Both the position numbers and the translations under genes were made by a program. A stretch of 64,000 bases of DNA from Desulfurococcales archaeon. GTDB taxonomy: Archaea; Thermoproteota; Thermoprotei_A; Sulfolobales; NBVN01. This document shows, one piece after another, positions 1-64,000 of this stretch. The stretch covers positions 144,412 to 208,411 of the forward strand of contig WAOK01000001.1 in NCBI GenBank assembly GCA_015521325.1. Direction: 5' to 3'. Each line of letters begins with the position of its first letter. Within the stretch, counting starts at the first letter, position 1. Below the pieces are notes generated by a model. It was not told where the DNA came from, searched no databases, and saw only the letters and a list, made by a program, of their open reading frames with translations.

Positions 1-104
1 TCTCTAATGTATTCTAGGTTAGTTAGCTTCTCCCTACCTATGCCGTACAGATTAGCGAATACGTGCCTGCCGATGACGTATGGGTCGACGGCTTCATTGG
101 TCAT
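1..104 (-). CDS. N-terminal fragment (gene runs off window) of a pyruvoyl-type S-adenosylmethionine/arginine decarboxylase-like proenzyme
   Basis: Reverse-strand ATG at 104-102 gives MTNEAVDPYVIGRHVFANLYGIGREKLTNLEYIR. This resembles the G-[RK]-H-x(4)-LYG N-terminus of SpeH-type enzymes. Only 34 codons are visible. Confidence 0.4.
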   Translation of the reverse strand, partial: MTNEAVDPYVIGRHVFANLYGIGREKLTNLEYIR

Positions 105-156
105 CTCGCATCAATTCAACCCTAATGATGGGGGTTTATAACTTTGTGTAATCATC

Positions 157-1440
157 TTACGCTTCATCCAATTTTTTCTCGAGCCTACCCCTTAAGTCAA
201 AGAAGGTTGCTCCCACAATCCTTGCGACACCGTAGCCCCTGAAGTCATTGTGCTCTTTGATAACTACTGGCTTATAGTTGAATGTCCTCCCTAGGGCATC
301 ACCCCTGAAGGATCTCGTTGCCACTAACACCTTGGCAAGTGAGCCGACGTACTCGAAATTCTGCCTTCTCCCTATCTCCTCCACTAGTAGCGCGAGTGCC
401 GTGCTCCTAGCCTTCTTCACGCCCTCGGGCACCTGCCTCATTGCGGCTGCCTCTGTTCTGGGCCTCGGTGTGTACTGCGCTATGTGCACCTTGTCAAACA
501 TCAGTTCCTTAACAATCTCGATCGTCATCTCGAAGTCCTCGTCGTCCTCGCCTGGGTGCCCAACAATAATGTCGGTCGCAATGGTGACTCCCTCCACCTT
601 ACCGCGCAACTCCCTAACGATTTCCCTGTACTCGTCGACGCTGTACCTTCTCTTCATGATCCTCAGTACCTTATCGCTGCCGGATTGGAGAGGTAGGTGA
701 ACGTACTTGAAGACCCTCCTGTCCCGGAGAACCTCGATCAGGTCGTCGAGGACGTCGGAGACCGTGTCCGGATTCATCATACCGATACGGATCATGTAAT
801 TGCCGTCAACCTCGGCGAGCACTCTGCGAACGAGGTCCGGGAGCCTCACACCGCCTAGGTCGACACCGTATGAACCTGTATCCTGTGCCGTCAGATCGAT
901 CTCTAGCGCCCCCCTATCAACGGCTTTGCGCACGGCCCTCACGATCAGGCCTGGTCTGTAGGACCTAAGTCTTCTCCTAGCTATCTTCACAATGCAGAAC
1001 GCGCAGTCACCTAAGCAGCCCTCAGCTATCGGTATGGTTGCTACCCTATCCTCTAAGTAAGGCTCCAGGTATGAGACATCCCTCTCGCCGCCGACGAGGT
1101 GCTTCGGGGCACTTGATTCAACCAGAGAAACAATCTCGGTCACGTGCTGTGGCGAGAGGAGCGCAGCGTTCGGGACGTGTTTTAGGATCGTGTAGGGCTG
1201 GGCAGCCGCCATACAGCCAGCCACTATAAGCCTCTTACCGTTCAGGTTCCTCAGTGAACTAAGCCGTTTGAGGATCCTTTCCTCGCTATCCTTCCTAACA
1301 GTGCAGGTGTTTATGATCACTACATCAGCGTCGTCGATAGTCTGAACTATCTCGTGCCCACTAGCGGATAGTAGCGACTTCATGAGCGCGGTATCGGCCC
1401 TGTTCAGAGCACAGCCGTAGGTCTCTATGTACACCCTCAT
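157..1440 (-). CDS. Radical SAM methylthiotransferase, MiaB/CDKAL1 (e-MtaB) family
   Basis: N-terminal MTTase domain (YIETYGCALN). Radical SAM motif CLGDCAFC. C-terminal TRAM-like segment. 427 aa. Confidence 0.85.
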   Translation of the reverse strand: MRVYIETYGCALNRADTALMKSLLSASGHEIVQTIDDADVVIINTCTVRKDSEERILKRLSSLRNLNGKRLIVAGCMAAAQPYTILKHVPNAALLSPQHVTEIVSLVESSAPKHLVGGERDVSYLEPYLEDRVATIPIAEGCLGDCAFCIVKIARRRLRSYRPGLIVRAVRKAVDRGALEIDLTAQDTGSYGVDLGGVRLPDLVRRVLAEVDGNYMIRIGMMNPDTVSDVLDDLIEVLRDRRVFKYVHLPLQSGSDKVLRIMKRRYSVDEYREIVRELRGKVEGVTIATDIIVGHPGEDDEDFEMTIEIVKELMFDKVHIAQYTPRPRTEAAAMRQVPEGVKKARSTALALLVEEIGRRQNFEYVGSLAKVLVATRSFRGDALGRTFNYKPVVIKEHNDFRGYGVARIVGATFFDLRGRLEKKLDEA

Positions 1441-1518
1441 ACGGTTCCTGCCTAAGGGGTTGGGTCATCGGGCCTTAATTATGCGAGCCCTCAACCACAT
1501 TATTTAAGCTATGAACCG

Positions 1519-1965
1519 TTGGGTACTGGGGTTGCTGAAGTGAGCAGTGACAAGATACTCTGGGATTATGAGGCCCTGCTGGAGAGGCTATACAGTAACC
1601 TCCCTGAGAGGGCGAAGGTACAGCCTATAGAGATACCGGAGTTCCAGATAATACGTACCGGGCCCTACACGAGGATAACGAACTTCAAGCAGGTATGCGA
1701 CAGGATAAGGAGGGAGCCCAGGATCTGCATGAGGTACCTCCTTAAGGAGATCGGTGCTAGGGGAGCCATCGATGACTCAGGCGGCCTCACTATCTTCCTT
1801 AAGGTCTCTAGAAACACACTGAGACAGCTTTTCAGGAGGTTCCTGGAGACGTACGTGAGGTGCAGCACCTGTGGCTCGTACCACACGGAGCTCAGGAGGC
1901 AGGGTAAGGTTTGGGTGATAAGGTGCCTGGCGTGCGGAGCAGAGACGCCGGTGAGGCCGATCTGA
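1519..1965 (+). CDS. Translation initiation factor aIF2 beta subunit
   Basis: C-terminal zinc ribbon CSTCGSYHTEL...CLACGAETPV and the conserved central NF..V...I.R.P region. TTG start in the track. Confidence 0.9.
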   Translation: MGTGVAEVSSDKILWDYEALLERLYSNLPERAKVQPIEIPEFQIIRTGPYTRITNFKQVCDRIRREPRICMRYLLKEIGARGAIDDSGGLTIFLKVSRNTLRQLFRRFLETYVRCSTCGSYHTELRRQGKVWVIRCLACGAETPVRPI

Positions 1966-2294
1966 GGCCTGAGGACGTCACGCTCTTTCTGGGACGGCAT
2001 GAGGCGCTGAGTGATTACGGGAGGGAGGTCGTCATAGGTGTTTGTGACGAGGAACTCCTAGGTAAGGTCTTCTCCGAGGGTGGCACGAGGCTCGAGCTGA
2101 ATAAGGAGTTCTTCGGCACCATGAAGATAGGCGGGGACGAACTCCTCAACTACCTCCTGGAGGCCTCGTCAGCGATAATAGTTGGGGAGAAGGCGGTTAA
2201 GTTAGCCATTAAGCTGGGATTCATTAACCCCGATGCGGTGGCGAGGGTCGAGGGAGTCCCCTACGCTATGTACGTCAGGTCGCCGCTGATGTAG
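1911..2294 (+). CDS. Conserved archaeal DUF424-like protein
   Basis: VIGVCDEELLGK motif typical of DUF424. No start codon lies downstream of the aIF2-beta stop, so the gene must overlap it by 34-55 nt. Confidence 0.5.
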   Translation: MGDKVPGVRSRDAGEADLRPEDVTLFLGRHEALSDYGREVVIGVCDEELLGKVFSEGGTRLELNKEFFGTMKIGGDELLNYLLEASSAIIVGEKAVKLAIKLGFINPDAVARVEGVPYAMYVRSPLM

Positions 2295-2308
2295 CGGGTG
2301 CCGGCGCC

Positions 2309-3247
2309 ATGGTGAGGTTCTGTGTCAGATGCGGTGCTGAAGAGAAAGAGGGTTTCCCAATAATCGATGGTCTATGCCCCAGATGTTTTGTTAAGGAGAG
2401 GAAGATAGTCGAGCTCCCGCCCAAGATCGAGGTCACGTTATGCCCCTCCTGCGGGAGCACCCTCCTAAGAGGGAAATGGGTATTCATCAGCGACAGGATT
2501 GAGGAGGTAGTTGAGACGATTATCAACGAGGCCTTCATAAAGAGGACAAACACGTACCCCGGTTTCGAAGACGTATTCGCTGAGGTGAAGGAGTTAACGG
2601 ATACGACGGCACGCATCCTCGTCACCGGTTCTTACAGGGGGGCTCTGGTGTCTCAGGAGGTACTGATAAACGTGTTAGTGAAGAAAAGGCTCTGCCCGAG
2701 ATGCATGAAGATAAAGAGCGGGCATTTCGAAGCAGAGATGCAGATTAGGACTATGGCACCACTAAGGGGTGAGTGGTCGAGGCGATTTGTTTCGGACGTG
2801 CAGAGTATGAGGAGGTTACAGGAGTCTGTGGTGGATGTTAAGGAGGTGAAGAACGGTGTTGATGTGAAGGTTCTCGACCAGAGGGCGGCAATGAAGCTCG
2901 CTAGTTATCTGAAGAGGGTCTTCGGGGCTAGGGTCGTGTCGACGTGGAAGGACGCCGGATACCGGAGTGGTAGGAAGCACTCGAAGCTCACGGTCTCCGT
3001 TAGGTTGCCGGGCCTCATAGAGGGAGACGTGATAGAGCTGGGCGGCAGGTTAGCTATTGTCGTAGCGTTCTATGGACCCAAGATGGTGATTAAGTTCTTG
3101 GACACTGGTGAGGAGGTGACCGTCAGCCTGCAGAGAGCCTGGACTGAGGGATTGCGGTACCTAGCAGATAAGGAGTATGCTATTAAGGAAGAGGGTGGTA
3201 AACGATACCTCCTTTATAAGGGTAGAGCGTATATCATGGATAGGTGA
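2309..3247 (+). CDS. NMD3-family ribosome (large subunit) biogenesis/export factor homolog
   Basis: N-terminal paired CxxC knuckles (CVRCG...CPRCF, CPSCG, CPRCM) and a length typical of archaeal NMD3. Confidence 0.75.
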   Translation: MVRFCVRCGAEEKEGFPIIDGLCPRCFVKERKIVELPPKIEVTLCPSCGSTLLRGKWVFISDRIEEVVETIINEAFIKRTNTYPGFEDVFAEVKELTDTTARILVTGSYRGALVSQEVLINVLVKKRLCPRCMKIKSGHFEAEMQIRTMAPLRGEWSRRFVSDVQSMRRLQESVVDVKEVKNGVDVKVLDQRAAMKLASYLKRVFGARVVSTWKDAGYRSGRKHSKLTVSVRLPGLIEGDVIELGGRLAIVVAFYGPKMVIKFLDTGEEVTVSLQRAWTEGLRYLADKEYAIKEEGGKRYLLYKGRAYIMDR

Positions 3248-3251
3248 TTAC

Positions 3252-3593
3252 TTGGGGAAGAAAGAAAGGAAAGGGAAGGGTAAGCGAGGCTCAGAGGATG
3301 AGTTCCTCGTGCCGAATCCAGAGGAAGGAACAATTCTTTGTATAGTTACGAGGATAGTCGGTGCCGGCTGGGTTGATGTATTCTGCACTGACGGAAAACA
3401 GAGGAGAGCCAGGATACCAGGTAAGCTGAGGAGGAGGATGTGGATGAGGGAGAGGGACATCGTGCTCGTCAGTGTGTGGGAGTTCAGGGACGATCGCGGC
3501 GACGTGATCTATAGGTACACTAGGGATGAGAAGGAGAGGCTTATCAAGGAGGGCTACCTAGACCCGGAGTTCCTCGAGATCGAGGAGTTCTGA
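3252..3593 (+). CDS. Translation initiation factor aIF1A
   Basis: S1-like OB core GTILCIV..GAGWVDVFCTDGKQRRARIPGKLRRRMWMRERDIVLVS. TTG at 3252 lies just after the NMD3 stop, so the ORF-track N-terminal extension (from 3177) overlapping NMD3 is unlikely. Confidence 0.85.
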   Translation: MGKKERKGKGKRGSEDEFLVPNPEEGTILCIVTRIVGAGWVDVFCTDGKQRRARIPGKLRRRMWMRERDIVLVSVWEFRDDRGDVIYRYTRDEKERLIKEGYLDPEFLEIEEF

Positions 3594-3604
3594 GTTCTCC
3601 TTGG

Positions 3605-4459
3605 GTGTTGGGTGTCTTGTCCTCGGAGGACAGGCTAGAGAGAATTCTCGATCAGTACTACCGGCTTACGGGTAAGGAGAAGCGGAGAGTGGACAAGGAC
3701 CTTTTCGAGACCGTTGAGGAGGTCTTCGACTACGCAACCGTTAAGGCAATACTCGAGTTAGTTAGGAAAAAGCAGATATACGAGTTGAAGGGTGTCGTCA
3801 GCGCAGGTAAAGAGGCGAGGGTGTACTGGGGTAAGGACTTTAAGGGCGAGGATATAGCCGTCAAGATATACCTTACAACCACAGCCGAGTTCCGAAAGGG
3901 TCTGATAAAGTACCTAGCTGGTGACCCGAGGTTCGAGATGAGGAGGATACCTAAATCGACTAAGAAGCTTATGGAGATGTGGGCTAACAAGGAGTTCAGG
4001 AATTACAAGCTAATGCATCGCGCAGGCGTCTCTGTCCCTACACCGAGGGCGCAGCACAAGAACATACTTGTGCTTGACTTCATAGGGGAGGAGGGCGTCA
4101 GGGCGCCACTCCTCGTGGAGGCGAAGCTCGAGGAAGAGGAGTACGAGAAAATATTCTGGGACGTCCTCAAGGATGTCCGTAAAATGTATGAGAGAGCGAG
4201 GCTTGTCCACGGTGACCTCAGTGAATTCAATATAATGGTGTGGCAGGGGAGGCACTACATAATAGACGTTAGTCAGGCCGTTAAGCTCGGTCACCCGAAC
4301 GCGGAGGACTTCCTTGTGAGGGATCTAAGGAACCTCCGGAGATTCTTCTATGAGGAGGTCGGTGTACAGGTACCTGAACTTAAGGATATGTATCTCTACG
4401 TCACAGGGGAGATCAGTGAGGAGGAGCTCCGGAGACGGACAGCTTCATCAAACGAATAA
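3605..4459 (+). CDS. RIO-type serine/threonine protein kinase Rio1
   Basis: VSAGKEARVY (P-loop-like), catalytic HGDLSEFNIM, metal-binding IDVSQAV. Confidence 0.9.
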   Translation: MLGVLSSEDRLERILDQYYRLTGKEKRRVDKDLFETVEEVFDYATVKAILELVRKKQIYELKGVVSAGKEARVYWGKDFKGEDIAVKIYLTTTAEFRKGLIKYLAGDPRFEMRRIPKSTKKLMEMWANKEFRNYKLMHRAGVSVPTPRAQHKNILVLDFIGEEGVRAPLLVEAKLEEEEYEKIFWDVLKDVRKMYERARLVHGDLSEFNIMVWQGRHYIIDVSQAVKLGHPNAEDFLVRDLRNLRRFFYEEVGVQVPELKDMYLYVTGEISEEELRRRTASSNE

Positions 4460-4498
4460 TAGAGTCGTTTATTCATGAGTTAGTCGAGGGTAGAGAAT

Positions 4499-5080
4499 TT
4501 GAGCGAGGCAGGGCCGAGGATATACGTTAGAGTGCCCCTTGAGAGAGTTGGTGTGCTCGTGGGTGAGAAAGGAGAGGTACTCAAAATGCTTGAGCGAGAG
4601 CTAGGTGTCAAGGTTGTGGTAGATAGTGCGAACGGAACTGTCATCATAGAACCGGCAGTTCCCGGAGTCTCACCGTTCAAGCTCATGAAGGCAAAAGACT
4701 TCGTGACGGCCATAGCACTAGGCTTTAGCCCGGAGAGGGCAGAGAGGCTCCTCTCTGACGATCAAGTGCTTGTAGTAATAGATCTTAAGGAGGAGGTTGG
4801 TGACTCGCCGAATCACCTGAGGAGGGTGAAGGGTAGGATAATCGGTGAGAAAGGGAGGGCGAGAAAGAACTTGGAGGAGATGACTGGCACATACATAAGC
4901 GTCTACGATGACAAGGTCGCAATAATAGGGGACTACGAGAGCGCCGAGGTAGCCAGGCAAGCCATCATGATGCTGATAGAGGGCAGGCAGCACTCAACAG
5001 TCTACAGATACCTCGAGAGGGAGCTAAGGAGATTGAAGAAGCATCGCCTCACAGACCTCTGGTTAAGAGACGTGAAATAA
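4499..5080 (+). CDS. KH-domain RNA-binding protein (Dim2/Pno1-like)
   Basis: Two KH modules with GxxG-type loops (VGEKGEV, IGEKGRARKNLE). It follows Rio1, as in many archaea. Confidence 0.8.
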   Translation: MSEAGPRIYVRVPLERVGVLVGEKGEVLKMLERELGVKVVVDSANGTVIIEPAVPGVSPFKLMKAKDFVTAIALGFSPERAERLLSDDQVLVVIDLKEEVGDSPNHLRRVKGRIIGEKGRARKNLEEMTGTYISVYDDKVAIIGDYESAEVARQAIMMLIEGRQHSTVYRYLERELRRLKKHRLTDLWLRDVK

Positions 5081-5084
5081 GTTC

Positions 5085-5145
5085 TCTAGTGATGATTCAT
5101 TGTTGGCTGAGTCCCTTAATGATGAGGGGCCAAAGCTCTGATTCA
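5085..5145 (+). ncRNA. Box C/D sRNA (2'-O-methylation guide)
   Basis: C box GTGATGA 5089-5095; 11-nt spacer; D' CTGA 5107-5110; C' ATGATGA 5119-5125; 12-nt spacer; D CTGA 5138-5141. Intergenic. Confidence 0.65.
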
Positions 5146-5231
5146 GACTCTCCGGGAGTAACGACATGACGCAACCTGCACTTTCTTCGTTGAGGGAGGC
5201 AGAATTAGGAGCCCTTCACCCCTTACGGGTG

Positions 5232-5381
5232 TGGTGGGCCCGGGGGGACTTGAACCCCCGACCTACGGGTCTCTCCCAGGGGGACTCTCCTATCATCCCG
5301 CTTATGCGGTCTTCAGACCCGTAGTGGACTGGAGCCTCGGCTCTGCCGATCCGCCGCTCTGCCTGGCTGAGCTACGGGCCC
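5232..5381 (-). tRNA. tRNA-Phe(GAA) interrupted by about 72 nt of intervening sequence (probably two introns)
   Basis: Reverse complement reads GGGCCCG-TA-GCTC..GAGC ... CGGGT-CTGAAGA ... ACCCG-TAGGTC-GGGGG-TTCAAGT-CCCCC-CGGGCCC-A-CCA. It is 150 nt against about 78 nt mature. Exact exon borders are uncertain. Confidence 0.7.
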
Positions 5382-5454
5382 ACCAGAGGTCATCCGTTAA
5401 TCGGTGGTGGTACTGGTCTTTTATACGTTTACGTGATGAGGAACGGGTGATGGG

Positions 5455-5631
5455 ATGACATCTTGGAAGCTTAAGTGCACTAGGTGCGGGCGTGTTTGGG
5501 TTCTTAAGGTGAGCTATAATCTTAAGGAGATGGGTCGCATATATCATTGGTGCCCCTACTGCAGGGTAAATACTTTCCATGAAGTGATTGAGAGAGTTGA
5601 GGAGGGCTCTGAGGAGGGGGTGCAGGATTAG
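5455..5631 (+). CDS. Small zinc-ribbon protein (58 aa), below the ORF-track cutoff
   Basis: ATG 5455 to TAG 5629-5631 gives MTSWKLKCTRCGRVWVLKVSYNLKEMGRIYHWCPYCRVNTFHEVIERVEEGSEEGVQD, with CxxC...CxxC. Confidence 0.5.
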   Translation: MTSWKLKCTRCGRVWVLKVSYNLKEMGRIYHWCPYCRVNTFHEVIERVEEGSEEGVQD

Positions 5632-5672
5632 TTTATAGTTCGTTACGGGTAGTAGGTGTTAGGTGCGACTAA

Positions 5673-7526
5673 TTGCGGTTACTCACGATCCATGCCGAGA
5701 AATTCTGGTTCAAGGCCAGGGAGAAGGCGCTCAAGGACGCCGAGGAACTCGTTGATGTGCCGGGCGAGGCGAGGGCAGAGAACGCGCTCGTTGTCTTCAT
5801 AAGCGTTGAGGAAGGGGACGCCAAGGGCGGTAAGGAGTTTCTGGAGCAGGTGGCTAGGAACGTAGTCGAGATAGCGGAGAATGTCAAGGCCGATACTATA
5901 GTGCTCTACCCATACGCTCACCTGTCCAGCAGGCTCGCGCCACCATTCGAGGCAATGGAGGTTATGAAGTCACTGGAGGAGGTCGTTAAGTCTGTTTTCA
6001 AGGGGAAGGTGCTGAGGGCCCCCTTCGGATGGTATAAGGCCTTCGAAATAAAGTGCTTAGGTCACCCACTCTCTGAGCTCTCGAGAGAGCTCAAGCCGAG
6101 CGCTGTAAAGCGCATCGCTATAGAAAAGGAGTACTTCATCCTAACCCCTGACGGCGATCTCTACAGGCCGGAAGAGTACGAGTTCAAGGAGGGTGAAGAG
6201 GGGCTGAAGATACTCGTTGACAAGGAATACTTCAAAAAGGAACTCCCCGGAGGCAAGCCCAGAATAGTCGAGATATGCAGGAAATTCGGCTTCGAATGGG
6301 AGCCAATGTCCGACGCTGGCCACATGAGGTACGGCCCCCACGCGACTACGATACTAGATGCTGTAATGGAGTATTCGTGGAGAGTAGCGAAGAGCGTCGG
6401 GTTCCCAGTGTTCAGGGTTAGGGGCACCAACATGTTCAACTTGAAGTTCCGTCCGGTAAGGGAACATGCCGAACTCTTCGGAGACAGACTATATGAGCTA
6501 AGGACGGACACCGGGACGATGGTCATGAGGTACGCAGCGTGTCACCAGCAGTTCGCGATGATAAAGGACTGGATAATCAGCTACAGAGACCTCCCCTTCG
6601 GTGCCTTCGAGGTAGCGGACAGCTATAGGTACGAGCAGAGCGGTGAGGTCATGCTGTGCTTTAGGCTGAGGAAGTTCTTCATGCCAGACCTCCACATATT
6701 CAATAAAGATCTGGAGCAGGCCATGAAAACCGCGAAGAGAGTTCAGGAGGTTATCCTTGAGGAGGTGGCTAAGGTCGGGCAGGACTACTGGGCCATCTAC
6801 AACGTTACCCGAGACTTCTTCGACGAGCACAGGGACTACATCATAGAGCTGATAAGGAGGGAGGGGAGGCCCGCCCTCATAGAGGTGCTGCCGGCAGGGA
6901 TCTATTACTGGGTCCTCAACATCGAGTACAACATAATCGACGCGCTTGGGAGGCCGAGGGAGATAGCCACATTCCAGATAGACATCGGTAATGCCAAGAG
7001 GTTCGGCATAAGATATGTTGATGAGGAGGGTAACGAGAGGTACCCCGTGATAATACACACGGCGCTGATAGGTGGTGTCGAGAGGTACATATACATGGTA
7101 TTCGATGCCGCAGTCAAGCAGGAAGCTATGGGGAAGACCCCGACAATACCAGTGTGGCTCGCCCCCATACAGGTGAGGGTCATACCGGTAAGCAGAAACC
7201 ACCTCAGCTATGCTGAGGAGGTGCTTCAGAGACTTAAGGAGGAGGGAATACGCGCCGACCTAGATGATAGGGACTTGGGCCTCGGTAAGAAGATCAGAGA
7301 TGCGGGCATTGAGTGGATCCCGTACATAGTGGTGGTCGGCGACAGGGAGGTGAGCACGGGAACAGTGAATGTGAGAATCCGTGGCACAAGGGAGCAGGTA
7401 TCCATGAAGGTGGACGACCTCATTAAGAGAATTAAGGAAGAAGTGAGAGGCTACCCGCAGGTAGACTCTGCCTTACCTGACCGCCTCTCCATGCGCCCAA
7501 CCCTCCACTACCTCCGCGGTCTGTAA
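5673..7526 (+). CDS. thrS: Threonyl-tRNA synthetase with archaeal N-terminal editing domain
   Basis: 617 aa. N-terminus MRLLTIHAEKFWFK is typical of the archaeal ThrRS editing domain. Class II core and C-terminal anticodon-binding domain (VVVGDREV). Confidence 0.95.
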   Translation: MRLLTIHAEKFWFKAREKALKDAEELVDVPGEARAENALVVFISVEEGDAKGGKEFLEQVARNVVEIAENVKADTIVLYPYAHLSSRLAPPFEAMEVMKSLEEVVKSVFKGKVLRAPFGWYKAFEIKCLGHPLSELSRELKPSAVKRIAIEKEYFILTPDGDLYRPEEYEFKEGEEGLKILVDKEYFKKELPGGKPRIVEICRKFGFEWEPMSDAGHMRYGPHATTILDAVMEYSWRVAKSVGFPVFRVRGTNMFNLKFRPVREHAELFGDRLYELRTDTGTMVMRYAACHQQFAMIKDWIISYRDLPFGAFEVADSYRYEQSGEVMLCFRLRKFFMPDLHIFNKDLEQAMKTAKRVQEVILEEVAKVGQDYWAIYNVTRDFFDEHRDYIIELIRREGRPALIEVLPAGIYYWVLNIEYNIIDALGRPREIATFQIDIGNAKRFGIRYVDEEGNERYPVIIHTALIGGVERYIYMVFDAAVKQEAMGKTPTIPVWLAPIQVRVIPVSRNHLSYAEEVLQRLKEEGIRADLDDRDLGLGKKIRDAGIEWIPYIVVVGDREVSTGTVNVRIRGTREQVSMKVDDLIKRIKEEVRGYPQVDSALPDRLSMRPTLHYLRGL

Positions 7527-7616
7527 ATAATCCAGAGAATTTTCTGAATAAACAATTTTTCGAGCGTTTATAGCCCTTCAAATAAGTAACATACAGTAGG
7601 AGGGACGGTGGTCTGT

Positions 7617-8582
7617 ATGAGTGAGGCGAAAGAGGAGAGGCCCGTCATGAGGCTTGAGGATCTGGGGCTGAGCCCAACAATAATCAGGAAGCTGAAAGAG
7701 GCGGGCTATAAGACAATAGAGGCAGTGGCGGTAGCGAACGTCAACGACCTAGCCAGTATTCTTGGGGTGCCGATAAACACCGTGCAGAAGATCGTGAACA
7801 AGGCCCGGGACGCGCTAGGACTGAGGTTCAAGACAGCGCTCGAACTGAAGCAGGAGTCCAGGAACATAGGCAGGATAACTACGGGGTCAAAGAGGCTGGA
7901 TGAGCTCCTCGGCGGCGGAGTGGAGACTAGAACGATAACGGAGTTCTACGGCGAGTTCGGGACAGGGAAGACGCAGATATGTATGCAGCTCTCCGTCAAC
8001 GTTCAGCTACCTCCCGAGGAGGGCGGGCTAAGCGGTAAGGCCCTCTACATCGACACGGAGGGTACCTTCAGGTGGGAGAGGATCGAGAAAATGGCGAGGG
8101 CTGTGGGCCTGGATCCCGATGAGGCGATGAAGAACATAATAGTGGCTAGGGCCATAAGCACAGACCACCAGATAGCCATAGTAAACGAGGCCATGGAGCT
8201 CATACCGAAAGAGAACATCAGGCTACTCGTGATAGACTCCGTAACAAGTCACTTCAGGGCCGAATACCCTGGCAGGGAGAACCTTGCGGTGAGGCAGCAG
8301 CGCCTTAACCAGCACCTACACCAGCTAGCGAGGATAGCCGAAGTCTACAACGTAGCAGTGGTAGTGACCAACCAGGTCATGGCCAGACCTGACGTGTTCT
8401 ATGGGGACCCGACTCAGGCAGTGGGAGGTCATGTACTGGCACACGCACCCGGTGTTAGGGTGCAGCTGAGGAAGGCTAGGGGCAATAGAAGGATAGCGAG
8501 GATCGTTGACGCCCCGCATCTGCCGGAGGGTGAGGCAGTATTCCTAATAACGGATGAGGGCATCAGAGACGTGGAGGAATGA
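7617..8582 (+). CDS. radA: DNA repair and recombination protein RadA
   Basis: N-terminal HhH ([19 protein letters not shown]), Walker [10 protein letters not shown], Walker B LLVIDS. ATG at 7617; GTG at 7608 is also possible. Confidence 0.95.
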
Positions 8583-9312
8583 GGGCCTCTTGCTACTCAG
8601 CCCCGACGCTGTCGTGGCAGTACCAGTAGCGGCTACCCTCGCGTACGCAACATATAGAGACCTCAAATACAGGGATATACCCGAACTCACCTGGGTTCCT
8701 GCGGCTGTATTTGTCATCATATACAACGCGTACTTAGGCAGATATGAGCCTATTCATACTCTGTTCTCGTTCTTGCCTGCTATAGCGCTTCTTGCTATGG
8801 CTTTCCTTGACCTCATTGGTGGGGCGGATGCCCTGGCAATGCTCCTAATAGCTGTTGCTCATCCAAGCTTCCTCGTGCTTCCTATCTCGTTGCTTACGAT
8901 GGCGTTCTCAGTTATTCCGCCAATGATATTGATCGTTTACTACCTCATCCTGAACCTCTCCCATAAGGAGGAGCTGAATAGGTTGGCCTGTGTTAGAGGT
9001 TCTAAAAAGCTGTTGCTGTTCATGGGGAGGCCTCTAAGAGTGCGTGATTACCTTAGGTCGAAGTTTCTATTCCTCCTCACGGTGCCTTCAGAGAAAGGGT
9101 TCCAGTGTGGTGTATCAGCCGATATCGACATAGACTTTGAACAGGAGAAGAGGATTGTTATAGATGCACTGAGAAAGGGAGTGATGTCGGAGGACTCACT
9201 TGTGTGGGTCTCGCCAGCATTACCTCACATAGCCTTCATATTTGTTGGTTACGTAATTTCCCTCTTCATACCACAGGATCTTCTGCTCTCACTGTTCCTT
9301 AAGACGCGGTGA
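8554..9312 (+). CDS. A24-family aspartic prepilin/preflagellin peptidase (PibD/FlaK-like)
   Basis: Polytopic membrane protein with [11 protein letters not shown] (first catalytic Asp region) and IGGADALAM (GxGD-type second Asp). TTG at 8590 would avoid the overlap with radA. Confidence 0.7.
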
Positions 9313-9364
9313 AGGTATCGGCATTGGTATAAGAACTGTTAACTCCTAGATTAACTGGTGCTGA

Positions 9365-9862
9365 TTGGTGAGGGTTCTGTGGGCTCCATGGAGAATGGAG
9401 TACCTGCGGAAATATGGTGGAGGGGTGAAGAGCTGCATATTCTGTGATGCAGTGAGAGGCGATGACAGAAGTCATTATGTGGTCTACAGGAGTAAGTATA
9501 GCATAGCTATACTAAATATATACCCGTATAATACGGCGCACGTCATGGTGGCACCAATACGGCATATTCCGAGGCCGGACCTCCTCACCGAGGAGGAGGC
9601 CATAGACATCCATAAGCTTGTCTCTATTGTTATGAGGGCTATAGAGGATGAGTACTCTCCCCAAGGGTTCAACATAGGCATGAACATTGGAAGGGTAGCG
9701 GGGGCCGGTATTGAGGCCCATATGCATATACACATAGTCCCACGCTGGAACGGAGACACGAACTTTATGCCGGTGATAGCTGGCACGAAGGTTATGCCTG
9801 AGGAACTAAGCACTACATGGGAAAGGATAAGGAGAGCAATACAGCGCCAGCTCAGTAAGTAG
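9365..9862 (+). CDS. HIT-family nucleotide hydrolase/transferase
   Basis: Histidine triad HMHIHIVPRW and N-terminal CIFC. Confidence 0.85.
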   Translation: MVRVLWAPWRMEYLRKYGGGVKSCIFCDAVRGDDRSHYVVYRSKYSIAILNIYPYNTAHVMVAPIRHIPRPDLLTEEEAIDIHKLVSIVMRAIEDEYSPQGFNIGMNIGRVAGAGIEAHMHIHIVPRWNGDTNFMPVIAGTKVMPEELSTTWERIRRAIQRQLSK

Positions 9863-9948
9863 GACGGTCCTTCCCTTATATCACGTCGGAATCAACTCAA
9901 ACCTTTATGATGCTAAGAAGGATATCTTCTATGAGGGGTTAAATAGCC

Positions 9949-10983
9949 ATGAAACATTTAGTGGCAGATCTCACGGGTAAAGACTTAATCACGACCCAGG
10001 ACTGGAGCGTTGAGGAACTCAGGCTTGCCATAGAACTTGCTAAGGACCTGAAGAGGCGGTACGTACACTACGGAATAGAAGGGATACCAAAGATATTAGA
10101 TAGGAAGACGTTCTTCATGCTCTTCTACGCACCCTCTACCAGGACTAGGGCAGCGTTCGAAGCCGCGATGACATACCTTGGCGGCCATGCACAGTACATC
10201 GAGGCCAGAATGACCAGAATGGGTGAAGGTGAGAAGGTGAAAGACGTAGTAACAATGTACGAGAGATACGGGCAGGGCCTAGGCATAAGGATACTCGACA
10301 AGGCGATAGACTTCAAGCATGGCGTCGGTAACGCAATCATAAGGGAGGCCGCCAAGCACATCAGCATACCCGTAATCAACATGGCTGACGACCAGTTCCA
10401 CCCCACCCAGGGACTCGCTGACTACATGACATTCGAGGAGGTCTTCCCGAACCCGAGGGGCAAGAAGTACGTCATCATGTGGGCATACTCCCCGCATATT
10501 AGAGGGCCATGCAGCGTTAACGAGGACCTCCTCCTCTTCACGAGGATGGGTGTTGACGTTACTGTGGTCTATCCGCCGGAGTTCGAGCTATACCCGGACA
10601 TCGTGGAGATGGCCAAGAAGAACGCTGAGGCGAGCGGCGCCCACCTTGAGTTCAGCCACGACTACAAGGAAGCGTTGAGGGGCGCCCACGCAGTCTTCCC
10701 GAGGAACTGGGCGACCAGGCAGCTCCAGGAGCTAGGGTACAGCAAGTTCGCTGAGCAGGAGCTCCAGATATACGAGAAGTACAAGGACTGGAAGGTCACT
10801 AAGGAGCTCATGGACCTCATGGACAAGAGCGGTGTACTAATGCACGTCATGCCCATAATGAGGGGCTATGAGGCCGACGACGAGGTCGTTGACTCACCCA
10901 GATCGGTGCTCTACGAGCAGGCCGAGAACGGGCTATGGACCAAGGCCGCTGTCCTGGCCTTGACCATGGCCAACATAAGGTAA
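9949..10983 (+). CDS. YgeW-type carbamoyltransferase paralog 1 (substrate unknown)
   Basis: Carbamoyl-phosphate motifs STRTR and HPTQGLAD. YgeW-like WAYSPHIRGPCSV and KDWKVT. Lacks the OTC HCLP motif (has HVMPIMRG). Confidence 0.8.
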   Translation: MKHLVADLTGKDLITTQDWSVEELRLAIELAKDLKRRYVHYGIEGIPKILDRKTFFMLFYAPSTRTRAAFEAAMTYLGGHAQYIEARMTRMGEGEKVKDVVTMYERYGQGLGIRILDKAIDFKHGVGNAIIREAAKHISIPVINMADDQFHPTQGLADYMTFEEVFPNPRGKKYVIMWAYSPHIRGPCSVNEDLLLFTRMGVDVTVVYPPEFELYPDIVEMAKKNAEASGAHLEFSHDYKEALRGAHAVFPRNWATRQLQELGYSKFAEQELQIYEKYKDWKVTKELMDLMDKSGVLMHVMPIMRGYEADDEVVDSPRSVLYEQAENGLWTKAAVLALTMANIR

Positions 10984-11111
10984 GCGAAATCTTAACATAG
11001 ATATGCATAAACGATAGGCAAACACCACATAATTTTCTTAGCCACCTAAACCAGGTAGCATTAGACTCTCTTTTTAAAAAGCCGACCAATCATTAAGGTG
11101 AGGTCCTGACC

Positions 11112-12182
11112 ATGGGACTTCCTTGGTATGTCGGGTACTTCGAGGGCAAGCACTGGCTAACCAACATTGACTACACCCAGGAAGACATAAGGAAGGTCAT
11201 AGAGGCGGCCCTTGACCTGAAAAGGAAGTTCAGGAGCCGGGTACCAACCCCCTACCTCAAGGGTAAGACGCTCTTCATGCTATTCTATAACAGGTCGCTA
11301 AGGACCAGGAACAGCTTCGAGGCCGGCATGTTCCAGCTGGGCGGCCACGCCCACTTCCTCTCCCCGAACGACGTCTACACGCCGACCCTGCCGGAGGACA
11401 TGGAGCCCTACAAGACCGAGGCCATCAGGGACGTGGCCAGGGTGCTCAGCAGGTACGGCGACGGCATAGCTATAAGGATCTATGGCGACGCAGCCAAGTG
11501 GCATATCGGCAGGGGACACAGGGTCATCGAGGAGTTCGCTAAGTGGGCAGAGATACCCGTGCTTAACATGGAGGACGACGTCTACCACCCGTTCCAAGCC
11601 CTCGCTGACATAATGGCGGTTCTGGAGGTCATGCCGAAGATACAGGGCAAGAAGTTTGTCGTATCCTACGCCTACAGCGGCGGTCTAAAGCCCCTCGCCG
11701 TCCCGCAGAGCGTGACTCTAATAGCGGCGATGTTCGGCGCCGAGGTCGTGCTGGCCCACCCGCCGGGCTTCGAGCTACAGGATCACATAATCCAGAAGGC
11801 TAAGGAGCTTGCGGATCAGTACGGCGGTAGCTTCACCATAACCAACAACATGGAGGAAGCCTTCGAAGGTGCTGCTGTGGTCTATCCGAAGGCCTGGTCG
11901 CCGAAGGGCTTCTTCCCGCCGTATAACAGCTCAGTAGACAAGGAGGGCGCTAAGGAGTACCAGAAGAAGTTCAAGGACTGGATAGTCACTATGGATCTCC
12001 TTGAGAAATCTGGCAAGCCGTACTACATGCACTGCGGCCCTGCTGACAGAGGGCAGGAGGTCACTGACGAGGTGCTTGACAGCTACGAGAAGAGCCTCTA
12101 CTTCCAGGAGGCGGAGAACAGGCTCCACGTCCAGAAGGCCGTAATGGCCATGGTTATGGGCTCTAGGTTCCAGGAGTTTTAA
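11112..12182 (+). CDS. YgeW-type carbamoyltransferase paralog 2 (substrate unknown)
   Basis: SLRTRNSFE, HPFQALAD, YAYSGGLKPLAVPQS, YPKAWSP, KDWIVT, YMHCGPADRG. This closely parallels E. coli YgeW as I recall it. Confidence 0.8.
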   Translation: MGLPWYVGYFEGKHWLTNIDYTQEDIRKVIEAALDLKRKFRSRVPTPYLKGKTLFMLFYNRSLRTRNSFEAGMFQLGGHAHFLSPNDVYTPTLPEDMEPYKTEAIRDVARVLSRYGDGIAIRIYGDAAKWHIGRGHRVIEEFAKWAEIPVLNMEDDVYHPFQALADIMAVLEVMPKIQGKKFVVSYAYSGGLKPLAVPQSVTLIAAMFGAEVVLAHPPGFELQDHIIQKAKELADQYGGSFTITNNMEEAFEGAAVVYPKAWSPKGFFPPYNSSVDKEGAKEYQKKFKDWIVTMDLLEKSGKPYYMHCGPADRGQEVTDEVLDSYEKSLYFQEAENRLHVQKAVMAMVMGSRFQEF

Positions 12183-12248
12183 ATCAAAACCTCAAAATAA
12201 CCTATAACCCAAACCGCATGAGTAAATCACAAGTATCGGTGATCAGTC

Positions 12249-13214
12249 ATGTCTGAGAGGAACGAGAAGTATGTGTTGATTGCTCTGGGAGGTAACGCGT
12301 TCCAGACTAAGGGCGAGCCTGGTACGCCTGAGAACTACTGGAAGAACGCGTATAGAGCAGCCGAGACAATAGTGAAGATAATTAAAGAAGGGTATAAGGT
12401 GGCGATCACCCACGGTAATGGTCCGCAGGTAGGAACGATACTTGAGTGGATGGAGAGATCTAAGGACAAGATACCGCCACTAACAATGGACATAGCCGGT
12501 GCAATGACTCAGGGTTGGCTGGGCTACCTGCTCATGCAGGCTATCGGCAACCTCCTCATCAAGGAAGGCATCAAGGACCACGTCAAGGGCGTAGTGGCTA
12601 TAGTGAACCAGGTGCTCGTAAGCAAGGACGACCCAGCTTGGCAGAACCCAACCAAGTATGTCGGTAGCTACTACACTGAGGAGGAGGCCAAGCGCCTGGC
12701 CAAAGAAAAGGGCTGGGTGATTAAGCCTGACCCGAGGGGCGGCTGGAGGAGGGTTGTGCCCTCCCCAGACCCCAAGGAAAACATTGAGGTAGGTGCTGTT
12801 AAGAAACTGCTTGATGAGGGCTGGATAGTTATAGCATCAGGTGGAGGCGGCATACCTGTGGTCAGGGAGGATGACGGTACCCTAAAGGGTGTTGAGGCAG
12901 TGATCGACAAGGACTTGGCGGGAGAGGTTCTGGCGACCGCACTAGGTGTTGGCCAGTTCGTAATCCTCACCGACGTTGACGGTGTGTACCTGAACTTCAA
13001 GCAGCCCAACCAGAAGAAGCTTGACGTGGTGAAGGCCTCAGAGCTTGAGAAGTACTACAAGGAGGGTCACTTCAAACCAGGTTCCATGGGCCCGAAGGTA
13101 TTAGCAGCGATAAGGTTCGTGAGACACGGTGGTCTTAGGGCTGCTATTGGTCACCTAAAGCAGGGATATGAAGTCGTTAAGGGACAGGCAGGAACCACGA
13201 TACTCCCAGATTGA
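12249..13214 (+). CDS. arcC: Carbamate kinase
   Basis: ALGGNAF, THGNGPQVG, GGGGIPV, DKDLA motifs. 321 aa. Confidence 0.9.
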   Translation: MSERNEKYVLIALGGNAFQTKGEPGTPENYWKNAYRAAETIVKIIKEGYKVAITHGNGPQVGTILEWMERSKDKIPPLTMDIAGAMTQGWLGYLLMQAIGNLLIKEGIKDHVKGVVAIVNQVLVSKDDPAWQNPTKYVGSYYTEEEAKRLAKEKGWVIKPDPRGGWRRVVPSPDPKENIEVGAVKKLLDEGWIVIASGGGGIPVVREDDGTLKGVEAVIDKDLAGEVLATALGVGQFVILTDVDGVYLNFKQPNQKKLDVVKASELEKYYKEGHFKPGSMGPKVLAAIRFVRHGGLRAAIGHLKQGYEVVKGQAGTTILPD

Positions 13215-13231
13215 GTAGAAGAGGATAATGA

Positions 13232-13242
13232 TTTTTTCTTTT
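13232..13242 (+). terminator. Oligo-T tract after carbamate kinase (possible archaeal terminator)
   Basis: TTTTTTCTTTT lies 18 nt after the stop and opens a 221-nt AT-rich spacer inside the cluster. Confidence 0.3.
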
Positions 13243-13435
13243 AATCTAAGTTGTTTCTAATTTTCATCGACTCATACGCAATAATCTTTAATTCCAGTTC
13301 TGGCCTAGGCTATCTTAACTAAATAATGTACATTATCGAATATAATAGTACCTCGCCCCGTATCTTGCTTATTTGCTTTCCTTAATTAACGGTTTATTAA
13401 AAGGTACGCCAGCGATAGATTTCTAGGAGAAGATT

Positions 13436-14824
13436 ATGAAAGATAAAGTTGACATGCTCATAAATAACGCTCTCGTTGTAACAATGAATAAAAACAGAGA
13501 CGTCATACCAAGAGGTTTTGTTGCTGTAAGAGACGGGAAAATTGTCGACGTAGGCGTAGGTGATGGCACCAGCAAGTACGAGGCAGAGGAGGTTATTGAG
13601 GGACGGCGCACGATTGTCACACCAGGCTTTGTATGTGCTCACACACATTTCTATGGCGTGTTACTTGCTGCCTCTACATGGTTCGGGCTTATCGAGCCAC
13701 CCACAGACTTTCAACAGAACCTGCAGAGGATATGGTGGGCCCTTGATGAAAACATAACACACGACGATATCTATGCAGCCTCATTAATGGGTTCCATAAT
13801 GTTCGCCAGAACAGGCACCACCTTCTTCAAGGACATGAACTCCTCACCAAATTCAGTAACTAACGGTCTGGACTATATAAGGAAAGGAGCGGAGGAGGTC
13901 GGTCTGAGGGGCTATGCTGGCTTCTGCGCTACACAGAGAAGGAGTCTGGAGGAGGGCTTTAAGATAATAGCTGAGAACGAGAGATTCGTTAGAGAAACAC
14001 ATGCCGACCCCAAGGCTAAAGTAAAGGGATTCTTCGCTGTTCACGCGTCCTTTACCGTAACCGATGATGTCCTAATCAAGACTAAGGAACTAGCTGACAA
14101 GTACGGCACGATTTATGCGATGCATGTGGAGGAAGGTCTCATAGACGTTTACCACAACATAGAAAGGTATGGCAAGAGACCTGTCGAGAGGCTTAGGGAC
14201 ATCGGGTTCCTATCTGACAGGTTCGTTGCGGTGCACGTGGTTCAGGCAATCGATGAGGAGCTCAAAATAATTAAGGAATACGGCGTGCACGTGGCACATA
14301 ATGCTATGAGCAACATGATAAACGGCGTTGGCGTCCCACGTATCCAGAGAATGCTGGAGCTGGGCATAAATGTCGCTATAGGCAACGACGGTTACGTATT
14401 CGATGTATTCGATAATATGAGGTCGACGTACCTCGTTCATAAGGTCGTGAACAAGGATCCGAGGATCCTTGCCCCTCTAGATGTTATCGAGATGGCGACA
14501 ATCAACGCTGCTAAGGCCCTGCACGTAGACGATAGAATAGGGTCGATAGAGCCGGGTAAGGACGCTGACATAGTGATCATAAGGCCTGAGTTCGTGCCGA
14601 CGCCGCTGAATGAGAAAACGGTATACGGCCACATGGTAAATACGTTCACCGGCCAGGATGTTTGGGGTGTCCTTGTGGAGGGTAGGTGGGTGACCAAGGA
14701 GAGGAAGGTCGTGACGGTGGACGTCGAGGATGCTATGGAGAGAGCCCACAAGACCATAGCGAGGCTCTGGGATAGGATGGCTTCGATGGAGGAGAAATAT
14801 AAGATAGAGTACCTCCGTACGTGA
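13436..14824 (+). CDS. SsnA-like amidohydrolase (cyclic amidohydrolase/chlorohydrolase superfamily)
   Basis: PGFVCAHTHFYG metal site, RIWWALDENITHDDIY (compare SsnA NLWWRLDRAL), HVEE, HNAMSNM, GNDG. Confidence 0.75.
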   Translation: MKDKVDMLINNALVVTMNKNRDVIPRGFVAVRDGKIVDVGVGDGTSKYEAEEVIEGRRTIVTPGFVCAHTHFYGVLLAASTWFGLIEPPTDFQQNLQRIWWALDENITHDDIYAASLMGSIMFARTGTTFFKDMNSSPNSVTNGLDYIRKGAEEVGLRGYAGFCATQRRSLEEGFKIIAENERFVRETHADPKAKVKGFFAVHASFTVTDDVLIKTKELADKYGTIYAMHVEEGLIDVYHNIERYGKRPVERLRDIGFLSDRFVAVHVVQAIDEELKIIKEYGVHVAHNAMSNMINGVGVPRIQRMLELGINVAIGNDGYVFDVFDNMRSTYLVHKVVNKDPRILAPLDVIEMATINAAKALHVDDRIGSIEPGKDADIVIIRPEFVPTPLNEKTVYGHMVNTFTGQDVWGVLVEGRWVTKERKVVTVDVEDAMERAHKTIARLWDRMASMEEKYKIEYLRT

Positions 14825-14846
14825 ACTTTTGTGGGGGTGAACGTAG

Positions 14847-16067
14847 GTGGCGGTAGACCTAACCGTAGAGATAGCGGGCCTAAAGTTCAAGAACCCCATT
14901 CTGAACTCTGCGTGCCCCATATCTAGGGATGGGCCGGCTATGGAGAGACTGGCTGAGGCCGGAATAGGTGGCCTAGTGAGCAAAACTATAGGCGTCGTCG
15001 CCGCTAAGGTACCGAGACCACACATGGGCGTGGTGAACAGGGGCATAATCGATATGGTCGTGCCGACGTACAGGGGAGGACAGTTCCAGACTAGGGTTAA
15101 TAGAATAAGGGGCGCGTTCTACGGACTCCTTAACGCTGAGCTGTGGACTGATCTCCCACCGGAGCAGTGGTTCGAGAAGGAGCTGCCCTACGCCAGGAAA
15201 GTTGCTGACAAGTTCGGGATACCCCTGATCGCCAGCATCGGTTACAAGCCCCACGAGCTGAAGGAGCTCGGGCCGAAGGCGGTAAAGGCTGGTGCCGAGG
15301 GCATAGAGTTCTCGACACACTACCTCGGCTACGATTACAGGCCGGTTATCGAGTCAGCTAAGGCGCTGAGGGAGGCCGTGGATGTGCCGATATTCCCGAA
15401 GCTCTCTCCACACATCTACGGGCTCACTGAGATGGTCAAAGAGCTCGAGCAGGTCGGCGTGGACGGTATAGTAGCTATAAACACTGTGGGCCCAGCCCTC
15501 CACATAGACATCGAGACCGGCAGACCATACATGGGCGGCCCCTTCGGCCACGGCTGGCTCTCGGGCCCAGCAATAAAGCCCATAGGTGTGGCGATAGTGG
15601 CGGAGATAGCAAAGAACACTAAGCTCCCCGTGATCGGTGTCGGAGGAGTCACCACGCCTGAGGACGTGATCGAGTACATAATGGCCGGTGCCTCGGCGGT
15701 GCAGGTCTGTACATCAGTCCTCGTGGAAGGTCTTGGAGTAATAAAGAAGCTTGTCGAGGGGGTTGAGAAGTGGCTGAAGGAGCACGGCTACTCATCGATT
15801 GAGGACATAAGGGGTAAGGCCCTGAAGTACCTGACCAAGGAGCCAGGGTGGTGGGAGATAAAGCCGCCGAAGGTCAATGAGGAGCTCTGTATCTCGTGCG
15901 GGCTCTGTGAGCAGGTCTGTGACTACGACGCTGTCCACCTAGTGAATAAGGGCGGCAAGCTACTGCCTGTAGTGAACGAGCAGAAGTGCTACGGATGCGG
16001 CCTCTGTACGACAGCCTGCCCGACCAGAGCGATACACTTCCCAGACGAGTACTGGCCCAAGATATGA
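14847..16067 (+). CDS. Dihydroorotate/dihydropyrimidine dehydrogenase (PreA)-like flavoenzyme with C-terminal 2x[4Fe-4S] ferredoxin domain
   Basis: TIM-barrel DHODH-fold motifs (FKNPILNSA, GVGGV). C-terminus CISCGLCEQVCD and CYGCGLCTTACP. GTG start. Confidence 0.8.
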   Translation: MAVDLTVEIAGLKFKNPILNSACPISRDGPAMERLAEAGIGGLVSKTIGVVAAKVPRPHMGVVNRGIIDMVVPTYRGGQFQTRVNRIRGAFYGLLNAELWTDLPPEQWFEKELPYARKVADKFGIPLIASIGYKPHELKELGPKAVKAGAEGIEFSTHYLGYDYRPVIESAKALREAVDVPIFPKLSPHIYGLTEMVKELEQVGVDGIVAINTVGPALHIDIETGRPYMGGPFGHGWLSGPAIKPIGVAIVAEIAKNTKLPVIGVGGVTTPEDVIEYIMAGASAVQVCTSVLVEGLGVIKKLVEGVEKWLKEHGYSSIEDIRGKALKYLTKEPGWWEIKPPKVNEELCISCGLCEQVCDYDAVHLVNKGGKLLPVVNEQKCYGCGLCTTACPTRAIHFPDEYWPKI

Positions 16068-16149
16068 AGCGAGTAGGCGTCCGTTTTTACAATTGCAAGT
16101 TAATTTTCTCACATAACCTCACCCACTCATTACCTCTGAGGTCCCAGAG

Positions 16150-17424
16150 TTGAGTAGGTTCATTAAGTACCTAAAGTGCTCCAGATGCGGCAGGATCTAC
16201 TCATATGAGGACGCCCGGATAACGTGCGAGAATAATGACCTAGGTAGGCTCGACATATATTATGACTACGAAGCGATGAAGGAAGTCGTGACGAAAGATT
16301 ACCTAGCTAAGATACCGCTTGAGAGCATGTGGAAATACAAGGACCTCATCCCACCAAAGGACGAGAGCAAGATCGTTAGCCTAGGCGAGGGCGCTACCCC
16401 GCTAATAAAGGCGAAGAGGCTGGCGGAGGAGCTCGGCCTGAAGAACCTCTATCTGAAGGACGAGACCAGGAACCCTACGGGCTCGTTTAAGGACAGGGGC
16501 ATGTCGGTTGCGGTAAGTGTTGCCAAGGAGTTCGGCTTTACTAAGGCAGTAACAGCGTCCAGCGGTAACGCCGCCGCTGCACTGGCGGCCTACGGTGCCA
16601 GGGCCGGGATCGACGTCATAGCGTTCGTGATAGAGCAGGCTGGCTACGGCAAGATAGCCCAGCTCCTCTTCTACGGTGCCAAGGTATTCAGGGTGCGCGG
16701 ACTCGGTAGGGAAGACCCGACCGTTAAGTTAATGAGGATGGTGCACGAGAAGTTCGGCTTCTACATGGCCCCAAGCTTCGGTCCCTTCAACCCGTACCAG
16801 ATCGAGGGTCCCAAGACGATCTCCTATGAGGTCGTGGAGCAGCTGGGCTGGAGAAGGCCTGACTGGGTCTTCGTTCCCGTTGGAGCGGCGTCACTCCTCA
16901 CAGGAGTCTGGAAGGGGTTCAGGGACTTTAGGGAGCTAGGCATAATACCTGACCTACCTCACCTCTTTGCCGTTCAGTCAACAGGTAACCCACCGTTCGT
17001 GAGAGCATACAAGGAAGGACAGGACCCATTCAACATAAGACCCTGGGATCACCCCCACACAATAGCTTGGGGCCTCGAGGACCCGTACCCCTGGGACGGT
17101 GACGCAGGTATAGCGGCTCTTAAAGAGACTAAGGGCGACGCCGAGGAGGTTCCGGACGAACTAATACTGAAGGCAATGAAGCTCCTAGCATCTAGGGAGG
17201 GTGTGTTCGCAGAACCTTCCGGCGCGGCTGGACTTGCTGGTCTCATGGCAGCGCTTGAGGACGGGAGAATAGATAAAGATGAGGAGGTAGTGGTGCTCAT
17301 AACAGGTCACGGACTCAAGGACCCAGACGTAGTAAAGGAGAGTGCTGGCGACGCTCCCACGATCAGCGCTGACCTCGAGGAATTCAAGGCTGTTCTGAGC
17401 AATGCTTACGGCATTAAGATCTAG
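16150..17424 (+). CDS. Fold-type II PLP enzyme, threonine synthase-like, with N-terminal zinc ribbon
   Basis: PLP-lysine motif TGSFKDRG, SSGNAA, N-terminal CSRCGRIY...C. TTG start. Confidence 0.75.
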   Translation: MSRFIKYLKCSRCGRIYSYEDARITCENNDLGRLDIYYDYEAMKEVVTKDYLAKIPLESMWKYKDLIPPKDESKIVSLGEGATPLIKAKRLAEELGLKNLYLKDETRNPTGSFKDRGMSVAVSVAKEFGFTKAVTASSGNAAAALAAYGARAGIDVIAFVIEQAGYGKIAQLLFYGAKVFRVRGLGREDPTVKLMRMVHEKFGFYMAPSFGPFNPYQIEGPKTISYEVVEQLGWRRPDWVFVPVGAASLLTGVWKGFRDFRELGIIPDLPHLFAVQSTGNPPFVRAYKEGQDPFNIRPWDHPHTIAWGLEDPYPWDGDAGIAALKETKGDAEEVPDELILKAMKLLASREGVFAEPSGAAGLAGLMAALEDGRIDKDEEVVVLITGHGLKDPDVVKESAGDAPTISADLEEFKAVLSNAYGIKI

Positions 17425-17522
17425 TGATTTTTACTCAGTAATGGCCCATGTATTACCACAGATAAGGGCCTTAAGCCGCCCCTGACCTAACCTGTAGGGG
17501 GTTTCACCTGGACGCTGTACTG

Positions 17523-18512
17523 ATGAGGACATTAGTGAGGGGAAACGACCACGGAGTAATATCGGTTAGCTTAGTTGACATAGATGGTGTCGAGGACGGA
17601 AGGATCCGCATAGTTACCCACGCACACTCAGACCACACGGTGGGTCTGAGCAAGAGCGCTAACATATCAGAGAAGATAGTCGCCACTCCCCTCACGCTTG
17701 AGTGGTTGCCCGTGCTCGGCTATAAACTACCGAGGCATAAGCTACTACCCCTTAACTACGGCGAGGGGGTAAAGGCGGGTGATCTAAAAATAACGTTCTA
17801 TGAGTCGGTGCATATTCCCGGCACTGCGCAGGTGATGATAGAGTTCCCAGACGGTACAACACTAGCTTACACAAGCGATTTCAAGAAACCCGGTGAGGGT
17901 ACCCCCATCTTGAGCCCGGATGTGCTGGTCATCGACGCCGTTTATGGGAGGCCGAACTACGTGAGGGAGTTTGACGACATCATAGACACAATCCTCGCTG
18001 ATGCAGTGAGAGAGCTCCTAGCAACTGGGCCTGTGTACCTTTACGGTTACCATGGCAAAATACAGGAGGTAATGGAGGTACTCCGCAGAGAAGGTGTCGA
18101 CGCCCCCTTCATACTGCCGTATAAGCAGTATCAGTTGGCGAGAATAGCCGAGAGACACGGTCATAGGTTCGGTGACTACGTTCTCCAGGGAACAGATGAG
18201 GCCGAGGACATAGTTAGGGATGGGTGGTTCATCTACTTCGCTCACGTCAACTCGAAGAAGAGGCTGAACGGCGTTATGGGTAACCACCTAATACTGAGTG
18301 GGTGGGAGTTCAGCAGACCCTACAAAAGGATAGGGCGGAATAAGTGGCTCGTGGCCTTTAGCGATCACGCGGACTTCATGGGACTCCTTAAGTACGTGGA
18401 GGAAAGCCAGCCTAAGCTCCTGCTTGTGAACTCGCCGAGGAGCACGGGAGGGATAGAATTCGCTGAGTACATTAGGAAAAAACTTGGGATAGAGGCCCTG
18501 CTACTCCCCTAA
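17523..18512 (+). CDS. Metallo-beta-lactamase fold hydrolase, beta-CASP-like (possible RNA/DNA nuclease)
   Basis: THAHSDHTVG (HxHxDH) and C-terminal FSDHADF. Confidence 0.6.
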   Translation: MRTLVRGNDHGVISVSLVDIDGVEDGRIRIVTHAHSDHTVGLSKSANISEKIVATPLTLEWLPVLGYKLPRHKLLPLNYGEGVKAGDLKITFYESVHIPGTAQVMIEFPDGTTLAYTSDFKKPGEGTPILSPDVLVIDAVYGRPNYVREFDDIIDTILADAVRELLATGPVYLYGYHGKIQEVMEVLRREGVDAPFILPYKQYQLARIAERHGHRFGDYVLQGTDEAEDIVRDGWFIYFAHVNSKKRLNGVMGNHLILSGWEFSRPYKRIGRNKWLVAFSDHADFMGLLKYVEESQPKLLLVNSPRSTGGIEFAEYIRKKLGIEALLLP

Positions 18513-19496
18513 TTCGGACTCCCTTAGTTCATAAGGTTCCTTAATGAATGACTCAGTCAGTGTCAAGCCGTACTCCTCCAGCAGTATTAGGATTGCCGCC
18601 TGTGGTGGGATCACACCCTTCTCTGTTATTATTGCGTCTATGTACTCTGGCGGCGTGACGTCGAACACTGGGTTATATACCTTAACTTCCGGATTCCTAT
18701 TAAGCCACTCCTCCGTCACTATCTCAAGTGGTGACCTGACCTCTATCGGTACCAGTTCCCCTATCACTGTCTGAGGGCTGAACTTATAGGTCTCACTGGC
18801 GACATACATGCGTACCCTAGCCTCCTTAGCAGCTAGGGCCACCAACGATGTACCGATCTTGTTGATAACTGCGCCATTAGCTGCTATGGTGTCGGCGCCG
18901 ACGACTACCTTATTCACTTTCTTCATGAAGTATCTCACCGAGGAATCCGGTATGAGGATGACGTCAAGGCCTGCATCAGCTAAGGCCCTAGCCGTTATTA
19001 GGCCCTGCATCTTAGGCCTCGTCTCCTTAACGTACACCTTGTGAACCTTGCCCTGGTTATGGGCCGTCGCAATGACTGACACAGCGGCGGTGCTGTGGCA
19101 GTGTGTCATCACTACATCGCCGTTTTCTAATCTCTTGGCGCCGAGTTCCCCAATGATTTTCACAGCGTTAAGTGAGTACTCGATGAACTCCTCAGCAGCG
19201 TTAACGACTGCTCGGACAGCCTCTTCGAGGGATGCCGCTCGGGATCTCTTCAGTCTGTTCATTATGTAGGCGACGGCGTTGGGCAGTGAGACAGCTGTTG
19301 GTCTGGCCGATCTCACAAACTCAGCTATTCTTTCCATGTACGTCATGAAGTCCTCCAAGTCCTTCCCTTTGAACTCCTCAGCAGCTATGGCCAGCGCCCT
19401 TGCCCCTGCCCTAGCTATCCTTCCAGCACCCCTGATTCTCATCTCCTTTATGTCGAGCCAGATCTTCCTTACATCCTCGGGTACGTACTCGCTCAT
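18501..19496 (-). CDS. eIF-2B alpha/beta/delta family protein (ribose-1,5-bisphosphate isomerase-like), paralog A
   Basis: IRGAGRIARAG, THCHS, GADTIAANGAVINKIGT, PVFDVTPPEYIDAIITEKG. Confidence 0.8.
   Translation of the reverse strand: MSEYVPEDVRKIWLDIKEMRIRGAGRIARAGARALAIAAEEFKGKDLEDFMTYMERIAEFVRSARPTAVSLPNAVAYIMNRLKRSRAASLEEAVRAVVNAAEEFIEYSLNAVKIIGELGAKRLENGDVVMTHCHSTAAVSVIATAHNQGKVHKVYVKETRPKMQGLITARALADAGLDVILIPDSSVRYFMKKVNKVVVGADTIAANGAVINKIGTSLVALAAKEARVRMYVASETYKFSPQTVIGELVPIEVRSPLEIVTEEWLNRNPEVKVYNPVFDVTPPEYIDAIITEKGVIPPQAAILILLEEYGLTLTESFIKEPYELRESELGE
18621..18671. repeat. 51-nt perfect direct repeat, copy 1 (inside e2b2 paralog A)
   Basis: ctctgttattattgcgtctatgtactctggcggcgtgacgtcgaacactgg is identical to 19604-19654. 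Confidence 0.9.
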
Positions 19497-20488
19497 AGGG
19501 ACCTCACCTCCCGGAGGAGTTCCTTAATGCTCTTCACTTTCGGGGGGAGTCCATATTTCTCTTTAATGAGTATAGGTACGGCCTGCGGGGCAATGAGCCC
19601 GTGCTCTGTTATTATTGCGTCTATGTACTCTGGCGGCGTGACGTCGAACACTGGTTCCCTAACTATTACCTTACCCGTTAGCTCACCCATCCTATCCGGG
19701 GGGATTATGAGCTCAGGATCATTCAGGACGATGCCTTCAATCAGTTCTCCGAAGACTGTCTCTATACCGAACTTGTAGGTGCCAGCAGCTACTAACACTC
19801 TGGTTCTTGCCTCTTTCGCTGCCAGAGCTATTGCTGATGTGCCTGCCTTATTGACTATTGCGCCGTTAGCTGCCACCGCATCAGCGCCGACTATTACTTT
19901 GTTTATCTTTTTCATCACGAACCGCACAGCAGAGTCAACGATGAGTGTTGTGTCGACCCCCATCTTGGCTATTTTTTCCGCGGCAATCAAGCCTTCTCCC
20001 AAGGGTCTTGACTCAGTGACGTATACACTGAAGTTCTTGCCTTCTCTCAGTGCTTCCTCGAATATTCTTATGACTGAGGTGCTGTAGGAGTGTGTGAGGA
20101 TGACGTCTCCATTAACTATTCTTTTTGCACCGACCCTCGCCACTATTTTCTTCGTGTGCTCTATCTCCTCATATATTCTATCTATTATTGCAGGGGCTTT
20201 CTCAATGGCTGTCTCAACACCACTTTTCTTGACCTCATCAACGAACCCAATTAAGAATTCCCTGATAAGGTTTGACATAACCATAGATGTGGGCCTAGCA
20301 CCTATTATTGTCTCTATCCAGCTAGGGAGGTGCTTTACGAAGTCCTGCCTACATATCTTGACAGCGTCTGAGAGGAATGAGAGGGCGGCGTAAGCTGCCT
20401 CCGTGGATCCGAGTATTCTGCCGTGCCTGAGGTCGGAGGCTAAGGCACCAACTCTAGCAGTCATTTCTTTACACTGCTGTTTCATCAA
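19493..20488 (-). CDS. eIF-2B alpha/beta/delta family protein, paralog B
   Basis: THSYS, GADAVAANGAIVNKAGT, PVFDVTPPEYIDAIITEHG. Overlaps paralog A by 4 nt. Confidence 0.8.
   Translation of the reverse strand: MMKQQCKEMTARVGALASDLRHGRILGSTEAAYAALSFLSDAVKICRQDFVKHLPSWIETIIGARPTSMVMSNLIREFLIGFVDEVKKSGVETAIEKAPAIIDRIYEEIEHTKKIVARVGAKRIVNGDVILTHSYSTSVIRIFEEALREGKNFSVYVTESRPLGEGLIAAEKIAKMGVDTTLIVDSAVRFVMKKINKVIVGADAVAANGAIVNKAGTSAIALAAKEARTRVLVAAGTYKFGIETVFGELIEGIVLNDPELIIPPDRMGELTGKVIVREPVFDVTPPEYIDAIITEHGLIAPQAVPILIKEKYGLPPKVKSIKELLREVRSL
19604..19654. repeat. 51-nt perfect direct repeat, copy 2 (inside e2b2 paralog B)
   Basis: Identical to 18621-18671. The flanking sequence has diverged. Confidence 0.9.
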
Positions 20489-20564
20489 CTATCACATGTT
20501 ACTCTTCTTATCAGCCCCAGAAAATCCTAACCACGAAGTGATCGGTGGCTACGAACATCTAACC

Positions 20565-21536
20565 CTAGGTCACTGCGGGTTCGGCGAACTTTCTGCATAT
20601 AGTCACGTACTTCATGAGTTCGACGTATGTTGGCGAACCCCTCGGTTCCTCTTTTGATGCATTAATTGTGGCAGCGCATGTTGCCAGAACCATGGCGTCG
20701 ATGAAGTCATAGCCCACGGATATCGCCGCTGTGAACACGCCAACGTATGCGTCCCCACAACCACTTGTCGACCTAGTCCTCAGTCCGAGTCTCTCTGTGG
20801 GTATACCACGCACTACAAGCACGCGATCCTTCATGAATAGTCTTGAACCCTTGATTCCCTCTTTGCTGAGCACGAACAACTCCGGATTCACCTTTCTCAG
20901 TATCATCACCCCTTCCTCAACACTAGTTGCCTGTGTCATGGATAGGAGCTCGTCCTTATTCGGCGCTATTATATCGACTCGGTGGATGATGCCCCTCAGT
21001 TTATCTATTCCTTCGTGTGAGAGTGAGCCTGGATCCCATACCACCATAGCGCTTTGATCCCTAGCCCAACCAGCAATGGCTTCGGCAACCTCTATGGGCG
21101 GGTTCATTATTAATACGGCAGTTGGTTTAATTCCGGAATTAATGAGCGGCTGCATGTCTGCGTTACTTAGTGCCTCATTTGCTCCGTAGTAGCTGTAGAT
21201 AGCGGTTTCTCCTGACGGATTTACAGCGACGAATGCTTGTCCGGATTCGACACCTTCCTTGATGACGATGAATGACGTATCTACTCCTTCATTTCTCAGT
21301 GCACTGAGGTGCTTCCTACCTATATCATCATTACCTACTGCACCAAACATGATCACTGTCCCGCGCGTCCCCAGGAATCGCGCAGCAGCCGTGGCGGCAT
21401 TACCGCCTGACCCTCCCAGGTACCTCGCCAGCGCCTTAACCCTAACCTTGGGTGGGGCGAACCTATCGACAAAAAGCATGATGTCATAGTTCAGTGAGCC
21501 AGCCACTACGACCTTAATCTTTTTATTCCTATCCAT
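20565..21536 (-). CDS. PfkB-family sugar/nucleoside kinase (ribokinase-like)
   Basis: N-terminal VVVAGSLNYD, GGSGGNAA, C-terminal GCGDAYVG anion-hole motif. Confidence 0.8.
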   Translation of the reverse strand: MDRNKKIKVVVAGSLNYDIMLFVDRFAPPKVRVKALARYLGGSGGNAATAAARFLGTRGTVIMFGAVGNDDIGRKHLSALRNEGVDTSFIVIKEGVESGQAFVAVNPSGETAIYSYYGANEALSNADMQPLINSGIKPTAVLIMNPPIEVAEAIAGWARDQSAMVVWDPGSLSHEGIDKLRGIIHRVDIIAPNKDELLSMTQATSVEEGVMILRKVNPELFVLSKEGIKGSRLFMKDRVLVVRGIPTERLGLRTRSTSGCGDAYVGVFTAAISVGYDFIDAMVLATCAATINASKEEPRGSPTYVELMKYVTICRKFAEPAVT

Positions 21537-24508
21537 ACCTTTCTCCCCTCAACGACCCACTCCTTTGCTAGGTCAGCCTCGCCTTCCCCGAGCACGACGT
21601 TCCTTGCCCTAACCTCTGAAGCGACGTATTCTCTGTGCTCATTAAGAGCCTCAGATATCTCGCTGTCCTCTGTCCTAACATACACATCGATAAGTTCGTC
21701 GACCTTAAGATTGAGTGAGTTCCTCATGGTCTGTATCCTCCTGATGATCTCTCTGGCGAGCGCCTCCTTTCTAAGCTCTGAGGTTAACTTTCTGTTTATA
21801 CAAGTCTTTAATGGGACATTATCAACCTTTGTCTCCTCGCTTATCTCGTCCTCTCCGCATTCGAGCTCACCGTAACTCACTATGATAACGTCCTTGCTGT
21901 TAGCTAGCAATCTGATGATGTGCTTGAGTTCCTTCAGTCCCTCAACATAGTCCTTAGGTAGACCAACCTTCACGTACTGTATCGGCCATCTTAACTTGAT
22001 CTTTACCTCGTTCCTTAACGATGCTGCTGAAGAGATCACCCCCAGCGCCACCTTCATCAGCATCTCTATATCCTCGTCAGTCAACTCGTCGGAGGGCTCT
22101 GATAGCCTGCTGAGGTGCACGCTCTCGGCTTCGCCCGGCTCATACTTCTTTATGAATTCCTGCCATAGCTTCTCGGCCATATGTGGCGCTATCGTCGAGA
22201 GGAGCTGTAGCCCAGTCTTGAGTGCGTAGTATAGGGCGGTGTAGGCGTGGAACCTGTCAAGCGACTCCTCCGACCAGACCCTGGGCCTTATCATCCTTAG
22301 GTATCCGTGACTGAGTGTCTCGACGAAGAAGTCCAGCACTGCCTTCGTTGCCTCATGCAGTCTGTACTCCCTCATGAGTTCGTCGAATCTTCTTAGGAGT
22401 GTGTTAGTCTCGCTTATTACCCACCTATCCTCAGGCGCTCCCTCGTTGAAAGTGGCTAGTACATCGTGCTTGCTCGGGTCGTATTTATCTATGCTCATGT
22501 ACGTGTCAGCAAACTTGAAGACATTCCATATTATGTTGAGGTTCCTCACAATGTCACGGATCTCCTTCAGGTTAAAGATGAAGGACTCGGCTGGCGGGTA
22601 GCGCACCAGGATGTATGCCCTAGTCGCGTCGACGCTGTACTTGGTGAGGAGGTCCTTTGCCCAGATGACGTTGCCTAAGTGCTTCGACATCTTTCTTCCT
22701 TGAGCGTCGAGGACGAGTCCCTGCATCAGTATAGACCTGTATGGTGCCTTCCCTTCGAGGAGGACTGAGGTTACGAGGAGGGAGTAGAACCACCCCCTTG
22801 TTTGGTCGACTCCTTCGGTTATGAAGTGATAGGGGTAAAGCATTGAGAACAGCTTCTTATTCCTTAGACCGTCGACTGACGCCATCCATGCCATACCTGA
22901 GTCCATCCAGACATCCACCACGAAGGGAACCCTAACCCATTCCCTGCAGTCCTCAGTTGGCCTCAGCTTCACCCTATCTATCCACGGCCTATGCACTAGC
23001 CTGAAGTCGTCCACATCGGGAACATACTCTGCCTCTTTCTTGAGCTCCTCTATGCTGCCTATGACCTTGACCTTCTTCGGATTATCCTTGCAGACCCAGA
23101 CAGGTAATGGGGTACCCCAGATCCTTGACCTCGAGATAGTCCAGTCCTTTAGGTTCTCGAGCCAGTTCTCGAACCTGGCCCTGAGCTTCTTCGGATAAAT
23201 CGCTACGTCAGCGAGAGCCCTCAATAACTCGCTTCTGAGGGGCGATACTCTTATGAACCACTGTTTATCTGCCCTGTAGATCAGGGGTGTGCCGCACCTC
23301 CAGCAGTGAGGGTACTTATGAACGATCGTTCCTTCATAAACGAGCAGGCCTTTCTCCCTAAGCACTTCAGTAACCTTCTTGCTGGCCTCGTTCACGTCCA
23401 GCCCTTTGAAGATACCGCCGTCGCTGTTGAACACACCATTTATCTCCACAGCACTGCTTATAGGAAGCCCGTACTGTGTACCGACTTCGTAGTCCTCGGG
23501 TCCGTGCCCCGGTGCAATGTGGACGAGCCCGGTACCCTCCCCGAGGCTAACGAAGTCGGCTGTTATTACGTAGTGCGCGTTCTCATGCTTAATGTGTATG
23601 GGGACCTCTTCAAGGAGTGGGTGCACATATCTCAGCCCCTCTAGTTCAGACCCCTTTACCTTCTCTACACACTTCCAGGACTCCGCACCAGCGTTTCTCA
23701 TCACCTCCTCAAGCCTCGACTCTGCGACGAACCAGTACTCGTTACCTACCCTTGTCCTGCAGTATACGCCGTCCGGGTTGACAGCCACTGCCTCATTATC
23801 AATGAGTGTCCATGGCGTGGTCGTCCATATAACTAAGTACTCGTTATCTCTATTCTCTAGCTTGAACTTAACATATATGGAGGGGGATACCTTATCCTCG
23901 TACCCCTGCGACACCTCCGCGTCGCTGAGCGCTGTCTCACAGCGCGGGCAGAACGGCAGAACCCTCTTTCCTTCGTAGAGCAGGCCCTTCTCATGCATCC
24001 TCTTTATGAAGTACCAGACATGCTCAATGTACTCGGGCTTCCTCGTCTCATAAGCGTTCTCGAGGTCTAGCCAAAGGGCGATCCTCTCCGTGGCATAGTC
24101 CTGCCAGTACTTAAGGTAGTAATCAACTAGCTTGTTGCATTCCTCAACGAACCTTTCGGCGCCCACGACCTGAAATATGTCCTTCTTTTTCTTTATACCG
24201 AGCTTCTTCTCAGCCTCGACCTCAACGGGCAGGCCCTGCTCGTCCCACCCTGCCTGAGCCCATACGTTGTAGCCCTTAAGCCTCATGTACTTCAGCACGA
24301 AGTCCTTGAATACCCTGCCTCTGATGTGCCCAACATGTGGGTACCCGTTCGCTGTCGGGGGCCCCTCAAGGAATGCAAATATAGGTCTTCCCTCCTCCCA
24401 TGAACGCCACTTTCTCGGGATCTCCCGCGTTTTCCAGAATCTCCGCGCCTCCTCTTCTATGGCAAAGGGGTCAAATCTCCCTAACCCGATGGTTCCGCAC
24501 CTAATCAA
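21506..24508 (-). CDS. ileS: Isoleucyl-tRNA synthetase
   Basis: Class Ia: HIGH variant PHVGH, KMSKHLGN, GWDEQGLPVE, TISRSRIWGTPLPVW. 1000 aa. TTG start in the track. Confidence 0.85.
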   Translation of the reverse strand: MIRCGTIGLGRFDPFAIEEEARRFWKTREIPRKWRSWEEGRPIFAFLEGPPTANGYPHVGHIRGRVFKDFVLKYMRLKGYNVWAQAGWDEQGLPVEVEAEKKLGIKKKKDIFQVVGAERFVEECNKLVDYYLKYWQDYATERIALWLDLENAYETRKPEYIEHVWYFIKRMHEKGLLYEGKRVLPFCPRCETALSDAEVSQGYEDKVSPSIYVKFKLENRDNEYLVIWTTTPWTLIDNEAVAVNPDGVYCRTRVGNEYWFVAESRLEEVMRNAGAESWKCVEKVKGSELEGLRYVHPLLEEVPIHIKHENAHYVITADFVSLGEGTGLVHIAPGHGPEDYEVGTQYGLPISSAVEINGVFNSDGGIFKGLDVNEASKKVTEVLREKGLLVYEGTIVHKYPHCWRCGTPLIYRADKQWFIRVSPLRSELLRALADVAIYPKKLRARFENWLENLKDWTISRSRIWGTPLPVWVCKDNPKKVKVIGSIEELKKEAEYVPDVDDFRLVHRPWIDRVKLRPTEDCREWVRVPFVVDVWMDSGMAWMASVDGLRNKKLFSMLYPYHFITEGVDQTRGWFYSLLVTSVLLEGKAPYRSILMQGLVLDAQGRKMSKHLGNVIWAKDLLTKYSVDATRAYILVRYPPAESFIFNLKEIRDIVRNLNIIWNVFKFADTYMSIDKYDPSKHDVLATFNEGAPEDRWVISETNTLLRRFDELMREYRLHEATKAVLDFFVETLSHGYLRMIRPRVWSEESLDRFHAYTALYYALKTGLQLLSTIAPHMAEKLWQEFIKKYEPGEAESVHLSRLSEPSDELTDEDIEMLMKVALGVISSAASLRNEVKIKLRWPIQYVKVGLPKDYVEGLKELKHIIRLLANSKDVIIVSYGELECGEDEISEETKVDNVPLKTCINRKLTSELRKEALAREIIRRIQTMRNSLNLKVDELIDVYVRTEDSEISEALNEHREYVASEVRARNVVLGEGEADLAKEWVVEGRKVWIGIKRLRS

Positions 24509-24656
24509 GCCTTAAGGAATACCTTATATAGATTAGATGTTAAGCGAAGGAAACGGCCCCGTGGGGACCCCCCACTCACCCTGAGCCATTTCGGCTCCGT
24601 CGTGGGGGTCTCTGACCCGGATACTATAGGTATTGACTCGCTAAAACGGTTTTCTC

Positions 24657-26513
24657 TCAATCCTTGAGTTCGACTAGGTTCCTCAGTCCTTTGTACGCAA
24701 AGTCGAGGCCAAGCATCTCTAGGGTGGACTTCCTCGGGATACCCCTCTCGTCCCAGCCCCTCAGCTCGTAGTACTTGCTCAGCATCCTATCGTAGCCGTC
24801 CTTATCGAGCTTCGCGCCAGCCAGTGGCCCTTTGGTTAAGGGCTCTGTGAACCACCTCTCGGGCGGGTAGTCCATGTACCTGCCCCAGCCCCTTCCCTCG
24901 GCTGTATATTCCCTAACCCAGAACGCCCTAATTAGTGTGTAGACCCTCTCTGCTAGCTTGTGGAGATCGTCCCACGTGAAGCTCACGCCGGTTGCTGCCT
25001 TCAAGAACTTTGGGTAGTAGTCGAGGTTGAGGCCCAACTCCACCCACGGCAGCCTGCACGTCACGAGGGACTCAAACACAGCTCCTCTAACGTTCTGCAT
25101 CCAGACAAGCTTCTCAACCTTCTCGTCCGTGTACTTGTCCCTGCCCATCTTTATCTCCAGCGATATGAACCATGCGTCCTTGTGGTGGGCACCTATCGAG
25201 CTCGTGCCGTAGGCTAGAGCCATGCCAGGGGCGGCGTGGCAGTCGTACGCCGAGATCTCCAAGCCCTTAACCTGCATGGCGAAGGTCATGGCACCGTTCC
25301 CGAGCTTCTCGGCAGCGGCCTTGGTTCCCTCTGCCATAAGGTTCCCAAGCTCCCCTCTCCTGTACGCTATGTCCTCAGTCAGCTGCACTGCGGCGTCGAA
25401 GTCGCCCCACTCAATCCCGTCCTTTATGAGTCCTTTCTCGGTGGCCTCCATAGCAAAAGCTATTGAGGAGCCAAGACTTATCGTGTCGAGCCCTAAGTCA
25501 TCAGCCAACTTGTTCAGGTGAGATACCTTATTGAGGTCTCCTATACCTATGTTGGAGCCGAGCATCGCGACGTTCTCATAGTCGAGCTCGGCCTTGGCCC
25601 TAGTACTGTCTACCTGGTACTCGACAATGTTGCCACAAGGCATGTTGCAGTTGGGGCACCCCTTCTGCGCGACCTTCATCTTCTCCATGGTGTAGCCGTC
25701 TATCCCGCTGGCGAAGTCGTAGACGCCCTCACGGAAGTTGTAGGTTGGTAGCACGGAGTTCTTGTTCGACCACTCAACTGTCATCATGGTGCCCTGCCTG
25801 ATCCAGAAGTCGTAGCCGTCTGCTTCCTTCACCGCCCTGTAGGCCTCGGCCCCGAGCTGTACGAGCTCGGCTTGGTCAGCGGGCTTTGGAAGTTCCTTGC
25901 ACCCCTTGATCACGATGGCTTTCAGCTTCTTGGAGCCCATCACCGCACCCATGCCCGGTCTACCGCCTGAGCGGCCGAACTCGCTTATCACAGTGGCGAA
26001 CTTGACCAAGTTCTCCCCTGCTGGGCCTATGTACAGGGCCCCGACGGTCTTTCCGTACTCGGCGTAGAGCTTCGGCTCGAGGTCATGGACACGCATACTC
26101 CATATGTCCTCCGCTGGTTCGATGGATGCCTTACCGCACTCAATCACTAGCTTTACGGGCTTGTCTGAGGAACCTGTGACCACTATTGCATCATACCCAG
26201 CTTTCCTAAGCTCCACAGCCGCTCTGGTGCCTATGTTGCCGTCGCCGTATCCGTGAGTGAGGGGTGATTTGGCGGCGATCACCATCTTGCCCGAGGAAGG
26301 CAATGGGTACCCCGTGAGCGGTCCTACAGCGAATATGAGTACGTTGTCGGGGCTCAGCGGGTCGGTCCCTGGCTTCACGAGGTCCCAGAGAAGCCTGATC
26401 GCTAGTCCCCTGCCGCCGAGGTAGTTCAGCAGTGTTTCCTTGTCAAGGCTTACCTCGGTGATCTTCTTCGTTGTTAGGTTCACTAGGAGATATTTCCCAT
26501 TCCATCCAAACAT
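24657..26513 (-). CDS. aor: Tungsten-containing aldehyde:ferredoxin oxidoreductase family protein
   Basis: N-terminus [18 protein letters not shown]...YLGGRGLA is typical of the AOR family. 618 aa. Confidence 0.9.
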
Positions 26514-26619
26514 GGCGTATTCCCTTATTGTCTCACGGGAAACGAATTAAACATTAGTGAAGATCAGCCAACATATATTTTACCTGGATCTGCGGTAGTT
26601 AATTAATTGGGATAATGTA

Positions 26620-27294
26620 ATGCCTAAGGTCCCCACTAAGCTCGTCAGTTGGGACGATATCGTCGAGTGGTCGAGGGGTTTAGCAAAAAAGATTAAAGAA
26701 TCTGGCTACATGCCTGACGTCATTGTTGCCATAGCCAGGGGTGGCTTCGTTCCTGCCAGGCTCCTCTGTGACTTCCTCGATGTCGAGAACCTCCTCTCGA
26801 TTCAGTCACAGCACTGGACCGAGGCGGCTAAGGTAGCTGACAGGGCCATAATAAAGTTCCCTTACAAGGTAGACCTGACCGGTATGAAGGTGCTGATCGT
26901 CGATGACATAGTTGACACGGGAGAGTCGCTGATTCTGGCCAGGGACTATATTATGAAGGAGTGGAAGCCGGACGAGGTGAGAATAGCGGCGCTTCAGTGG
27001 ATATCACCTGTGGCTAAGCTGAGGCCCGACTACTACTTCATCGAGGTTAAGGAATGGATATGGTTCCAATACCCATGGACTAGGCTAGAGGACACTTACC
27101 AGTTCATAAAGAGGATGCTGTCTGAGGAGGGCAAGTATAAGAAGGAGTGGAGTTACGAAGAACTAAAAACTAAGTTCATGGAGTGGTACGACATCGACGT
27201 CGGAGATGAGTACTTCAGGGATGCTATAGAAATGCTCGTAGAGAAGGGGTTCCTGTCCAGGATCGATAAGGACAGATTTCGTGTCAAGGGGTAA
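26620..27294 (+). CDS. Purine phosphoribosyltransferase with a C-terminal extension of about 70 aa
   Basis: PRPP-binding loop VLIVDDIVDTGESL. The extra C-terminal segment ends ...VEKGFLSRIDKDRFRVKG. Confidence 0.75.
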   Translation: MPKVPTKLVSWDDIVEWSRGLAKKIKESGYMPDVIVAIARGGFVPARLLCDFLDVENLLSIQSQHWTEAAKVADRAIIKFPYKVDLTGMKVLIVDDIVDTGESLILARDYIMKEWKPDEVRIAALQWISPVAKLRPDYYFIEVKEWIWFQYPWTRLEDTYQFIKRMLSEEGKYKKEWSYEELKTKFMEWYDIDVGDEYFRDAIEMLVEKGFLSRIDKDRFRVKG

Positions 27295-27319
27295 GGCCTT
27301 CCCAAGGAAATAGAGATAT

Positions 27320-27868
27320 TTACTGCGATATCACGCCCTCTGCCTTTGCCTCAGCGGCTTTCCTAGCCATCTCTAGGATCTTCTTGGCCTCTCCGCTAGC
27401 ACTCACAAATAGTTCATCGTTGCTTAGGTACATCCCTCTCGAGGATATTTCCGCCGCGTTCTGGGCGAGGTCATCTAGCACTACTGTGAACTCGCTCAGC
27501 TCTTCAGCCCCCTCCCTCAGCTCTCTCAGCACCTCAGCAGCCAGCTTAGCAACCGGCGAAATGTAGGATAGGAGCTTCGCTGTCAGCACTGTCTCTATTC
27601 TTAGGACCAGCATCTCGACGGCTACCTCGATCTGCGTAAGCCTTATGATTAGGGACTTCAGTGAGGTTATCTCCTGCGCGTATGACGCCCTCAGGTTAGG
27701 GTTCTCCGTAATCACTAGCCTCTCCTCATAGCGCCTGACCCTCTCCTCTAGCCTCCTTCTAGATAAGCTCACCCACCGCAGAAACTGTTTAAGGTCTATG
27801 AGGAGCCTCGCTAAATTCTGCCTCAACTCTTTCGGGTCTACGCGCTTCCTCCTAGCAAATAGCACCAC
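27320..27868 (-). CDS. Alpha-helical coiled-coil protein, possibly ESCRT-III/Snf7 (CdvB paralog)-like
   Basis: 182 aa. The heptad-rich helical hairpin layout (..LVLRIETVLTAKLL.., ..VVLDDLAQNAAEIS..) resembles the ESCRT-III core. This is a by-eye judgement only. Confidence 0.4.
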   Translation of the reverse strand: MVLFARRKRVDPKELRQNLARLLIDLKQFLRWVSLSRRRLEERVRRYEERLVITENPNLRASYAQEITSLKSLIIRLTQIEVAVEMLVLRIETVLTAKLLSYISPVAKLAAEVLRELREGAEELSEFTVVLDDLAQNAAEISSRGMYLSNDELFVSASGEAKKILEMARKAAEAKAEGVISQ

Positions 27869-27992
27869 ACGCCCCTGGATAATACTCCGGTATTACCAAA
27901 GCGAAAAAGCCCCCACTGATTAATACCCCACCGTATTACGAGAAAGCACCTGCAAAACATCCTTAAATCCCCCTGAACCACACACTTATTGG

Positions 27993-28120
27993 CCGCCGGT
28001 AGCTCAGCGGCAGAGCGCCCGGCTGTAGTCAGCCCCGGAGGGTACAGGAACAACCGCCTGCGGGCGGGCCCTCCGGCAGAAACCGGGTGGTCGGGGGTTC
28101 GATTCCCCCCCGGCGGACCA
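27993..28120 (+). tRNA. tRNA-Tyr(GTA) with a canonical 37/38 intron of about 51 nt
   Basis: CCGCCGG-TA-GCTC..GAGC-G-CCCGG-CTGTAG[intron]A-CCGGG-TGGTC-GGGGG-TTCGATT-CCCCC-CCGGCGG-A-CCA. The C1-G72 pair is typical of archaeal tRNA-Tyr. Confidence 0.9.
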
Positions 28121-28258
28121 CCCTATTATCAAGTAGTAGCATAGTAACGCCCACAACTAACCCTGGATGCGAGCCGTTATTGCTCAGTCCTAACGTAACA
28201 TGTGTTTTTCATTGTTGGCTTCTCCTTAACTATGTGGTGGACTTACTTGGCAGACCTA

Positions 28259-29626
28259 ATGATAAAGGCGAAATTCATTATCCCGGTCAGGCCCTCAAAG
28301 AAGATCATACGTGATGGTGCCATCGTCGTTGAGGACGGACGGATAGTGTTTGTCGGTAAGCGCCACGTGGCTGAGGAGAAATATAGTGCTGAGGAGGTGA
28401 TTGAGGCTAACCACCACGTAGCTATTCCGGGACTGATTAACGCTCACAACCACCTCTTTCAGTCAATAATCAAGAACATAGCCATCGATATGGTGCTGAT
28501 TGACTGGTTGAGGAAAGCCATACACCCGATACTCGCATCGTTCCGTGACTCGGACTTCTATTACTCCACGAAGTGGGGCGTTATAGAGAACATAAAGTCG
28601 GGTGTCACCACGCTCATAGAGAACCACTACGGCCCCAAGGGATACGACTACGTCGCTAAAGGGCTCATGGAGTCGGGCATAAGGACGGTACTCGCTAGGG
28701 GCATATACGAACTCAACGTGCTACTCGACGAGCTTAAGGAGGAGCCGAAGGCAGCGATCTCCCACACCGAGTACCTCATACAGAAGTATCACGGGAAGAA
28801 CGACGGAAAAATGATGGTTGCTGTCGCGCCGATGCATCCATACAACTCAAGCAAGGAACTCCTCCTCATGGCTAAGGATCTCTCTGATAAGTACGGGGTG
28901 CCCTACCATACCCACACGGCCGAGTCCGTAAAGGATCAGGAGTTAGTGAAGGAGCTCCACGGAAAGACGGATGTCGCGCTACTGTACGACCTCGGGATCC
29001 TTGGACCAAGATACCACGCAGTACACTCTGTGCAGGTGTCTGAGGAAGAAGTACTTATGCTGGCTAAGACAGGTGCACACGTAATACACAACCCAGAGAG
29101 CAATCTAATAATAGGTTCAGGCATAGCACCGATACCTGACTTCCTCAAGGCGGGCGTTAACGTGGCCCTAGGCACGGATGGCGCAGGAAGCAACAACAAC
29201 CAGGACATGATAGAGGCCATGAGGTTCGCAGTGCTCATACATAGGGGGGCTAGGAAGCACCCGAACATAGTAACTGCCTGGGACGCCCTAGAGATGGCCA
29301 CCATTAACGGCGCAAAGGCCCTCGGGCTAGAGAATGAGATAGGTTCACTAGAGCCGGGTAAGAAGGCAGACATAACCATCATAGACCTGGAGAGCCCGAG
29401 CATAGCTCTCGCCCACGACCCACTCGGCTCAATAGTCTACTGTGCGAACGCCGCCGATGTCGACACAGTCATAGTTGATGGTAAGGTGATCATGAAGAAT
29501 AGAAAGGTGCTCACAATAGACGAGGAGAAGGCCAAGGAAGAGGCGTGGAAGGTCGCGCTCGACCTCCTCGACAGGGCCAGGCAAAAATTCGATATGAAGT
29601 TCCCGTACGAAGAATTCATCGAGTGA
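28259..29626 (+). CDS. Amidohydrolase, 5'-methylthioadenosine/S-adenosylhomocysteine deaminase (MtaD)-like
   Basis: PGLINAHNHLFQS, HTHTAES, HSV, GTDGAGSNN. ATG at 28259 gives the typical MIKAKFIIP start. The upstream part of the track ORF runs into the tRNA-Tyr flank. Confidence 0.8.
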   Translation: MIKAKFIIPVRPSKKIIRDGAIVVEDGRIVFVGKRHVAEEKYSAEEVIEANHHVAIPGLINAHNHLFQSIIKNIAIDMVLIDWLRKAIHPILASFRDSDFYYSTKWGVIENIKSGVTTLIENHYGPKGYDYVAKGLMESGIRTVLARGIYELNVLLDELKEEPKAAISHTEYLIQKYHGKNDGKMMVAVAPMHPYNSSKELLLMAKDLSDKYGVPYHTHTAESVKDQELVKELHGKTDVALLYDLGILGPRYHAVHSVQVSEEEVLMLAKTGAHVIHNPESNLIIGSGIAPIPDFLKAGVNVALGTDGAGSNNNQDMIEAMRFAVLIHRGARKHPNIVTAWDALEMATINGAKALGLENEIGSLEPGKKADITIIDLESPSIALAHDPLGSIVYCANAADVDTVIVDGKVIMKNRKVLTIDEEKAKEEAWKVALDLLDRARQKFDMKFPYEEFIE

Positions 29627-29632
29627 CCCCAA

Positions 29633-30268
29633 ATGATAGAAAACATAAGGGAGATCGTGGATCGGATAGACTCTTTTTTAAAGGTAAAGGATGAAGCAAG
29701 AGAACAAATAATCAAAATAACCAGGGATGTCATAAGAGAAGCAGGCTACGCCGTAACCGAGGCGAATGCGGGCAACATAACAGCCGCTAAAGAACACTTA
29801 GAGGAAGCGTTGAGTAAGTGGAAAGAAGTCAGCAAGATAATATCTGAGCACGAGGAGCTGAGGCACTCGGGCATAATCTATAACACGGGTATGGAGCTTG
29901 CTGAGGCAGCAATCTTCCTCTCCATAATAGAGGGCGCGCCCATACCCGGGCCGGAGGACATAGGCGTGCATCAGATACCGTACCTCCTGGGCCTCCTGGA
30001 TGTTGTGGGCGAGCTAAGGAGGTACGCTACAGCCAAGGTGAGGGAGAACGACTTTGAGGAGGCATGGAAGGCTTTCCATGTGGCTGAGGCGATCTTTTTA
30101 TCAACGAAGTTCCTGGATTACCCGGACAGGCTCGTGCCGGGACTACGCCGTAAAATCGACGCGGCGAGGTACTCTATTGAGGAGCTTCGGAAGTTCCTCA
30201 CGGACATGGAGAGCAGGGTGAAGTTAATCAACGAATTAAGCGGTTTGAGGAGGCAACTGAGAGGATAG
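29633..30268 (+). CDS. Translin-family (COG2178-like) putative nucleic-acid-binding protein
   Basis: All-helical, 211 aa, with YLLGLLDVVGELRR and LRRKIDAARYSIEEL, as in archaeal translin homologs. Confidence 0.55.
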   Translation: MIENIREIVDRIDSFLKVKDEAREQIIKITRDVIREAGYAVTEANAGNITAAKEHLEEALSKWKEVSKIISEHEELRHSGIIYNTGMELAEAAIFLSIIEGAPIPGPEDIGVHQIPYLLGLLDVVGELRRYATAKVRENDFEEAWKAFHVAEAIFLSTKFLDYPDRLVPGLRRKIDAARYSIEELRKFLTDMESRVKLINELSGLRRQLRG

Positions 30269-30272
30269 TCTG

Positions 30273-30287
30273 TTTTTAGGAGTTTTT
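30273..30287 (+). terminator. Two T5 tracts after the translin-like gene
   Basis: tgTTTTTaggagTTTTTagg immediately follows the stop at 30268. Confidence 0.3.
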
Positions 30288-30292
30288 AGGGA

Positions 30293-30369
30293 TGGCGCCG
30301 GGGAGGGGATTCGAACCCCCGACCACCGGGTTAACAGCCCGGCGCTCTACCCGGCTGAGCTACCCCGGC
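30293..30369 (-). tRNA. tRNA-Asn(GTT)
   Basis: Reverse complement reads GCCGGGG-TA-GCTC-AGCCGGGTA-GAGC-G-CCGGG-CTGTTAA-CCCGG-TGGTC-GGGGG-TTCGAAT-CCCCT-CCCCGGC-G-CCA. Confidence 0.95.
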
Positions 30370-30396
30370 ACCAATCTAGGTAATAGTTGGCTGTTT

Positions 30397-31116
30397 TTAA
30401 GGATTCAACGCTATGAGCTTAGCAGCAAACTCGGCAAATCCTTTGCCTGAGGGTTTCTCGGTGACTATGTCAGCCAGCTCCTTTAATTCTGGGTCAGCAT
30501 TCCCTACAGCAACAAGCGTAGGACATGCTCTCCTCATAGGGATATCAGACACAGCGTCACCCACGCAGTAGATGTTACGGATCTCCAGCCCGAGTACCTG
30601 GATCATTTTCCTTATTCCCCTATCCTTCCCACACCCGACGGGGTGTATATGGATGGCATAGCCGCTGGTAGTTACCTCCACCCAGTCTGCCCCTATCTCT
30701 TTCAATATCTTTCGAGTTGCGCTAAGCGCCTCATCCTCTGACGCCCCTCTCCATTTAAGCGCCATATCGCATATCCTAAACAGGTTCTGCCACGATTCCT
30801 CAAGAATGCCCTCAGCCTCCTGCACTAGAACCTTAGCAATTTCCTTGATTTCTTCGCATCTCTCACACTCTACGATTACGTTGTACCCATCAAAGAGCAC
30901 TGCACCGTTCTCGCCTATAGCCAACCCGCCTAAGCCTAGGTATAGGGATAGCCCCCGAACAACTGGCAGTGAATTGCCTGACACCATTATCACGGCGTAA
31001 CCGCTCTTCACAAGCTCGCGGAGCGCTCTGAGGGCGGCATCATCTAGCACAGAGCTCCGTCTATCTGTTGTTAGTGTTCCATCGATATCTGTGAACACTG
31101 CACCCTTTACCTTCAT
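30397..31116 (-). CDS. HAD-superfamily (IIB) phosphatase, phosphoglycolate phosphatase-like
   Basis: Motif I FTDIDGTLT, motif IV VGDAVSD. 239 aa. Confidence 0.7.
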   Translation of the reverse strand: MKVKGAVFTDIDGTLTTDRRSSVLDDAALRALRELVKSGYAVIMVSGNSLPVVRGLSLYLGLGGLAIGENGAVLFDGYNVIVECERCEEIKEIAKVLVQEAEGILEESWQNLFRICDMALKWRGASEDEALSATRKILKEIGADWVEVTTSGYAIHIHPVGCGKDRGIRKMIQVLGLEIRNIYCVGDAVSDIPMRRACPTLVAVGNADPELKELADIVTEKPSGKGFAEFAAKLIALNP

Positions 31117-31291
31117 ATCGGGCCCTAATGCTACTTGTGCCGCGATTATAATTTCTCGCTAGGTTAGTATGTTGTGAAGAAGTACTTCAGTGTGTGAAGG
31201 GGTGCTTCTGAAGGTGTCGCTTAGATTTGTTTAACATTTTTGATGAAAAGATTTAACTATACCGATAATGATGATATTAATGGTGTAGTAT

Positions 31292-31474
31292 ATGGCGAAG
31301 AAGCCCCCAGTTAAGGTTAAAGACCCAACCACAGGGAAAGAGGTCGAGCTAGTGCCAGAGAAAGTCTGGGTGCTGGCTCCGCGCGGGAGGAAGGGAGTGA
31401 AGATAGGTCTGTTCAGGTCCCCTGAGACCGGGAAGTATTTCCGCGCTAAGGTGCCTGACGACTACCCTGTCTAA
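31292..31474 (+). CDS. cren7: Chromatin protein Cren7
   Basis: [60 protein letters not shown] is near-collinear with Sulfolobus Cren7. Confidence 0.95.
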
Positions 31475-31538
31475 ATTACAATCGTAGGGCATTTTTAGCT
31501 CAATAATCCAACGTTTTTGCTTGCTCCCGAACTAGTTT

Positions 31539-32075
31539 ATGGTGGGTGCTGTGGTAAAGCTCCTTATCATATCGGACACCCATGATAACTTAGCAGCCAT
31601 AGATGACCTCATTAAATGCCTTCGAGCAGGGGGCTATACCTATGACTCCGTTGTGCATCTAGGCGACATAATCTCGCCTTTCACGTTAAGGAAACTCATA
31701 AACGAGCTTGATGCACCCATGATAGCGATCTTCGGAAATAATGACGGCGATAAATCCCTTCTTAAGAGTATCTTGCCGGGCATAGCCGACCCGCCGGTAG
31801 TAATGGAGCTGGGAGGACGTAAGACCCTCTTACTCCATGGCTTCAAGTCTCCAGAAATGACCGAACTCTTTGTGAATTCCTTAGCGAATAGTGGGGCATA
31901 TGACATCATATTATATGGGCATACGCACGTGGCCAGGATTGTGAGAAGGGGCAGTACATTGGCCGTTAACCCCGGCACAGTATCCGGTTATGTCAGTGGT
32001 AAGAGAACATTCGCTATCCTAGACACTGATAAATTAGATACAAAGATTGTTGATATGGATCAGTGCATCATGTGA
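31539..32075 (+). CDS. MJ0936/YfcE-family metallophosphoesterase
   Basis: IISDTHDN, LGDI, GNNDGD, YGHTH motifs. Confidence 0.8.
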   Translation: MVGAVVKLLIISDTHDNLAAIDDLIKCLRAGGYTYDSVVHLGDIISPFTLRKLINELDAPMIAIFGNNDGDKSLLKSILPGIADPPVVMELGGRKTLLLHGFKSPEMTELFVNSLANSGAYDIILYGHTHVARIVRRGSTLAVNPGTVSGYVSGKRTFAILDTDKLDTKIVDMDQCIM

Positions 32076-33765
32076 GAGCTGTAGGGGGTTCGGGAAACGA
32101 TACAGGCAGTGCCGCCTGCTCCGGTGCTATCCTCACAATACCCTCACCCCTCTCAAGCACGTTAACAAGTTCCATAATTTCCTCACTGATCTTCACATAC
32201 CTTCGCACACTCTCCCAGTACACGGGACTAGGAGAACTCATCGCAATGAAGAGCCCAGCATCGGACGAAAGACCTGGCTCCTTATCTATGTCTTCGATTC
32301 TCTGAGTCGCCACAGCCACCGAGACACCGTAACTACGGCTGATTCTCATGAGATCCGACACGAGACCAGGTATCCCGAGGTAGATCCAGGCCTCATCAAG
32401 CAAGAGTAGGCGCCTAATCCCCTCGTCTCCTGCTTTGAGCAAGCCCATCTTCATTGCTGCCTCTAGCACCAGAACTAATGTCCTCACGAGTTTCTCGTTC
32501 TTGACAAAGACATTCGATATGTCAATGACTACATTTGAGTTCGGCTCAGATAGTATCTCAATGAGGCGTTGCTGACCAACATCGAGTGAGGCTACCTGGT
32601 CGAGTACCTCCCTTATCTTGTAGGAGGAGTACTCATCCAGCGTTAAGGTAGCGAGCGAGGCAGCGTGCTCTAAAGGATTGTCAGCGCTTATTGAGCTCCT
32701 CAGCACATTGTAGAGCTTTACCCTCAGCCTCTCATCAACAATCCCGAACGCCTTGCTTATTATCTCGGTGATGACGTGGGGGTTACGGCTTTCCTTGAAT
32801 ATTTTGCTCAGCCCGAGTGAGACGTCCTCGAGTCTTATGATGTCGAATACCTCCCCTCTAGAGCTCAATCGACCCGGGTACTCTCCCTTCGCGTCGATTA
32901 CTATGTACCTGATCCCGTAGACGGTGTTCATTTCTGATGCTAGGTGGGCAAGTAACTCCGTTTTCCCAGAGCCTGTGGGCCCGACTACAACTATATGGGG
33001 TGATGGGGCATTCTCTAGGTTCCAGAACACTTCCTCTCCTGTGGAGAGGTTCTTTCCAAGATATACCCCCGCCTGTCTGCCCCTCCTGTGAGTTCCCCGT
33101 ATCAGAGCGGGCACCATGAATGGGAGGTGATATGCTGAGGCAGTCCTTATGAATCCCTTAACAATTATTCTCTTCAGTAACCAGCCAATGAGGCCGCCTC
33201 CGACGCTGTCAAAGCCCCGAAAAAACACCTTAGCAGCGAACCTCGCCTCCAGCCCACCAACACTCTTGAGCCTTATACCCAGCGCTCTTAGTGAATCGCT
33301 CAAGAGCTTAGCCCGTATTCCCGCCCGCTGTATAGCTTCCTCCTCATTATGTGCGCACGCCTCAACGGCATAGAAAATGATGGCCTCTAAAGGTGGTACC
33401 CCCTCTTTCAACACAGTATCACGCATTTTCTTCAGTCTTGCCAGTTTTGCTCGGAGATCTGATCTCGAGGGATTGCTTTCTAGCTCCAGCTCGAGTGTCT
33501 CTATAGTCCTCTCTAGCCTCATAACGTACTTCTCGAGTTCCATGGGTACGACATACGCCCTAACCTCCACAGGGAATCCGAGGTTGAGAGCATTGTGATA
33601 CGCTTTTAGTAAGGCCTTTAACTCCTTACTGCTTGACTCGCTAAGCAGGGAAGAAAAGCCTGTGGCTACCAACAGCTTTTTCGCGCAGAACCGCCTCTTC
33701 TCACGAATAATTAAGGTATCCCCTCTTACAATGACACCCTCAATCATCGACCATCCCCGTCTCAC
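32068..33765 (-). CDS. FtsK-HerA superfamily ATPase, VirB4/TrbE/CedB-like
   Basis: Walker A VVGPTGSGKTE, IVIDAKGEY, Walker B LLLLDEAW, ATQR. About 270-aa N-terminal domain. GTG at 33765; the ATG at 33747 gives an 8-nt overlap with the upstream gene. Confidence 0.7.
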   Translation of the reverse strand: MRRGWSMIEGVIVRGDTLIIREKRRFCAKKLLVATGFSSLLSESSSKELKALLKAYHNALNLGFPVEVRAYVVPMELEKYVMRLERTIETLELELESNPSRSDLRAKLARLKKMRDTVLKEGVPPLEAIIFYAVEACAHNEEEAIQRAGIRAKLLSDSLRALGIRLKSVGGLEARFAAKVFFRGFDSVGGGLIGWLLKRIIVKGFIRTASAYHLPFMVPALIRGTHRRGRQAGVYLGKNLSTGEEVFWNLENAPSPHIVVVGPTGSGKTELLAHLASEMNTVYGIRYIVIDAKGEYPGRLSSRGEVFDIIRLEDVSLGLSKIFKESRNPHVITEIISKAFGIVDERLRVKLYNVLRSSISADNPLEHAASLATLTLDEYSSYKIREVLDQVASLDVGQQRLIEILSEPNSNVVIDISNVFVKNEKLVRTLVLVLEAAMKMGLLKAGDEGIRRLLLLDEAWIYLGIPGLVSDLMRISRSYGVSVAVATQRIEDIDKEPGLSSDAGLFIAMSSPSPVYWESVRRYVKISEEIMELVNVLERGEGIVRIAPEQAALPVSFPEPPTALT

Positions 33766-35818
33766 CGAACAATCTCTTAGCGGCTAACACCGCAGCCAAC
33801 ATAGCATCCCGAACGAGTTCGTCCCTTGTAATGATGACCGACTGCTGACTCCCAAGCGCGAGATATACTCTGCATCCATCAACTAAGTCAAGAGGTTTCA
33901 GAGCGATCTCGACACTCTTCCCTGCTCCTGAGGACTCTCCACACAGAACAGTGAGTCCAACAGACCCGATAACATGAAGGACACCGTCACCCCTTACTGC
34001 GATACTCTCAACTTTCCCATCGATTTCAACACACCTAAAATTCCTCGGAGTATCTGAATCAGTGCAGCTAATCACCCTGATGATCTCTGCTTCGAAGCCG
34101 TCTTCAGCGAGCACAGCCTCTACCAGAGCAGGAAGTAGACAATACTCCTCATTATTAGGCTCGACCACTCTCCCGTCAGCACATAGAATGCGCACCTTAC
34201 CAGGTGCTTCTATCCCATCCCTACTAACCTTTATCGCCGAAGCACGCACAACACGATCTATTCTCGCCTCCCTCAGCATGATAACAGTGCCTGGGATAGC
34301 GTACTTAGTCCCGATCTCGTCCACTAGCTCAAGGGATATAGGGATAGCCGCACCAGGTCTGGACTTACCAACCAGCAGAAACTTAATTAACCCGTCCTTG
34401 CTATGAACGTCATTAGCCCGGAACCCGGGTGGAACAAGCACGTGCACGCTCCATGCGCCGGGCGATGTCTTAATTACGGTAGCGTGACCCACGATCAATG
34501 CATTCATTTCTGGATCACCAGCTACTCTACCAACAACGCTAGCGTCTGCTTTCTCAACCACGATAGAGTTCAGCCGAGGAGCCGAGCTAGTTATCGTGAT
34601 TCTCCGCGCAAATTCCGTAAGCGGCGACCTAATCATAATCACGGGTGACGCCGTTTCGCCCAGCCTCAGAGGCCTGAGATAAAGGTGTACGAAGCCCTCC
34701 CGCTCGAGGCGGTGACCACTAACATCACCTAAAACCTCTACCTCGGAGCACTTCCCTGGGAGCCTCACCCTCACTGTGGCATATGTCTCGGCGTCAACGA
34801 CATTTTTCAGTACCTCGATTGAGGGCTCAACCATAGTGTGGACTGACGAGACCACGATGTGACTGTCGCTCATGCACAAGAGTAAGCCCTCATTGTTCGG
34901 TACACATACTCTTGACTTGATCGACGTCACTATTCCGGAGCTATTAGCGAGCATTACCTCCTTGCTATCAATGGGGTTAAGGGTCGCTATATCGGCAGCA
35001 GAGAATGGGGTAAAGAAGCGTTTAGTTAACCCCATCCACAGTCTCTCCTTGAGGATCCCGCACCCTACCTCGCTCTCACACAACACTAATGAGTCATTGA
35101 GGCATGCTGCTATTGGTACTCCTTCGATAGGTATCAATGGGTCGATGTCGGTGCCCGTGACCTTAATGACAAAGCTCCCTTCGTCACTTTTGTACATTAA
35201 GTAATTGCTCTTCCCGCATGATGTTAGTGGGTATGTGGGTGTAAGCGGCGTGTATATCGGGTTTTTCCCTGGGCGTAAAATCACCGATTCCTCAGAAGCA
35301 TTGATTACGCAGATACCCCCACGACATGTGACGTCTCTTAACTTATCTAATTCTATAATATGTTCTGATGACTCTCCCGTTATCGGATCCCAAACTACTG
35401 CAGTACATTGTCTCTGATTACATCCCGCTATAGCGGCGACGGTGTCGTCAGCGCTATGATAGACATTCCTAAACCTCATCAAGCCAGTTAATGGAGTGTA
35501 AACAACGACGTAATTTCCTTTGGGGAATATGCCTGCTAACTTCCGACCCCAGTTGATAGCTATGGGGTTTTCCGGGTTTCTCGGGCTTCCTAGTAGCTCT
35601 CTTTTCAAGTTCCGTATCTCGTCAAGAAGAACCGAATCATTAAGAAAAGGAGTGAGTTCTACATCCTCTTCAAGAACAACCCTAAACACGCGTTTCGGAT
35701 AATCACCGCCAACCAATGCGTAGAATTTGTCGTTGATTGGACGAAACGTGATAGGTGTTCTGGAAATGCTCGGGGAGAGCTTGGCACAACCGAGAATTAA
35801 TGGGATCTTACCGTTCAA
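33740..35818 (-). CDS. 692-aa hypothetical protein (no recognisable domain, signal peptide or TM helix)
   Basis: Long ORF between the pilus platform gene and the VirB4-like ATPase. Its TTG start overlaps the upstream stop as TTGA. Beta-rich composition. Confidence 0.6.
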   Translation of the reverse strand: MNGKIPLILGCAKLSPSISRTPITFRPINDKFYALVGGDYPKRVFRVVLEEDVELTPFLNDSVLLDEIRNLKRELLGSPRNPENPIAINWGRKLAGIFPKGNYVVVYTPLTGLMRFRNVYHSADDTVAAIAGCNQRQCTAVVWDPITGESSEHIIELDKLRDVTCRGGICVINASEESVILRPGKNPIYTPLTPTYPLTSCGKSNYLMYKSDEGSFVIKVTGTDIDPLIPIEGVPIAACLNDSLVLCESEVGCGILKERLWMGLTKRFFTPFSAADIATLNPIDSKEVMLANSSGIVTSIKSRVCVPNNEGLLLCMSDSHIVVSSVHTMVEPSIEVLKNVVDAETYATVRVRLPGKCSEVEVLGDVSGHRLEREGFVHLYLRPLRLGETASPVIMIRSPLTEFARRITITSSAPRLNSIVVEKADASVVGRVAGDPEMNALIVGHATVIKTSPGAWSVHVLVPPGFRANDVHSKDGLIKFLLVGKSRPGAAIPISLELVDEIGTKYAIPGTVIMLREARIDRVVRASAIKVSRDGIEAPGKVRILCADGRVVEPNNEEYCLLPALVEAVLAEDGFEAEIIRVISCTDSDTPRNFRCVEIDGKVESIAVRGDGVLHVIGSVGLTVLCGESSGAGKSVEIALKPLDLVDGCRVYLALGSQQSVIITRDELVRDAMLAAVLAAKRLFGETGMVDD

Positions 35819-37308
35819 ATCATCCCACCCCCTATTAGGATCATCAGCGATATCCCAGGAACAAGTCCTGAGCTCAGTTTGTCGAACCCGGCCTTGGATA
35901 CGAAGACTCCGAGTGCTACCGACGATGCGATGAGGTACCTTATGAGTAACTCATCTACAGAGAGCAGTAGCTGCGTTGTTGACAAGAGAAGGAACGTAAT
36001 TCCTATACTCACGGCAGCTAAACCTATCCCTGTTATTATGAGTCTTCGGATATCGGCTATCATGTTCTCAATGACGTCCTTAAGCAAGATTAAGGTCTCG
36101 CGTCTCACGTCCCCTCGAGAGAAGAGATTACTTATTGTGAAGTCGGCGAAACACGTTATCCAGTAATGATACTCATCACATCTTCCTCTAGGGAATTTTG
36201 AAAGCGTACCCCCTACACTCTCCAGGTATGCCCTGAGCCTATTTATGTTACCGACCGTGAGAAGGGGTATTTCGGAGATCGCCTTAATTACGTTGTTTAG
36301 TGAATGTAGTTCCTTTAGGGCACTTGATAATTCCTTAAGCCAGATAATGCCGGATAACAACAGCGCAATCCCGGATGCTGAGAGAACAAGTCTGTTGAGA
36401 ATCAGGACACCTATGAGTAATAGTAAGATCCCTGCAAGGAACAGTACGCTCCGTGATCTGGAATACTTTCCCTTTAATTGTGTCATATGGCGGGGGAGTT
36501 TAGGTACAGACGCGATCCCTACTGGTATAAGTATCAGCATCATCGCAACAGCGTAGGATATGGCGGAGCGCCCGATAAGGTTAGTCAAAAGTGATGCTAT
36601 GGGTGGGACATACCCAATAAGGGCTGAGAGAGCCACGGAGAACACGATCCTGGTTTTCACAGCGTCGCGTGCCTTCTCCTTAAGTGCCCTAGTGTAATAT
36701 CTAAGGGAGTCGGTGATCCATACGCTGCCCAGTCCCATAGAATAGGCTGTTAGGTATTCCGAGAACAGCCTCCTAAGCTTTGTGGAGAGCTTCTCGCTCA
36801 TTATCCGCAGGGACTCAAGTATACCAAAGACTGCGGAGAGGGCTGCGAGTCGATCGCTGAGTTTTAGGAGGGCAGGGAAGAGAGTTGATGCATACCTCCT
36901 CCAACTTCCGCCGAGCTCCACCACATCCCTTCCAAGCTCCATATCTGTTCCTTGCGAGAGACCTAGAGATATTATGAAGTATTCGAGCTCTGCATGCACA
37001 CGCGCTGAGTAGTCGAGCGCCTTGAGGTACCACACAGCGATGTATGCTACAGGTGGCAGAATCATTGAGAGAACAACAACCATTATTTCATAACCAGGTA
37101 TTGCTTCAGCGATGAGTGGTGCTAAGAAAATAATGAGCGTGTACGTGCCTGCAAGCCAGATAAGTATTTCTTTATATGCTTCGCTTCCAATTTTTCTTGT
37201 ATCGCCGCTCCTAACTCTCAATTCCTCTATGAACTCAACGAAAAATTGGAGTGGTTTGAGCAGTATGTGAATAGCTCTTGAGCTAGTGGCCTGTCTCTGC
37301 ATGAGCAA
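35815..37308 (-). CDS. Polytopic membrane protein, FlaJ/TadC-like type IV pilus platform
   Basis: Two repeats of TM segments flanking helical cytoplasmic domains of about 110 aa. It lies directly downstream of the secretion ATPase. Confidence 0.6.
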   Translation of the reverse strand: MLMQRQATSSRAIHILLKPLQFFVEFIEELRVRSGDTRKIGSEAYKEILIWLAGTYTLIIFLAPLIAEAIPGYEIMVVVLSMILPPVAYIAVWYLKALDYSARVHAELEYFIISLGLSQGTDMELGRDVVELGGSWRRYASTLFPALLKLSDRLAALSAVFGILESLRIMSEKLSTKLRRLFSEYLTAYSMGLGSVWITDSLRYYTRALKEKARDAVKTRIVFSVALSALIGYVPPIASLLTNLIGRSAISYAVAMMLILIPVGIASVPKLPRHMTQLKGKYSRSRSVLFLAGILLLLIGVLILNRLVLSASGIALLLSGIIWLKELSSALKELHSLNNVIKAISEIPLLTVGNINRLRAYLESVGGTLSKFPRGRCDEYHYWITCFADFTISNLFSRGDVRRETLILLKDVIENMIADIRRLIITGIGLAAVSIGITFLLLSTTQLLLSVDELLIRYLIASSVALGVFVSKAGFDKLSSGLVPGISLMILIGGGMI

Positions 37309-38557
37309 TCGCCCTCATTTTGTATAACTTCCTGATGATGACTCTATTCGTTGAGTCATCATAAATGGGTTTCTCAACCGACACGACGGTTCTTCGTAAA
37401 CTACCGTCTTTGGCGGAGAAACCCATCACAATTATGGCGTCAAACATTGCGACCTGATATGGGCTGAGCTCTATCGGCGGACTCATGAGCCTCGTTACCA
37501 CCTCCCGTGCGCTCCCGCCATGGAACGTCGTCAGGCTCCCCAGACCCATATTCATTGCCTGCGGCAGCACTCTGGCCTCTCTGCCCCTTGTCTCACCGAT
37601 CACGATATATCTAGTCACTGAAGCCCTAAGCGCAGCCTTTGCTAAGATCATCTGGTCGACGTTCCTACCACTGCCCCAGAGGTTCGCCGGGACAATGTAT
37701 CTCACCCACGCACTTTCCGGCAATGGATCTATCTCGGGTGTATCCTCTATTATTACTATTTTCCATTCCTTCGGGATCAGAGAGTAAAGTATTGCTCTTA
37801 GGAGTGTGGTCTTGCCCGAGCCAGGTGGCCCAGCGATTATTATTGAGCCTCTCTTCTCGATGATCCTCTTAATTGACTTAACAACTTCCGGAGGTATAGT
37901 GCCTCTCTTGATCATCTCATCAAGGGAGATACTACTGATACCCCTCTTCTTCCTAATGACTATCTCGCCCACTCCTCCGGCGACTTCAGGGTGAACTAGG
38001 TGTACTCTGTGTCCGCCGTCCTCTTCTGGGAGGTTACCGTCGGCTATCGGATTTAGTGGAGTGACTAATTTTCCGATCTTCTCGGCGAGCAGCTCCATGT
38101 ACTCAAGAAATTCTGCCTGAGTCTTTATTGTAATATTTGTTGGGATGTAATCGGCTCTCGGATCTCTTTGGAGTATCTCTGAGTGCCTGACCCACACTGT
38201 GCCGGGGCCAATGATGGATATGTCTTCAATGTATGGATCGTCCAGTAGTATCTGTAGTTTCTTATATCGCATTGACCTAGATATGCTCACGAGTTCACTG
38301 AACTTTGGTTTCTTGCCGGTAGTTCTTCGTATGGCCTTAATTAGGTTGAATAGCGTGATCTTCCTCTCGTTGATTGATTCAATAGCCCTAGCAATGTCCT
38401 CTCTGCTAAGTGCCTTGGTTTGTTCAGCGATTAAGTACTTGTAATTGTTCCCTCTTTTCACAATCTGTACGCGAGTGCTTGAGACCGTGTACTCAAGGAT
38501 TTTTTCATAAAAAGAAGTGTTCAACCCCGTACCCTCCCTCTTTCGCCGCTTTTTCAT
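37283..38557 (-). CDS. Type II/IV secretion system ATPase (FlaI/TadA/VirB11 family)
   Basis: Walker A IIAGPPGSGKTTLL, Walker B/Asp box KIVIIEDTPE, His-box-like TFHG. Confidence 0.85.
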   Translation of the reverse strand: MKKRRKREGTGLNTSFYEKILEYTVSSTRVQIVKRGNNYKYLIAEQTKALSREDIARAIESINERKITLFNLIKAIRRTTGKKPKFSELVSISRSMRYKKLQILLDDPYIEDISIIGPGTVWVRHSEILQRDPRADYIPTNITIKTQAEFLEYMELLAEKIGKLVTPLNPIADGNLPEEDGGHRVHLVHPEVAGGVGEIVIRKKRGISSISLDEMIKRGTIPPEVVKSIKRIIEKRGSIIIAGPPGSGKTTLLRAILYSLIPKEWKIVIIEDTPEIDPLPESAWVRYIVPANLWGSGRNVDQMILAKAALRASVTRYIVIGETRGREARVLPQAMNMGLGSLTTFHGGSAREVVTRLMSPPIELSPYQVAMFDAIIVMGFSAKDGSLRRTVVSVEKPIYDDSTNRVIIRKLYKMRAIAHAETGH

Positions 38558-38997
38558 TACAGTGGTATTTCAACAGTAGTTGTCGCACCAGCGTCGGAGG
38601 TTAGGGTAACCACTACCAGTTGGGGTGATGTGACGCTGCCGGTTGCAACGATTACGAGTGTCTGTCCGGGGCTCACGGTTCCTCCTGCAGGTATGGTTGA
38701 GTATTGAGCTGCAGTTGTTGTTCCGTCGCTCCCGACTATGTTGACGCCTGTTACGCTGAAGTCCGAGTCACTGTTGTTCTTCAGTTTGATTGTCACAGTT
38801 AAGGTGCCGTTTCTTAGCTCTTTGGATGTCAGTGTGCCCGATATCTCAGGTATCGCTGTCTGCTCGGATACCTTACTCGCTTGTCCCTGTAACCATGACT
38901 GCACGGCGAACGCTACGGGTATAGCTATGGCGGCCATGACGAGCACTACTATTAGGTCGCTCACGCCTTTCCTCATCCTGCGGGATCTTGCCCTCAT
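38557..38997 (-). CDS. Archaeal type IV pilin-like protein with class III signal peptide
   Basis: MRARSRRMRKG|VSDLIVVLVMAAIAIPVAFAV: a basic n-region, KG cleavage motif and hydrophobic helix, followed by a Thr/Ser/Val-rich beta domain. Confidence 0.75.
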   Translation of the reverse strand: MRARSRRMRKGVSDLIVVLVMAAIAIPVAFAVQSWLQGQASKVSEQTAIPEISGTLTSKELRNGTLTVTIKLKNNSDSDFSVTGVNIVGSDGTTTAAQYSTIPAGGTVSPGQTLVIVATGSVTSPQLVVVTLTSDAGATTTVEIPL

Positions 38998-39078
38998 GGG
39001 GTTCCCCGTGAGTAGAGGGTGTTTTTAAAGTGTGCATGGGGGTGTTGGCTTAAATGATTAGCTGATTTCCTCCCTAGA
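38998..39078. promoter_or_regulatory. Compact divergent promoter region between the pilin operon and the wHTH gene
   Basis: An 81-nt spacer. GTTTTTAAAG (about 39020-39030) serves as a TATA-like element for the minus strand and CTTAAATGAT (about 39049) for the plus strand, each roughly 25-30 nt from its start codon. Confidence 0.4.
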
Positions 39079-39378
39079 ATGGTGCTGGTATTGAGTGGGG
39101 TCAGAGAGAGGTTGAAGAGCATACTTTCCTCGATGAGGGGCAGGGTTGTGACTCCCGGTGACGTAGTTGCCCTCACAGGTCTGCCGAGGTATGAGGTGCT
39201 AGCTGCCTTCCATGTACTCGAGGCACTGGGATTCATTGAGGTTGTGCACGCTAAGGGTAATTACAAGATCTACAAACTCAGTGACCTAGGTGAGAGGCTT
39301 CTTGAGGCTCTTGAGGAAGCAGAAGAGTTTATGATAAGTATCGGACAGACACAGCTGGAAGCGGAGGCAAGTGCTTAA
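39079..39378 (+). CDS. Small winged-helix DNA-binding protein (putative regulator)
   Basis: VTPGDVVALTGLPRYEVLAAFHVLEALGFIEVV...YKLSDLG fits an HTH plus wing. It is divergent from the pilin operon. Confidence 0.5.
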   Translation: MVLVLSGVRERLKSILSSMRGRVVTPGDVVALTGLPRYEVLAAFHVLEALGFIEVVHAKGNYKIYKLSDLGERLLEALEEAEEFMISIGQTQLEAEASA

Positions 39379-39412
39379 CTCTTTTAATTTAATTCTACTC
39401 GAGGGGGTGTGA

Positions 39413-39814
39413 GTGGTTTTGCTAGTAAAGCCCATAAGGAACAGAGGTCACAGCCTCGTCATAGAGCTCTCAAACGAGAGAGAGCTCTCTAGCCTCGTAG
39501 GAAGTATCTCTCTCACATTAGAGAGCATAAAGAGTGAGAAAAGGTTAGCAAGCAATTACGCTAGGGCGGCTTCAGCGATTATGAAGGAGGTTAAGGGATC
39601 GTCTGATGATGAGACGAAGAGCGAAAAGGTGAGGAACGTTTCATTTATTTTCTTAAGCATGCCGGACCCGACAATGATATCCACGGCCATAGGTGTAACG
39701 ACCTTCATTGCCAGTAGGGGTCTCCATGCCCTAGAGCGTAGAAGGTACGGATTCTTGGACGTGTTTAGGGTATACAGAAAAATAAATATAGAATTATATG
39801 ACTTAATCGACTAA
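39413..39814 (+). CDS. Hypothetical protein with one predicted TM segment
   Basis: 133-aa ORF 34 nt after the wHTH gene. Hydrophobic stretch MISTAIGVTTFIA. GTG start. Confidence 0.4.
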   Translation: MVLLVKPIRNRGHSLVIELSNERELSSLVGSISLTLESIKSEKRLASNYARAASAIMKEVKGSSDDETKSEKVRNVSFIFLSMPDPTMISTAIGVTTFIASRGLHALERRRYGFLDVFRVYRKINIELYDLID

Positions 39815-39821
39815 GGAACGC

Positions 39822-40211
39822 TCAGAACTTCCTCCTGAAGCTCCTCTCCGGTGCTTTGGGTCGTTCTTCAGGCACTTCATCCTTTTTAGGTACTTCGTCG
39901 TCACTGATATCCTGTATTGTGTTTCTGCCACCTATGTTAAGCTGTACCTCTCCTCTATAGGCTGTCGTCCAACCACCTTTGATCTCTATTGCCTCTCCTT
40001 CCTTAATGGTGCCAGCTGCCCTTCCCCATAGCGTCAGCTTAATTCTTCCTGTTTCATCTCCCACAATTGCCTCACTGATTGTTCTCTCTCCTTTCTTTGT
40101 CTGAATTGTCTTTGGCGGGCTTGTTTCGAGAACCCTAACCTTTATGTCGACGTTCGACATTCCGGGTTTTAGATCCATGACTTTCTTGCTCTTAGACTCG
40201 TTTTCGTACAT
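39822..40211 (-). CDS. ssb: Crenarchaeal single-stranded DNA-binding protein SSB
   Basis: OB fold TISEAIVGDETGRIKLTLWG...WTTAYRGEVQLNIG is nearly collinear with Sulfolobus SSB. Flexible charged tail. Confidence 0.9.
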   Translation of the reverse strand: MYENESKSKKVMDLKPGMSNVDIKVRVLETSPPKTIQTKKGERTISEAIVGDETGRIKLTLWGRAAGTIKEGEAIEIKGGWTTAYRGEVQLNIGGRNTIQDISDDEVPKKDEVPEERPKAPERSFRRKF

Positions 40212-40321
40212 ATCTACGATACACCACGCAGACGGTACGGTTCCTACGTCGTGTAGAGGGTATTAAACACTCCGTTAGAACAATAATTAATTCTAAAAAA
40301 CTGTAAAGTTCTATGCTTTTA

Positions 40322-40552
40322 TTACTCTTTTTCTACGGTGATGGCGCCAGTCGGGCAAGCAGTCCTAGCCTGTTCCACACAGTCCTCGAGATCCTCAGGA
40401 ACCTCGCCCTCCCACGGGTTAGCGCCGCGATACTGCTCAACTATCTGGGATTTACCGTCCGGACCTGCCTCGAAGACCTGCGGGCAAAGGGCATAGCATA
40501 CTCCGTCAGAGATACAGAGATCCCAGTCAACCTTAACCTTAAGCTTGGCCAT
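40322..40552 (-). CDS. Small [4Fe-4S]/[3Fe-4S] ferredoxin
   Basis: MAKLKVKVDWDLCISDGVCYALCP...CPTGAI, Pyrococcus-type single-cluster ferredoxin layout. Confidence 0.85.
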   Translation of the reverse strand: MAKLKVKVDWDLCISDGVCYALCPQVFEAGPDGKSQIVEQYRGANPWEGEVPEDLEDCVEQARTACPTGAITVEKE

Positions 40553-40680
40553 TGGGTTCTCACCGATGAAAGGTTCATGGATAACTTATTAAATATTCTT
40601 AGGACAAAGAAGCATAAACCCTGGGTAACAAAGTTGTACCCGAAAAAGCTTAATAAGTTGGCACATTCTCCACTTTTCTG

Positions 40681-40779
40681 GGGCCCGTAGCTCAGCCCGG
40701 CAGAGCGCCCGGCACGCCGTGTACCGGCGCGGGAATCATAACCGGGTGGTCCGGGGTTCGAATCCCCGCGGGCCCACCA
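40681..40779 (+). tRNA. Elongator-type tRNA(CAT) (Met or Ile2) with a 22-nt intron at non-canonical position 32/33
   Basis: GGGCCCG-TA-GCTC..GAGC-G-CCCGG-C[ACGCCGTGTACCGGCGCGGGAA]TCATAA-CCGGG-TGGTC-CGGGG-TTCGAAT-CCCCG-CGGGCCC-A-CCA. Confidence 0.85.
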
Positions 40780-41002
40780 AGGATGCGTGACCTTATCCCG
40801 GCAGGTCTGTTCTGTGTTTGGTACTGCATCGGCTAATTATTTCTCTATGGCACGATAGCACATACTTTAAGGAACGCTATACATTATTTTCACCGATATG
40901 GTTAAAATTTTGTACTTCCTCATGGTTAATACATACATATTTTACGTAATAAAATTAAACATTTCTTTAAATGTTGTGTAGGAGGAGAGTAATGGTGGTT
41001 GT

Positions 41003-41749
41003 TTGGGGTATAAGCGTGTTTCACGACGTTTTGAACTGAAAAATGGTGTCGATGAGAAGTCTTTACTAAAAGCGCTGAGTGATAGAGATCTCGTTATTTC
41101 CTCTATGCCTTGTGTTGTGGCACGGCATAGAGATAAAGTGAGATTAAGGTTCTCTAGGCTGTTCCTATTTCGGGTTGAGGATACCTACTCTATTAGCTTG
41201 TCGAGATCAGATTCAGTTGTTCAGATAAAACTTGCTGGTGACAAAAGTACTATCGATCTGACTTTCTTCGTTTATGTGAACAGGGTTGAGTATACAGGTG
41301 AGTATAATGGACCTAAACCTTGGGTTGTATCTTCATGTTTAGAGGAGATGGGGGAGTCAATATACCATGAGGCTATATCAGAGTCAGAGAGAATAGTAGG
41401 GCCAGCTGTATCAACTGATTTTTCCGAGCTCTTAGCCAAGATGTCGTGGATATCGAGGCTTCTTACAAAATCAATTTTAGTTAAGTCAGAGGTTATCGTG
41501 ATAAATAAAGGTGGCCTTGTCTCCTATATTGAGAACCTAGCTTCTAGCAACGTCCTCACTAAATTTAAAACAGTTTATGTATCGGGAACAAGTGATAAGG
41601 GCTCTTTTAGGCTTCTCTTCATGGACGGCGAATTAGTGGGTGTCTATGCAATAATTGGGGGACAAGAACACATCGGTGACGACAAAGCATTAAATGATTT
41701 CGAGGGATTCACCCGTATCCGTGTATATGGCTCAAAAACAAGTCCCTAG
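41003..41749 (+). CDS. Hypothetical protein (248 aa), AT-rich gene
   Basis: ORF with TTG start in a low-GC islet. No motif recognised. Confidence 0.45.
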   Translation: MGYKRVSRRFELKNGVDEKSLLKALSDRDLVISSMPCVVARHRDKVRLRFSRLFLFRVEDTYSISLSRSDSVVQIKLAGDKSTIDLTFFVYVNRVEYTGEYNGPKPWVVSSCLEEMGESIYHEAISESERIVGPAVSTDFSELLAKMSWISRLLTKSILVKSEVIVINKGGLVSYIENLASSNVLTKFKTVYVSGTSDKGSFRLLFMDGELVGVYAIIGGQEHIGDDKALNDFEGFTRIRVYGSKTSP

Positions 41750-41760
41750 GTAGGGGTGAT

Positions 41761-42531
41761 ATGATGGTTATTAGGATTCGAAAACCATATGTCATTGCGG
41801 AAAAAGGTGATCATAAATTTGTATGGCTTGGTCTCGACGAGGTTGAAGCTGAAAGGGGTATACTAACTAATCAGTATCTAATAGTGGACAGTGATGAAGG
41901 GATATTAATTGATCCGGGAGGGCAATATGTTTTTGAGAGAGTTTATAAAAATGTCAGTAACTTCGTCCAACCTGAGAATGTTAAGGCGGTGTTCTTCTCG
42001 CACCAGGATCCGGATGTTGTCGGATCGCTAATAATGATATCGGATTTCTTTCCGAATGCCAGTATTTATGTATCGAGTCTGTGGATACGATTCCTTCCAC
42101 ACCTAGGGGTAATTACGGGCGTTGATATGGTAGAAATACCGGATGAGGGACTGAATATAAGAGTAGGAAACGCTATCCTAAAGGCTATACCTGCACATTT
42201 CCTACACTCACCCGGTAACTTCAGTCTCTACGACCCTATAGTAAGGGTCTTGTTCAGCGGAGATATTGGAGCAGCGGTCTTCCCGGAGGGTGTTTGGTAC
42301 TTGTTCGTTGATGATTTTAGGGAACATGTAAAGTATATGGAGGCTTTCCACAGAAGATATATACCAACGAAGAGGGCGATTGAACTATGGCTTAAAAGAG
42401 TAGGCGAGCTCGATATTGATGTAATAGCTCCTCAGCACGGTGCTATATTTGTTGGTGAGAATGCTAGAAAACTGCTGGAGTGGTTACGTAGCCTCGATGC
42501 TGTGGGAGTAGATGCTATGGGTGAGGTGTAA
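41761..42531 (+). CDS. Metallo-beta-lactamase-fold di-iron protein (flavodiiron N-domain/ODP-like)
   Basis: NQYLIVD..GILIDPGG, FFSHQDPDVVGS (H-x-D-x-D variant), PAHFLHSPG, APQHG. Confidence 0.55.
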   Translation: MMVIRIRKPYVIAEKGDHKFVWLGLDEVEAERGILTNQYLIVDSDEGILIDPGGQYVFERVYKNVSNFVQPENVKAVFFSHQDPDVVGSLIMISDFFPNASIYVSSLWIRFLPHLGVITGVDMVEIPDEGLNIRVGNAILKAIPAHFLHSPGNFSLYDPIVRVLFSGDIGAAVFPEGVWYLFVDDFREHVKYMEAFHRRYIPTKRAIELWLKRVGELDIDVIAPQHGAIFVGENARKLLEWLRSLDAVGVDAMGEV

Positions 42532-42537
42532 GTAATT

Positions 42538-43008
42538 ATGGATGCCAGAATACAGGGTCTGCTAGAGAAAGCTTGGGAGATAGAGAACAAGTCAATAATA
42601 GCCTATATGGGATGGATAAAAATACTCTCAGAAATAGGAATAAAAAATAAGGAAATAAGAGATTTTATAGCTAAAATAGTCGAGGATAGCGTAATTCACA
42701 AGCGCTTAGTTGAAGCAATAACTGAGGCTCTCAATGATAGAGAGGATATAAAGGATGAGATTTTTAGATCAAGCAGTAGAGAGGGGTTAATGGAATGTGA
42801 TGATGAGGTTCTAATGCTTCTGAAAAGAATGATTAAAGAACATGACGAGATAGAAAAGGACGCAGCTGAACTATATAAAGAACTTTCTCACTCTGTCGAC
42901 GATGAATTGCTTAAGAATGTGTTTATTCTCATCGCCAGAGATGAGGAGCGGCATGACAAATATATGGAAGAGTTTGAGAGAATAGTAGATCGAGTTTGTA
43001 GAACATAG
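42538..43008 (+). CDS. Ferritin-like/rubrerythrin-like four-helix-bundle protein
   Basis: ExxH-type pairs (VEDSVIHKRL, ARDEERHDKYM). It lies 6 nt after the preceding gene. Confidence 0.45.
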   Translation: MDARIQGLLEKAWEIENKSIIAYMGWIKILSEIGIKNKEIRDFIAKIVEDSVIHKRLVEAITEALNDREDIKDEIFRSSSREGLMECDDEVLMLLKRMIKEHDEIEKDAAELYKELSHSVDDELLKNVFILIARDEERHDKYMEEFERIVDRVCRT

Positions 43009-43020
43009 TTGTCACTGGGG

Positions 43021-43097
43021 TGGAGCCGCCGGCGGGATTCGAACCCGCGACCACCGGCTTACAAGGCCGGCGCTCTACCCGGCTGAGCTACGGCGGC
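43021..43097 (-). tRNA. tRNA-Thr(TGT)
   Basis: Reverse complement reads GCCGCCG-TA-GCTC-AGCCGGGTA-GAGC-G-CCGGC-CTTGTAA-GCCGG-TGGTC-GCGGG-TTCGAAT-CCCGC-CGGCGGC-T-CCA. Confidence 0.95.
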
Positions 43098-43204
43098 CCA
43101 AAAAGTCTCCCTCTAGGGATGTTTATAATCTTTTCAACGGCTGCCAATCTTTATTAGGGGTGTTGGTAAAGAATTAACAAGACATAATTAACTCATCAAA
43201 GTCA

Positions 43205-44152
43205 TTGGTGGGAGTTATGGGTGATTTAGACTCGTTTGTTCCATTAATTGACGGACCCGATGAAATGAAGTGCCCCTCTGATAAGGTCGTGTTCGACGAA
43301 CTGACGGGTCAATACATCTGTTTGGAGGGGGGTTATGTAATAGGTCAGGAACTTGATATGGGGCCAGAGTGGAGGGCGTTTGACTTCAGCGAGAAGCAGC
43401 GCCGCTCTAGGACTGGAGGTCCTATAAACTTAAGTGTAGGGAGTAGCGTTATCTCATCCATGATAGACTGGAAGGATCGCGATGCCACAGGAAAAAAGCT
43501 CTCTCCGCTAAGGAAAGCTGAGGCTTCGAGGTTAAGGAGGTGGCAGATAAGATCCAGGATACCCGATAGCGCGAATAGAAACCTGCAGCAGGCTATGGAC
43601 GAGCTCAACAATCTCTCGCATAGGTTGGGACTAAACCACGCTATTAGGGAGAGGGTGATGCACATCTACAGAGAGGCCCTCGAGAAGGGTGTCGTGCGGG
43701 GTAGGGCGGTTGAGGCAGTGGTTGCAGCTGCCGTATACGCTGCGTGCAGGATAGAGAGGCTTCCTAGAACACTTGATGAGATAGCTTTGCACACGAGGGT
43801 TTCGAAAAAAGAGATAGCTAGGTGTTACAGATTGCTTGTTAAGGAACTTGGGTTGAGGGTTCCGATAGCCGATCCCAGGGACTTCATTCGCCGGATAGCT
43901 GATAGTCTCGGGTTAAGCGGACATGTAATAACGGAGGCTATGAAAATAGTGGACAGTGCTAGGCATGCTGGCTTAACTGCGGGTAAGGATCCGGCAGGCC
44001 TAGCAGCAGCGGCTGTGTACTTAGCGGCCCATATTGTCGGGGAGAAACGAACGCAGAAGGAGGTAGCGGCTGTTGCGGGTGTGACGGAAGTAACTGTACG
44101 GAATAGGTACAAGGAGATAATCCAGTTCCTAGGAATAACTGTAGCTGAATAG
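43205..44152 (+). CDS. tfb: Transcription initiation factor TFB (TFIIB homolog)
   Basis: CPSDKVVFDELTGQYIC..GPEWRAFD N-terminus (as in Sulfolobus TFB1) and two cyclin repeats. Confidence 0.95.
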   Translation: MVGVMGDLDSFVPLIDGPDEMKCPSDKVVFDELTGQYICLEGGYVIGQELDMGPEWRAFDFSEKQRRSRTGGPINLSVGSSVISSMIDWKDRDATGKKLSPLRKAEASRLRRWQIRSRIPDSANRNLQQAMDELNNLSHRLGLNHAIRERVMHIYREALEKGVVRGRAVEAVVAAAVYAACRIERLPRTLDEIALHTRVSKKEIARCYRLLVKELGLRVPIADPRDFIRRIADSLGLSGHVITEAMKIVDSARHAGLTAGKDPAGLAAAAVYLAAHIVGEKRTQKEVAAVAGVTEVTVRNRYKEIIQFLGITVAE

Positions 44153-44212
44153 GGACCTGCTAGTAAAACTCTTAATCTAGAGTTAAACCGCTAAAAATAT
44201 TCTTTGAGCCAC

Positions 44213-44542
44213 CTACTCGGTCTCGACATAAATTATGTTCTCCTCAGGTATCCCTAGCTCGTTCACCAATATTTGCTTCACTTTGTGTTTGTGGTTCCCC
44301 TGCAGCTCGATATGGTCATTCTTGACAGTGCCGCCGGTCGCAAGCTTGCTTTTGAGCTTCGATGCTATTTCCTTCAGATTAAATACGCCTGGGTCAAGGC
44401 CCTCGATTATCGTTACCTCCTTACCGAATCTTCTACGCTCGACCCTTATTTTTACAAGTTGTTCCTCAAGGCCGATCGGCGTACATAAATCCTCTGGAAG
44501 ACCAGCGCACAGGACCTCCAGATCGCTCTTCTTCTTCGCCAT
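44213..44542 (-). CDS. Translation initiation factor SUI1 (aIF1)
   Basis: [19 protein letters not shown]...[18 protein letters not shown]. The ATG at 44542 (MAKKKSD) is preferred over the longer track ORF. Confidence 0.9.
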
Positions 44543-44617
44543 GACCCACCCTGTCGCCACCATATTGTCGATAGGCCTTATAAGGGTTAGCACCGGAAAC
44601 CGGTAAAAGACTTAATA

Positions 44618-44872
44618 ATGCTTAACCTTAGCACACGTGGTGTCGCTGTGCAGAGGAGTGAGCCGGTATACAGGTGTTGGTCCTGCGGAAGGATAATATC
44701 GTTTGAGGATCTCCGTAAGATGGCCTTAAGCTCTGCCGGTGAGGGCATTCTGGAAGGTGTTGGGACCGAGTACGGTGTCGGTATGAGAATAGCGATAAGG
44801 TGTCCTCACTGTAACTCAAGAATAATTGTTAAGGTCAGGCATCCAGCCCCGAAGATCGTTAAGGCTGTTTAA
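44618..44872 (+). CDS. rpoP: RNA polymerase subunit Rpo12 (RpoP) with an internal insertion
   Basis: YRCWSCGR...IRCPHCNSRIIVKVRHPAPKIVKAV matches the Rpo12 zinc ribbon and C-terminus. A GTG at 44648 is an alternative start. Confidence 0.7.
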   Translation: MLNLSTRGVAVQRSEPVYRCWSCGRIISFEDLRKMALSSAGEGILEGVGTEYGVGMRIAIRCPHCNSRIIVKVRHPAPKIVKAV

Positions 44873-45771
44873 TGAGTGAGAGATGATTTAGCAGCGATAA
44901 ACTCTATGATAGCCTTCGCGGCAAGCATAGAGGTTATCATTGATGGGTCGTAGGGTGGCGATACCTCCACAATATCGATTGCCGTTACCATGCTTCCAAC
45001 TCCGTGAATCACGTCAAATACTTCGGTCGGCGTCAGCCCCTCCGGCTCTGGAGTTTGTACACCTGGAGCATAGGACGGATCGAAAACGTCCATATCTAAT
45101 GATAAGTAGACGTTACTGCATGTGCTGAGGAAATTCTTTATTTTGGTGTGAAAGGACCTAATTCCGGAAGATCTCCTGATGTCCAGTGAGCTAACATAGT
45201 TTATTCTTCTCATATCGATGAAGTTCTTCTCCTCATTGGAAACAGCCCTGAGACCTAATATCATGACACTATCCGCATCCAAGAACTCAAGTATCCGTCT
45301 AAGCGCACATGCATGGCTGAACTTATAGCCTAGGTACTCATCCCTTAAGTCGGCGTGAGCATCCATTACTAGAAGGCATATGTCGCTTATGCGTTGTGAG
45401 ACGGCCTTGACAGAACCTATTGATATTGTGTGATCTCCTCCAAGCACTATGGGTATCTTTCCCTCGCCTAAGATTCCAGAAACTGTCCTTTCCACACGCC
45501 TTACTGTCTCTAAGGCATCCCCGTGTACTACTGCTACATCTCCTATATCAGCAGGTAGGAGCTCCTCTACGTCAATACCTGCTCGGAAAGAGTACGTCTC
45601 AAGGTTCTGGGCCGCAATCCTAATAGTCGACGGAGCAAACCTCGACCCAGACCTGAAAGAGCTTGTGCTATCGAAAGGTACACCGATCAAAACGAACTCG
45701 CTCTCGTTGATCTCTACACTAACTCCAGCGAAAGAGCTGGCTCCCTTATTAACGTATAGCCGCCAACTCAT
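44869..45771 (-). CDS. speB: Agmatinase (arginase/ureohydrolase family)
   Basis: GGDHTIS, DAHADL, SLDMDVFDP manganese-ligand motifs. ATG at 45771; the track starts at GTG 45777. Confidence 0.9.
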   Translation of the reverse strand: MSWRLYVNKGASSFAGVSVEINESEFVLIGVPFDSTSSFRSGSRFAPSTIRIAAQNLETYSFRAGIDVEELLPADIGDVAVVHGDALETVRRVERTVSGILGEGKIPIVLGGDHTISIGSVKAVSQRISDICLLVMDAHADLRDEYLGYKFSHACALRRILEFLDADSVMILGLRAVSNEEKNFIDMRRINYVSSLDIRRSSGIRSFHTKIKNFLSTCSNVYLSLDMDVFDPSYAPGVQTPEPEGLTPTEVFDVIHGVGSMVTAIDIVEVSPPYDPSMITSMLAAKAIIEFIAAKSSLTH

Positions 45772-45811
45772 GGACACACCTTATAAAAGGAGATTCGCTG
45801 ACTTCATTAAG

Positions 45812-47386
45812 ATGACGGTGATCGGGTTGGGGAACGCGAAGATACCGCCGTTGGCCGAGATACTCAGCAGGTCGAAACCAGACGGGTTCTTCTGGCCAGC
45901 CTATGAAGGGTACGGCGGTCTGAGAGGCTTCTGGGTTCTTGGCCCGATGGGTACACAGCTCATGAACGAGGTTCTTAGACTATGGCGCAGGTACTTCGTC
46001 CTTAAGAACTTCGGTATGACTGTAGAGATAACAGCCCCCATAGTGACTCCGGAGAAGGTGCTCGAGGCAAGTGGGCACCTGGAACACTTCACTGACCCGA
46101 TAGTTAAGTGTACGAAGTGTGGTGCGGTGTTTAGGGCTGATGAGCTCATAGAGGAGAGGCTGGGGATTAGCGCTGAGGGACTTACTCCGGCGGAGATAGA
46201 CAAAATCATTAGGAAACATGGTCTGAGATGTCCCAGGTGTGGTGGTGAATTCGGTAAGGTGATGTTGTTTAACCTACTCATGGGCACGGTGGTTGGTCCG
46301 TTCACGGAACTCAAGAAGTTCAACGCGTACCTTAGGCCTGAGACAGCACAGGGCATGTTCGTTGAGTTCCCATACGTGTACTTATCGCTTGGTAAGAAGT
46401 TGCCCGTGGGTGTTGCCCAGGTCGGCAGGGTCGCTAGGAACGAGATCTCGCCTCGTCAAGGAATGATAAGGCTGAGAGAATTCACTATAGCGGAGATCGA
46501 GTTCTTCTTTGATCCAGAGGAGCCAGGGGTTCCGACTGAACTCATGAGAGAAGTTAAAGACGTGGAGGTTCGGGTACTTACTAAAGAGTTGCAGGAGGAA
46601 GGCTCTAATGAGCCAAGAACGTATGCGGTGAGCGAGCTGATCGAGGATGGTGTCGTTAAGACACCGTGGCTAGCGTACTGGCTCGGTATATCCTGGCTAT
46701 TCCTTAAGGACCTAGGCATACCGGATGACGAGATGTACTACTTAGAGAAGTACGGTGATGCACTGGCTCATTACTCCGTCCAGACATTCGACCAGATGGT
46801 GAGGATACCGGGGTATGGCTGGCTAGAAGTTGCTGGGCACTCATACAGGACAGACTACGACCTGAGGGGGCATCTGAGTAAGGCAGTGAATAGGTCGTTC
46901 TTTGAGCAAGCACTGACCGAGTCAGGTAAGATACCCCATGTTGTCGAACCCTCATTCGGTGCCGAGAGACTGGCGCTCGCTGCCTACACATGGGCTTACG
47001 CCAGGGGGGTGTCCCGGGGCAAGAACGTGCTCGTATTCCCGGCATCCATAGCTCCTATCAAGGCATCGGTCATACCGCTGCTTGCATCAGACAAGAATAT
47101 GCTGAAAAAGGCGAGAGAGATAAGAACGATTCTCTCATCCATCGGTGTTCCTGCACTACTCGTAATAGGGAAGAGGATAGGAAAGGCTTACAAGAGATCC
47201 GATAGGTTAGGCATTCCGTACGCCATAACGATAGATAAGCAGACTCTGGAGGACGGCACTGTCACGGTTAGGTCGAGAGATACGTCGGAGCAGGTCAGGC
47301 TGGGCTTAGATGATGTTGTGAGAGGGTTCACAGAGATCTTCCTGAAGGGTTACACCAGCGTTTTCCCTGAACTAGTAATAGAGTAG
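45812..47386 (+). CDS. glyS: Glycyl-tRNA synthetase (archaeal/eukaryal alpha2 type)
   Basis: GFFWPAYEGYGGLRGFWVLGPMG, LRPETAQG, RNEISPR, EPSFGAERL. The first 121 codons of the track ORF are antisense to agmatinase and are discarded. Confidence 0.9.
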   Translation: MTVIGLGNAKIPPLAEILSRSKPDGFFWPAYEGYGGLRGFWVLGPMGTQLMNEVLRLWRRYFVLKNFGMTVEITAPIVTPEKVLEASGHLEHFTDPIVKCTKCGAVFRADELIEERLGISAEGLTPAEIDKIIRKHGLRCPRCGGEFGKVMLFNLLMGTVVGPFTELKKFNAYLRPETAQGMFVEFPYVYLSLGKKLPVGVAQVGRVARNEISPRQGMIRLREFTIAEIEFFFDPEEPGVPTELMREVKDVEVRVLTKELQEEGSNEPRTYAVSELIEDGVVKTPWLAYWLGISWLFLKDLGIPDDEMYYLEKYGDALAHYSVQTFDQMVRIPGYGWLEVAGHSYRTDYDLRGHLSKAVNRSFFEQALTESGKIPHVVEPSFGAERLALAAYTWAYARGVSRGKNVLVFPASIAPIKASVIPLLASDKNMLKKAREIRTILSSIGVPALLVIGKRIGKAYKRSDRLGIPYAITIDKQTLEDGTVTVRSRDTSEQVRLGLDDVVRGFTEIFLKGYTSVFPELVIE

Positions 47387-47421
47387 CTACCTGAGATTTA
47401 AGACCTGCCCCAACACAGTAA

Positions 47422-47796
47422 ATGGGGTGTCTCATCCTGGAGTCCCACGAGACTGAGGCTAGTCAACAGGGAAAGAAGAGGGACATCAGCAAGCTCCTGG
47501 CGGTAATACCCCCGGCCGAGGAGTTCAAGGGTAGGAAACAGACCAAGCCCAAGGAGAAGAGGATAAGGATAAAGCTAGACCCTGATATTCCCGAGGATAA
47601 GGCGTTGATCCACCCCTCGCTGGCCAAAGAGCTCGGCATAAAGGATAGACTGGTTATGTCAGTCAGCGGAAAGAGGTTTGTGTTCGTGGCCGTGGTTGAG
47701 GAGTCAGCCCCCCAGAACCTGGTTATCGTTAATGAGGAACTCATGAAGGAGCACGGCATAGCCGATAATAGCCTCGTAACTATTAGGAGGGCATGA
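47422..47796 (+). CDS. Hypothetical protein (basic N-terminus, small beta-barrel-like C-terminus)
   Basis: 124-aa ORF. The C-terminal IRIKLDPDIPEDKALIHPSLAKELGIKDRLVMSV resembles AbrB/VAT-N-type swapped-hairpin barrels. By-eye judgement only. Confidence 0.4.
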   Translation: MGCLILESHETEASQQGKKRDISKLLAVIPPAEEFKGRKQTKPKEKRIRIKLDPDIPEDKALIHPSLAKELGIKDRLVMSVSGKRFVFVAVVEESAPQNLVIVNEELMKEHGIADNSLVTIRRA

Positions 47797-47797
47797 G

Positions 47798-48205
47798 ATG
47801 AGCAGGAGGGACATCCTCATATTCAAGAACTTAGAAAACCTCACTTTAGGCAGAGACACAGGAATAAACAGGTTAGAGAGAGCTATAAAGAAGTCCAGAA
47901 GAGGCGGTGGATACGAAGAGGCCTTAAAACTCGCTGTAGAGCTTCGGCGTTCCAGAAAGGCATTAATTAAGGTCATGACAGACCTAAGGGATACAGACGT
48001 AGGCAATGACATTAAGGAGCCTATGGAAGTGCTCGTTGAGTTTAATGACCTTGTCGCTGTTCCTCGTGAGAGGGATCTCATAAAACAGCTTATCAGCCAG
48101 ATTGGGGCAAACGGGCCATCAAAGGAGGTCAGGAAACTTAGGAAGGATATTGAGGAACTGGATAAGCTTGGGGCACTCATTAAGGAGGTTCTACGGAAGT
48201 TCTGA
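47798..48205 (+). CDS. Hypothetical coiled-coil protein
   Basis: 135-aa ORF beginning 1 nt after the upstream stop. Charged helical sequence. Confidence 0.4.
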   Translation: MSRRDILIFKNLENLTLGRDTGINRLERAIKKSRRGGGYEEALKLAVELRRSRKALIKVMTDLRDTDVGNDIKEPMEVLVEFNDLVAVPRERDLIKQLISQIGANGPSKEVRKLRKDIEELDKLGALIKEVLRKF

Positions 48206-48264
48206 GTAGTAAACATAGAGTAAAGGTATTTTTAGCGGACTGACCTTAGACCCGGGTAAGAAGA

Positions 48265-48966
48265 GTGGGGTCGCCTAGAGAAGCACCGATAAGGATGGAT
48301 GACGTCGCCGACGTCAGCGACAGACAGTCCATAGCTGAATCAAACATTAGCGAGTCACTCAGGAGGCAGATAGTATCGTTTACCACTCTGGCTAGGACAC
48401 TGCTGGAGATCATAGACGTGTTTAAGGAGGGCAAGACATACTTTGTTGAGAAGAGGTACGAGCTGCTAAGACACCAAAAGGACGAGATCGAGAACGAGTC
48501 CATCTCTTTAACGGAGTACATCGTTAAGGTCGCCCCTGGCTTACTCAATAAGGAACTCTATGTGTTTATCCTAAATGATCTGGTGCGGGCGTCGGAGCAC
48601 ATAGAGGCAGCAGCGTTCAGGGTGCTGCTCCTCTCAAATGGAGATGGAAATGAACTACTGGGGAAGTTCTACGATAAGATCACATCGATGATCAGCGACC
48701 TAATAAGCATGGCATCGACGGTAGAGTCCATGATAATGAAGATAAATAACACTAAGGCGGTTAGCCAGCTATATAGGGACATAGTGAAGCTAGAGGTATC
48801 GATAGATGAGACATACAGGGAACTCGGGCTAGCAACCCTAAAGTACCTTGAGGACGGCATCAGCAAGTTCATACTGATCCGGGAAATGATCGATAAGATA
48901 GAATCAGCCGCGGACTTGCTGAAGAGAATGGGCGCATACATTAGGGTAATATCGCTACAGCTATGA
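48265..48966 (+). CDS. DUF47/PhoU-like helical repeat protein
   Basis: Two similar helical halves with acidic motifs (HQKDEIENES...ASEHIEAAA and KLEVSIDETY...IDKIESAAD). Confidence 0.45.
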   Translation: MGSPREAPIRMDDVADVSDRQSIAESNISESLRRQIVSFTTLARTLLEIIDVFKEGKTYFVEKRYELLRHQKDEIENESISLTEYIVKVAPGLLNKELYVFILNDLVRASEHIEAAAFRVLLLSNGDGNELLGKFYDKITSMISDLISMASTVESMIMKINNTKAVSQLYRDIVKLEVSIDETYRELGLATLKYLEDGISKFILIREMIDKIESAADLLKRMGAYIRVISLQL

Positions 48967-49523
48967 CGGAACAACAGGGCAAGCCAAAGGGCGTCCTTAT
49001 AGGGTCGAAGGTCGTCGTGTTCGGAAGGGATGACGCTAAGAGAGTATTCTCCCTCGGATTCTTCGGAAAACCCCTATCAGTGAGAAAGCCGAAGTCGCCC
49101 GAGGAGGTCGAGCCACCCCTTGAGTTATCCCTCATAGAAGCTACCTATCTTTGCGAGAATGGTGAGCTAGAGGTTTCATCTCCTGATGGTGGGGAACTAA
49201 ACTGCGAGAATCTGAAAAAAATAGCGACGGAGCATATAAGGGAGTTCGGGCTCATCTACCCAGTCTATATCAGATTAAGGAAGGCTGGCTTAGTCATAAG
49301 ATCCGCCCTCAAGTACGGCGCAGACTTCGCCCTATACAGAGAAGCCCCCGGAAAAGAGCACGCCCCTTACCTACTTAAGGTTCTGGAATCCACGCAGAGT
49401 GTCGACCCCGGCGACCTCGTTGGATGGGGAAGGGTAGCACACTCGGTTAGGAAAGACCTCATAATAGCTATATCATATGGTTCCCGCCAATCATTCATAG
49501 TATTTAAGTGGTTGAGGCCATAG
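48963..49523 (+). CDS. endA: tRNA-splicing endonuclease catalytic subunit EndA
   Basis: LSLIEATYL, KYGADFALYRE...HAPYLLKV, VRKDLIIA motifs. 4-nt overlap with the upstream gene. Confidence 0.85.
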   Translation: MTEQQGKPKGVLIGSKVVVFGRDDAKRVFSLGFFGKPLSVRKPKSPEEVEPPLELSLIEATYLCENGELEVSSPDGGELNCENLKKIATEHIREFGLIYPVYIRLRKAGLVIRSALKYGADFALYREAPGKEHAPYLLKVLESTQSVDPGDLVGWGRVAHSVRKDLIIAISYGSRQSFIVFKWLRP

Positions 49524-49583
49524 ACTATATGACGATCCCCCAAGTACAAGGCACAATAAGGTTGTGGGGCAAGGTGGACAGGC

Positions 49584-50027
49584 TTGGATAAGTCGGGTAG
49601 TAGCTTTAGGGACCAAAGGCGCAGGCACGGACGGGGCTTCGGGGGACGCGAGAGGTACCCCAGGAGGGGGCCGAAAGGACACGACCAGAGGAGGCCCATG
49701 CCTATCAACGGAATGTGTAACCCCCTATGCCCGTTCTTCAAGTGCTCTAAGAACGCTAAGATACTCGTCAAGAAAGTAGTGAGGGGTCACACAATCAGTG
49801 AGGTCAGATGTAGGTGGATCGGTGATAAGTGTATTGGGTGGCGCTGCCAGTTCGGATACTGCGAGAGGCATGCCCTCCTCCCCGACGGGCGCTGTGCCTT
49901 CGCTGTGAAATTCAAAGAGAGTACTGACGACTTCTTCAAAGAGATCGAGAGCGAGGACGTGGAGGAGAGGGTCGGGAATAGGCTCGCTAGGAGATACGGG
50001 CGCAGGGATCGGGACCTCTTCGATTAA
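49584..50027 (+). CDS. Cysteine-rich protein with an Arg/Gly-rich N-terminal tail
   Basis: RRRHGRGFGGRERYPRRGPKG tail, then 10 Cys (CNPLCPFFKC...CRWIGDKCIGWRCQFGYC...C). Its 3' end overlaps convergent ubiX by 41 nt. Confidence 0.45.
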   Translation: MDKSGSSFRDQRRRHGRGFGGRERYPRRGPKGHDQRRPMPINGMCNPLCPFFKCSKNAKILVKKVVRGHTISEVRCRWIGDKCIGWRCQFGYCERHALLPDGRCAFAVKFKESTDDFFKEIESEDVEERVGNRLARRYGRRDRDLFD

Positions 50028-50586
50028 CTGCCCCCCACCTCCTATAGAGCCCGTGCTCAATGCCAAGAACGTCCAGTACCTTACCAACGATGAAGTCTAT
50101 CATCTCCTCCACACTGGAGGGCCTTATGTAGAAGGCCGGTGACGCTGGCATTATAATTGCTCCAGCTTCAGAGGCAGCGACCATGTTCCTTAAATCCGGT
50201 AAGCTAAGGGGTGTCTCCCTAACAACAACAACTAAGGGACGCCTCAGGCGAAGGAGGTTATTAGCTACTCTGGCAACTAGGCCGCTGTTACCTCCCCTAG
50301 CTACCTCGGAGAGGGTGTGTAACGAGCAGGGGATCACGACGCCAGCATCAGGTGTGTTCGATGACGACGATATAGGGGCCCATAAATCGGAGTCACTATA
50401 GACCTCATCAGCGAACTTCTTCACAACCTCGATGAAGTCGATGCCCAAGCACTCGTGCTTAGCTACCTCTACGGCGGCTGCGGTATAGACAGCTATAACA
50501 GAGTGCCCTAGCTTTCGCAGTACCTGAAGAAGCCGGAGCCCATACACGAGACCGGAGGCGCCAGTAAGGGCTACTACAACCTTCAT
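49987..50586 (-). CDS. ubiX: Flavin prenyltransferase UbiX
   Basis: MKVVVALTGASGLVYGLRLL and PASPAFY motifs. ATG at 50586. Confidence 0.9.
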   Translation of the reverse strand: MKVVVALTGASGLVYGLRLLQVLRKLGHSVIAVYTAAAVEVAKHECLGIDFIEVVKKFADEVYSDSDLWAPISSSSNTPDAGVVIPCSLHTLSEVARGGNSGLVARVANNLLRLRRPLVVVVRETPLSLPDLRNMVAASEAGAIIMPASPAFYIRPSSVEEMIDFIVGKVLDVLGIEHGLYRRWGAVNRRGPDPCARIS

Positions 50587-50619
50587 AACCTCACACACTA
50601 GTCATATGTTATGAGCTGG

Positions 50620-50678
50620 ATTATATGATGAGGCTCGGAAGGGCGGAGCTGTGAAGAATCCACGCAGGGCTGATTAAC
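50620..50678 (+). ncRNA. Box C/D sRNA (2'-O-methylation guide)
   Basis: C ATGATGA 50625-50631; 12-nt guide; D' CGGA 50644-50647; 3-nt linker; C' GTGAAGA 50651-50657; 12-nt guide; D CTGA 50670-50673. Intergenic, antisense to the flanking genes. Confidence 0.65.
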
Positions 50679-50717
50679 ATGGGCTCGCCTTGAATCAGTA
50701 AAAATCTTCTACTAGTT

Positions 50718-51410
50718 TTAGAGTTCCAAGGTCTCTCCAGGTTTGAGGATCTTCACCTTGACCTTATCGCCGACGAACTCCCTAACGTATCTCTCGAACT
50801 CCTCCGGGGTTCCCCACAGCACCGGAAAAGTACCGTAGTGCATCGGTATGGCGTACTCTGGTAGCAGGAGCTCTACCGCCTTAGCAGCTTCCCTCGGCCC
50901 CATCGTGTAGTGACCGCCTATCGGAAGCATCGCCACTTTTGGCCTATAAAGCTCTCCGATAAGCTTCATGTCGTAGAACAGCCCGGTGTCACCGGCATGG
51001 TATGCTCTTTCGTCATCGTTGCCGAACACTGCACCCGTCGGGTGACCAACATTACTTGAGTGATACGCTGGTGTTAAAACTACCCAGAAACCATCTCCGA
51101 GCCTAATCGGGCCACCTATGTTTGCGTCAATAACTCTGTCGTTGCTGCCCAGTTGCTGAGACACCTTGTTAGCTATCTCGAATATCGCTACTAACTTGGC
51201 GTTCTTAGCAAGCCTCATAATCTGTACTGCGTCGCCGAGGTGGTCTCCATGGTCGTGCGTGACTATGATGTAGTCCACGTCACCCACTTGGGCAGGGTCA
51301 TTAAGAGGCGACTTGGGGTTACTAATCCATGGATCAACAAGGAATTTCTTCCCCCCTATCTCGACCTTGAACGCTGCGTGACCGTACCACGTGACCTTCA
51401 TTGTTGTCAC
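50718..51410 (-). CDS. UPF0173-family metal-dependent hydrolase (MBL fold)
   Basis: MKVTWYGHAAFKVEIGGKKFLVDPW, VTHDHGDHLGD. Confidence 0.85.
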   Translation of the reverse strand: MTTMKVTWYGHAAFKVEIGGKKFLVDPWISNPKSPLNDPAQVGDVDYIIVTHDHGDHLGDAVQIMRLAKNAKLVAIFEIANKVSQQLGSNDRVIDANIGGPIRLGDGFWVVLTPAYHSSNVGHPTGAVFGNDDERAYHAGDTGLFYDMKLIGELYRPKVAMLPIGGHYTMGPREAAKAVELLLPEYAIPMHYGTFPVLWGTPEEFERYVREFVGDKVKVKILKPGETLEL

Positions 51411-51500
51411 CAGATCAAATTGATGACGAAGAGATTAAGGGTTAACTTTAGACGCAACTAATAATAATATGCGTAATCCTTGGTGCTGGGGTGACAGAGT

Positions 51501-52415
51501 GTGGATAGCGAAGAACTTGAGAAATACGTGCGTGCGGGGGAGATAGCATACGAGGCAAAGAAGCTAGCAGAAAAGATAGTGAAGCCGGGAACACCGATAC
51601 TCAAAATCGCTGAGGAGATAGAGGAACTCATACAGTCACGGGGTGCCAACCCAGCATTCCCAACAAACATATCAATAAATCATGTAGCGGCCCACAGGAC
51701 ACCCTACATAGGCGATACCGAGGTAGTGCCCGATGGAGCAGTAGTAAAGGTCGATATAGGTGTTCATGTGGATGGCTACATAGCGGACACTGCTATAACA
51801 ATAGTCCTTGACGACAGATTCAGAACTTTAGCTGAGGCAGTTAAGAGTGCCCTCTACAAGGCACTAAAGAGAGTGCGTGCGGGGATCAGATTCAGGGATA
51901 TAGGGTTCGTCATCGAGAGGGAGATTAAGGCAGCAGGCTTCAGACCAATAAAGAACCTGTCTGGGCACTCCTTGGGACGTTATCAAATTCATGGAGGCGA
52001 ATATATTCCGAATTACAGAGACGCCCTCGCTATAGGTAGGTTCCGTTCGGGAAGGGCATACGCGATTGAGCCGTTCGGTACTAATGGAAGGGGGTATGTT
52101 GTTGAGGATCGTTCCTCGGTTCAGATATATGCCCTTAGGTCGATCAGAGGTGCAGTCTCAGGCTTCGAAGCCGAGGTACTGAACGTGATTAGGTCGAGGT
52201 TCAGCACCCTCCCCTTTTGTGAGAGGTGGCTTGCTGACATAGGGGATATAGGCGCTGTAAGAGCGGCGCTCAGAGGGCTCGTGGCTAAGAGAATACTTAC
52301 TCAGTATCCAGTGCTCGTTGAGGCAGGAAGAGGAATGGTGGCGCAATTCGAGGAAACAATATACGTTACGTCCACTGGGGTATATGTCACAACTAACCCT
52401 GAGATAGTGACGTAG
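51501..52415 (+). CDS. map: Methionine aminopeptidase, type 2 (archaeal)
   Basis: Pita-bread fold ligand regions (VKVDIGVHVDGYIADTA, GHSL, QFEETI). GTG start. Confidence 0.9.
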   Translation: MDSEELEKYVRAGEIAYEAKKLAEKIVKPGTPILKIAEEIEELIQSRGANPAFPTNISINHVAAHRTPYIGDTEVVPDGAVVKVDIGVHVDGYIADTAITIVLDDRFRTLAEAVKSALYKALKRVRAGIRFRDIGFVIEREIKAAGFRPIKNLSGHSLGRYQIHGGEYIPNYRDALAIGRFRSGRAYAIEPFGTNGRGYVVEDRSSVQIYALRSIRGAVSGFEAEVLNVIRSRFSTLPFCERWLADIGDIGAVRAALRGLVAKRILTQYPVLVEAGRGMVAQFEETIYVTSTGVYVTTNPEIVT

Positions 52416-52465
52416 TAATCACAGTTTATATTACTCGGAGCTAGCCCTAGCTAGGGCTGGGAAGA

Positions 52466-53554
52466 TTGGCTGGCGAGGACTGGACATCCACGCTGCTGGT
52501 CTTGCTGATACTGTCATCCTTCTTACTGAACTTCACTGACATACCTCAGAGGATACAGCTATGGAGGTGGTCATCCTATATCCGGAAGCGCATAATCCAG
52601 CTCTTCGAGATCGAGCAGGATGCCAGGAGGAAGGCGGTGAAGTATCTGAGTGAGCAGGGACTTAAGGATCCGGGCAAGGCGATTGATGACTTCGTAGACA
52701 ACTACTTCCTCATATCTCCAGTAAGCCTTGAGCCAACCGATATAATTAGGAGGCTCAGGCACCTAATCAGAGAGAGAAACAAGAGTGTGAAGGCCTACGT
52801 CAGGGAGGTATTTCCCGATGCGTCCGAAGAGGTTAGGCAGAATGCTGAGGTGATGTTTGAGATTGTTTCCGTGCTCGTACTCATAAATAAGATTGTGAAA
52901 CATTACTTCCAGCTCGGGCTCAAGTATAGTAACTGGATATTGATGATGCAGCTGGCCCTCGAGATGCCTATGATAGTCCGCCTAGCTAAGACATACGATG
53001 ATGCTATGGACTCCTTCGCTAGCGGTACACCGGTTGGTGACGGTGCCGGGCCCTTGGCGGTGAGGTACCTCCTCTCATTCGATGTTCCCGAGAGGGAGGT
53101 CGCTGAGGAGACCCTTGTCTTAGAGGGCACGGTTGAGGGGAGGAAGGTGTTGGCTATAAAGGCGAAGGGTCCAGGCTCAAGCGTCGGCTACCCCGGCGAG
53201 GCACTCCGCAAGGTAGTTGAAGAGGTGGGTAGGGTCTCAGCAATAATCACTGTGGATGCGGCCCTAAAGCTGGAGAGTGAGGAGACCGGCGAGGTTTCGT
53301 ATGGTGTTGGCGCAGCGATCGGCGATCCCGGGCCAGAGAAGATAGAGATGGAGAGGGTTGCGGCCGAGAAGGGTGTGCCTCTCTACGCCGTTGTGATTAA
53401 GATGAGCGAGGAGGATGCAATAACGACAATGAGTGAAGAAATCGTCAAGGGTGTCAAAAAGGCTGTGGATATAATTAAGGAAATTATAAGGAAGCTTCCG
53501 CCTGAGGAACCTGTGATAGTCGTTGGTGTCGGTAACACCATAGGTATAAGGTGA
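52466..53554 (+). CDS. Conserved archaeal membrane-anchored protein (DUF1512-like)
   Basis: N-terminal TM helix, length and overall pattern recall DUF1512. Recognised from memory only. Confidence 0.45.
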   Translation: MAGEDWTSTLLVLLILSSFLLNFTDIPQRIQLWRWSSYIRKRIIQLFEIEQDARRKAVKYLSEQGLKDPGKAIDDFVDNYFLISPVSLEPTDIIRRLRHLIRERNKSVKAYVREVFPDASEEVRQNAEVMFEIVSVLVLINKIVKHYFQLGLKYSNWILMMQLALEMPMIVRLAKTYDDAMDSFASGTPVGDGAGPLAVRYLLSFDVPEREVAEETLVLEGTVEGRKVLAIKAKGPGSSVGYPGEALRKVVEEVGRVSAIITVDAALKLESEETGEVSYGVGAAIGDPGPEKIEMERVAAEKGVPLYAVVIKMSEEDAITTMSEEIVKGVKKAVDIIKEIIRKLPPEEPVIVVGVGNTIGIR

Positions 53555-53557
53555 TGC

Positions 53558-53845
53558 GTGATGGTACAGCTCTTCGATGGAGTCGATACCTATACAGTCA
53601 TACTCTTCATAACGTTAGCTGTGATGATAACTCTACTAGTTTTTTCAATGATTCCTAGAAGGACAGGACAACAAGGGAAGCCGTCAATCAAGACGCTCAT
53701 TAAGTGCGTGGACGGGCATGAAGTGGAGAGAGAATTCAGCAGAGGCGATTACGTAGGCAAGAAAGTGAAGTGCCCACAGTGTGGAAAGGAAGCAGTGGTT
53801 ATGGCGATCTATATCAAGCGGGATCAGCAACCGGGAAAACCTTAA
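53558..53845 (+). CDS. Small membrane protein with a C-terminal zinc-ribbon half-site
   Basis: TM helix TVILFITLAVMITLLVF, then C..H...CPQC. Confidence 0.4.
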   Translation: MMVQLFDGVDTYTVILFITLAVMITLLVFSMIPRRTGQQGKPSIKTLIKCVDGHEVEREFSRGDYVGKKVKCPQCGKEAVVMAIYIKRDQQPGKP

Positions 53846-53871
53846 AAACAGTCTGAGCCCAGATAAGTACT

Positions 53872-53997
53872 GGCGGCCCCGACCATAGCGGCCGGGAAAC
53901 ACCCGGACTCGTCCGATCCCGGATGTTAAGCCGGCCGCGTTGGGGCAGGCAGTGAGGTCCGCGAGGCCTCGCAGCCGCCCCAAGTTGGGGTCCCGCC
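53872..53997 (+). rRNA. rrf: 5S ribosomal RNA (stand-alone)
   Basis: GGCGGCCCCGACCATAGCGGCCGGGAAACACCCGGACTCGTCCGATCCCGGATGTTAAGCCGGCC...CCCAAGTTGGGGTCCCGCC is collinear with crenarchaeal 5S, and the ends pair. The track ORFs here are artefacts. Confidence 0.9.
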
Positions 53998-54101
53998 ACT
54001 ATTTCTACAAGAACATCGCTCTTACTACATTAACTTAAATACTCCAACCTTCGCCACCATGAAAAATCTTTATAATTGGGGCATCTCCATCAGCTATTGG
54101 A

Positions 54102-54177
54102 AGCCGGGTCGTCTAGCGGCCAAGGATGCGGGGCTCTGGCCCCCGTGACCGGGGTTCGAATCCCCGCCCGGCTACCA
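54102..54177 (+). tRNA. tRNA-Gln(CTG)
   Basis: AGCCGGG...CGGGG-CTCTGGC-CCCCG-TGA-CCGGGG-TTCGAAT-CCCCG-CCCGGCT-A-CCA. A1-U72 pair. TTTATAAT box 54070-54077 upstream. Confidence 0.9.
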
Positions 54178-54258
54178 CCTTGACCCGGCTTCTTCAGCTC
54201 CATTAACAAATAACGCAAATCTTCCCACGCTGCTGTAGCTTGTTGGGTGTATACTAGG

Positions 54259-54819
54259 ATGAAGGAGGCCATCTGCTGGGATCTAGGTGGGCTCAGGATC
54301 ATCTTGGTTGAGGGTGACATCACGAGGGTTAAGACTGATGCTATAGTGAACCCAGCGAACTCTATGATGGTAATGGGTGGAGGCGTGGCTGGTGCTATCA
54401 AGAGGGCTGGAGGGCATGAGATAGAGGTCGAGGCACGTAGGCACGCCCCTGTCCCAGTGGGTAAGGCGGTGGTTACAGGTGCAGGGAGGCTAAGAGCTAG
54501 GTATGTTATTCATGCGCCTACAATGAAGTATCCTGCAATGAGGATAGGTGTCGAGAACGTTGAGCGGGCGACCGAGGCAGCGATTAGGCTAGCTAGGAAG
54601 CTAGGGGTGAGGAGCGTAGCATTCCCGGCCATGGGTGCTGGTGTAGGTGGGATTCCGCTGAAGAGATCCGCTAGAACCATGGCGGAAATTGTAAGGAGGT
54701 CCGGCTTCACCGGTGATGTTGTATTTGTCGCTTACGGTGCGCAGGCGTTTTCCCTAATGAGGGAGGGTATCGAAGAAGTGCTTGGAGAACCCGCTGAATG
54801 CGTTACTGACTACCTCTGA
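54259..54819 (+). CDS. Macro-domain protein (ADP-ribose binding/O-acetyl-ADP-ribose deacetylase, Af1521-like)
   Basis: VEGDITRVKTDAIVNPANSMMVMGGGVAGAI and AFPAMGAGVGG. Confidence 0.85.
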   Translation: MKEAICWDLGGLRIILVEGDITRVKTDAIVNPANSMMVMGGGVAGAIKRAGGHEIEVEARRHAPVPVGKAVVTGAGRLRARYVIHAPTMKYPAMRIGVENVERATEAAIRLARKLGVRSVAFPAMGAGVGGIPLKRSARTMAEIVRRSGFTGDVVFVAYGAQAFSLMREGIEEVLGEPAECVTDYL

Positions 54820-54856
54820 CCTAGGGCGGATAAGAACGCCTGGTGGAGAGGAGAAG

Positions 54857-54946
54857 TGCCGCCGCCGGGATTCGAACCCGGGGCCTCCGGATCTCCCAGG
54901 CGGGGCCGTATGAGTCCGGCGCTCCACCAGGCTGAGCTACGGCGGC
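54857..54946 (-). tRNA. Elongator-type tRNA(CAT) (Met or Ile2) with a 16-nt canonical intron; CCA not encoded
   Basis: Reverse complement reads GCCGCCG-TA-GCTC-AGCCTGGTG-GAGC-G-CCGGA-CTCATA[CGGCCCCGCCTGGGAG]A-TCCGG-AGGCC-CCGGG-TTCGAAT-CCCGG-CGGCGGC-A. Confidence 0.85.
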
Positions 54947-55056
54947 ACCATCATAGGGTGGTCTGGGGGGATTAAAAGGCTTAATAGCTTGAAGACATTA
55001 TTTGTTCCACCCTAAACACTCAACAATCTTTTTATTCAGCGCACAGAACTAATGAA

Positions 55057-58000
55057 GTGATGGTGGTTCGTGTGAAGGTGCTCAAAACATTAGCTATGTT
55101 GATAGCACTAACTATTGTCGTATCATCGATCGCACCGGCACTAGCACTAACGCAGAGGCAGGAGAACGTTAACAACGCATTTATAGACCCTAGGCTCCTC
55201 GACGACTCGACATATAGCTCAAGAGGCGTGGTATCGGACTCATCATTCCTGATGAAGATGAGGGAAAACATGAAGAAAATAGTGACTGCATCTGAGATCC
55301 TTACAGAGCGCGCCAATAGCATGAAGATAAGGCCTGGGCAGGCAAGAGTTGTCATAATAGCCACTCCCGCAGCCAGCATCGACGAAATAGCGTCGAGGTC
55401 AAGAGGAATAATAACTTACGTAGATGTGGGAGCCACCAGAATAATCGTTGCTTGGGCAACAAAGCAGGACGTCCTCAACCTAGCTAAGGTCGACGGAGTC
55501 AGTGCAATACTGCCTGATGTGGCGATCGAGCCTGCGACACCGCCCGGCAAGGACCCAGAACTAGTGAAGCCGACAGCTCAGTTCACATCGACATCCAGGC
55601 CTTCAATAGGAGGGCCTGAGCCCACAAGCTTCTTTGCTGTCAACATAACTGGAGCGAGGAACGTCTGGGAAAGGTACGGCCTCGAGGGTGCTAACGTAAC
55701 AATAGGCATAATAGATACAGGCGTTGACTATGGCTCGCCCGCGCTCGGGCTCGAGGCCATTGCGAGAGAGCCTGACGGAACTCCGAAAATACTTGATGAC
55801 GGTCTAGGCCTGGCCATAACTAATGTTACGGTGACGCCGAATGCCACAGGTTACTTCAGCTTAAACACTACCGAAACCCCAGTACTCGTATATGATCCAA
55901 TGGCTGAGGACGTCTACTACACCAATACGACATGGGTGCTGGTGTATAACCTCGCCACCGGCGTCATCAATTATACAGAGTACAACCTTACAGGAAGCTG
56001 GTATGTGGGTAACATAACCTCAGCAATGCCAATGAAGTTTGGTCTGCAGGTATACTACCTGATTGCCTACCCGTACATACTTTACTTCAGCGTTCCGCTA
56101 ATACTCGTTGATGAACGCGCTGACATACCGGGCTATGACACTGTCTACATGCTCGTCAATGACACCTACCAGCAGATAAGGTCATTTATCCTCGGCACTA
56201 CTCCACCACCACTCAGCTATAGTTTCGCTGGCGAGGAGCCAATAACATATGGTCACGAAGTAGCGGGCCTCGATACCAACGGTGATGGATACTACGACTT
56301 CAGCCTCGGCACGCTGGCAGGCTATGCCTTCGACGCCTACGGGATAATCCACTGGCTCAAGACAGGTGACAGTACCTACCTATTCGATACTCCATGGAAT
56401 TACTGGACCTACGACTACATAGCGCAGATATACCCGGGCATCGACCACGAGAACGGAACTTACGTGACCCTAGAATACGACTTCTACTCGCATGGTACGC
56501 AGTGCGCAGCGACAGCAGCCGGTAGACACACAACCTACTACCTCTATAGCTGGGTCTTCGGATTGATATCCCAGGAAATACCGGGTCAGGCACCGGCAGC
56601 GAAGATAGCTGCGGCAAATGCCCTCTGGGCTGGCGACACAATGGTGGCACTTCTCTGGATGGCTGGTTATGACTTCGTCAGCACTTACCAGCTTGATGGG
56701 GCAAGTAACTGGGTATGGACATACAGCGGCGAGCCAAGGGTAGACATAACCAGCAACTCCTACGGCATCAGCACCTGGTTCGTCTACTACTTCAACTACG
56801 CTACCAGCTACGACCCATACTCACAGCTCTTCGACTACGTATCTATGAGGACAGGAGTCATCAACGTTATAGCGGGTGGTAACGGCGGTCATGGCTTCGG
56901 CACAACGACCACGCCAGGCTCCTCACTACTCTCAATAACTACAGCGGCTAGCACGGAGTTCTACTTTAGACCGTATCTGTACGGGTACATATCAGGCGGC
57001 TACGACGACATAATACCGTGGAGCAACAGAGGCCCAGTAGCCTCCGGCCTAGCGAAGCCCGATGTCGCCGGCGTCGGTGCTTACGCGTTTGCGGGTGGCA
57101 GAACCTGGGAGGCGCTCTACCAGTATGGTGACTTCAGCAACTACTTCGCCTACGACCTCTTCGGCGGCACCTCAGAAGCTACTCCGATGACAGCCGGTGC
57201 CATAGCGCTAATGATACAGGCTTATAAGGTCTGGTATGCGTCCAGACCGACCCCCGACTACATCAAGACCATACTGAAGTCAACAGCAGATGACCTAGGC
57301 TATGGCCCCTTCGACCAGGGCAGTGGCAGAATAAACGTTGAGGCCGCCGTGAAGTTCATACTCGAGAGAAAGGGCCTGACGGCAACATCCAACAGCCCCT
57401 ACACCTACTACCGCTTCAATATCCAGAACCTAGACGCCTTCGGCGAGGGCGTCAAGGACACTGCTCTCCGCGAGTCATACCTGGATACCTCAGTGTACTT
57501 CGGAGACCTACTGCCTGGCGAGTCGGCAACAAAGGGCATAACGCTCTTCACGAGAGATAAGGGTACGTACCTAATTAAGGCGTACAAGCTAGAGCTAACA
57601 AACATAGTGCCGATATGTGATATACTCGACACTAACGCAAGCCTCCTGACCTATGCAGTGAACTGCACAGGCGACTCAATTTACATGAACTTAACAGCGT
57701 GGCAGTCAGGTTCTCAGATTCTTGCCATCAACAACTTAAGCATCTTCCAGGACGCTGACCTCGTAGCCGCAATAGTATCGATACCTCTCGATTACTTTGC
57801 ACCCAATGTCACGACCGGTAATTATACCCAGTACGTGAGCTGGTTCACCGAGTTCGGCGTCGCGGTCGATGTTGACGGAAGCGGTAACTTCTCCGTGGGG
57901 GAGACAGCAAGGCTCAACGTTGATTACAGAGATGCTAATGCTCACATGGTAACCATAGGCAAGCCGATGGAGAAGTTCATGAAGGCCCTCGACGAAGTAG

Positions 58001-59283
58001 CTTATGAGATATGGGGCATCCCGCTAAGCCCATACTTCTTCTGGGAGCCTGACCTAAGGCTCTATATGATATCCAACGAGTGGTTCAATAAGACAGTTAA
58101 CAACCAGTCAGTCATAGTGCCGTTCCACATCGACCTATATGTCTACAAGCGCGTCGAGTGGGACTGGATAACACCGGGCACCAGCGTGGTCTCAGGCCTC
58201 AATGGCTTCAAGTACGTGCCAGTAACGATCAGCATACCGTCAAACGCTACTCCAGGCCTATACTCGGGTTACATAGCTATCGAGCGTGTTGACCCGGCGA
58301 ACTACTCAATAGTCTACGACACAGTCCTGATGCCGGTCTCAGTCAACGTTATGTTAGAGATCAGCAACGTAACCGATGTAAACCTGTATCCGTCATTACC
58401 CATGCAGGAGTACTACCCGCAGAACTGGCTGAGGATAGCGTACGACTGGGGATGGAGAGAGGAGTCAGGTGATTGGAGGGTGCTGAAGGTCAAGATAACT
58501 AACAGCAGCATAGGCTTCCTGGGCGTGTACCTGGCAGCGCTAGGGGACGATTATAACCTAACGAACCTCGATGTAGCAATAATAGGGCCTAACACTGTTA
58601 CAGTGTATAATGGTAAGGCAGGTAAGTTCGTGACCTATTCAGTGAACGGCTACATACTCGGCGCGAACTTCGCCTACAGGAGCAGGTACTACCAGCCTGA
58701 CATACCGCCGCAGCCGTTCTTCCCCTACCCAATAGAGGGTACCTCAATAGTAATGGCGCCGATATCCGGCGAGGGTGTCTATACGATACTCTATAGGGCA
58801 ACGATAGAGGGCGGCGAGAGCGGCTACTACAACGGTTATGAGCCGGTCGCGCTCTATATAAGAACCTCAGCGATCGACTACAAGACCAGCGTGAACGTAT
58901 TCACCGGCTCCTCAGCCCTCATAACGGGTAAGATAGAGACTACAGTCCCGACGTGGTTCACCACAGGTAACCTGAGCGTGGGCTACGACGAGATAGCAAT
59001 ATTCAATGGCCAGACATACGCTAACATGACAGATAACGGCATAGTCATTAACTTCACAGGAACGGCCTTCGCTGCAAGCGGCCCAGTCTATGTAGCGACC
59101 TTTGCAGGGAATGTGACGGCCGCAGCTACGGCTGTGCCGGGCACCTATGAGTTCAACATACTGATAGATGCTAACGTGCCTCAGTACCTATACGGAAACC
59201 TCGATAACGGCACCCTTATGGGTTACGTAATAGACTTTACCCTAGAGAAGCCAGCAACTGTAACGGTTTACAGTAGCAGCTAA
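55057..59283 (+). CDS. Secreted subtilisin-family (S8) serine protease, pyrolysin-like, 1408 aa
   Basis: Signal peptide LKTLAMLIALTIVVSSIAPALA. Catalytic Asp IGIIDTGVDY, His YSHGTQCAATAAG, Ser GGTSEATPMTAG. Many N-x-S/T sequons. Confidence 0.9.
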   Translation: MMVVRVKVLKTLAMLIALTIVVSSIAPALALTQRQENVNNAFIDPRLLDDSTYSSRGVVSDSSFLMKMRENMKKIVTASEILTERANSMKIRPGQARVVIIATPAASIDEIASRSRGIITYVDVGATRIIVAWATKQDVLNLAKVDGVSAILPDVAIEPATPPGKDPELVKPTAQFTSTSRPSIGGPEPTSFFAVNITGARNVWERYGLEGANVTIGIIDTGVDYGSPALGLEAIAREPDGTPKILDDGLGLAITNVTVTPNATGYFSLNTTETPVLVYDPMAEDVYYTNTTWVLVYNLATGVINYTEYNLTGSWYVGNITSAMPMKFGLQVYYLIAYPYILYFSVPLILVDERADIPGYDTVYMLVNDTYQQIRSFILGTTPPPLSYSFAGEEPITYGHEVAGLDTNGDGYYDFSLGTLAGYAFDAYGIIHWLKTGDSTYLFDTPWNYWTYDYIAQIYPGIDHENGTYVTLEYDFYSHGTQCAATAAGRHTTYYLYSWVFGLISQEIPGQAPAAKIAAANALWAGDTMVALLWMAGYDFVSTYQLDGASNWVWTYSGEPRVDITSNSYGISTWFVYYFNYATSYDPYSQLFDYVSMRTGVINVIAGGNGGHGFGTTTTPGSSLLSITTAASTEFYFRPYLYGYISGGYDDIIPWSNRGPVASGLAKPDVAGVGAYAFAGGRTWEALYQYGDFSNYFAYDLFGGTSEATPMTAGAIALMIQAYKVWYASRPTPDYIKTILKSTADDLGYGPFDQGSGRINVEAAVKFILERKGLTATSNSPYTYYRFNIQNLDAFGEGVKDTALRESYLDTSVYFGDLLPGESATKGITLFTRDKGTYLIKAYKLELTNIVPICDILDTNASLLTYAVNCTGDSIYMNLTAWQSGSQILAINNLSIFQDADLVAAIVSIPLDYFAPNVTTGNYTQYVSWFTEFGVAVDVDGSGNFSVGETARLNVDYRDANAHMVTIGKPMEKFMKALDEVAYEIWGIPLSPYFFWEPDLRLYMISNEWFNKTVNNQSVIVPFHIDLYVYKRVEWDWITPGTSVVSGLNGFKYVPVTISIPSNATPGLYSGYIAIERVDPANYSIVYDTVLMPVSVNVMLEISNVTDVNLYPSLPMQEYYPQNWLRIAYDWGWREESGDWRVLKVKITNSSIGFLGVYLAALGDDYNLTNLDVAIIGPNTVTVYNGKAGKFVTYSVNGYILGANFAYRSRYYQPDIPPQPFFPYPIEGTSIVMAPISGEGVYTILYRATIEGGESGYYNGYEPVALYIRTSAIDYKTSVNVFTGSSALITGKIETTVPTWFTTGNLSVGYDEIAIFNGQTYANMTDNGIVINFTGTAFAASGPVYVATFAGNVTAAATAVPGTYEFNILIDANVPQYLYGNLDNGTLMGYVIDFTLEKPATVTVYSSS

Positions 59284-59317
59284 TCCTAAGCATAATTTTA
59301 TCCTTTTTAACAGATAC

Positions 59318-59641
59318 TTAAGAATTATAATCAAATCTTTTCTGCGTTATTTCATTAATTATTAATTGCTTAATATCGTATCTATGCCTTCTTACAAGGT
59401 GCAGATACAGTCCCCTCTTAGTGAATGGACCTTTTCTACAAAGCCCGCAATAAAGCACGCCGTTATCGTGTTTCAAGGCTATTTTTTCTCCTAAATTCTC
59501 CACTAGGACATAGACGCGTTGGGCACGTTTACTACCGACTATGTAGGAGATTTTTTCTAAGCTCACACGGATTCCTGCCGCACTCCTGGCCACGTGTTCG
59601 ACCAAGCGTTCCGATATCGTGTCAATTCTAGACTTCATCAT
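59318..59641 (-). CDS. Small C2H2-type zinc-finger protein
   Basis: YCGLCRKGPFTKRGLYLHLVRRH (C-x2-C-x12-H-x4-H). ATG at 59641 or 59638 reduces the overlap with the upstream gene. Confidence 0.5.
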   Translation of the reverse strand: MMKSRIDTISERLVEHVARSAAGIRVSLEKISYIVGSKRAQRVYVLVENLGEKIALKHDNGVLYCGLCRKGPFTKRGLYLHLVRRHRYDIKQLIINEITQKRFDYNS

Positions 59642-60149
59642 CCCAGGCAACACCCCCTGCTGACACAACCAAAGCCACTAGGGCGGTGTGAATAGCCTCA
59701 TCATGCGTTAGACCCTCCCTAACGATCTTCCGGATTCCTTCAGATGACGCTATATCATAATCCAGAAGTTCTAGAACATGAGCGAGGAAGACAGTCGCAT
59801 CAGATATATCGTTGAGTCCATCCCCTTCAGCATAATCCTCAATTAATTCTATGACCTCTCTAACACGTGTTGGCTCAAGCTCCCACAGGTATCTCTTTCT
59901 TGCCTCCTCTAGGGCAGAAGCAGAATTGCTCACATAGGCACCAGTAGCGTACAGCGTGACTAGATCGGACACAAGTGTTTTGAGATCACGAATAAGATAC
60001 TTGGCGATGGTTTTCTCACCAACCCTAAGAAGAGCCTGTATGGATTCCACTAGCGATGACGCCTCCTCGGCGTCATTCACAGTACGAACTACGGCGCCAA
60101 TACTGCCTGATGTTACGGCATGCACAGTATCTATCACCAACAGTATCAA
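59628..60149 (-). CDS. Hypothetical helical protein (173 aa)
   Basis: ORF coupled to the downstream zinc-finger gene. No motif recognised. Confidence 0.4.
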   Translation of the reverse strand: MILLVIDTVHAVTSGSIGAVVRTVNDAEEASSLVESIQALLRVGEKTIAKYLIRDLKTLVSDLVTLYATGAYVSNSASALEEARKRYLWELEPTRVREVIELIEDYAEGDGLNDISDATVFLAHVLELLDYDIASSEGIRKIVREGLTHDEAIHTALVALVVSAGGVAWDDEV

Positions 60150-60304
60150 CCCAGTAATACAGTAGCTCTCGCATCCTGCTTAAAAGCAGTGAGAGACTGA
60201 GTATGTGCTTGCACAATATCTAAGTGTAAAATTAAGAGACCTCTATGCATGCGTAACTCACTACACGTATTAAAGTCCAACAACGGGATCTCCAGGGAAC
60301 AGTT

Positions 60305-60724
60305 ATGTGTGAGGTTTATGTGAGAACATTCACGATCTCAACATCGAGACGTTTTGAGGCGCTCAAAATAACCCATCTTGTGGAGCAGGCTGTCACAGAG
60401 TCTGGAATAAAAGATGGGCTCGTTATAATTCATGCACCGCATGCAACGGCAGCGATAGTCTTGAACGAGTATGAGCCAAGAATAGCCAGTGACTACCTAG
60501 AATGGGTCAAGCGCTACATACCGCCTGGAGGAGGATGGAGACATGATGAAATAGATGATAATGCCCATGCCCATATAGCGTCAGCCATCATAGGGTCCAC
60601 GAGGGCTATACCTCTTAAGGATGGTAGGTTGCTTAGGGGGACATGGCAGGAGGTTATACTCCTGGAGTTTGACGGGCCCCGCAGCAGAAGAAGGATCGTA
60701 GTGGAAGTCATTGGGCGTAAGTAA
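60305..60724 (+). CDS. YjbQ/UPF0047 family protein (secondary thiamine-phosphate synthase-like)
   Basis: HAPHATAAIVLNEYEP, DDNAHAHIASAIIGS, GTWQEVILLEFDGPR. Confidence 0.85.
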   Translation: MCEVYVRTFTISTSRRFEALKITHLVEQAVTESGIKDGLVIIHAPHATAAIVLNEYEPRIASDYLEWVKRYIPPGGGWRHDEIDDNAHAHIASAIIGSTRAIPLKDGRLLRGTWQEVILLEFDGPRSRRRIVVEVIGRK

Positions 60725-61220
60725 TTAGGCAGTTCCTCATCTCGGTGACGATGGTGATTAATTCCTTTAGATATGTACATACATCTTCACCCTCAGAGAT
60801 GACGCAGTAACTGGCTGAAGCCTCATAGTTATTCTCCCTGACACTTACACGGACTGTGGGTACCCTGCCTCTCACGCCCTCAATAAGTAGGTAGAGGGCC
60901 CTAGAGGGAATTACGTAAGACACAGTAACAGATCTTGGTACATATCCCCTCTTAATCATCGTGCTTGCTATATCTCTAAGGCCAATCCTCGTAAGTAGAT
61001 CCATTATAGCGCCATCAGCTAAATCGCCTTTTATCATGAGTTCCTTTACAGCATTCGTGTCCTTATGTATCATAATGAAGTCTGATCTGCCTATTCTTAC
61101 ATTGATCCGTTTAGTATCGTTCTTGTCACGCTCACTTATTATTTCTTTTGAAAAGAGGTAATCTTTAATTCCTCCGTTAAGAACGCTAATGAAATACCTG
61201 TATTTCTCGCAATTACTCAC
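60708..61220 (-). CDS. Hypothetical protein (170 aa), AT-rich operon gene 3
   Basis: ORF overlapping the upstream gene by 4 nt. No motif recognised. Confidence 0.45.
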   Translation of the reverse strand: MSNCEKYRYFISVLNGGIKDYLFSKEIISERDKNDTKRINVRIGRSDFIMIHKDTNAVKELMIKGDLADGAIMDLLTRIGLRDIASTMIKRGYVPRSVTVSYVIPSRALYLLIEGVRGRVPTVRVSVRENNYEASASYCVISEGEDVCTYLKELITIVTEMRNCLITYAQ

Positions 61221-61561
61221 TTCGATCCCTCACTCATTAATGATTTAATAATCTCGTTATAGATGTTCATCAAATTATGACCGCACCCTTTGAGGTATAT
61301 CACGAATGATATCGCTGTATCCATACCCATGACGTGATAAATTTCTATCTCCGCTACGCCTAAACCCGTGGCGATATTCATAAATCTTATACTTACCCCA
61401 TTACCTACATCTATGGTTGTATGTCTTTCTTTTTTCAAATTAATTTGAATTAGCGGTAGATCCCCTATAATTACTGAGCTCTCGTTCTCACAGATTTCAA
61501 CAATCCTTAAGTGTTCTTCTATTAACTTCTCTGAAACGACCACCATAACTCTTTCACACAA
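61217..61561 (-). CDS. Hypothetical protein (114 aa), AT-rich operon gene 2
   Basis: ORF overlapping the upstream gene by 8 nt. About 36% GC by hand count of a 100-nt sample. Confidence 0.45.
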   Translation of the reverse strand: MCERVMVVVSEKLIEEHLRIVEICENESSVIIGDLPLIQINLKKERHTTIDVGNGVSIRFMNIATGLGVAEIEIYHVMGMDTAISFVIYLKGCGHNLMNIYNEIIKSLMSEGSK

Positions 61562-61769
61562 CCGGCTCTAGCTTTGCTCCACAGTATGGGCAACGCCCGT
61601 GAAGCGCCCTGTAGTCCCCCTGACAGAAGTACGCCTCGAACTTCTTTGAGCAATTCGGGCAGTAGTAAACGGGATCCTTTCCTATAACGAGCTTCCTATG
61701 ACAAATGATGCACCTCTTTGTTGCCCATCCGAGGTGCCCGCCCGCAGTGGTTCCCTTCAGGCTGACCAT
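61554..61769 (-). CDS. Double zinc-ribbon protein (71 aa), AT-rich operon gene 1
   Basis: CIICHRKL...CPNCSKKF...C...CPYCGAKL. Confidence 0.5.
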   Translation of the reverse strand: MVSLKGTTAGGHLGWATKRCIICHRKLVIGKDPVYYCPNCSKKFEAYFCQGDYRALHGRCPYCGAKLEPVV

Positions 61770-61852
61770 CCTGGCACACCAACACCTCGTGATGCAGGAG
61801 TTTTAAAGCATTGGGTAGTGCTTAACAGGCCCAGCTACTAAATATAGCTTAG

Positions 61853-62602
61853 GTGTGGGCGTTGACAGTGATTAGACTATGCGCGGCAGGTGACGTGCAT
61901 GGGAGGCGCTATTTTGCTGTGTTTTCAGCCTCTCTTAAGTCGTTGGTAGGCGTTAAGCCAGATATCTGCGTGTTTGCTGGCGATATGGTTGACGAGGGCA
62001 AGGTCGATGACCTCGCACCCATCGTTGAGGAGGTGCGCTCGAAGTTCCCTGGGATACCGATAATATCAATCTTCGGTAACGAGGAATACCACGAGCTTGA
62101 GGCAGTGTTCGTGAAGAGGTACCCGGATCTAATATGGCTAAATGACTCCCCAGCAATATTGACGGTCAAGGGTGTGAAGGTGGGGTTCGTCGGTACTAGG
62201 GGGGCACTAGAGAAGCTCACCTTCTGGCAGCGCAGGCACAAGCCTGAGCTGGCTAGGGTATATAGAGAGAGACCAAAGGTACTAAGGAAGCTGCTTCTCG
62301 AGGTTAAGAAATATGCTGACGTGACGGTGCTCGTATCTCATTATGCACCGACATTTGTGACAGTTAGGGGCGAGCCTGAGAAGATTTACCCTTTCATGGG
62401 GTCCAAGGACATGGAGAGGATGATTAAGGAAGTCAAGCCCGACATTGTGATACATGCGCATGCCCATAACGCCAGAGTTACGGAGGCGAGGCTTGACTCG
62501 GTGAGGGTCTATAATGTTTCAGTGCCGGCCAGGCATGGGGTAACACTAATAGAGTTTGTCCCAAGGAAAAACCTCCTGAGCTTCATGGGTGTTAAGACTT
62601 GA
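61853..62602 (+). CDS. Calcineurin-like metallophosphoesterase
   Basis: AAGDVHG, FAGDMVDEG, GNEEYH, SHYAP, HAHAHN. Confidence 0.8.
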   Translation: MWALTVIRLCAAGDVHGRRYFAVFSASLKSLVGVKPDICVFAGDMVDEGKVDDLAPIVEEVRSKFPGIPIISIFGNEEYHELEAVFVKRYPDLIWLNDSPAILTVKGVKVGFVGTRGALEKLTFWQRRHKPELARVYRERPKVLRKLLLEVKKYADVTVLVSHYAPTFVTVRGEPEKIYPFMGSKDMERMIKEVKPDIVIHAHAHNARVTEARLDSVRVYNVSVPARHGVTLIEFVPRKNLLSFMGVKT

Positions 62603-63339
62603 CGACAGTACCAGCCGGTGGGGAGGAACTCCCCATAGGTAGGGCGCCCGTAGCTACTTATGCACTGATAGCGATTAACACCATAGTCTTCTTTTTGCTG
62701 ATAACGTTTCCCGGAATCGTGGGGGCATCCTCCTATGAAGAAGTGATCTATGCCTACGGTAACTATCCCTATGATATACTATGTCCATCGACGTTCTACA
62801 GACTCTTCACCTCCATGTTCCTCCATGCAGACCTGCTCCACCTCTTTGGGAATATGCTCTTTCTATACGTTTTTGGAAGGGGTGTTGAGAGGGTGTTAGG
62901 TACTGGGAGATTTCTGATTCTTTACTTTATTTCCGGAATAGTTGCATCTGTATTCAACACGCTTAGCATAATATTTCTCCCTGCGTCAGCTCTCCTCTCG
63001 AAAACTCAGGCACTCATCTACCCATGGCTCGTACCGGCTATCGGGGCATCTGGGGCCATAAGTGGTATACTAGGGGCATATTTCCTTCTGTACCCTAGGG
63101 CGCAGCTTGTAGTTTTCTTCTACTTCATACCGGTTACGATGCCAGCATATGTTTACATAACCTTCTGGTTCCTTTTCCAGCTCCTGATGGGGGTATTTGC
63201 CGCTTCTATCTCAGGCATCGCCTTCTGGGCACATGTGGGCGGGTTTGTGGGAGGCATAGCCCTGCTAAGATATCTTGTTGATGAAAGAAGGCTTGCAGCG
63301 ATAAAGCTCTTTGCCAGAATCTACTACAACCTCTTCTGA
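62599..63339 (+). CDS. Rhomboid-family intramembrane serine protease
   Basis: MFLHADLLHLFGNMLFL, catalytic GASGAISGILGAY, downstream AHVGGFVGG. Confidence 0.85.
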   Translation: MTTVPAGGEELPIGRAPVATYALIAINTIVFFLLITFPGIVGASSYEEVIYAYGNYPYDILCPSTFYRLFTSMFLHADLLHLFGNMLFLYVFGRGVERVLGTGRFLILYFISGIVASVFNTLSIIFLPASALLSKTQALIYPWLVPAIGASGAISGILGAYFLLYPRAQLVVFFYFIPVTMPAYVYITFWFLFQLLMGVFAASISGIAFWAHVGGFVGGIALLRYLVDERRLAAIKLFARIYYNLF

Positions 63340-63362
63340 GGATATTGAATAATGGGGCCGGG

Positions 63363-63959
63363 TCATGAGGAAATGAGATCCGCCATACCCATGAATAAGG
63401 CTGCTGTGAGGGGCCCTATGAAGGGAGATAGATCGACGCCATTCTTCTCAAGCTCTCTATCGTATTTCAGCGCCTTAACTATGTCAGCATCGCCATAGAC
63501 CCGTAGTTTCTTGCCCGTAACGCCGTAGACGAGCTCACTAAATGCTTCGACGGCAGCGGCGTTCGTACTTACCTCCCCTGTCTCGAGCTCGATGAATCTC
63601 TTGGAGACCGATATTAAGGTGCTTAACCTCCTTCCTAATAGCGAGAATATGGGCTCCTTCATCGACATTTCTGCGAAGATATCTGCCGGTCTGAGCGACT
63701 CTACCCGTATCTTCGTGGGAGTAATCATTATCTCGTCCAGCAAGGCCGAGTACCTGCCACCCACAGTCTTGAGTGATTCGTAGATCCTCAGCGATTCGCT
63801 CACATCGGAGTAGTTGAGGATATCTGAGATTGCTCTCCTAATTAGGGCACCGTCAATTCTGTCACTCATTCTCACAGAATAGGACACGGCCACAGTAATC
63901 GGGACGAGCATTATGTGGATCATGGGGTCAGTACCTGCGCCTAATCTGGCCTCCGCCAT
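63363..63959 (-). CDS. Hypothetical protein; the reading frame stays open upstream to the window edge, so the gene may be longer
   Basis: 198 aa from the first ATG. Codons upstream (..NIRIGELLSEALQ) have no stop through position 64000. Confidence 0.4.
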   Translation of the reverse strand: MAEARLGAGTDPMIHIMLVPITVAVSYSVRMSDRIDGALIRRAISDILNYSDVSESLRIYESLKTVGGRYSALLDEIMITPTKIRVESLRPADIFAEMSMKEPIFSLLGRRLSTLISVSKRFIELETGEVSTNAAAVEAFSELVYGVTGKKLRVYGDADIVKALKYDRELEKNGVDLSPFIGPLTAALFMGMADLISS

Positions 63960-64000
63960 CTGCAGCGCCTCACTGAGTAGCTCCCCTATCCTTATGTTAG

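Follow-up and report, generated by a model that had tools for sequence, protein, structure and literature searches.

The six co-directional genes described here, from a heat-loving archaeon, would account for most of a catabolic pathway that degrades an N-heterocycle and yields ATP, on balance probably the reductive purine (uric acid/2,8-dioxopurine) pathway in an archaeal variant; homology and gene context are the basis for every step proposed below. The genes lie in the window, the whole 64,000-nucleotide stretch analysed, where ORF calling returned exactly the span (9949-17424) given in an earlier note on this DNA, with boundaries consistent with the lengths of homologues:

9949-10983, + strand: T1 carbamoyltransferase, 344 aa (OTCace_N and OTCace)
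11112-12182, + strand: T2 carbamoyltransferase, 356 aa (OTCace_N and OTCace)
12249-13214, + strand: carbamate kinase, 321 aa (TIGR00746)
13436-14824, + strand: SsnA-clade metal amidohydrolase, 462 aa (Amidohydro_1)
14847-16067, + strand: PreA/UacX-type flavoenzyme, 406 aa, GTG start (DHO_dh and 4Fe-4S)
16150-17424, + strand: threonine-synthase-derived PLP enzyme, 424 aa, TTG start (PALP)

The two transferases are paralogous (38% identity), and all of the transferase and amidohydrolase motifs cited previously could be located: STRTR (residue 63), HPTQ (151), WAYSP (178) and KDWKVT (279) in T1, which also has HVMP, and SLRTR (62), HPFQ (159), YAYSGG..VPQ (186-199), KDWIVT (288) and YMHCGPADRG (305) in T2. 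T1 is 31% identical to E. coli YgeW versus 25% to ArgI, and falls below all NCBIfam cutoffs (AOTC, 205 bits against a cutoff of 288; OTC, 198 against 281; YgeW, 128-138 against 453-500); T2 likewise reaches none (269, 236 and 140-141 bits against the same cutoffs). An identity as OTC or ATC was rejected for both, as the OTC motif DxxxSMG and the ATC motif RxQxER are absent and every OTC and ATC cutoff is missed. T1 has an insertion in the Pro-rich loop (WAYSPHIRGP), a long 120s loop and a lengthened 240s loop inside which KDWKVT is found, whilst T2 has extended, AOTC-like 80s and 120s loops plus a Pro-rich-loop insertion, and retains the equivalents of AOTC E144 and K252 (in NME and YPKAW). 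Shi et al. (2015, PMC4581275) treat such knotted-class insertions as diagnostic of the YgeW/AOTC/SOTC group, and on sequence criteria T1 and T2 are knotted-class carbamoyltransferases, YgeW-related paralogues forming two clades of their own. The earlier label of YgeW-type thus holds for the class and for the indels in common with YgeW, but not for membership of the YgeW family: besides the model scores above, the terminal extensions of YgeW are missing, the 240s loop is not full-length, the grouping with YgeW falls from 100% bootstrap to 21-41% after removal of gapped columns, and a Foldseek comparison did not favour YgeW. Wherever databases name relatives of T1 and T2, these carry the label “ornithine carbamoyltransferase”: all source names are OTC among the best 120 of the 1270 T1 relatives at E<=1e-20, and the listed homologues of both proteins are named OTC or AOTC, bar one “hypothetical protein”. 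T2 is 70-87% identical across several archaeal phyla, occurring in Desulfurococcales, Nitrososphaerota, Hadarchaeota and Nezhaarchaeales.

The kinase exceeds the cutoff of the arcC model TIGR00746 (382.9 bits against 358.25) and is 41% identical to E. coli YqeA; it would convert carbamoyl phosphate and ADP to ATP, CO2 and NH3. Among NCBIfam models the amidohydrolase matches SsnA best (330 and 309 bits, under cutoffs of 444 and 455.5), and identity to E. coli SsnA is 29% over 429 aa, versus 21% to GuaD. In a neighbour-joining tree of 380 ungapped columns the archaeal family and E. coli SsnA share a clade with 100% bootstrap, separate from TRZ-type deaminases and GuaD, which upholds the earlier assignment. 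The protein carries HTHFY (69), in which HTH is the HxH metal motif, and WWALDE (100); the WWxLD motif is confined to the SsnA clade, being found in E. coli SsnA and five of the six archaeal family members tested, and is absent from two of eight clade members (the copy in locus L060 and a Hadarchaeota relative).

In the flavoenzyme a PF01180 DHO_dh (FMN) barrel is followed, at the C-terminus, by a ferredoxin domain with two [4Fe-4S] clusters (Fer4); an NAD(P)H/FAD domain is absent, as is a partner of that type. Two CxxCxxCxxxCP clusters had been described; both Fe-S motifs are present, but only the second, CYGCGLCTTACP, ends in CP, the first being CISCGLCEQVCD. Its best model is PreA (210 bits, cutoff 335), it is 28% identical to E. 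coli PreA and its closest solved structure is pig DPD, while a conserved FSTHYLGYD stands where PreA and DPD carry the catalytic-Cys loop. An ordinary PyrD was rejected on account of this DPD-type ferredoxin domain and of PyrD scores of 130-173 against cutoffs of 269-330, all missed.

The PLP enzyme passes the NF006050 “threonine synthase” cutoff (344 against 303), from which its NCBIfam name derives, and the closest structures are true ThrCs (2zsj, 236 bits). Five solved ThrCs have in common NS.N..R.EGQKT and GN.GN, at which the window protein reads GPFNPYQIEGPKT and GAASL; four residues invariant in those structures are replaced across its family (n=40), with Arg changed to Gln in 39 members and the first Asn of GN.GN to Ala in 36. 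It is a diverged threonine-synthase homologue and probably not a threonine synthase. The zinc ribbon ascribed to it corresponds to a Cys-rich N-terminal extension of 60 aa, but this conserves three Cys (C10, C13, C26) and Asp30 instead of four Cys, and no Pfam zinc-ribbon model matched. Kinship with YgeX, the PLP enzyme of the bacterial cluster, was not borne out, BLAST giving no hit between the two.

Conservation of the gene set in other archaea, raised in the earlier note, was confirmed in 47 T1-anchored archaeal loci, each of at least 15 kb: T2 is present in 38, the kinase in 33, the PLP gene in 31, the flavoenzyme in 19 and the SsnA-like gene in 17. The PLP gene is also linked to transferase genes in two further loci (L089 and L091), and this ThrC-like gene is the constant partner instead of a YgeX homologue, which none of 87 loci contains. 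Gene order and strand are rearranged among Desulfurococcales, Bathyarchaeia, Nitrososphaerota and Hadarchaeota; linkage kept in spite of this points to selection, not to synteny by descent, and since dozens of archaeal genomes carry these genes together, whether in this order or rearranged, the cluster is not due to chance. Purine-type neighbours occur in 23 of the 47 loci (most fully in L059, L062 and L060), namely three-subunit XDH-family enzymes (best models pucD/XdhA), adenine deaminase, TRZ-type deaminases, HyuA-like cyclic amidohydrolases or PnrA/Bmp-type ABC transporters. One Thaumarchaeota MAG locus (L089) brings together T2, MoeA/MobB, a luciferase-like reductase and adenine deaminase with SsnA-like (43%) and PLP (50%) orthologues and a HyuA homologue (38% to E. 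coli HyuA). In Hadarchaeota the same logic recurs with other family members: the loci combine T1 and a third transferase with XDH, an amidohydrolase and a DHODH-like flavoprotein.

As stated previously, XDH, YgeY and HyuA gave no tblastn match in the window, and matching contigs revealed no Mo-hydroxylase, hydantoinase or nucleobase transporter there or within ~7 kb past either end; purine markers are likewise absent within 10 kb of all 14 window-type (HIT-flanked) loci. Because the pathway in the window is incomplete, having neither a Mo-hydroxylase nor a hydantoin-opening enzyme, we infer the purine substrate from other genomes, essentially through guilt by association. The adjoining ribose-1,5-bisphosphate isomerase operon would fit a nucleoside-catabolic neighbourhood. 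In Zestosphaera tikiterensis one contig holds a window-type operon, two XDH-family gene sets and a canonical PyrB (RLQKER, HPLP; TIGR00670 341 > 237), so that Mo-hydroxylases exist within that lineage and T1 is not required as an ATCase there.

In the pathway that we favour, the flavoenzyme would act like UacX to reduce the aromatic ring, probably with electrons from reduced ferredoxin, any upstream Mo-hydroxylase and deaminase steps being encoded elsewhere in the genome. The SsnA-clade amidohydrolase would then open the reduced six-membered ring by hydrolysis, and a cyclic amidohydrolase encoded outside the window the remaining hydantoin ring, so that 2,3-diureidopropionate or a ureido acid like it is formed. 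T1 and T2 would each release carbamoyl phosphate from one ureido group by phosphorolysis, T2, with its AOTC-like Glu/Lys substrate residues, acting on the distal 3-ureido group and T1 on the N-alpha-carbamoyl group, and carbamate kinase would turn each carbamoyl phosphate into ATP. Lastly, the PLP enzyme would take the place of YgeX as the terminal lyase and deaminate 2,3-diaminopropionate, yielding pyruvate and ammonia; another beta-substituted alanine of this kind is an alternative candidate substrate.

Reductive degradation of pyrimidines (uracil/thymine) or orotate with ATP gain is an unlikely reading of the same genes. The flavoenzyme would be a PydA/PreA-type dihydropyrimidine (or dihydroorotate) dehydrogenase, as its best model and nearest structure suggest, the amidohydrolase would open the dihydropyrimidine ring, T1 and T2 would replace the hydrolase PydC in phosphorolysing beta-ureidopropionate and beta-ureidoisobutyrate (or carbamoyl-aspartate), possibly one transferase per product, and the kinase would make ATP. 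Neither XDH nor a second ring-opening enzyme is required, which matches the gene content of the window and of all 14 window-type loci, and eight of 11 Bathyarchaeia loci contain Aminotran_3 genes, the class of the beta-alanine aminotransferases. However, the amidohydrolase is a member of the SsnA clade and not of the dihydropyrimidinase/hydantoinase family, the PreA/DPD Cys loop is not kept, purine-specific neighbours (XDH family, adenine deaminase, PnrA-type transporters) recur in other lineages, and the fold-type-II PLP enzyme, the most constant partner of T1/T2, has no obvious role with beta-alanine.

Quite improbable, in our view, is a biosynthetic operon around carbamoyl phosphate made by the kinase, with T2 as an (acyl-)ornithine carbamoyltransferase for arginine, the PLP enzyme as threonine synthase, and T1, the amidohydrolase and the flavoenzyme as non-orthologous substitutes for ATCase, dihydroorotase and dihydroorotate dehydrogenase. 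The order of kinase, transferase, amidohydrolase and DHODH-fold flavoenzyme does mirror de novo pyrimidine synthesis, the conservation of T2 across phyla is housekeeping-like and its Glu/Lys pair is AOTC-like, the database names of the homologues and of the PLP enzyme agree, an anabolic role of carbamate kinase is possible in some archaea (PMC13260591), and carbamate-kinase-type enzymes supply anabolic carbamoyl phosphate in Thermococcales (PMC13260591, PMC6022934). Yet arg and pyr genes (argG/H, pyrE/F/I) are not among the recurrent neighbour families, where catabolic markers are seen instead; Zestosphaera has, besides PyrB, a dihydroorotase/allantoinase-type enzyme away from the operon; and the sequences of both transferases, in which motifs for binding ornithine and aspartate are missing, of the flavoenzyme and of the PLP enzyme oppose it, as set out above. 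The earlier note had itself named arginine/pyrimidine biosynthesis as what would overturn its proposal, and this fails for the transferases and the flavoenzyme alike. The T1/T2/kinase/PLP module might instead degrade another ureido compound with no ring reduction (allantoate, ureidoglycine or oxalurate of the allantoin route, or citrulline-like or N-carbamoyl amino acids from peptides), leaving the amidohydrolase and flavoenzyme as mere Desulfurococcales neighbours. This we think very improbable, as these two genes accompany T1/T2 through several Desulfurococcales rearrangements (L045, L055, L056, L059, L062), L089 ties T2 and the PLP gene to an SsnA-like gene and a reductase, and the loci contain no recognisable uricase gene or gene of an allantoate pathway. 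In its favour are modules without nearby SsnA-like and flavoenzyme genes in Bathyarchaeia, Nitrososphaerota and Baldrarchaeota, of which those in Bathyarchaeia suggest that the transferases may serve more than one upstream route, a solitary T1 in Desulfurococcus and Thermogladius with a peptide ABC transporter as its neighbour, allantoinase-like cyclic amidohydrolases in several loci, and the precedent of a transferase and carbamate kinase acting on allantoate (PMC4016543).

The reductive purine route thus preferred was solved in 2025 in E. coli and clostridia (bioRxiv 10.1101/2025.04.24.650524; PMC12507026), and the di-ureido intermediate anticipated in the earlier note matches 2,3-diureidopropionate, since shown in bacteria (same sources), from which YgeW and YqeA make ATP in vitro (bioRxiv 10.1101/2025.04.24.650524). 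As a whole the earlier interpretation, an archaeal counterpart of the bacterial N-heterocycle cluster, is partly supported: its core reading stands up, with the SsnA clade, the non-OTC/ATC transferases and the XDH-family, adenine deaminase and HyuA-like genes of related loci in its favour, but the pathway in the window is not complete. The flavoenzyme shares its architecture with UacX of C. difficile, which is described as taking the place of YgfK in clostridia (PMC12507026), and the reductase of L089 parallels the F420-type reductase variant of Chloroflexota (PMC12507026). T1 and T2 would jointly cover the work of YgeW and the hydrolase YgeY, with a gain of up to two ATP per ring instead of one, although a YgeY-like peptidase alongside both in L060 indicates that such a replacement is not universal. 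The cluster has the appearance of a hitherto undescribed archaeal form of a known bacterial pathway.

The six genes lie one after another on the forward strand; T1 and T2 denote the two paralogous carbamoyltransferases (344 and 356 aa), AMH the SsnA-like amidohydrolase (462 aa) and FLV the PreA/UacX-type flavoenzyme:

9949-10983, + strand: T1, two OTCace domains (Pfam)
11112-12182, + strand: T2, two OTCace domains (Pfam)
12249-13214, + strand: carbamate kinase, passing the TIGR00746 equivalog model (382.9 bits against 358.25)
13436-14824, + strand: AMH, Amidohydro_1 domain, top NCBIfam model SsnA
14847-16067, + strand: FLV, DHO_dh barrel and two 4Fe-4S motifs, top model PreA
16150-17424, + strand: PLP enzyme (424 aa), PALP domain, passing the 'threonine synthase' model

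The span of 9949-17424 claimed in the earlier note agrees exactly with the ORF limits, and every motif quoted there was located in the gene to which it had been assigned. Of the two Fe-S motifs said to end in CP, this is true of one only, the other reading CISCGLCEQVCD, and what had been called a zinc ribbon in the PLP enzyme consists of three conserved cysteines and a conserved aspartate at the N-terminus. The carbamate kinase gene is directly downstream of T2, and only 22 bp separate the AMH stop from the FLV start. A shared-motif search of the regions upstream of the six genes gave a single 8-mer, common to three of them. Among public sequences the closest is that of a Desulfurococcales MAG (L005), whose T1 protein is 99% identical.

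T1 and T2 both score below every curated NCBIfam transcarbamylase cutoff tested (AOTC, OTC, YgeW and ATC): 205 and 269 bits against 288 for the AOTC model NF003384, 198 and 236 against 281 for the OTC model TIGR00658, 122 and 105 against 237 for the ATC model TIGR00670 and, with the YgeW models TIGR03316 and NF005538 (cutoffs 500 and 453), 128.1 and 138.3 for T1 and 141.3 and 140.1 for T2. When aligned with YgeW, ArgI and PyrB of E. coli, AOTC of X. campestris and OTC of P. furiosus, both proteins were seen to retain SxRT and HPxQ, the motifs for carbamoyl phosphate, with the HxLP motif varying to HV(M/L)P in T1 (HVMP in the T1 of the window) and to HCGP in T2. The OTC loop DxxxSMG is missing from both, with FPRNWAT (T1) and YPKAWSP (T2) standing in place of the SMG loop, and neither has the ATC motif RxQxER; by contrast, a true PyrB, that of Zestosphaera, scores 341 bits with TIGR00670 and carries RLQKER and HPLP. 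Three annotations were rejected on these grounds: OTC, for which the cutoff, DxxxSMG and HCLP all failed; ATC, with the cutoff missed and RxQxER absent; and N-acetylornithine carbamoyltransferase, with the cutoff missed, Trp77 of AOTC changed to Tyr in T2 and no arg genes recognised among the annotated neighbours of T1 and T2, where recurrent families only were annotated.

A Pro-rich loop together with an extended 120s loop is the signature of the knotted class of transcarbamylases (Shi, Allewell and Tuchman 2015, PMC4581275). In T1 and T2 the Pro-rich-loop insertion and extended 120s loop fall at the same aligned positions as in YgeW and AOTC, whilst the P. furiosus and E. coli OTCs have neither, and both proteins, judged from the alignment, appear to carry the knotted-class signature. 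The 80s loop is of the long AOTC type in T2 and of the short YTCase/OTC type in T1, and T2 also keeps the equivalents of AOTC Glu144 and Lys252. T1, T2 and YgeW all carry a KDW motif in an enlarged 240s loop; that of T1 and T2 is longer than in OTC and AOTC and 11 residues shorter than in YgeW, whose extra N- and C-terminal helices are missing from both window proteins. Among solved structures, P. furiosus OTC and X. campestris AOTC come nearest to T1 and T2, ahead of YgeW. Comparison of structures did not discriminate between the classes. The AlphaFold model of T1 (pLDDT 84) is of low confidence exactly at the diagnostic-loop residues 119-122 and 181-183; Foldseek against the PDB placed all transcarbamylases at TM 0.8-0.85, with OTC and AOTC first and YgeW outside the top 50.

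T1 and T2 share 38% identity and are closer to one another than either is to any reference. In a neighbour-joining tree that kept columns with up to 30% gaps and included one YgeW and one AOTC reference, T1, T2 and YgeW grouped with 100% bootstrap support, but the same grouping received only 41% (BLOSUM62) or 21% (identity) on the 275 ungapped columns, and the higher value was dropped as proof of it. As the cutoffs are missed, the indels shared and the ungapped support low, T1 and T2 are, on the sequence evidence, two distinct clades of knotted-class transferases, related to YgeW through shared indels and lying outside it. The earlier description 'YgeW-type' thus holds for the indels and the KDW motif and fails for the model cutoffs and the terminal extensions.

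A third type of transferase adjoins T1 and an XDH-family gene in Hadarchaeota (6770-7807 in locus L081; 2210-3229 in locus L082). HALP stands where OTC has HCLP, a Pro-rich-type insertion is present and the 240s loop is long; identity to T1/T2 is 33-37%, and neighbour joining places the protein beside P. furiosus OTC with weak support (65%). It may be a further catabolic, ureido-phosphorolysing enzyme.

AMH misses both SsnA cutoffs (330.1 against 444 for NF005540; 308.7 against 455.5 for TIGR03314), yet SsnA remains its top model with the next family 67 bits behind, and its identity is 29% to E. coli SsnA and 21% to GuaD. A tree from 380 ungapped columns joined the AMH family of archaea and E. 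coli SsnA in one clade with 100% bootstrap support, apart from the TRZ-type deaminases and GuaD, which bears out the SsnA-like assignment made from the sequence alone. The WWxLD motif was seen only in E. coli SsnA and five of the six archaeal family members tested, being missing in two of the eight clade members and absent from the TRZ paralogues and GuaD. The carbamate kinase is 41% identical to E. coli YqeA.

FLV (406 aa) combines PF01180 (DHO_dh) with two 4Fe-4S motifs, without an FAD/NAD(P)H domain, and no PreT/GltD-like partner is found near it. By its architecture it would be a reductase of the UacX/clostridial PydA type; the sequence FSTHYLGYD takes the place of the PreA/DPD catalytic-Cys loop. 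A role as the dihydroorotate dehydrogenase PyrD was rejected, as FLV lies below every curated cutoff (173 against 270, 168 against 269 and 130 against 330).

The PLP enzyme passes the threonine synthase models (343.7 against 303 for NF006050; 220.1 against 167.1 for TIGR00260), and its core aligns with class I threonine synthases (PDB 2zsj, 6cgq, 1uim and 2d1f) at 213-236 bits with the same SFKDRG PLP-lysine motif, preceded by a Cys-rich N-terminal extension of 60 aa. Residues N154, S155, R160 and N188 of T. thermophilus ThrC, which according to Omi et al. 2003 reportedly hold the substrate phosphate, are invariant in five solved enzymes, whereas the PLP enzyme of the window carries G, P, Q and A at these positions; across 40 members of the PLP family the same four residues occur in 39, 33, 39 and 36 sequences, respectively. 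E. coli YgeX gave no BLAST match in the window at E<=1e-3 and none in 87 loci at E<=1e-8, and an identity of the PLP enzyme with YgeX was rejected for want of any such similarity.

The distribution of the cluster was followed by scanning one genome per species with the T1 alignment, which gave 80 loci, placing the six proteins in them by tblastn and clustering all neighbouring ORFs. Among the 47 T1-anchored loci of at least 15 kb, T2 is present in 38, carbamate kinase in 33, the PLP enzyme in 31, FLV in 19 and the SsnA-like AMH in 17. The pairing of AMH with FLV is retained in 17-19 loci, so that AMH stands where SsnA is expected, beside a dearomatising reductase of the YgfK, UacX or F420 type (PMC12507026). 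The gene order of the window, with HIT and MBL-fold genes on its flanks, is found in about 20 Desulfurococcales/Zestosphaera MAGs. Other Desulfurococcaceae show T1 followed by FLV, PLP enzyme and T2 on the opposite strand, or PLP enzyme, T1, T2 and kinase, and Bathyarchaeia have T2 and kinase on one strand, T1 on the other and the PLP enzyme again on the first. The set therefore recurs across phyla in rearranged orders, answering the question of conservation that the earlier note had posed, and linkage kept through such rearrangement argues for a shared function.

Genes were also recurrently added to the set: three-subunit xanthine-dehydrogenase-family enzymes (best models pucD/XdhA), adenine deaminase, TRZ-type deaminases, a CysK-like second PLP enzyme, PnrA/Bmp-type ABC transporters and cyclic amidohydrolases of the hydantoinase/allantoinase/dihydroorotase family, the last with at most 38% identity to E. 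coli HyuA. The XDH family occurs in seven of the 47 loci, and HyuA-like and YgeY-like genes in 10 and three of 87, respectively. Two loci (L059 and L062) hold nearly all components, without carbamate kinase within 10 kb; a third (L060) has the window-type order with a hydantoinase, an adenine deaminase and a deaminase upstream. A thaumarchaeotal locus (L089) carries T2, Moco genes, a luciferase-family reductase, SsnA-like and PLP genes, a HyuA homologue and adenine deaminase, whilst the Hadarchaeota set comprises XDH, T1, the third transferase type, an amidohydrolase and a DHODH-like protein.

In Bathyarchaeia (L003 and L069-L080), the core of T2-kinase, T1 and PLP enzyme sits amid up to three class-III aminotransferases, a CysK-like PLP enzyme, an Ldh_2-family dehydrogenase (the ureidoglycolate dehydrogenase family), a 2-hydroxyacid dehydrogenase and a DAP_DH_C protein. 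These neighbours suggest that the upstream route differs or is wider in Bathyarchaeia.

In Zestosphaera tikiterensis, a window-type operon (L014) shares its contig, about 240 kb away, with two XDH-family gene sets, a cyclic amidohydrolase and a canonical PyrB; the lineage therefore owns both Mo-hydroxylases and a normal ATCase. In that second region (L094; NBVN01000002.1, 502618-524951) divergent three-subunit XDH-family sets flank the cyclic amidohydrolase, and PyrB has no adjacent PyrI and a PALP-PadR fusion protein nearby, so that genes like those of pyrimidine biosynthesis are mixed with genes of purine oxidation. The cyclic amidohydrolase was not accepted as a HyuA equivalent, since it passes the allantoinase and dihydroorotase-domain cutoffs and is four genes from PyrB across an XDH set; it may simply be PyrC.

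Further genes of the window deserve mention in their own right. The six genes are flanked by a HIT-family gene (9365-9862, + strand; weak ATP adenylyltransferase match, 136 against 290) and a metallo-beta-lactamase/beta-CASP-like gene (17523-18512, + strand), which were discounted as parts of the cluster, as they flank the operon in close relatives only (14 and 12 loci; 51-68% identity). Just downstream, at 18501-21536 on the minus strand, three co-directional genes encode a ribose-1,5-bisphosphate isomerase (398 bits with TIGR00511, cutoff 314), an eIF-2B-family paralogue (250 bits, cutoff missed) and a PfkB kinase with weak ribokinase/ribose-1-phosphate-kinase matches. This trio has the look of the branch by which archaea break down the ribose of nucleosides (pentose bisphosphate pathway), and eIF-2B-family genes lie near T1 in 15 loci, including those of one Baldrarchaeota and one Korarchaeota-like MAG. 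A second TRZ/ATZ amidohydrolase (28202-29626, + strand) has 5'-deoxyadenosine deaminase and guanine deaminase as its best models, at 381 bits and below cutoff; it was not counted as a purine marker, its identity to the deaminases found with T1 in other loci being only 33-40% and its link to the cluster uncertain. A run of four genes at 32068-38557 on the minus strand includes a weak CedB-like DNA-import match (194 against 700), a FlaI/VirB11-type ATPase and two large proteins without family match, and G+C falls to 0.44-0.48 over 38000-46000 from about 0.52 elsewhere; the run and the low-G+C stretch may represent a DNA-transfer or integrated element. The 1408-aa protein at 55057-59283 (+ strand), whose 1403-aa counterpart at the same position in a matching contig has a subtilisin (Peptidase_S8) domain, fits a proteolytic, scavenging lifestyle.

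In the reductive urate pathway, XdhD reduces urate to 2,8-dioxopurine, dearomatisation and ring opening then give 2,3-diureidopropionate, one ureido group of which is phosphorolysed by YgeW, with ATP made by YqeA, and the other hydrolysed by YgeY, and YgeX converts 2,3-diaminopropionate to pyruvate (bioRxiv 10.1101/2025.04.24.650524; PMC12507026). The dearomatising enzyme is YgfK or, in C. difficile, the PydA-like Fe-S flavoprotein UacX, with an F420-type enzyme proposed for Chloroflexota (PMC12507026). We consider it rather probable that the six archaeal genes encode a catabolic, ATP-yielding heterocycle pathway of this reductive purine type. FLV and AMH would take the roles of UacX and SsnA, T1 and T2 are predicted to release ureido groups as carbamoyl phosphate, carbamate kinase would convert this to ATP, and the diverged threonine-synthase homologue would act as the terminal lyase. 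As a matter of speculation, T2 might act on the distal and T1 on the alpha ureido group, because T2 has the AOTC-like Glu and Lys residues. More tentatively than the pathway as a whole, T1, T2, the kinase and the PLP enzyme could be seen as a self-contained module that phosphorolyses the two ureido groups of 2,3-diureidopropionate, or of a di-ureido acid like it, and gives two ATP per purine ring through substrate-level phosphorylation.

This reading has to be weighed against others. The window has the carbamate kinase adjacency by which YgeW is recognised, at T2, and lacks the Mo-hydroxylase and HyuA by which a purine cluster is recognised: neither Mo-hydroxylase (XdhD/XdhAC) nor the hydantoin-opening HyuA is present in the window or about 7 kb past each end, and none of the 14 window-type loci, that is those with the gene order of the window and a HIT gene on the flank, has a purine marker within 10 kb. 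The 64-kb window is likewise devoid of XDH and YgeY homologues, as had been noticed from the sequence alone, and of YgfK and YgeX homologues. Reductive degradation of a pyrimidine or of orotate, for which a flavoenzyme with a DHO_dh barrel and PreA as its top model could also be considered, is in our view unlikely; the XDH-family enzymes and adenine deaminases that adjoin the set elsewhere are to be set beside it.

That the genes form a biosynthetic operon for carbamoyl phosphate appears improbable: the cluster does contain a kinase of the carbamate kinase equivalog, but the case named in the earlier note, in which the transferases would be true OTC or ATC and the flavoenzyme an ordinary PyrD, did not hold. 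A transferase module serving some other ureido compound would suit the solitary T1 of Desulfurococcus and Thermogladius and the Bathyarchaeia, near whose module no SsnA-like or FLV gene was found; the recurrent AMH-FLV pair weighs on the other side, and we give this explanation very little credence.

Reductive anaerobic purine breakdown was solved only in 2025, and in gut bacteria only, and no description of an archaeal counterpart was found in the searched literature. If the reductive purine reading is true, nucleic-acid bases would give substrate-level ATP to archaea that scavenge peptides and nucleic acids in hot springs and hydrothermal sediments, and Bathyarchaeia would extend the pathway to ordinary sediments and soils. 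The pathway would also be one of modular replacement, with a second transferase standing in for YgeY, a threonine-synthase derivative for YgeX and a UacX-like or F420-type enzyme for YgfK. Should the two-ATP module prove correct, the yield would be twice that of bacteria and nucleobases would be a real fermentative energy source for hyperthermophilic Desulfurococcales and the globally abundant Bathyarchaeia. Many archaeal 'ornithine carbamoyltransferase' annotations in both families would then also be wrong. At E<=1e-20, T1 has 1270 relatives and T2 at least 7982, and among the best 120 matches per search the source names are ornithine carbamoyltransferase and, in a few cases, N-acetylornithine carbamoyltransferase; such naming would lead studies of archaeal MAGs to overpredict arginine biosynthesis. 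The XDH-family genes that adjoin T1 in Hadarchaeota and Bathyarchaeia may, on the same premise, be purine enzymes. Genes of this sort are often taken in MAG studies for CO or aldehyde dehydrogenases.

[quoted passage not shown] It differs in having two transferases, of clades apart from YgeW and at most 31% identical to it, in the lack of YgeY, XDH and HyuA from the window, in a threonine-synthase derivative where YgeX is absent, and in a reductase that is UacX-like rather than YgfK; many of the archaeal hosts, moreover, come from hot springs and hydrothermal sediments. The logic is the same, and what is new relative to the bacterial pathway is the different transferase clades, their being two, the different terminal PLP enzyme and the ferredoxin-type reductase. 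Archaea are mentioned in neither of the papers on the purine pathway, whose surveys required 63% identity to YgeW and 33% to SsnA, or membership of an IPR017700 network of bacterial sequences (bioRxiv 10.1101/2025.04.24.650524; PMC12507026), and with these criteria the archaeal genes would escape detection.

FLV has the domain layout seen in UacX from C. difficile, a PF01180 FMN barrel with Fe-S clusters and no FAD/NAD(P)H domain, for which ferredoxin is the suggested donor (PMC12507026), but differs in having FSTHYLGYD at the PreA/DPD Cys loop. In C. difficile UacY replaces YgeW/YqeA and the ureido group is removed hydrolytically without gain of ATP (PMC12507026), whereas the archaeal cluster has two predicted phosphorolytic transferases and a kinase. 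The thaumarchaeotal locus resembles the Chloroflexota variant, pairing an SsnA-like gene with a luciferase-family protein (PMC12507026). With AOTCase, SOTCase and YTCase (PMC4581275), T1 and T2 share SxRT, HPxQ, the Pro-rich insertion and the extended 120s loop, although their genes lie outside arginine clusters, and the PLP gene differs from those of class I threonine synthases in being linked to transferase and kinase genes rather than thr genes. Ureido phosphorolysis followed by energy conservation through carbamate kinase is shared with the arginine deiminase pathway (catabolic OTC and carbamate kinase), and the same energy logic is seen in the allantoate route of Rubrobacter xylanophilus (ureidoglycine carbamoyltransferase and carbamate kinase; PMC4016543); those two routes use other transferase clades and other substrates, whilst in the archaeal cluster two transferases are joined to a pair of enzymes that would reduce and open a ring.

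Follow-up and report, generated by a model that had tools for sequence, protein, structure and literature searches.

Why would genes for a type IV pilus be followed, in one packed set, by a gene for a VirB4/HerA-like ATPase? We addressed this question for a locus within a 64-kb stretch of archaeal DNA (hereafter the window, to which all positions refer). In Sulfolobales, Ups pili and Ced cooperate in DNA exchange from separate loci (PMC9905601, PMC11823120). Sulfolobus aggregates by means of its Ups pili once its DNA is damaged, and CedB is the motor that draws in DNA from neighbouring cells. The two systems form the best-studied archaeal chromosomal DNA-exchange pathway and have so far been treated as independent loci, lying far apart in the species studied. 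Judged from its genes alone, the locus is probably a chromosomal operon in which an Ups-type aggregation pilus is co-expressed with a Ced import ATPase. Since Ups and Ced are already known to cooperate, two known cooperating systems in one operon is also the simplest reading.

The five genes and their junctions

The sequence-only reading had described five coupled genes on the minus strand, headed by a pilus core. An open reading frame (ORF) and translation check found all five at 32068-38997, and every motif quoted from them (MRKGVSDLIVVLVMAAIAIPVAF, GPPGSGKTT, VVGPTGSGKTE, IVIDAKGEY, LLLLDEAW and ATQR) was present in the translations. The features are as follows.

38557-38997, minus strand: pilin, 146 aa, with a class III signal peptide; UpsA-like at low significance
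37283-38557, minus strand: assembly ATPase of the FlaI/TadA/UpsE type, 424 aa; start at ATG 38557 or TTG 38524
35815-37308, minus strand: polytopic platform protein, 497 aa, probable distant UpsF/TadC-type homologue; likely start at ATG 37302
33740-35818, minus strand: 692-aa protein of a rare family, probably a distant homologue of UpsX
32068-33765, minus strand: 565-aa CedB-clade ATPase of the FtsK/HerA superfamily; likely start at ATG 33747, giving 559 aa
38998-39078, 81 nt: divergent promoter region with a TATA-like box and a second AT-rich element
39079-39378, plus strand: winged helix-turn-helix (wHTH) protein, 99 aa, NCBIfam SSO5209 family
8554-9312, plus strand: prepilin peptidase of the PibD/FlaK type, about 30 kb from the operon

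The pilin stop codon and the ATPase start codon had been said to share a base. The letters TAATG are indeed present by direct reading of the sequence, but the overlap itself is doubtful: in an identical contig (L021) the gene caller places the ATPase start at TTG 38524, which leaves a 32-nt gap after the pilin, and the ATPase homologue of locus L001 (89% identical) has its ATG start 18 nt downstream. Because of this ambiguity we regard the junction as tight, though not certainly overlapping. The remaining overlaps hold as described. The platform ORF contains the ATPase stop (37283-37285), and the two genes overlap by 20 nt if the platform starts at ATG 37302 or by 26 nt if it starts at TTG 37308; the platform and 692-aa genes meet in a 4-nt TTGA at 35815-35818; and the stop of the 692-aa gene (33740-33742) overlaps the CedB-like gene by 8 nt (ATG 33747) or 26 nt (GTG 33765). 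Since each ORF has homologues and the arrangement is kept in other genomes, the five are real genes and not chance frames.

Between the ATG codons of the pilin (38997) and wHTH (39079) genes lie 81 nt, as had been reported. This spacer contains a TATA-like box (CTTTAAAAAC) about 29 nt upstream of the pilin ATG, which implies a near-leaderless transcript, and a second AT-rich element, ATTTAAG, toward the wHTH gene; in an alignment of homologous upstream regions both are conserved. The Sulfolobus UV motif A(N)TTTC, which precedes BRE/TATA, has been documented in S. acidocaldarius and S. tokodaii alone (PMC5817253); neither the window nor its close relatives have it in the 100 nt before the pilin gene. 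As the window's promoter lacks the motif, induction by DNA damage is unsupported. In loci L008 and L009 an A(N)TTTC does occur at about -55 from the pilin start codon, which puts it some 15 nt before the TATA box, compared with about 8 nt in Sulfolobus; because so short a motif (a 6-mer, one position of it free) says little about a UV promoter, we set it aside.

Relationships of the encoded proteins

The first three genes were proposed to form a type IV pilus core, and their products support this. The pilin translation carries a class III signal peptide (…RMRKG/VSDLIVVLVMAAIAIPVAF) and matches the NCBIfam UpsA model at an E value of 4.4e-4 (20 bits, cut-off 130; residues 9-136 against model positions 1-122 of 136), as do, also weakly, the homologous pilins of L008, L009 and L002. 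Its C-terminal domain shows a weak likeness to the Ig-like lamin-tail domain (Pfam LTD, 1.1e-4), and the archaeal pilin 8fj5 in PDB was matched at 0.002; a motif scan found no second class III pilin in the 64-kb window. The assembly ATPase, with Walker A GPPGSGKTT, matches Pfam T2SSE (1.3e-19), NCBIfam FlaI (2.4e-50), TadA (8.8e-37) and BasE (1.7e-33), and FlaI 4ii7 in PDB (3.4e-32); we type it generically as FlaI/TadA/BasE, a level at which these models do not resolve the UpsE lineage (subclade 4I). The platform has nine hydrophobic segments in a simple Kyte-Doolittle scan, and the window's copy gave no direct match to any Pfam or NCBIfam family, T2SSF and UpsF included. A profile of its family, built without L025, nevertheless aligns with almost the whole of the L025 platform (68.7 bits, E 2.3e-23 with Z=1), and that protein matches NCBIfam UpsF at 6.3e-52. 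The prepilin peptidase at 8554-9312 is of PibD type as claimed, scoring above the gathering thresholds of both Pfam Peptidase_A24 (32.6 bits, cut-off 26.5) and Arc_PepC_II (47.4 bits, cut-off 29.9), and it matches NCBIfam FlaK at 1.9e-8.

The 692-aa protein is mostly beta-strand, has no transmembrane (TM) segment and matches no Pfam family. Members of its family match NCBIfam UpsX at 6e-12 (L025), 8.3e-7, 6e-6 and 2.1e-5, and no other family recurs among their matches. An exhaustive HMMER search from the window's protein recovered just 18 representative clusters, without reaching the Sulfolobales UpsX directly, and a word-indexed homologue search returned only six sequences, all near-identical. 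The AlphaFold2 model, built with six close homologues, had a pLDDT of 40, too low for a fold search. The description of the pilus genes as a standard, generic core thus has to be changed: because the 692-aa protein appears to be distantly related to UpsX and the platform's family connects to UpsF, the pilus appears to be of the Ups type. This assignment runs through transitive, family-level links (the window's own proteins give no UpsF match and a weak UpsX match, E 0.011).

The last gene encodes a VirB4/HerA-like ATPase, as had been suggested, and this ATPase is of the CedB kind. It matches NCBIfam CedB at 3.8e-57, and since its 194 bits fall short of the equivalog cut-off of 700, we place it as a divergent member of the CedB clade and not as an equivalog. 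Other models scored far lower (CedD 1.1e-9, 37.5 bits; VirB4 6.1e-7, 28 bits; Thermoproteota HerA 0.02, 13 bits), so that the CedB model leads all HerA, VirB4 and CedD models by more than 150 bits; a grouping with HerA repair helicases, raised beforehand as the counter-possibility, was not seen. The protein passes the gathering scores of Pfam DUF87 and AAA_10, Walker A (GPTGSGKTE) and Walker B (LLLLDEAW) are both intact in the translation, and phmmer reaches the CedB of Saccharolobus islandicus at 1.6e-28. In the AlphaFold2 model (pLDDT 76.7) the N-terminal domain is VirB4-like by predicted fold, and the top Foldseek matches are to full-length TrwK/VirB4 of R388 (E 5.7e-18, about 580-590 columns). 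The solved structures closest by sequence are HerA-clade ATPases of defence or repair systems. The protein is a soluble form: the N-terminal TM anchor of Sulfolobus CedB is absent, no hydrophobic segment being found, and the match to the CedB model begins at model position 91. The TM domain is missing from some CedB orthologues (PMC11823120), so the anchor is not strictly defining for CedB. No CedA, CedA1, CedA2 or CedD was found in the 64-kb window.

Conservation and comparison with known systems

The order pilin, ATPase, platform, UpsX-like protein, CedB recurs in divergent Thermoprotei metagenome-assembled genomes (MAGs), namely at L001-L006, L008-L010, L022/L023 and L025. Three further loci (L007, L015 and L024) reach a contig end; all three retain the genes for the UpsX-like protein and CedB, and L015 has a portion of the platform gene as well. 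Across the loci with the operon, CedB identity falls to 26-35%; L025, for example, has the same five genes, with matches to UpsF (6.3e-52), UpsX (6e-12) and CedB (2.1e-104), and intermediate members of the operon family score 350 bits on CedB. Linkage of pilus genes and cedB, whose absence from related genomes had been named as the outcome that would count against it, is therefore conserved. Wherever both ORFs were read, the UpsX-like gene lies directly upstream of cedB, overlapping it or a few nucleotides away.

The flanks are conserved as well, with Cren7, a phosphoesterase, wHTH, SSB and ferredoxin, and the cedB stop overlaps the convergent phosphoesterase gene. DNA-metabolism genes recur beside the operon (SSB in the window, XPF in L008 and L009), while the two polytopic proteins that adjoin it in L008 and L009 match no NCBIfam family. 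The GC content of the operon matches that of its surroundings, and no integrase or other type IV secretion gene was found nearby. A Zestosphaera MAG has no operon at the corresponding syntenic site, and the cedB loci of Sulfolobaceae and Pyrodictium lack the five-gene operon. Its core-genome position is the same in lineages whose CedB proteins are just 32-35% identical, which indicates long vertical inheritance with occasional loss. The host of the window is an uncultured hot-vent archaeon.

The arrangement corresponds to no characterised pilus locus, as had been supposed; the Ups order is X-E-F-A-B, without cedB. What the operon shares with Ups is a class III pilin, a FlaI-type ATPase, a polytopic platform and a large protein of about 650-800 aa, here a putative member of the UpsX family, without TM segments or known domain, all encoded in one tightly packed chromosomal operon. 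It differs in gene order (pilin-E-F-X-cedB versus upsX-upsE-upsF-upsA-upsB), in having one pilin instead of two and cedB as a fifth gene, in its weak or transitive similarity to Ups models, in the absence of A(N)TTTC and in a host outside the classical Sulfolobales. UpsX is cytoplasmic in Sulfolobus, whereas here the comparison extends only to the absence of TM segments. With Ced (CedA, CedA1, CedA2, CedB and CedD; Sulfolobales, Desulfurococcales and Acidilobales) it has in common a CedB-clade ATPase with a VirB4-like N-terminal domain and both Walker motifs, but here cedB sits inside a pilus operon instead of standing alone and its product has no N-terminal anchor. Ted of Thermoproteales and bacterial type IV secretion (VirB4, VirB2, VirB6) also tie a VirB4-fold ATPase to intercellular DNA transfer; the neighbours here, in contrast, are type IV pilus parts and not VirB2- or VirB6-like proteins, and genes for ParA, Rad50 or a TedD-like protein are absent from this locus. 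Bacterial competence pili (Com/Tfp, ComEC, ComFA) resemble it in concept, combining a type IV filament with a DNA-translocating ATPase for uptake, although ComFA and ComEC are unrelated to CedB and no ComEC or ComEA homologue was seen here; uptake of free DNA has been reported absent in Sulfolobales (PMC11823120). A VirB4 near orphan pilins in Fervidicoccus (Makarova 2016, Table S4) was considered as a precedent and set aside, being a different arrangement without a coupled ATPase and platform. We found no mention of a link between an Ups-like pilus and cedB in the literature searched; an earlier one may stand in van Wolferen 2016 (PMC4780597) or the supplement of PMC11823120.

Readings of the operon and the neighbouring wHTH gene

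On the Sulfolobus model, the operon would be expressed as one near-leaderless transcript that starts at the TATA box ahead of the pilin gene. The PibD-type peptidase (8554-9312) would cut the prepilin after RKG in trans, and the ATPase and platform would assemble the cut pilin into pili that gather cells of the same species. CedB, made from the same message, would then power the import of DNA from the partner cell through a channel of CedA/CedA1 type, assumed to be encoded elsewhere, and the imported DNA would feed recombinational repair. In Sulfolobus, deletion of upsX leaves pili and aggregation intact but cuts the rise in DNA transfer after UV by about half, and UpsX moves to the membrane after UV (PMC3892339). 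Because the two genes adjoin and the CedB encoded here has no membrane anchor, we infer a partnership between CedB and the UpsX-like protein at the membrane, which would explain how UpsX of Sulfolobus can be dispensable for pili and aggregation yet promote DNA transfer.

The same features could be taken further, to a single integrated DNA-uptake machine in which the pilus apparatus and the UpsX-like protein dock the anchor-less CedB. DNA would then be drawn in through the pilus platform or beside it, as happens with the competence pili of bacteria, and no Ced pilus or channel of the VirB2/VirB6 type would take part. Overlapping or near-overlapping junctions, a five-gene order kept over deep divergence, a CedB that lacks the Sulfolobus model's N-terminal TM region (its match starts at model position 91), the lack of any CedA-like polytopic protein in the window or in loci with listed ORFs, and the unmatched polytopic neighbours in L008 and L009 are all consistent with such a machine. 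The missing cedA, however, says little, because cedA is unlinked to cedB in Sulfolobus too; moreover, Ced genes are broadly reported in Desulfurococcales (PMC11823120, PMC11868833), and anchor-less CedB and CedD orthologues are known in organisms that have a Ced system (PMC11823120). We therefore consider an integrated machine unlikely, though the most serious of the competing readings. The specific form in which the UpsX-like protein tethers the anchor-less VirB4-type motor to the platform, and import proceeds via the type IV filament system, seems to us a shade more doubtful still. If true, it would represent a chimaera, so far without parallel, between a type IV pilus and a type IV secretion system, and such an operon could be the ancestral state behind the separate Ups and Ced loci of Sulfolobales.

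It is improbable that the locus encodes an adhesion or biofilm pilus whose UpsX-like and CedB-like genes serve a role other than import, such as secretion of another substrate or chromosome handling, with the CedB similarity reflecting common ancestry only. The CedB score well under the equivalog cut-off, the HerA-clade defence and repair ATPases as the sequence-nearest solved structures and the promoter without a UV motif would fit this, but the lead of the CedB model over the HerA, VirB4 and CedD models, the 350 bits reached by intermediate family members, the VirB4-like predicted fold of the N-terminal domain and the recurrence of SSB and XPF beside the operon argue against it. The transfer module of an integrated conjugative or mobile element is suggested by the VirB4-like ATPase and by the presence or absence of the operon as a unit at one syntenic site, as in the Zestosphaera MAG. 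No integrase, relaxase, VirD4, VirB6 or VirB2, however, was found by Pfam and NCBIfam in the operon and several neighbours or in the Pfam matches of L021; there is no flanking tRNA, and the overlap of the cedB stop with the phosphoesterase gene leaves no room for att sites. The operon was not seen on plasmids, viruses or variable repeat-flanked sites, and its GC content and constant core-genome position point the same way. Given core synteny and the lack of mobility genes, we rejected a mobile element as very improbable.

As two cooperating systems in one operon, the locus suggests that Ups-like pili, described in the literature as Sulfolobales-specific, occur in other hyperthermophilic Thermoprotei, and that in those lineages selection has kept cedB and the pilus genes together as a single transcription unit over a very long period. 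The adjacency of the UpsX-like gene and cedB gives the unexplained UpsX a testable role, as a partner or adaptor of CedB at the membrane, and the operon provides a genomic marker from which the capacity for DNA exchange may be predicted in uncultured archaea of vents and hot springs.

The divergent wHTH gene was considered as a dedicated regulator of the operon. Its product matches the NCBIfam SSO5209 family at 1.9e-25, a family for which we found no mention in the literature searched, and its homologues are widespread in Desulfurococcales. In the Zestosphaera MAG the gene holds the same syntenic position, but the operon is missing from the interval up to the phosphoesterase gene; in Pyrolobus fumarii, where the gene is also present, the gene calls within 10 kb include neither a pilus ATPase nor an ATPase of the FtsK/HerA type. 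As it thus occurs without the operon, at the same site or elsewhere, we rejected a dedicated regulatory role; the wHTH gene is probably only a synteny neighbour and no dedicated part of the system.

Gene content and junctions of the operon

Five minus-strand open reading frames lie where the sequence-only reading had placed them, and every motif it quoted is present in their translations.

Genes of the operon (window coordinates; open reading frames with translations)
38557-38997, minus strand: pilin
37283-38557, minus strand: ATPase, 424 aa
35815-37308, minus strand: platform
33740-35818, minus strand: 692-aa protein
32068-33765, minus strand: 565-aa ATPase

Direct reading of the window sequence confirmed TTGA at 35815-35818, an ATPase/platform overlap of 20 nt or, with the other start codon, 26 nt, and an overlap of 8 or 26 nt between the genes for the 692-aa and 565-aa proteins. 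TAATG is likewise present at the pilin/ATPase junction, but the ATPase start is uncertain. A gene caller on an identical public contig places it at TTG 38524, and in L001, a close homologue, it lies 18 nt further downstream than the ATG in the window; the junction is therefore tight but possibly non-overlapping. A five-T run (TTCTTTTTAT) is found at 38503-38520 (minus strand), about 40 nt inside the ATPase gene and shortly after the pilin stop; speculatively, it could bring about partial archaeal termination and so raise pilin transcripts relative to those for the machinery. The spacer between the pilin gene and the divergent wHTH (winged-helix) gene is 81 nt, as had been reported, and a TATA-like box (CTTTAAAAAC), conserved in relatives, precedes the pilin ATG by about 29 nt.

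The 424-aa protein is a T2SSE/FlaI-type secretion ATPase (Pfam 1.3e-19; NCBIfam FlaI 2.4e-50 and BasE 1.7e-33; PDB FlaI 3.4e-32). The pilin, the only class III pilin found in the window, carries a classic signal peptide of this class and matches NCBIfam UpsA weakly over nearly its full length (E 4.4e-4). The platform protein has nine hydrophobic segments and no direct family match in Pfam or NCBIfam. The open reading frame at 8554-9312 is indeed a prepilin peptidase, as Peptidase_A24 and Arc_PepC_II both exceed their Pfam thresholds.

Probable kinship with Ups pili and the Ced ATPase

The 692-aa protein has no Pfam domain, and its sole NCBIfam match, UpsX, is unconvincing by itself (E 0.011). 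Its family is small, only 18 clusters in an exhaustive HMMER search of 1.84 billion representatives; 4 of the 17 aligned members match UpsX (individual matches include P0144, 2.1e-5; P0151, 6e-6; and P0153, 8.3e-7), and no other family recurs. At L025, a locus of identical five-gene order, the 692-aa counterpart matches UpsX (6e-12), the platform UpsF (6.3e-52) and the last gene CedB (2.1e-104). A platform-family profile built with L025 left out matches the UpsF-like protein of L025 nearly end to end (68.7 bits). The UpsX matches, the L025 matches and the profile link together suggest, at the level of families, that the pilus module is Ups-related, the window's own proteins being too diverged for direct demonstration. 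Sulfolobus forms pili and aggregates without UpsX, a cytoplasmic protein that promotes DNA transfer and relocates to the membrane after UV (PMC3892339).

The 565-aa protein matches NCBIfam CedB over residues 45-546 (3.8e-57, 194 bits), with lesser scores for CedD (1.1e-9), VirB4 (6.1e-7) and Thermoproteota HerA (0.02), and phmmer linked it to the annotated CedB of Saccharolobus islandicus (1.6e-28). By sequence its nearest solved structures are HerA-clade ATPases, consistent with the published placement of CedB within that clade (PMC11868833). The best match of its AlphaFold2 model (pLDDT 76.7) is full-length TrwK/VirB4 of the R388 secretion system (E 5.7e-18, about 590 alignment columns); HerA and TrwB rank lower. 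The protein has no transmembrane segment and its match begins at position 91 of the CedB model, which identifies it as an anchor-less form of CedB, as described for some orthologues (PMC11823120).

In several independent MAGs (L008 9884-11642; L009 9247-10759; L011; L015 3041-4838; L028 5054-8930) CedB comes in two pieces, an N-terminal one of about 115-205 aa and one of about 290-390 aa with the ATPase. That the split recurs suggests a genuine split-gene lineage and not an assembly error. In L028 (an Ignisphaera sp. MAG, 5054-9375) an open frame of 928 codons and a CedB ATPase piece of 342 aa lie divergent to a wHTH homologue; pilin, pilus ATPase and platform are all absent from this interval. 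The C-terminal end of the 928-codon frame matches the CedB N-terminal domain, and its N-terminal 650 aa have no family match.

Conservation, published systems and a proposed role

A CedB alignment was used to scan a genome collection, and tblastn and HMM searches were then run. The linkage of the 565-aa ATPase to pilus genes proved to be conserved in relatives, the full order pilin-ATPase-platform-UpsX-like-CedB being present in L001-L006, L008-L010, L022/L023 and L025. L007, L015 and L024 (cut by contig end) retain the UpsX-like and CedB genes, L015 also part of the platform. The operon-bearing loci belong to Desulfurococcales or Thermoprotei MAGs, several of them from vent or hot-spring samples; compared with the window, they range from 86% down to 26% identity in CedB and from 89% down to 41% in the pilus ATPase. 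The UpsX-like and CedB genes overlap or are separated by a few nt at every locus where both were read. In Sulfolobaceae, Acidianus, Pyrodictium and one other Thermoprotei locus (L012-L014, L016), cedB lacks linked pilus genes.

Core genes flank the operon (Cren7, a Metallophos_2 phosphoesterase, the wHTH gene, its 133-aa partner, SSB and ferredoxin), and their order is conserved in most loci. Comparison of L027 (a Zestosphaera sp. MAG, GCA_038843015.1), 8130-11050, with window 31292-40552 showed that Cren7, phosphoesterase, wHTH, DUF123, SSB and ferredoxin remain syntenic. The pilus/cedB operon is missing from this site in L027, where the phosphoesterase-wHTH gap is only 56 nt, so the operon was gained or lost there as a unit. 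The sequence comparisons thus argue for a chromosomal module of long vertical inheritance, lost or gained as a whole. A mobile element was rejected, as neither an integrase nor a relaxase nor any other T4SS gene lies nearby and the GC content is unremarkable.

According to Recalde et al. (PMC11823120), ups genes are exclusive to Sulfolobales and ced genes reach Desulfurococcales and Acidilobales; Beltran et al. (PMC9905601) note that some crenarchaea encode Ced without Ups. A 2026 survey of archaeal type IV filaments also confines the Ups-containing subsystem to Sulfolobales and makes no mention of an FtsK/HerA-type or conjugation-type partner (bioRxiv 10.64898/2026.04.22.720090). Makarova et al. 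2016 describe no such locus in their main text, nor does any of the searched papers that mention "CedB". In contrast to the published systems, Ups-like genes and cedB here share one operon, in a host outside the classical Sulfolobales. Judged by these sources, two known and cooperating systems occur here in an undescribed variant.

In the best-supported reading, one near-leaderless promoter drives the genes of an Ups-like aggregation pilus together with that of the Ced import ATPase. The PibD-type peptidase, whose gene lies 30 kb away, would process the pilin for assembly by the ATPase and platform, while CedB, probably with the UpsX-like protein, would energise DNA import via Ced components encoded elsewhere. 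Beyond gene identity, we infer these steps from the Sulfolobus model (PMC9905601, PMC11823120, PMC3892339). The sequence-only reading had proposed instead that the pilus and the VirB4-like ATPase might form a hybrid transfer or uptake apparatus. Its observation was borne out and its interpretation in part, the hybrid apparatus being retained as a legitimate, though rather unlikely, rival. Such an apparatus would fit a CedB without membrane anchor and the failure to find a CedA-like channel in the 64-kb window; cedA, however, is unlinked to cedB in Sulfolobus too. On present evidence the locus is not a categorically new machine but an Ups-cedB operon conserved beyond the classical Sulfolobales; it matters chiefly for linking UpsX with CedB and for the broader range of Ups-like pili.

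Neighbouring genes

The wHTH protein belongs to the NCBIfam SSO5209 family. It is probably not a dedicated regulator of the operon, as Pyrolobus fumarii has it too, with neither a pilus ATPase nor an FtsK/HerA-type ATPase called within 10 kb. A 133-aa protein without a family match (39413-39814, plus strand) is encoded 3' of the wHTH gene, a pairing conserved in related loci; in P. fumarii an uncharacterised 115-aa gene follows the wHTH gene (compared by position only).

A crenarchaeal SSB gene (39822-40211, minus strand) adjoins the operon in the window, L001-L006 and L022, and an XPF 3'-flap endonuclease gene does so in L008 (2724-3419, together with a KaiC/RadA-like ATPase) and L009 (411-1184). 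The recurrence of DNA-metabolism genes beside the operon may be functional or merely syntenic. Just past the phosphoesterase gene, L002 (12391-13056) encodes a conserved 221-aa protein with equivalents in L003-L005 and L010; it is absent from the window and has no family match. Its N-terminus is basic, then hydrophobic (MNINIR…RAILVSALLLLFIVIPVSA), and the protein may be a further component of pilin-like or secreted type.

Elsewhere in the window, a probable secreted or surface protease of 1408 aa (55057-59283, plus strand) combines a subtilase domain with a hydrophobic segment at the N-terminus, and a DUF1512 protein is encoded upstream of it (52466-53554, plus strand); we draw no link from either to the pilus/cedB operon. 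A stand-alone 5S rRNA gene is present at 53875-53993. Four tRNA genes (5235-5381, 27993-28117, 40681-40776 and 54857-54946) far exceed 75 nt and probably contain introns, which are usual in Thermoprotei.
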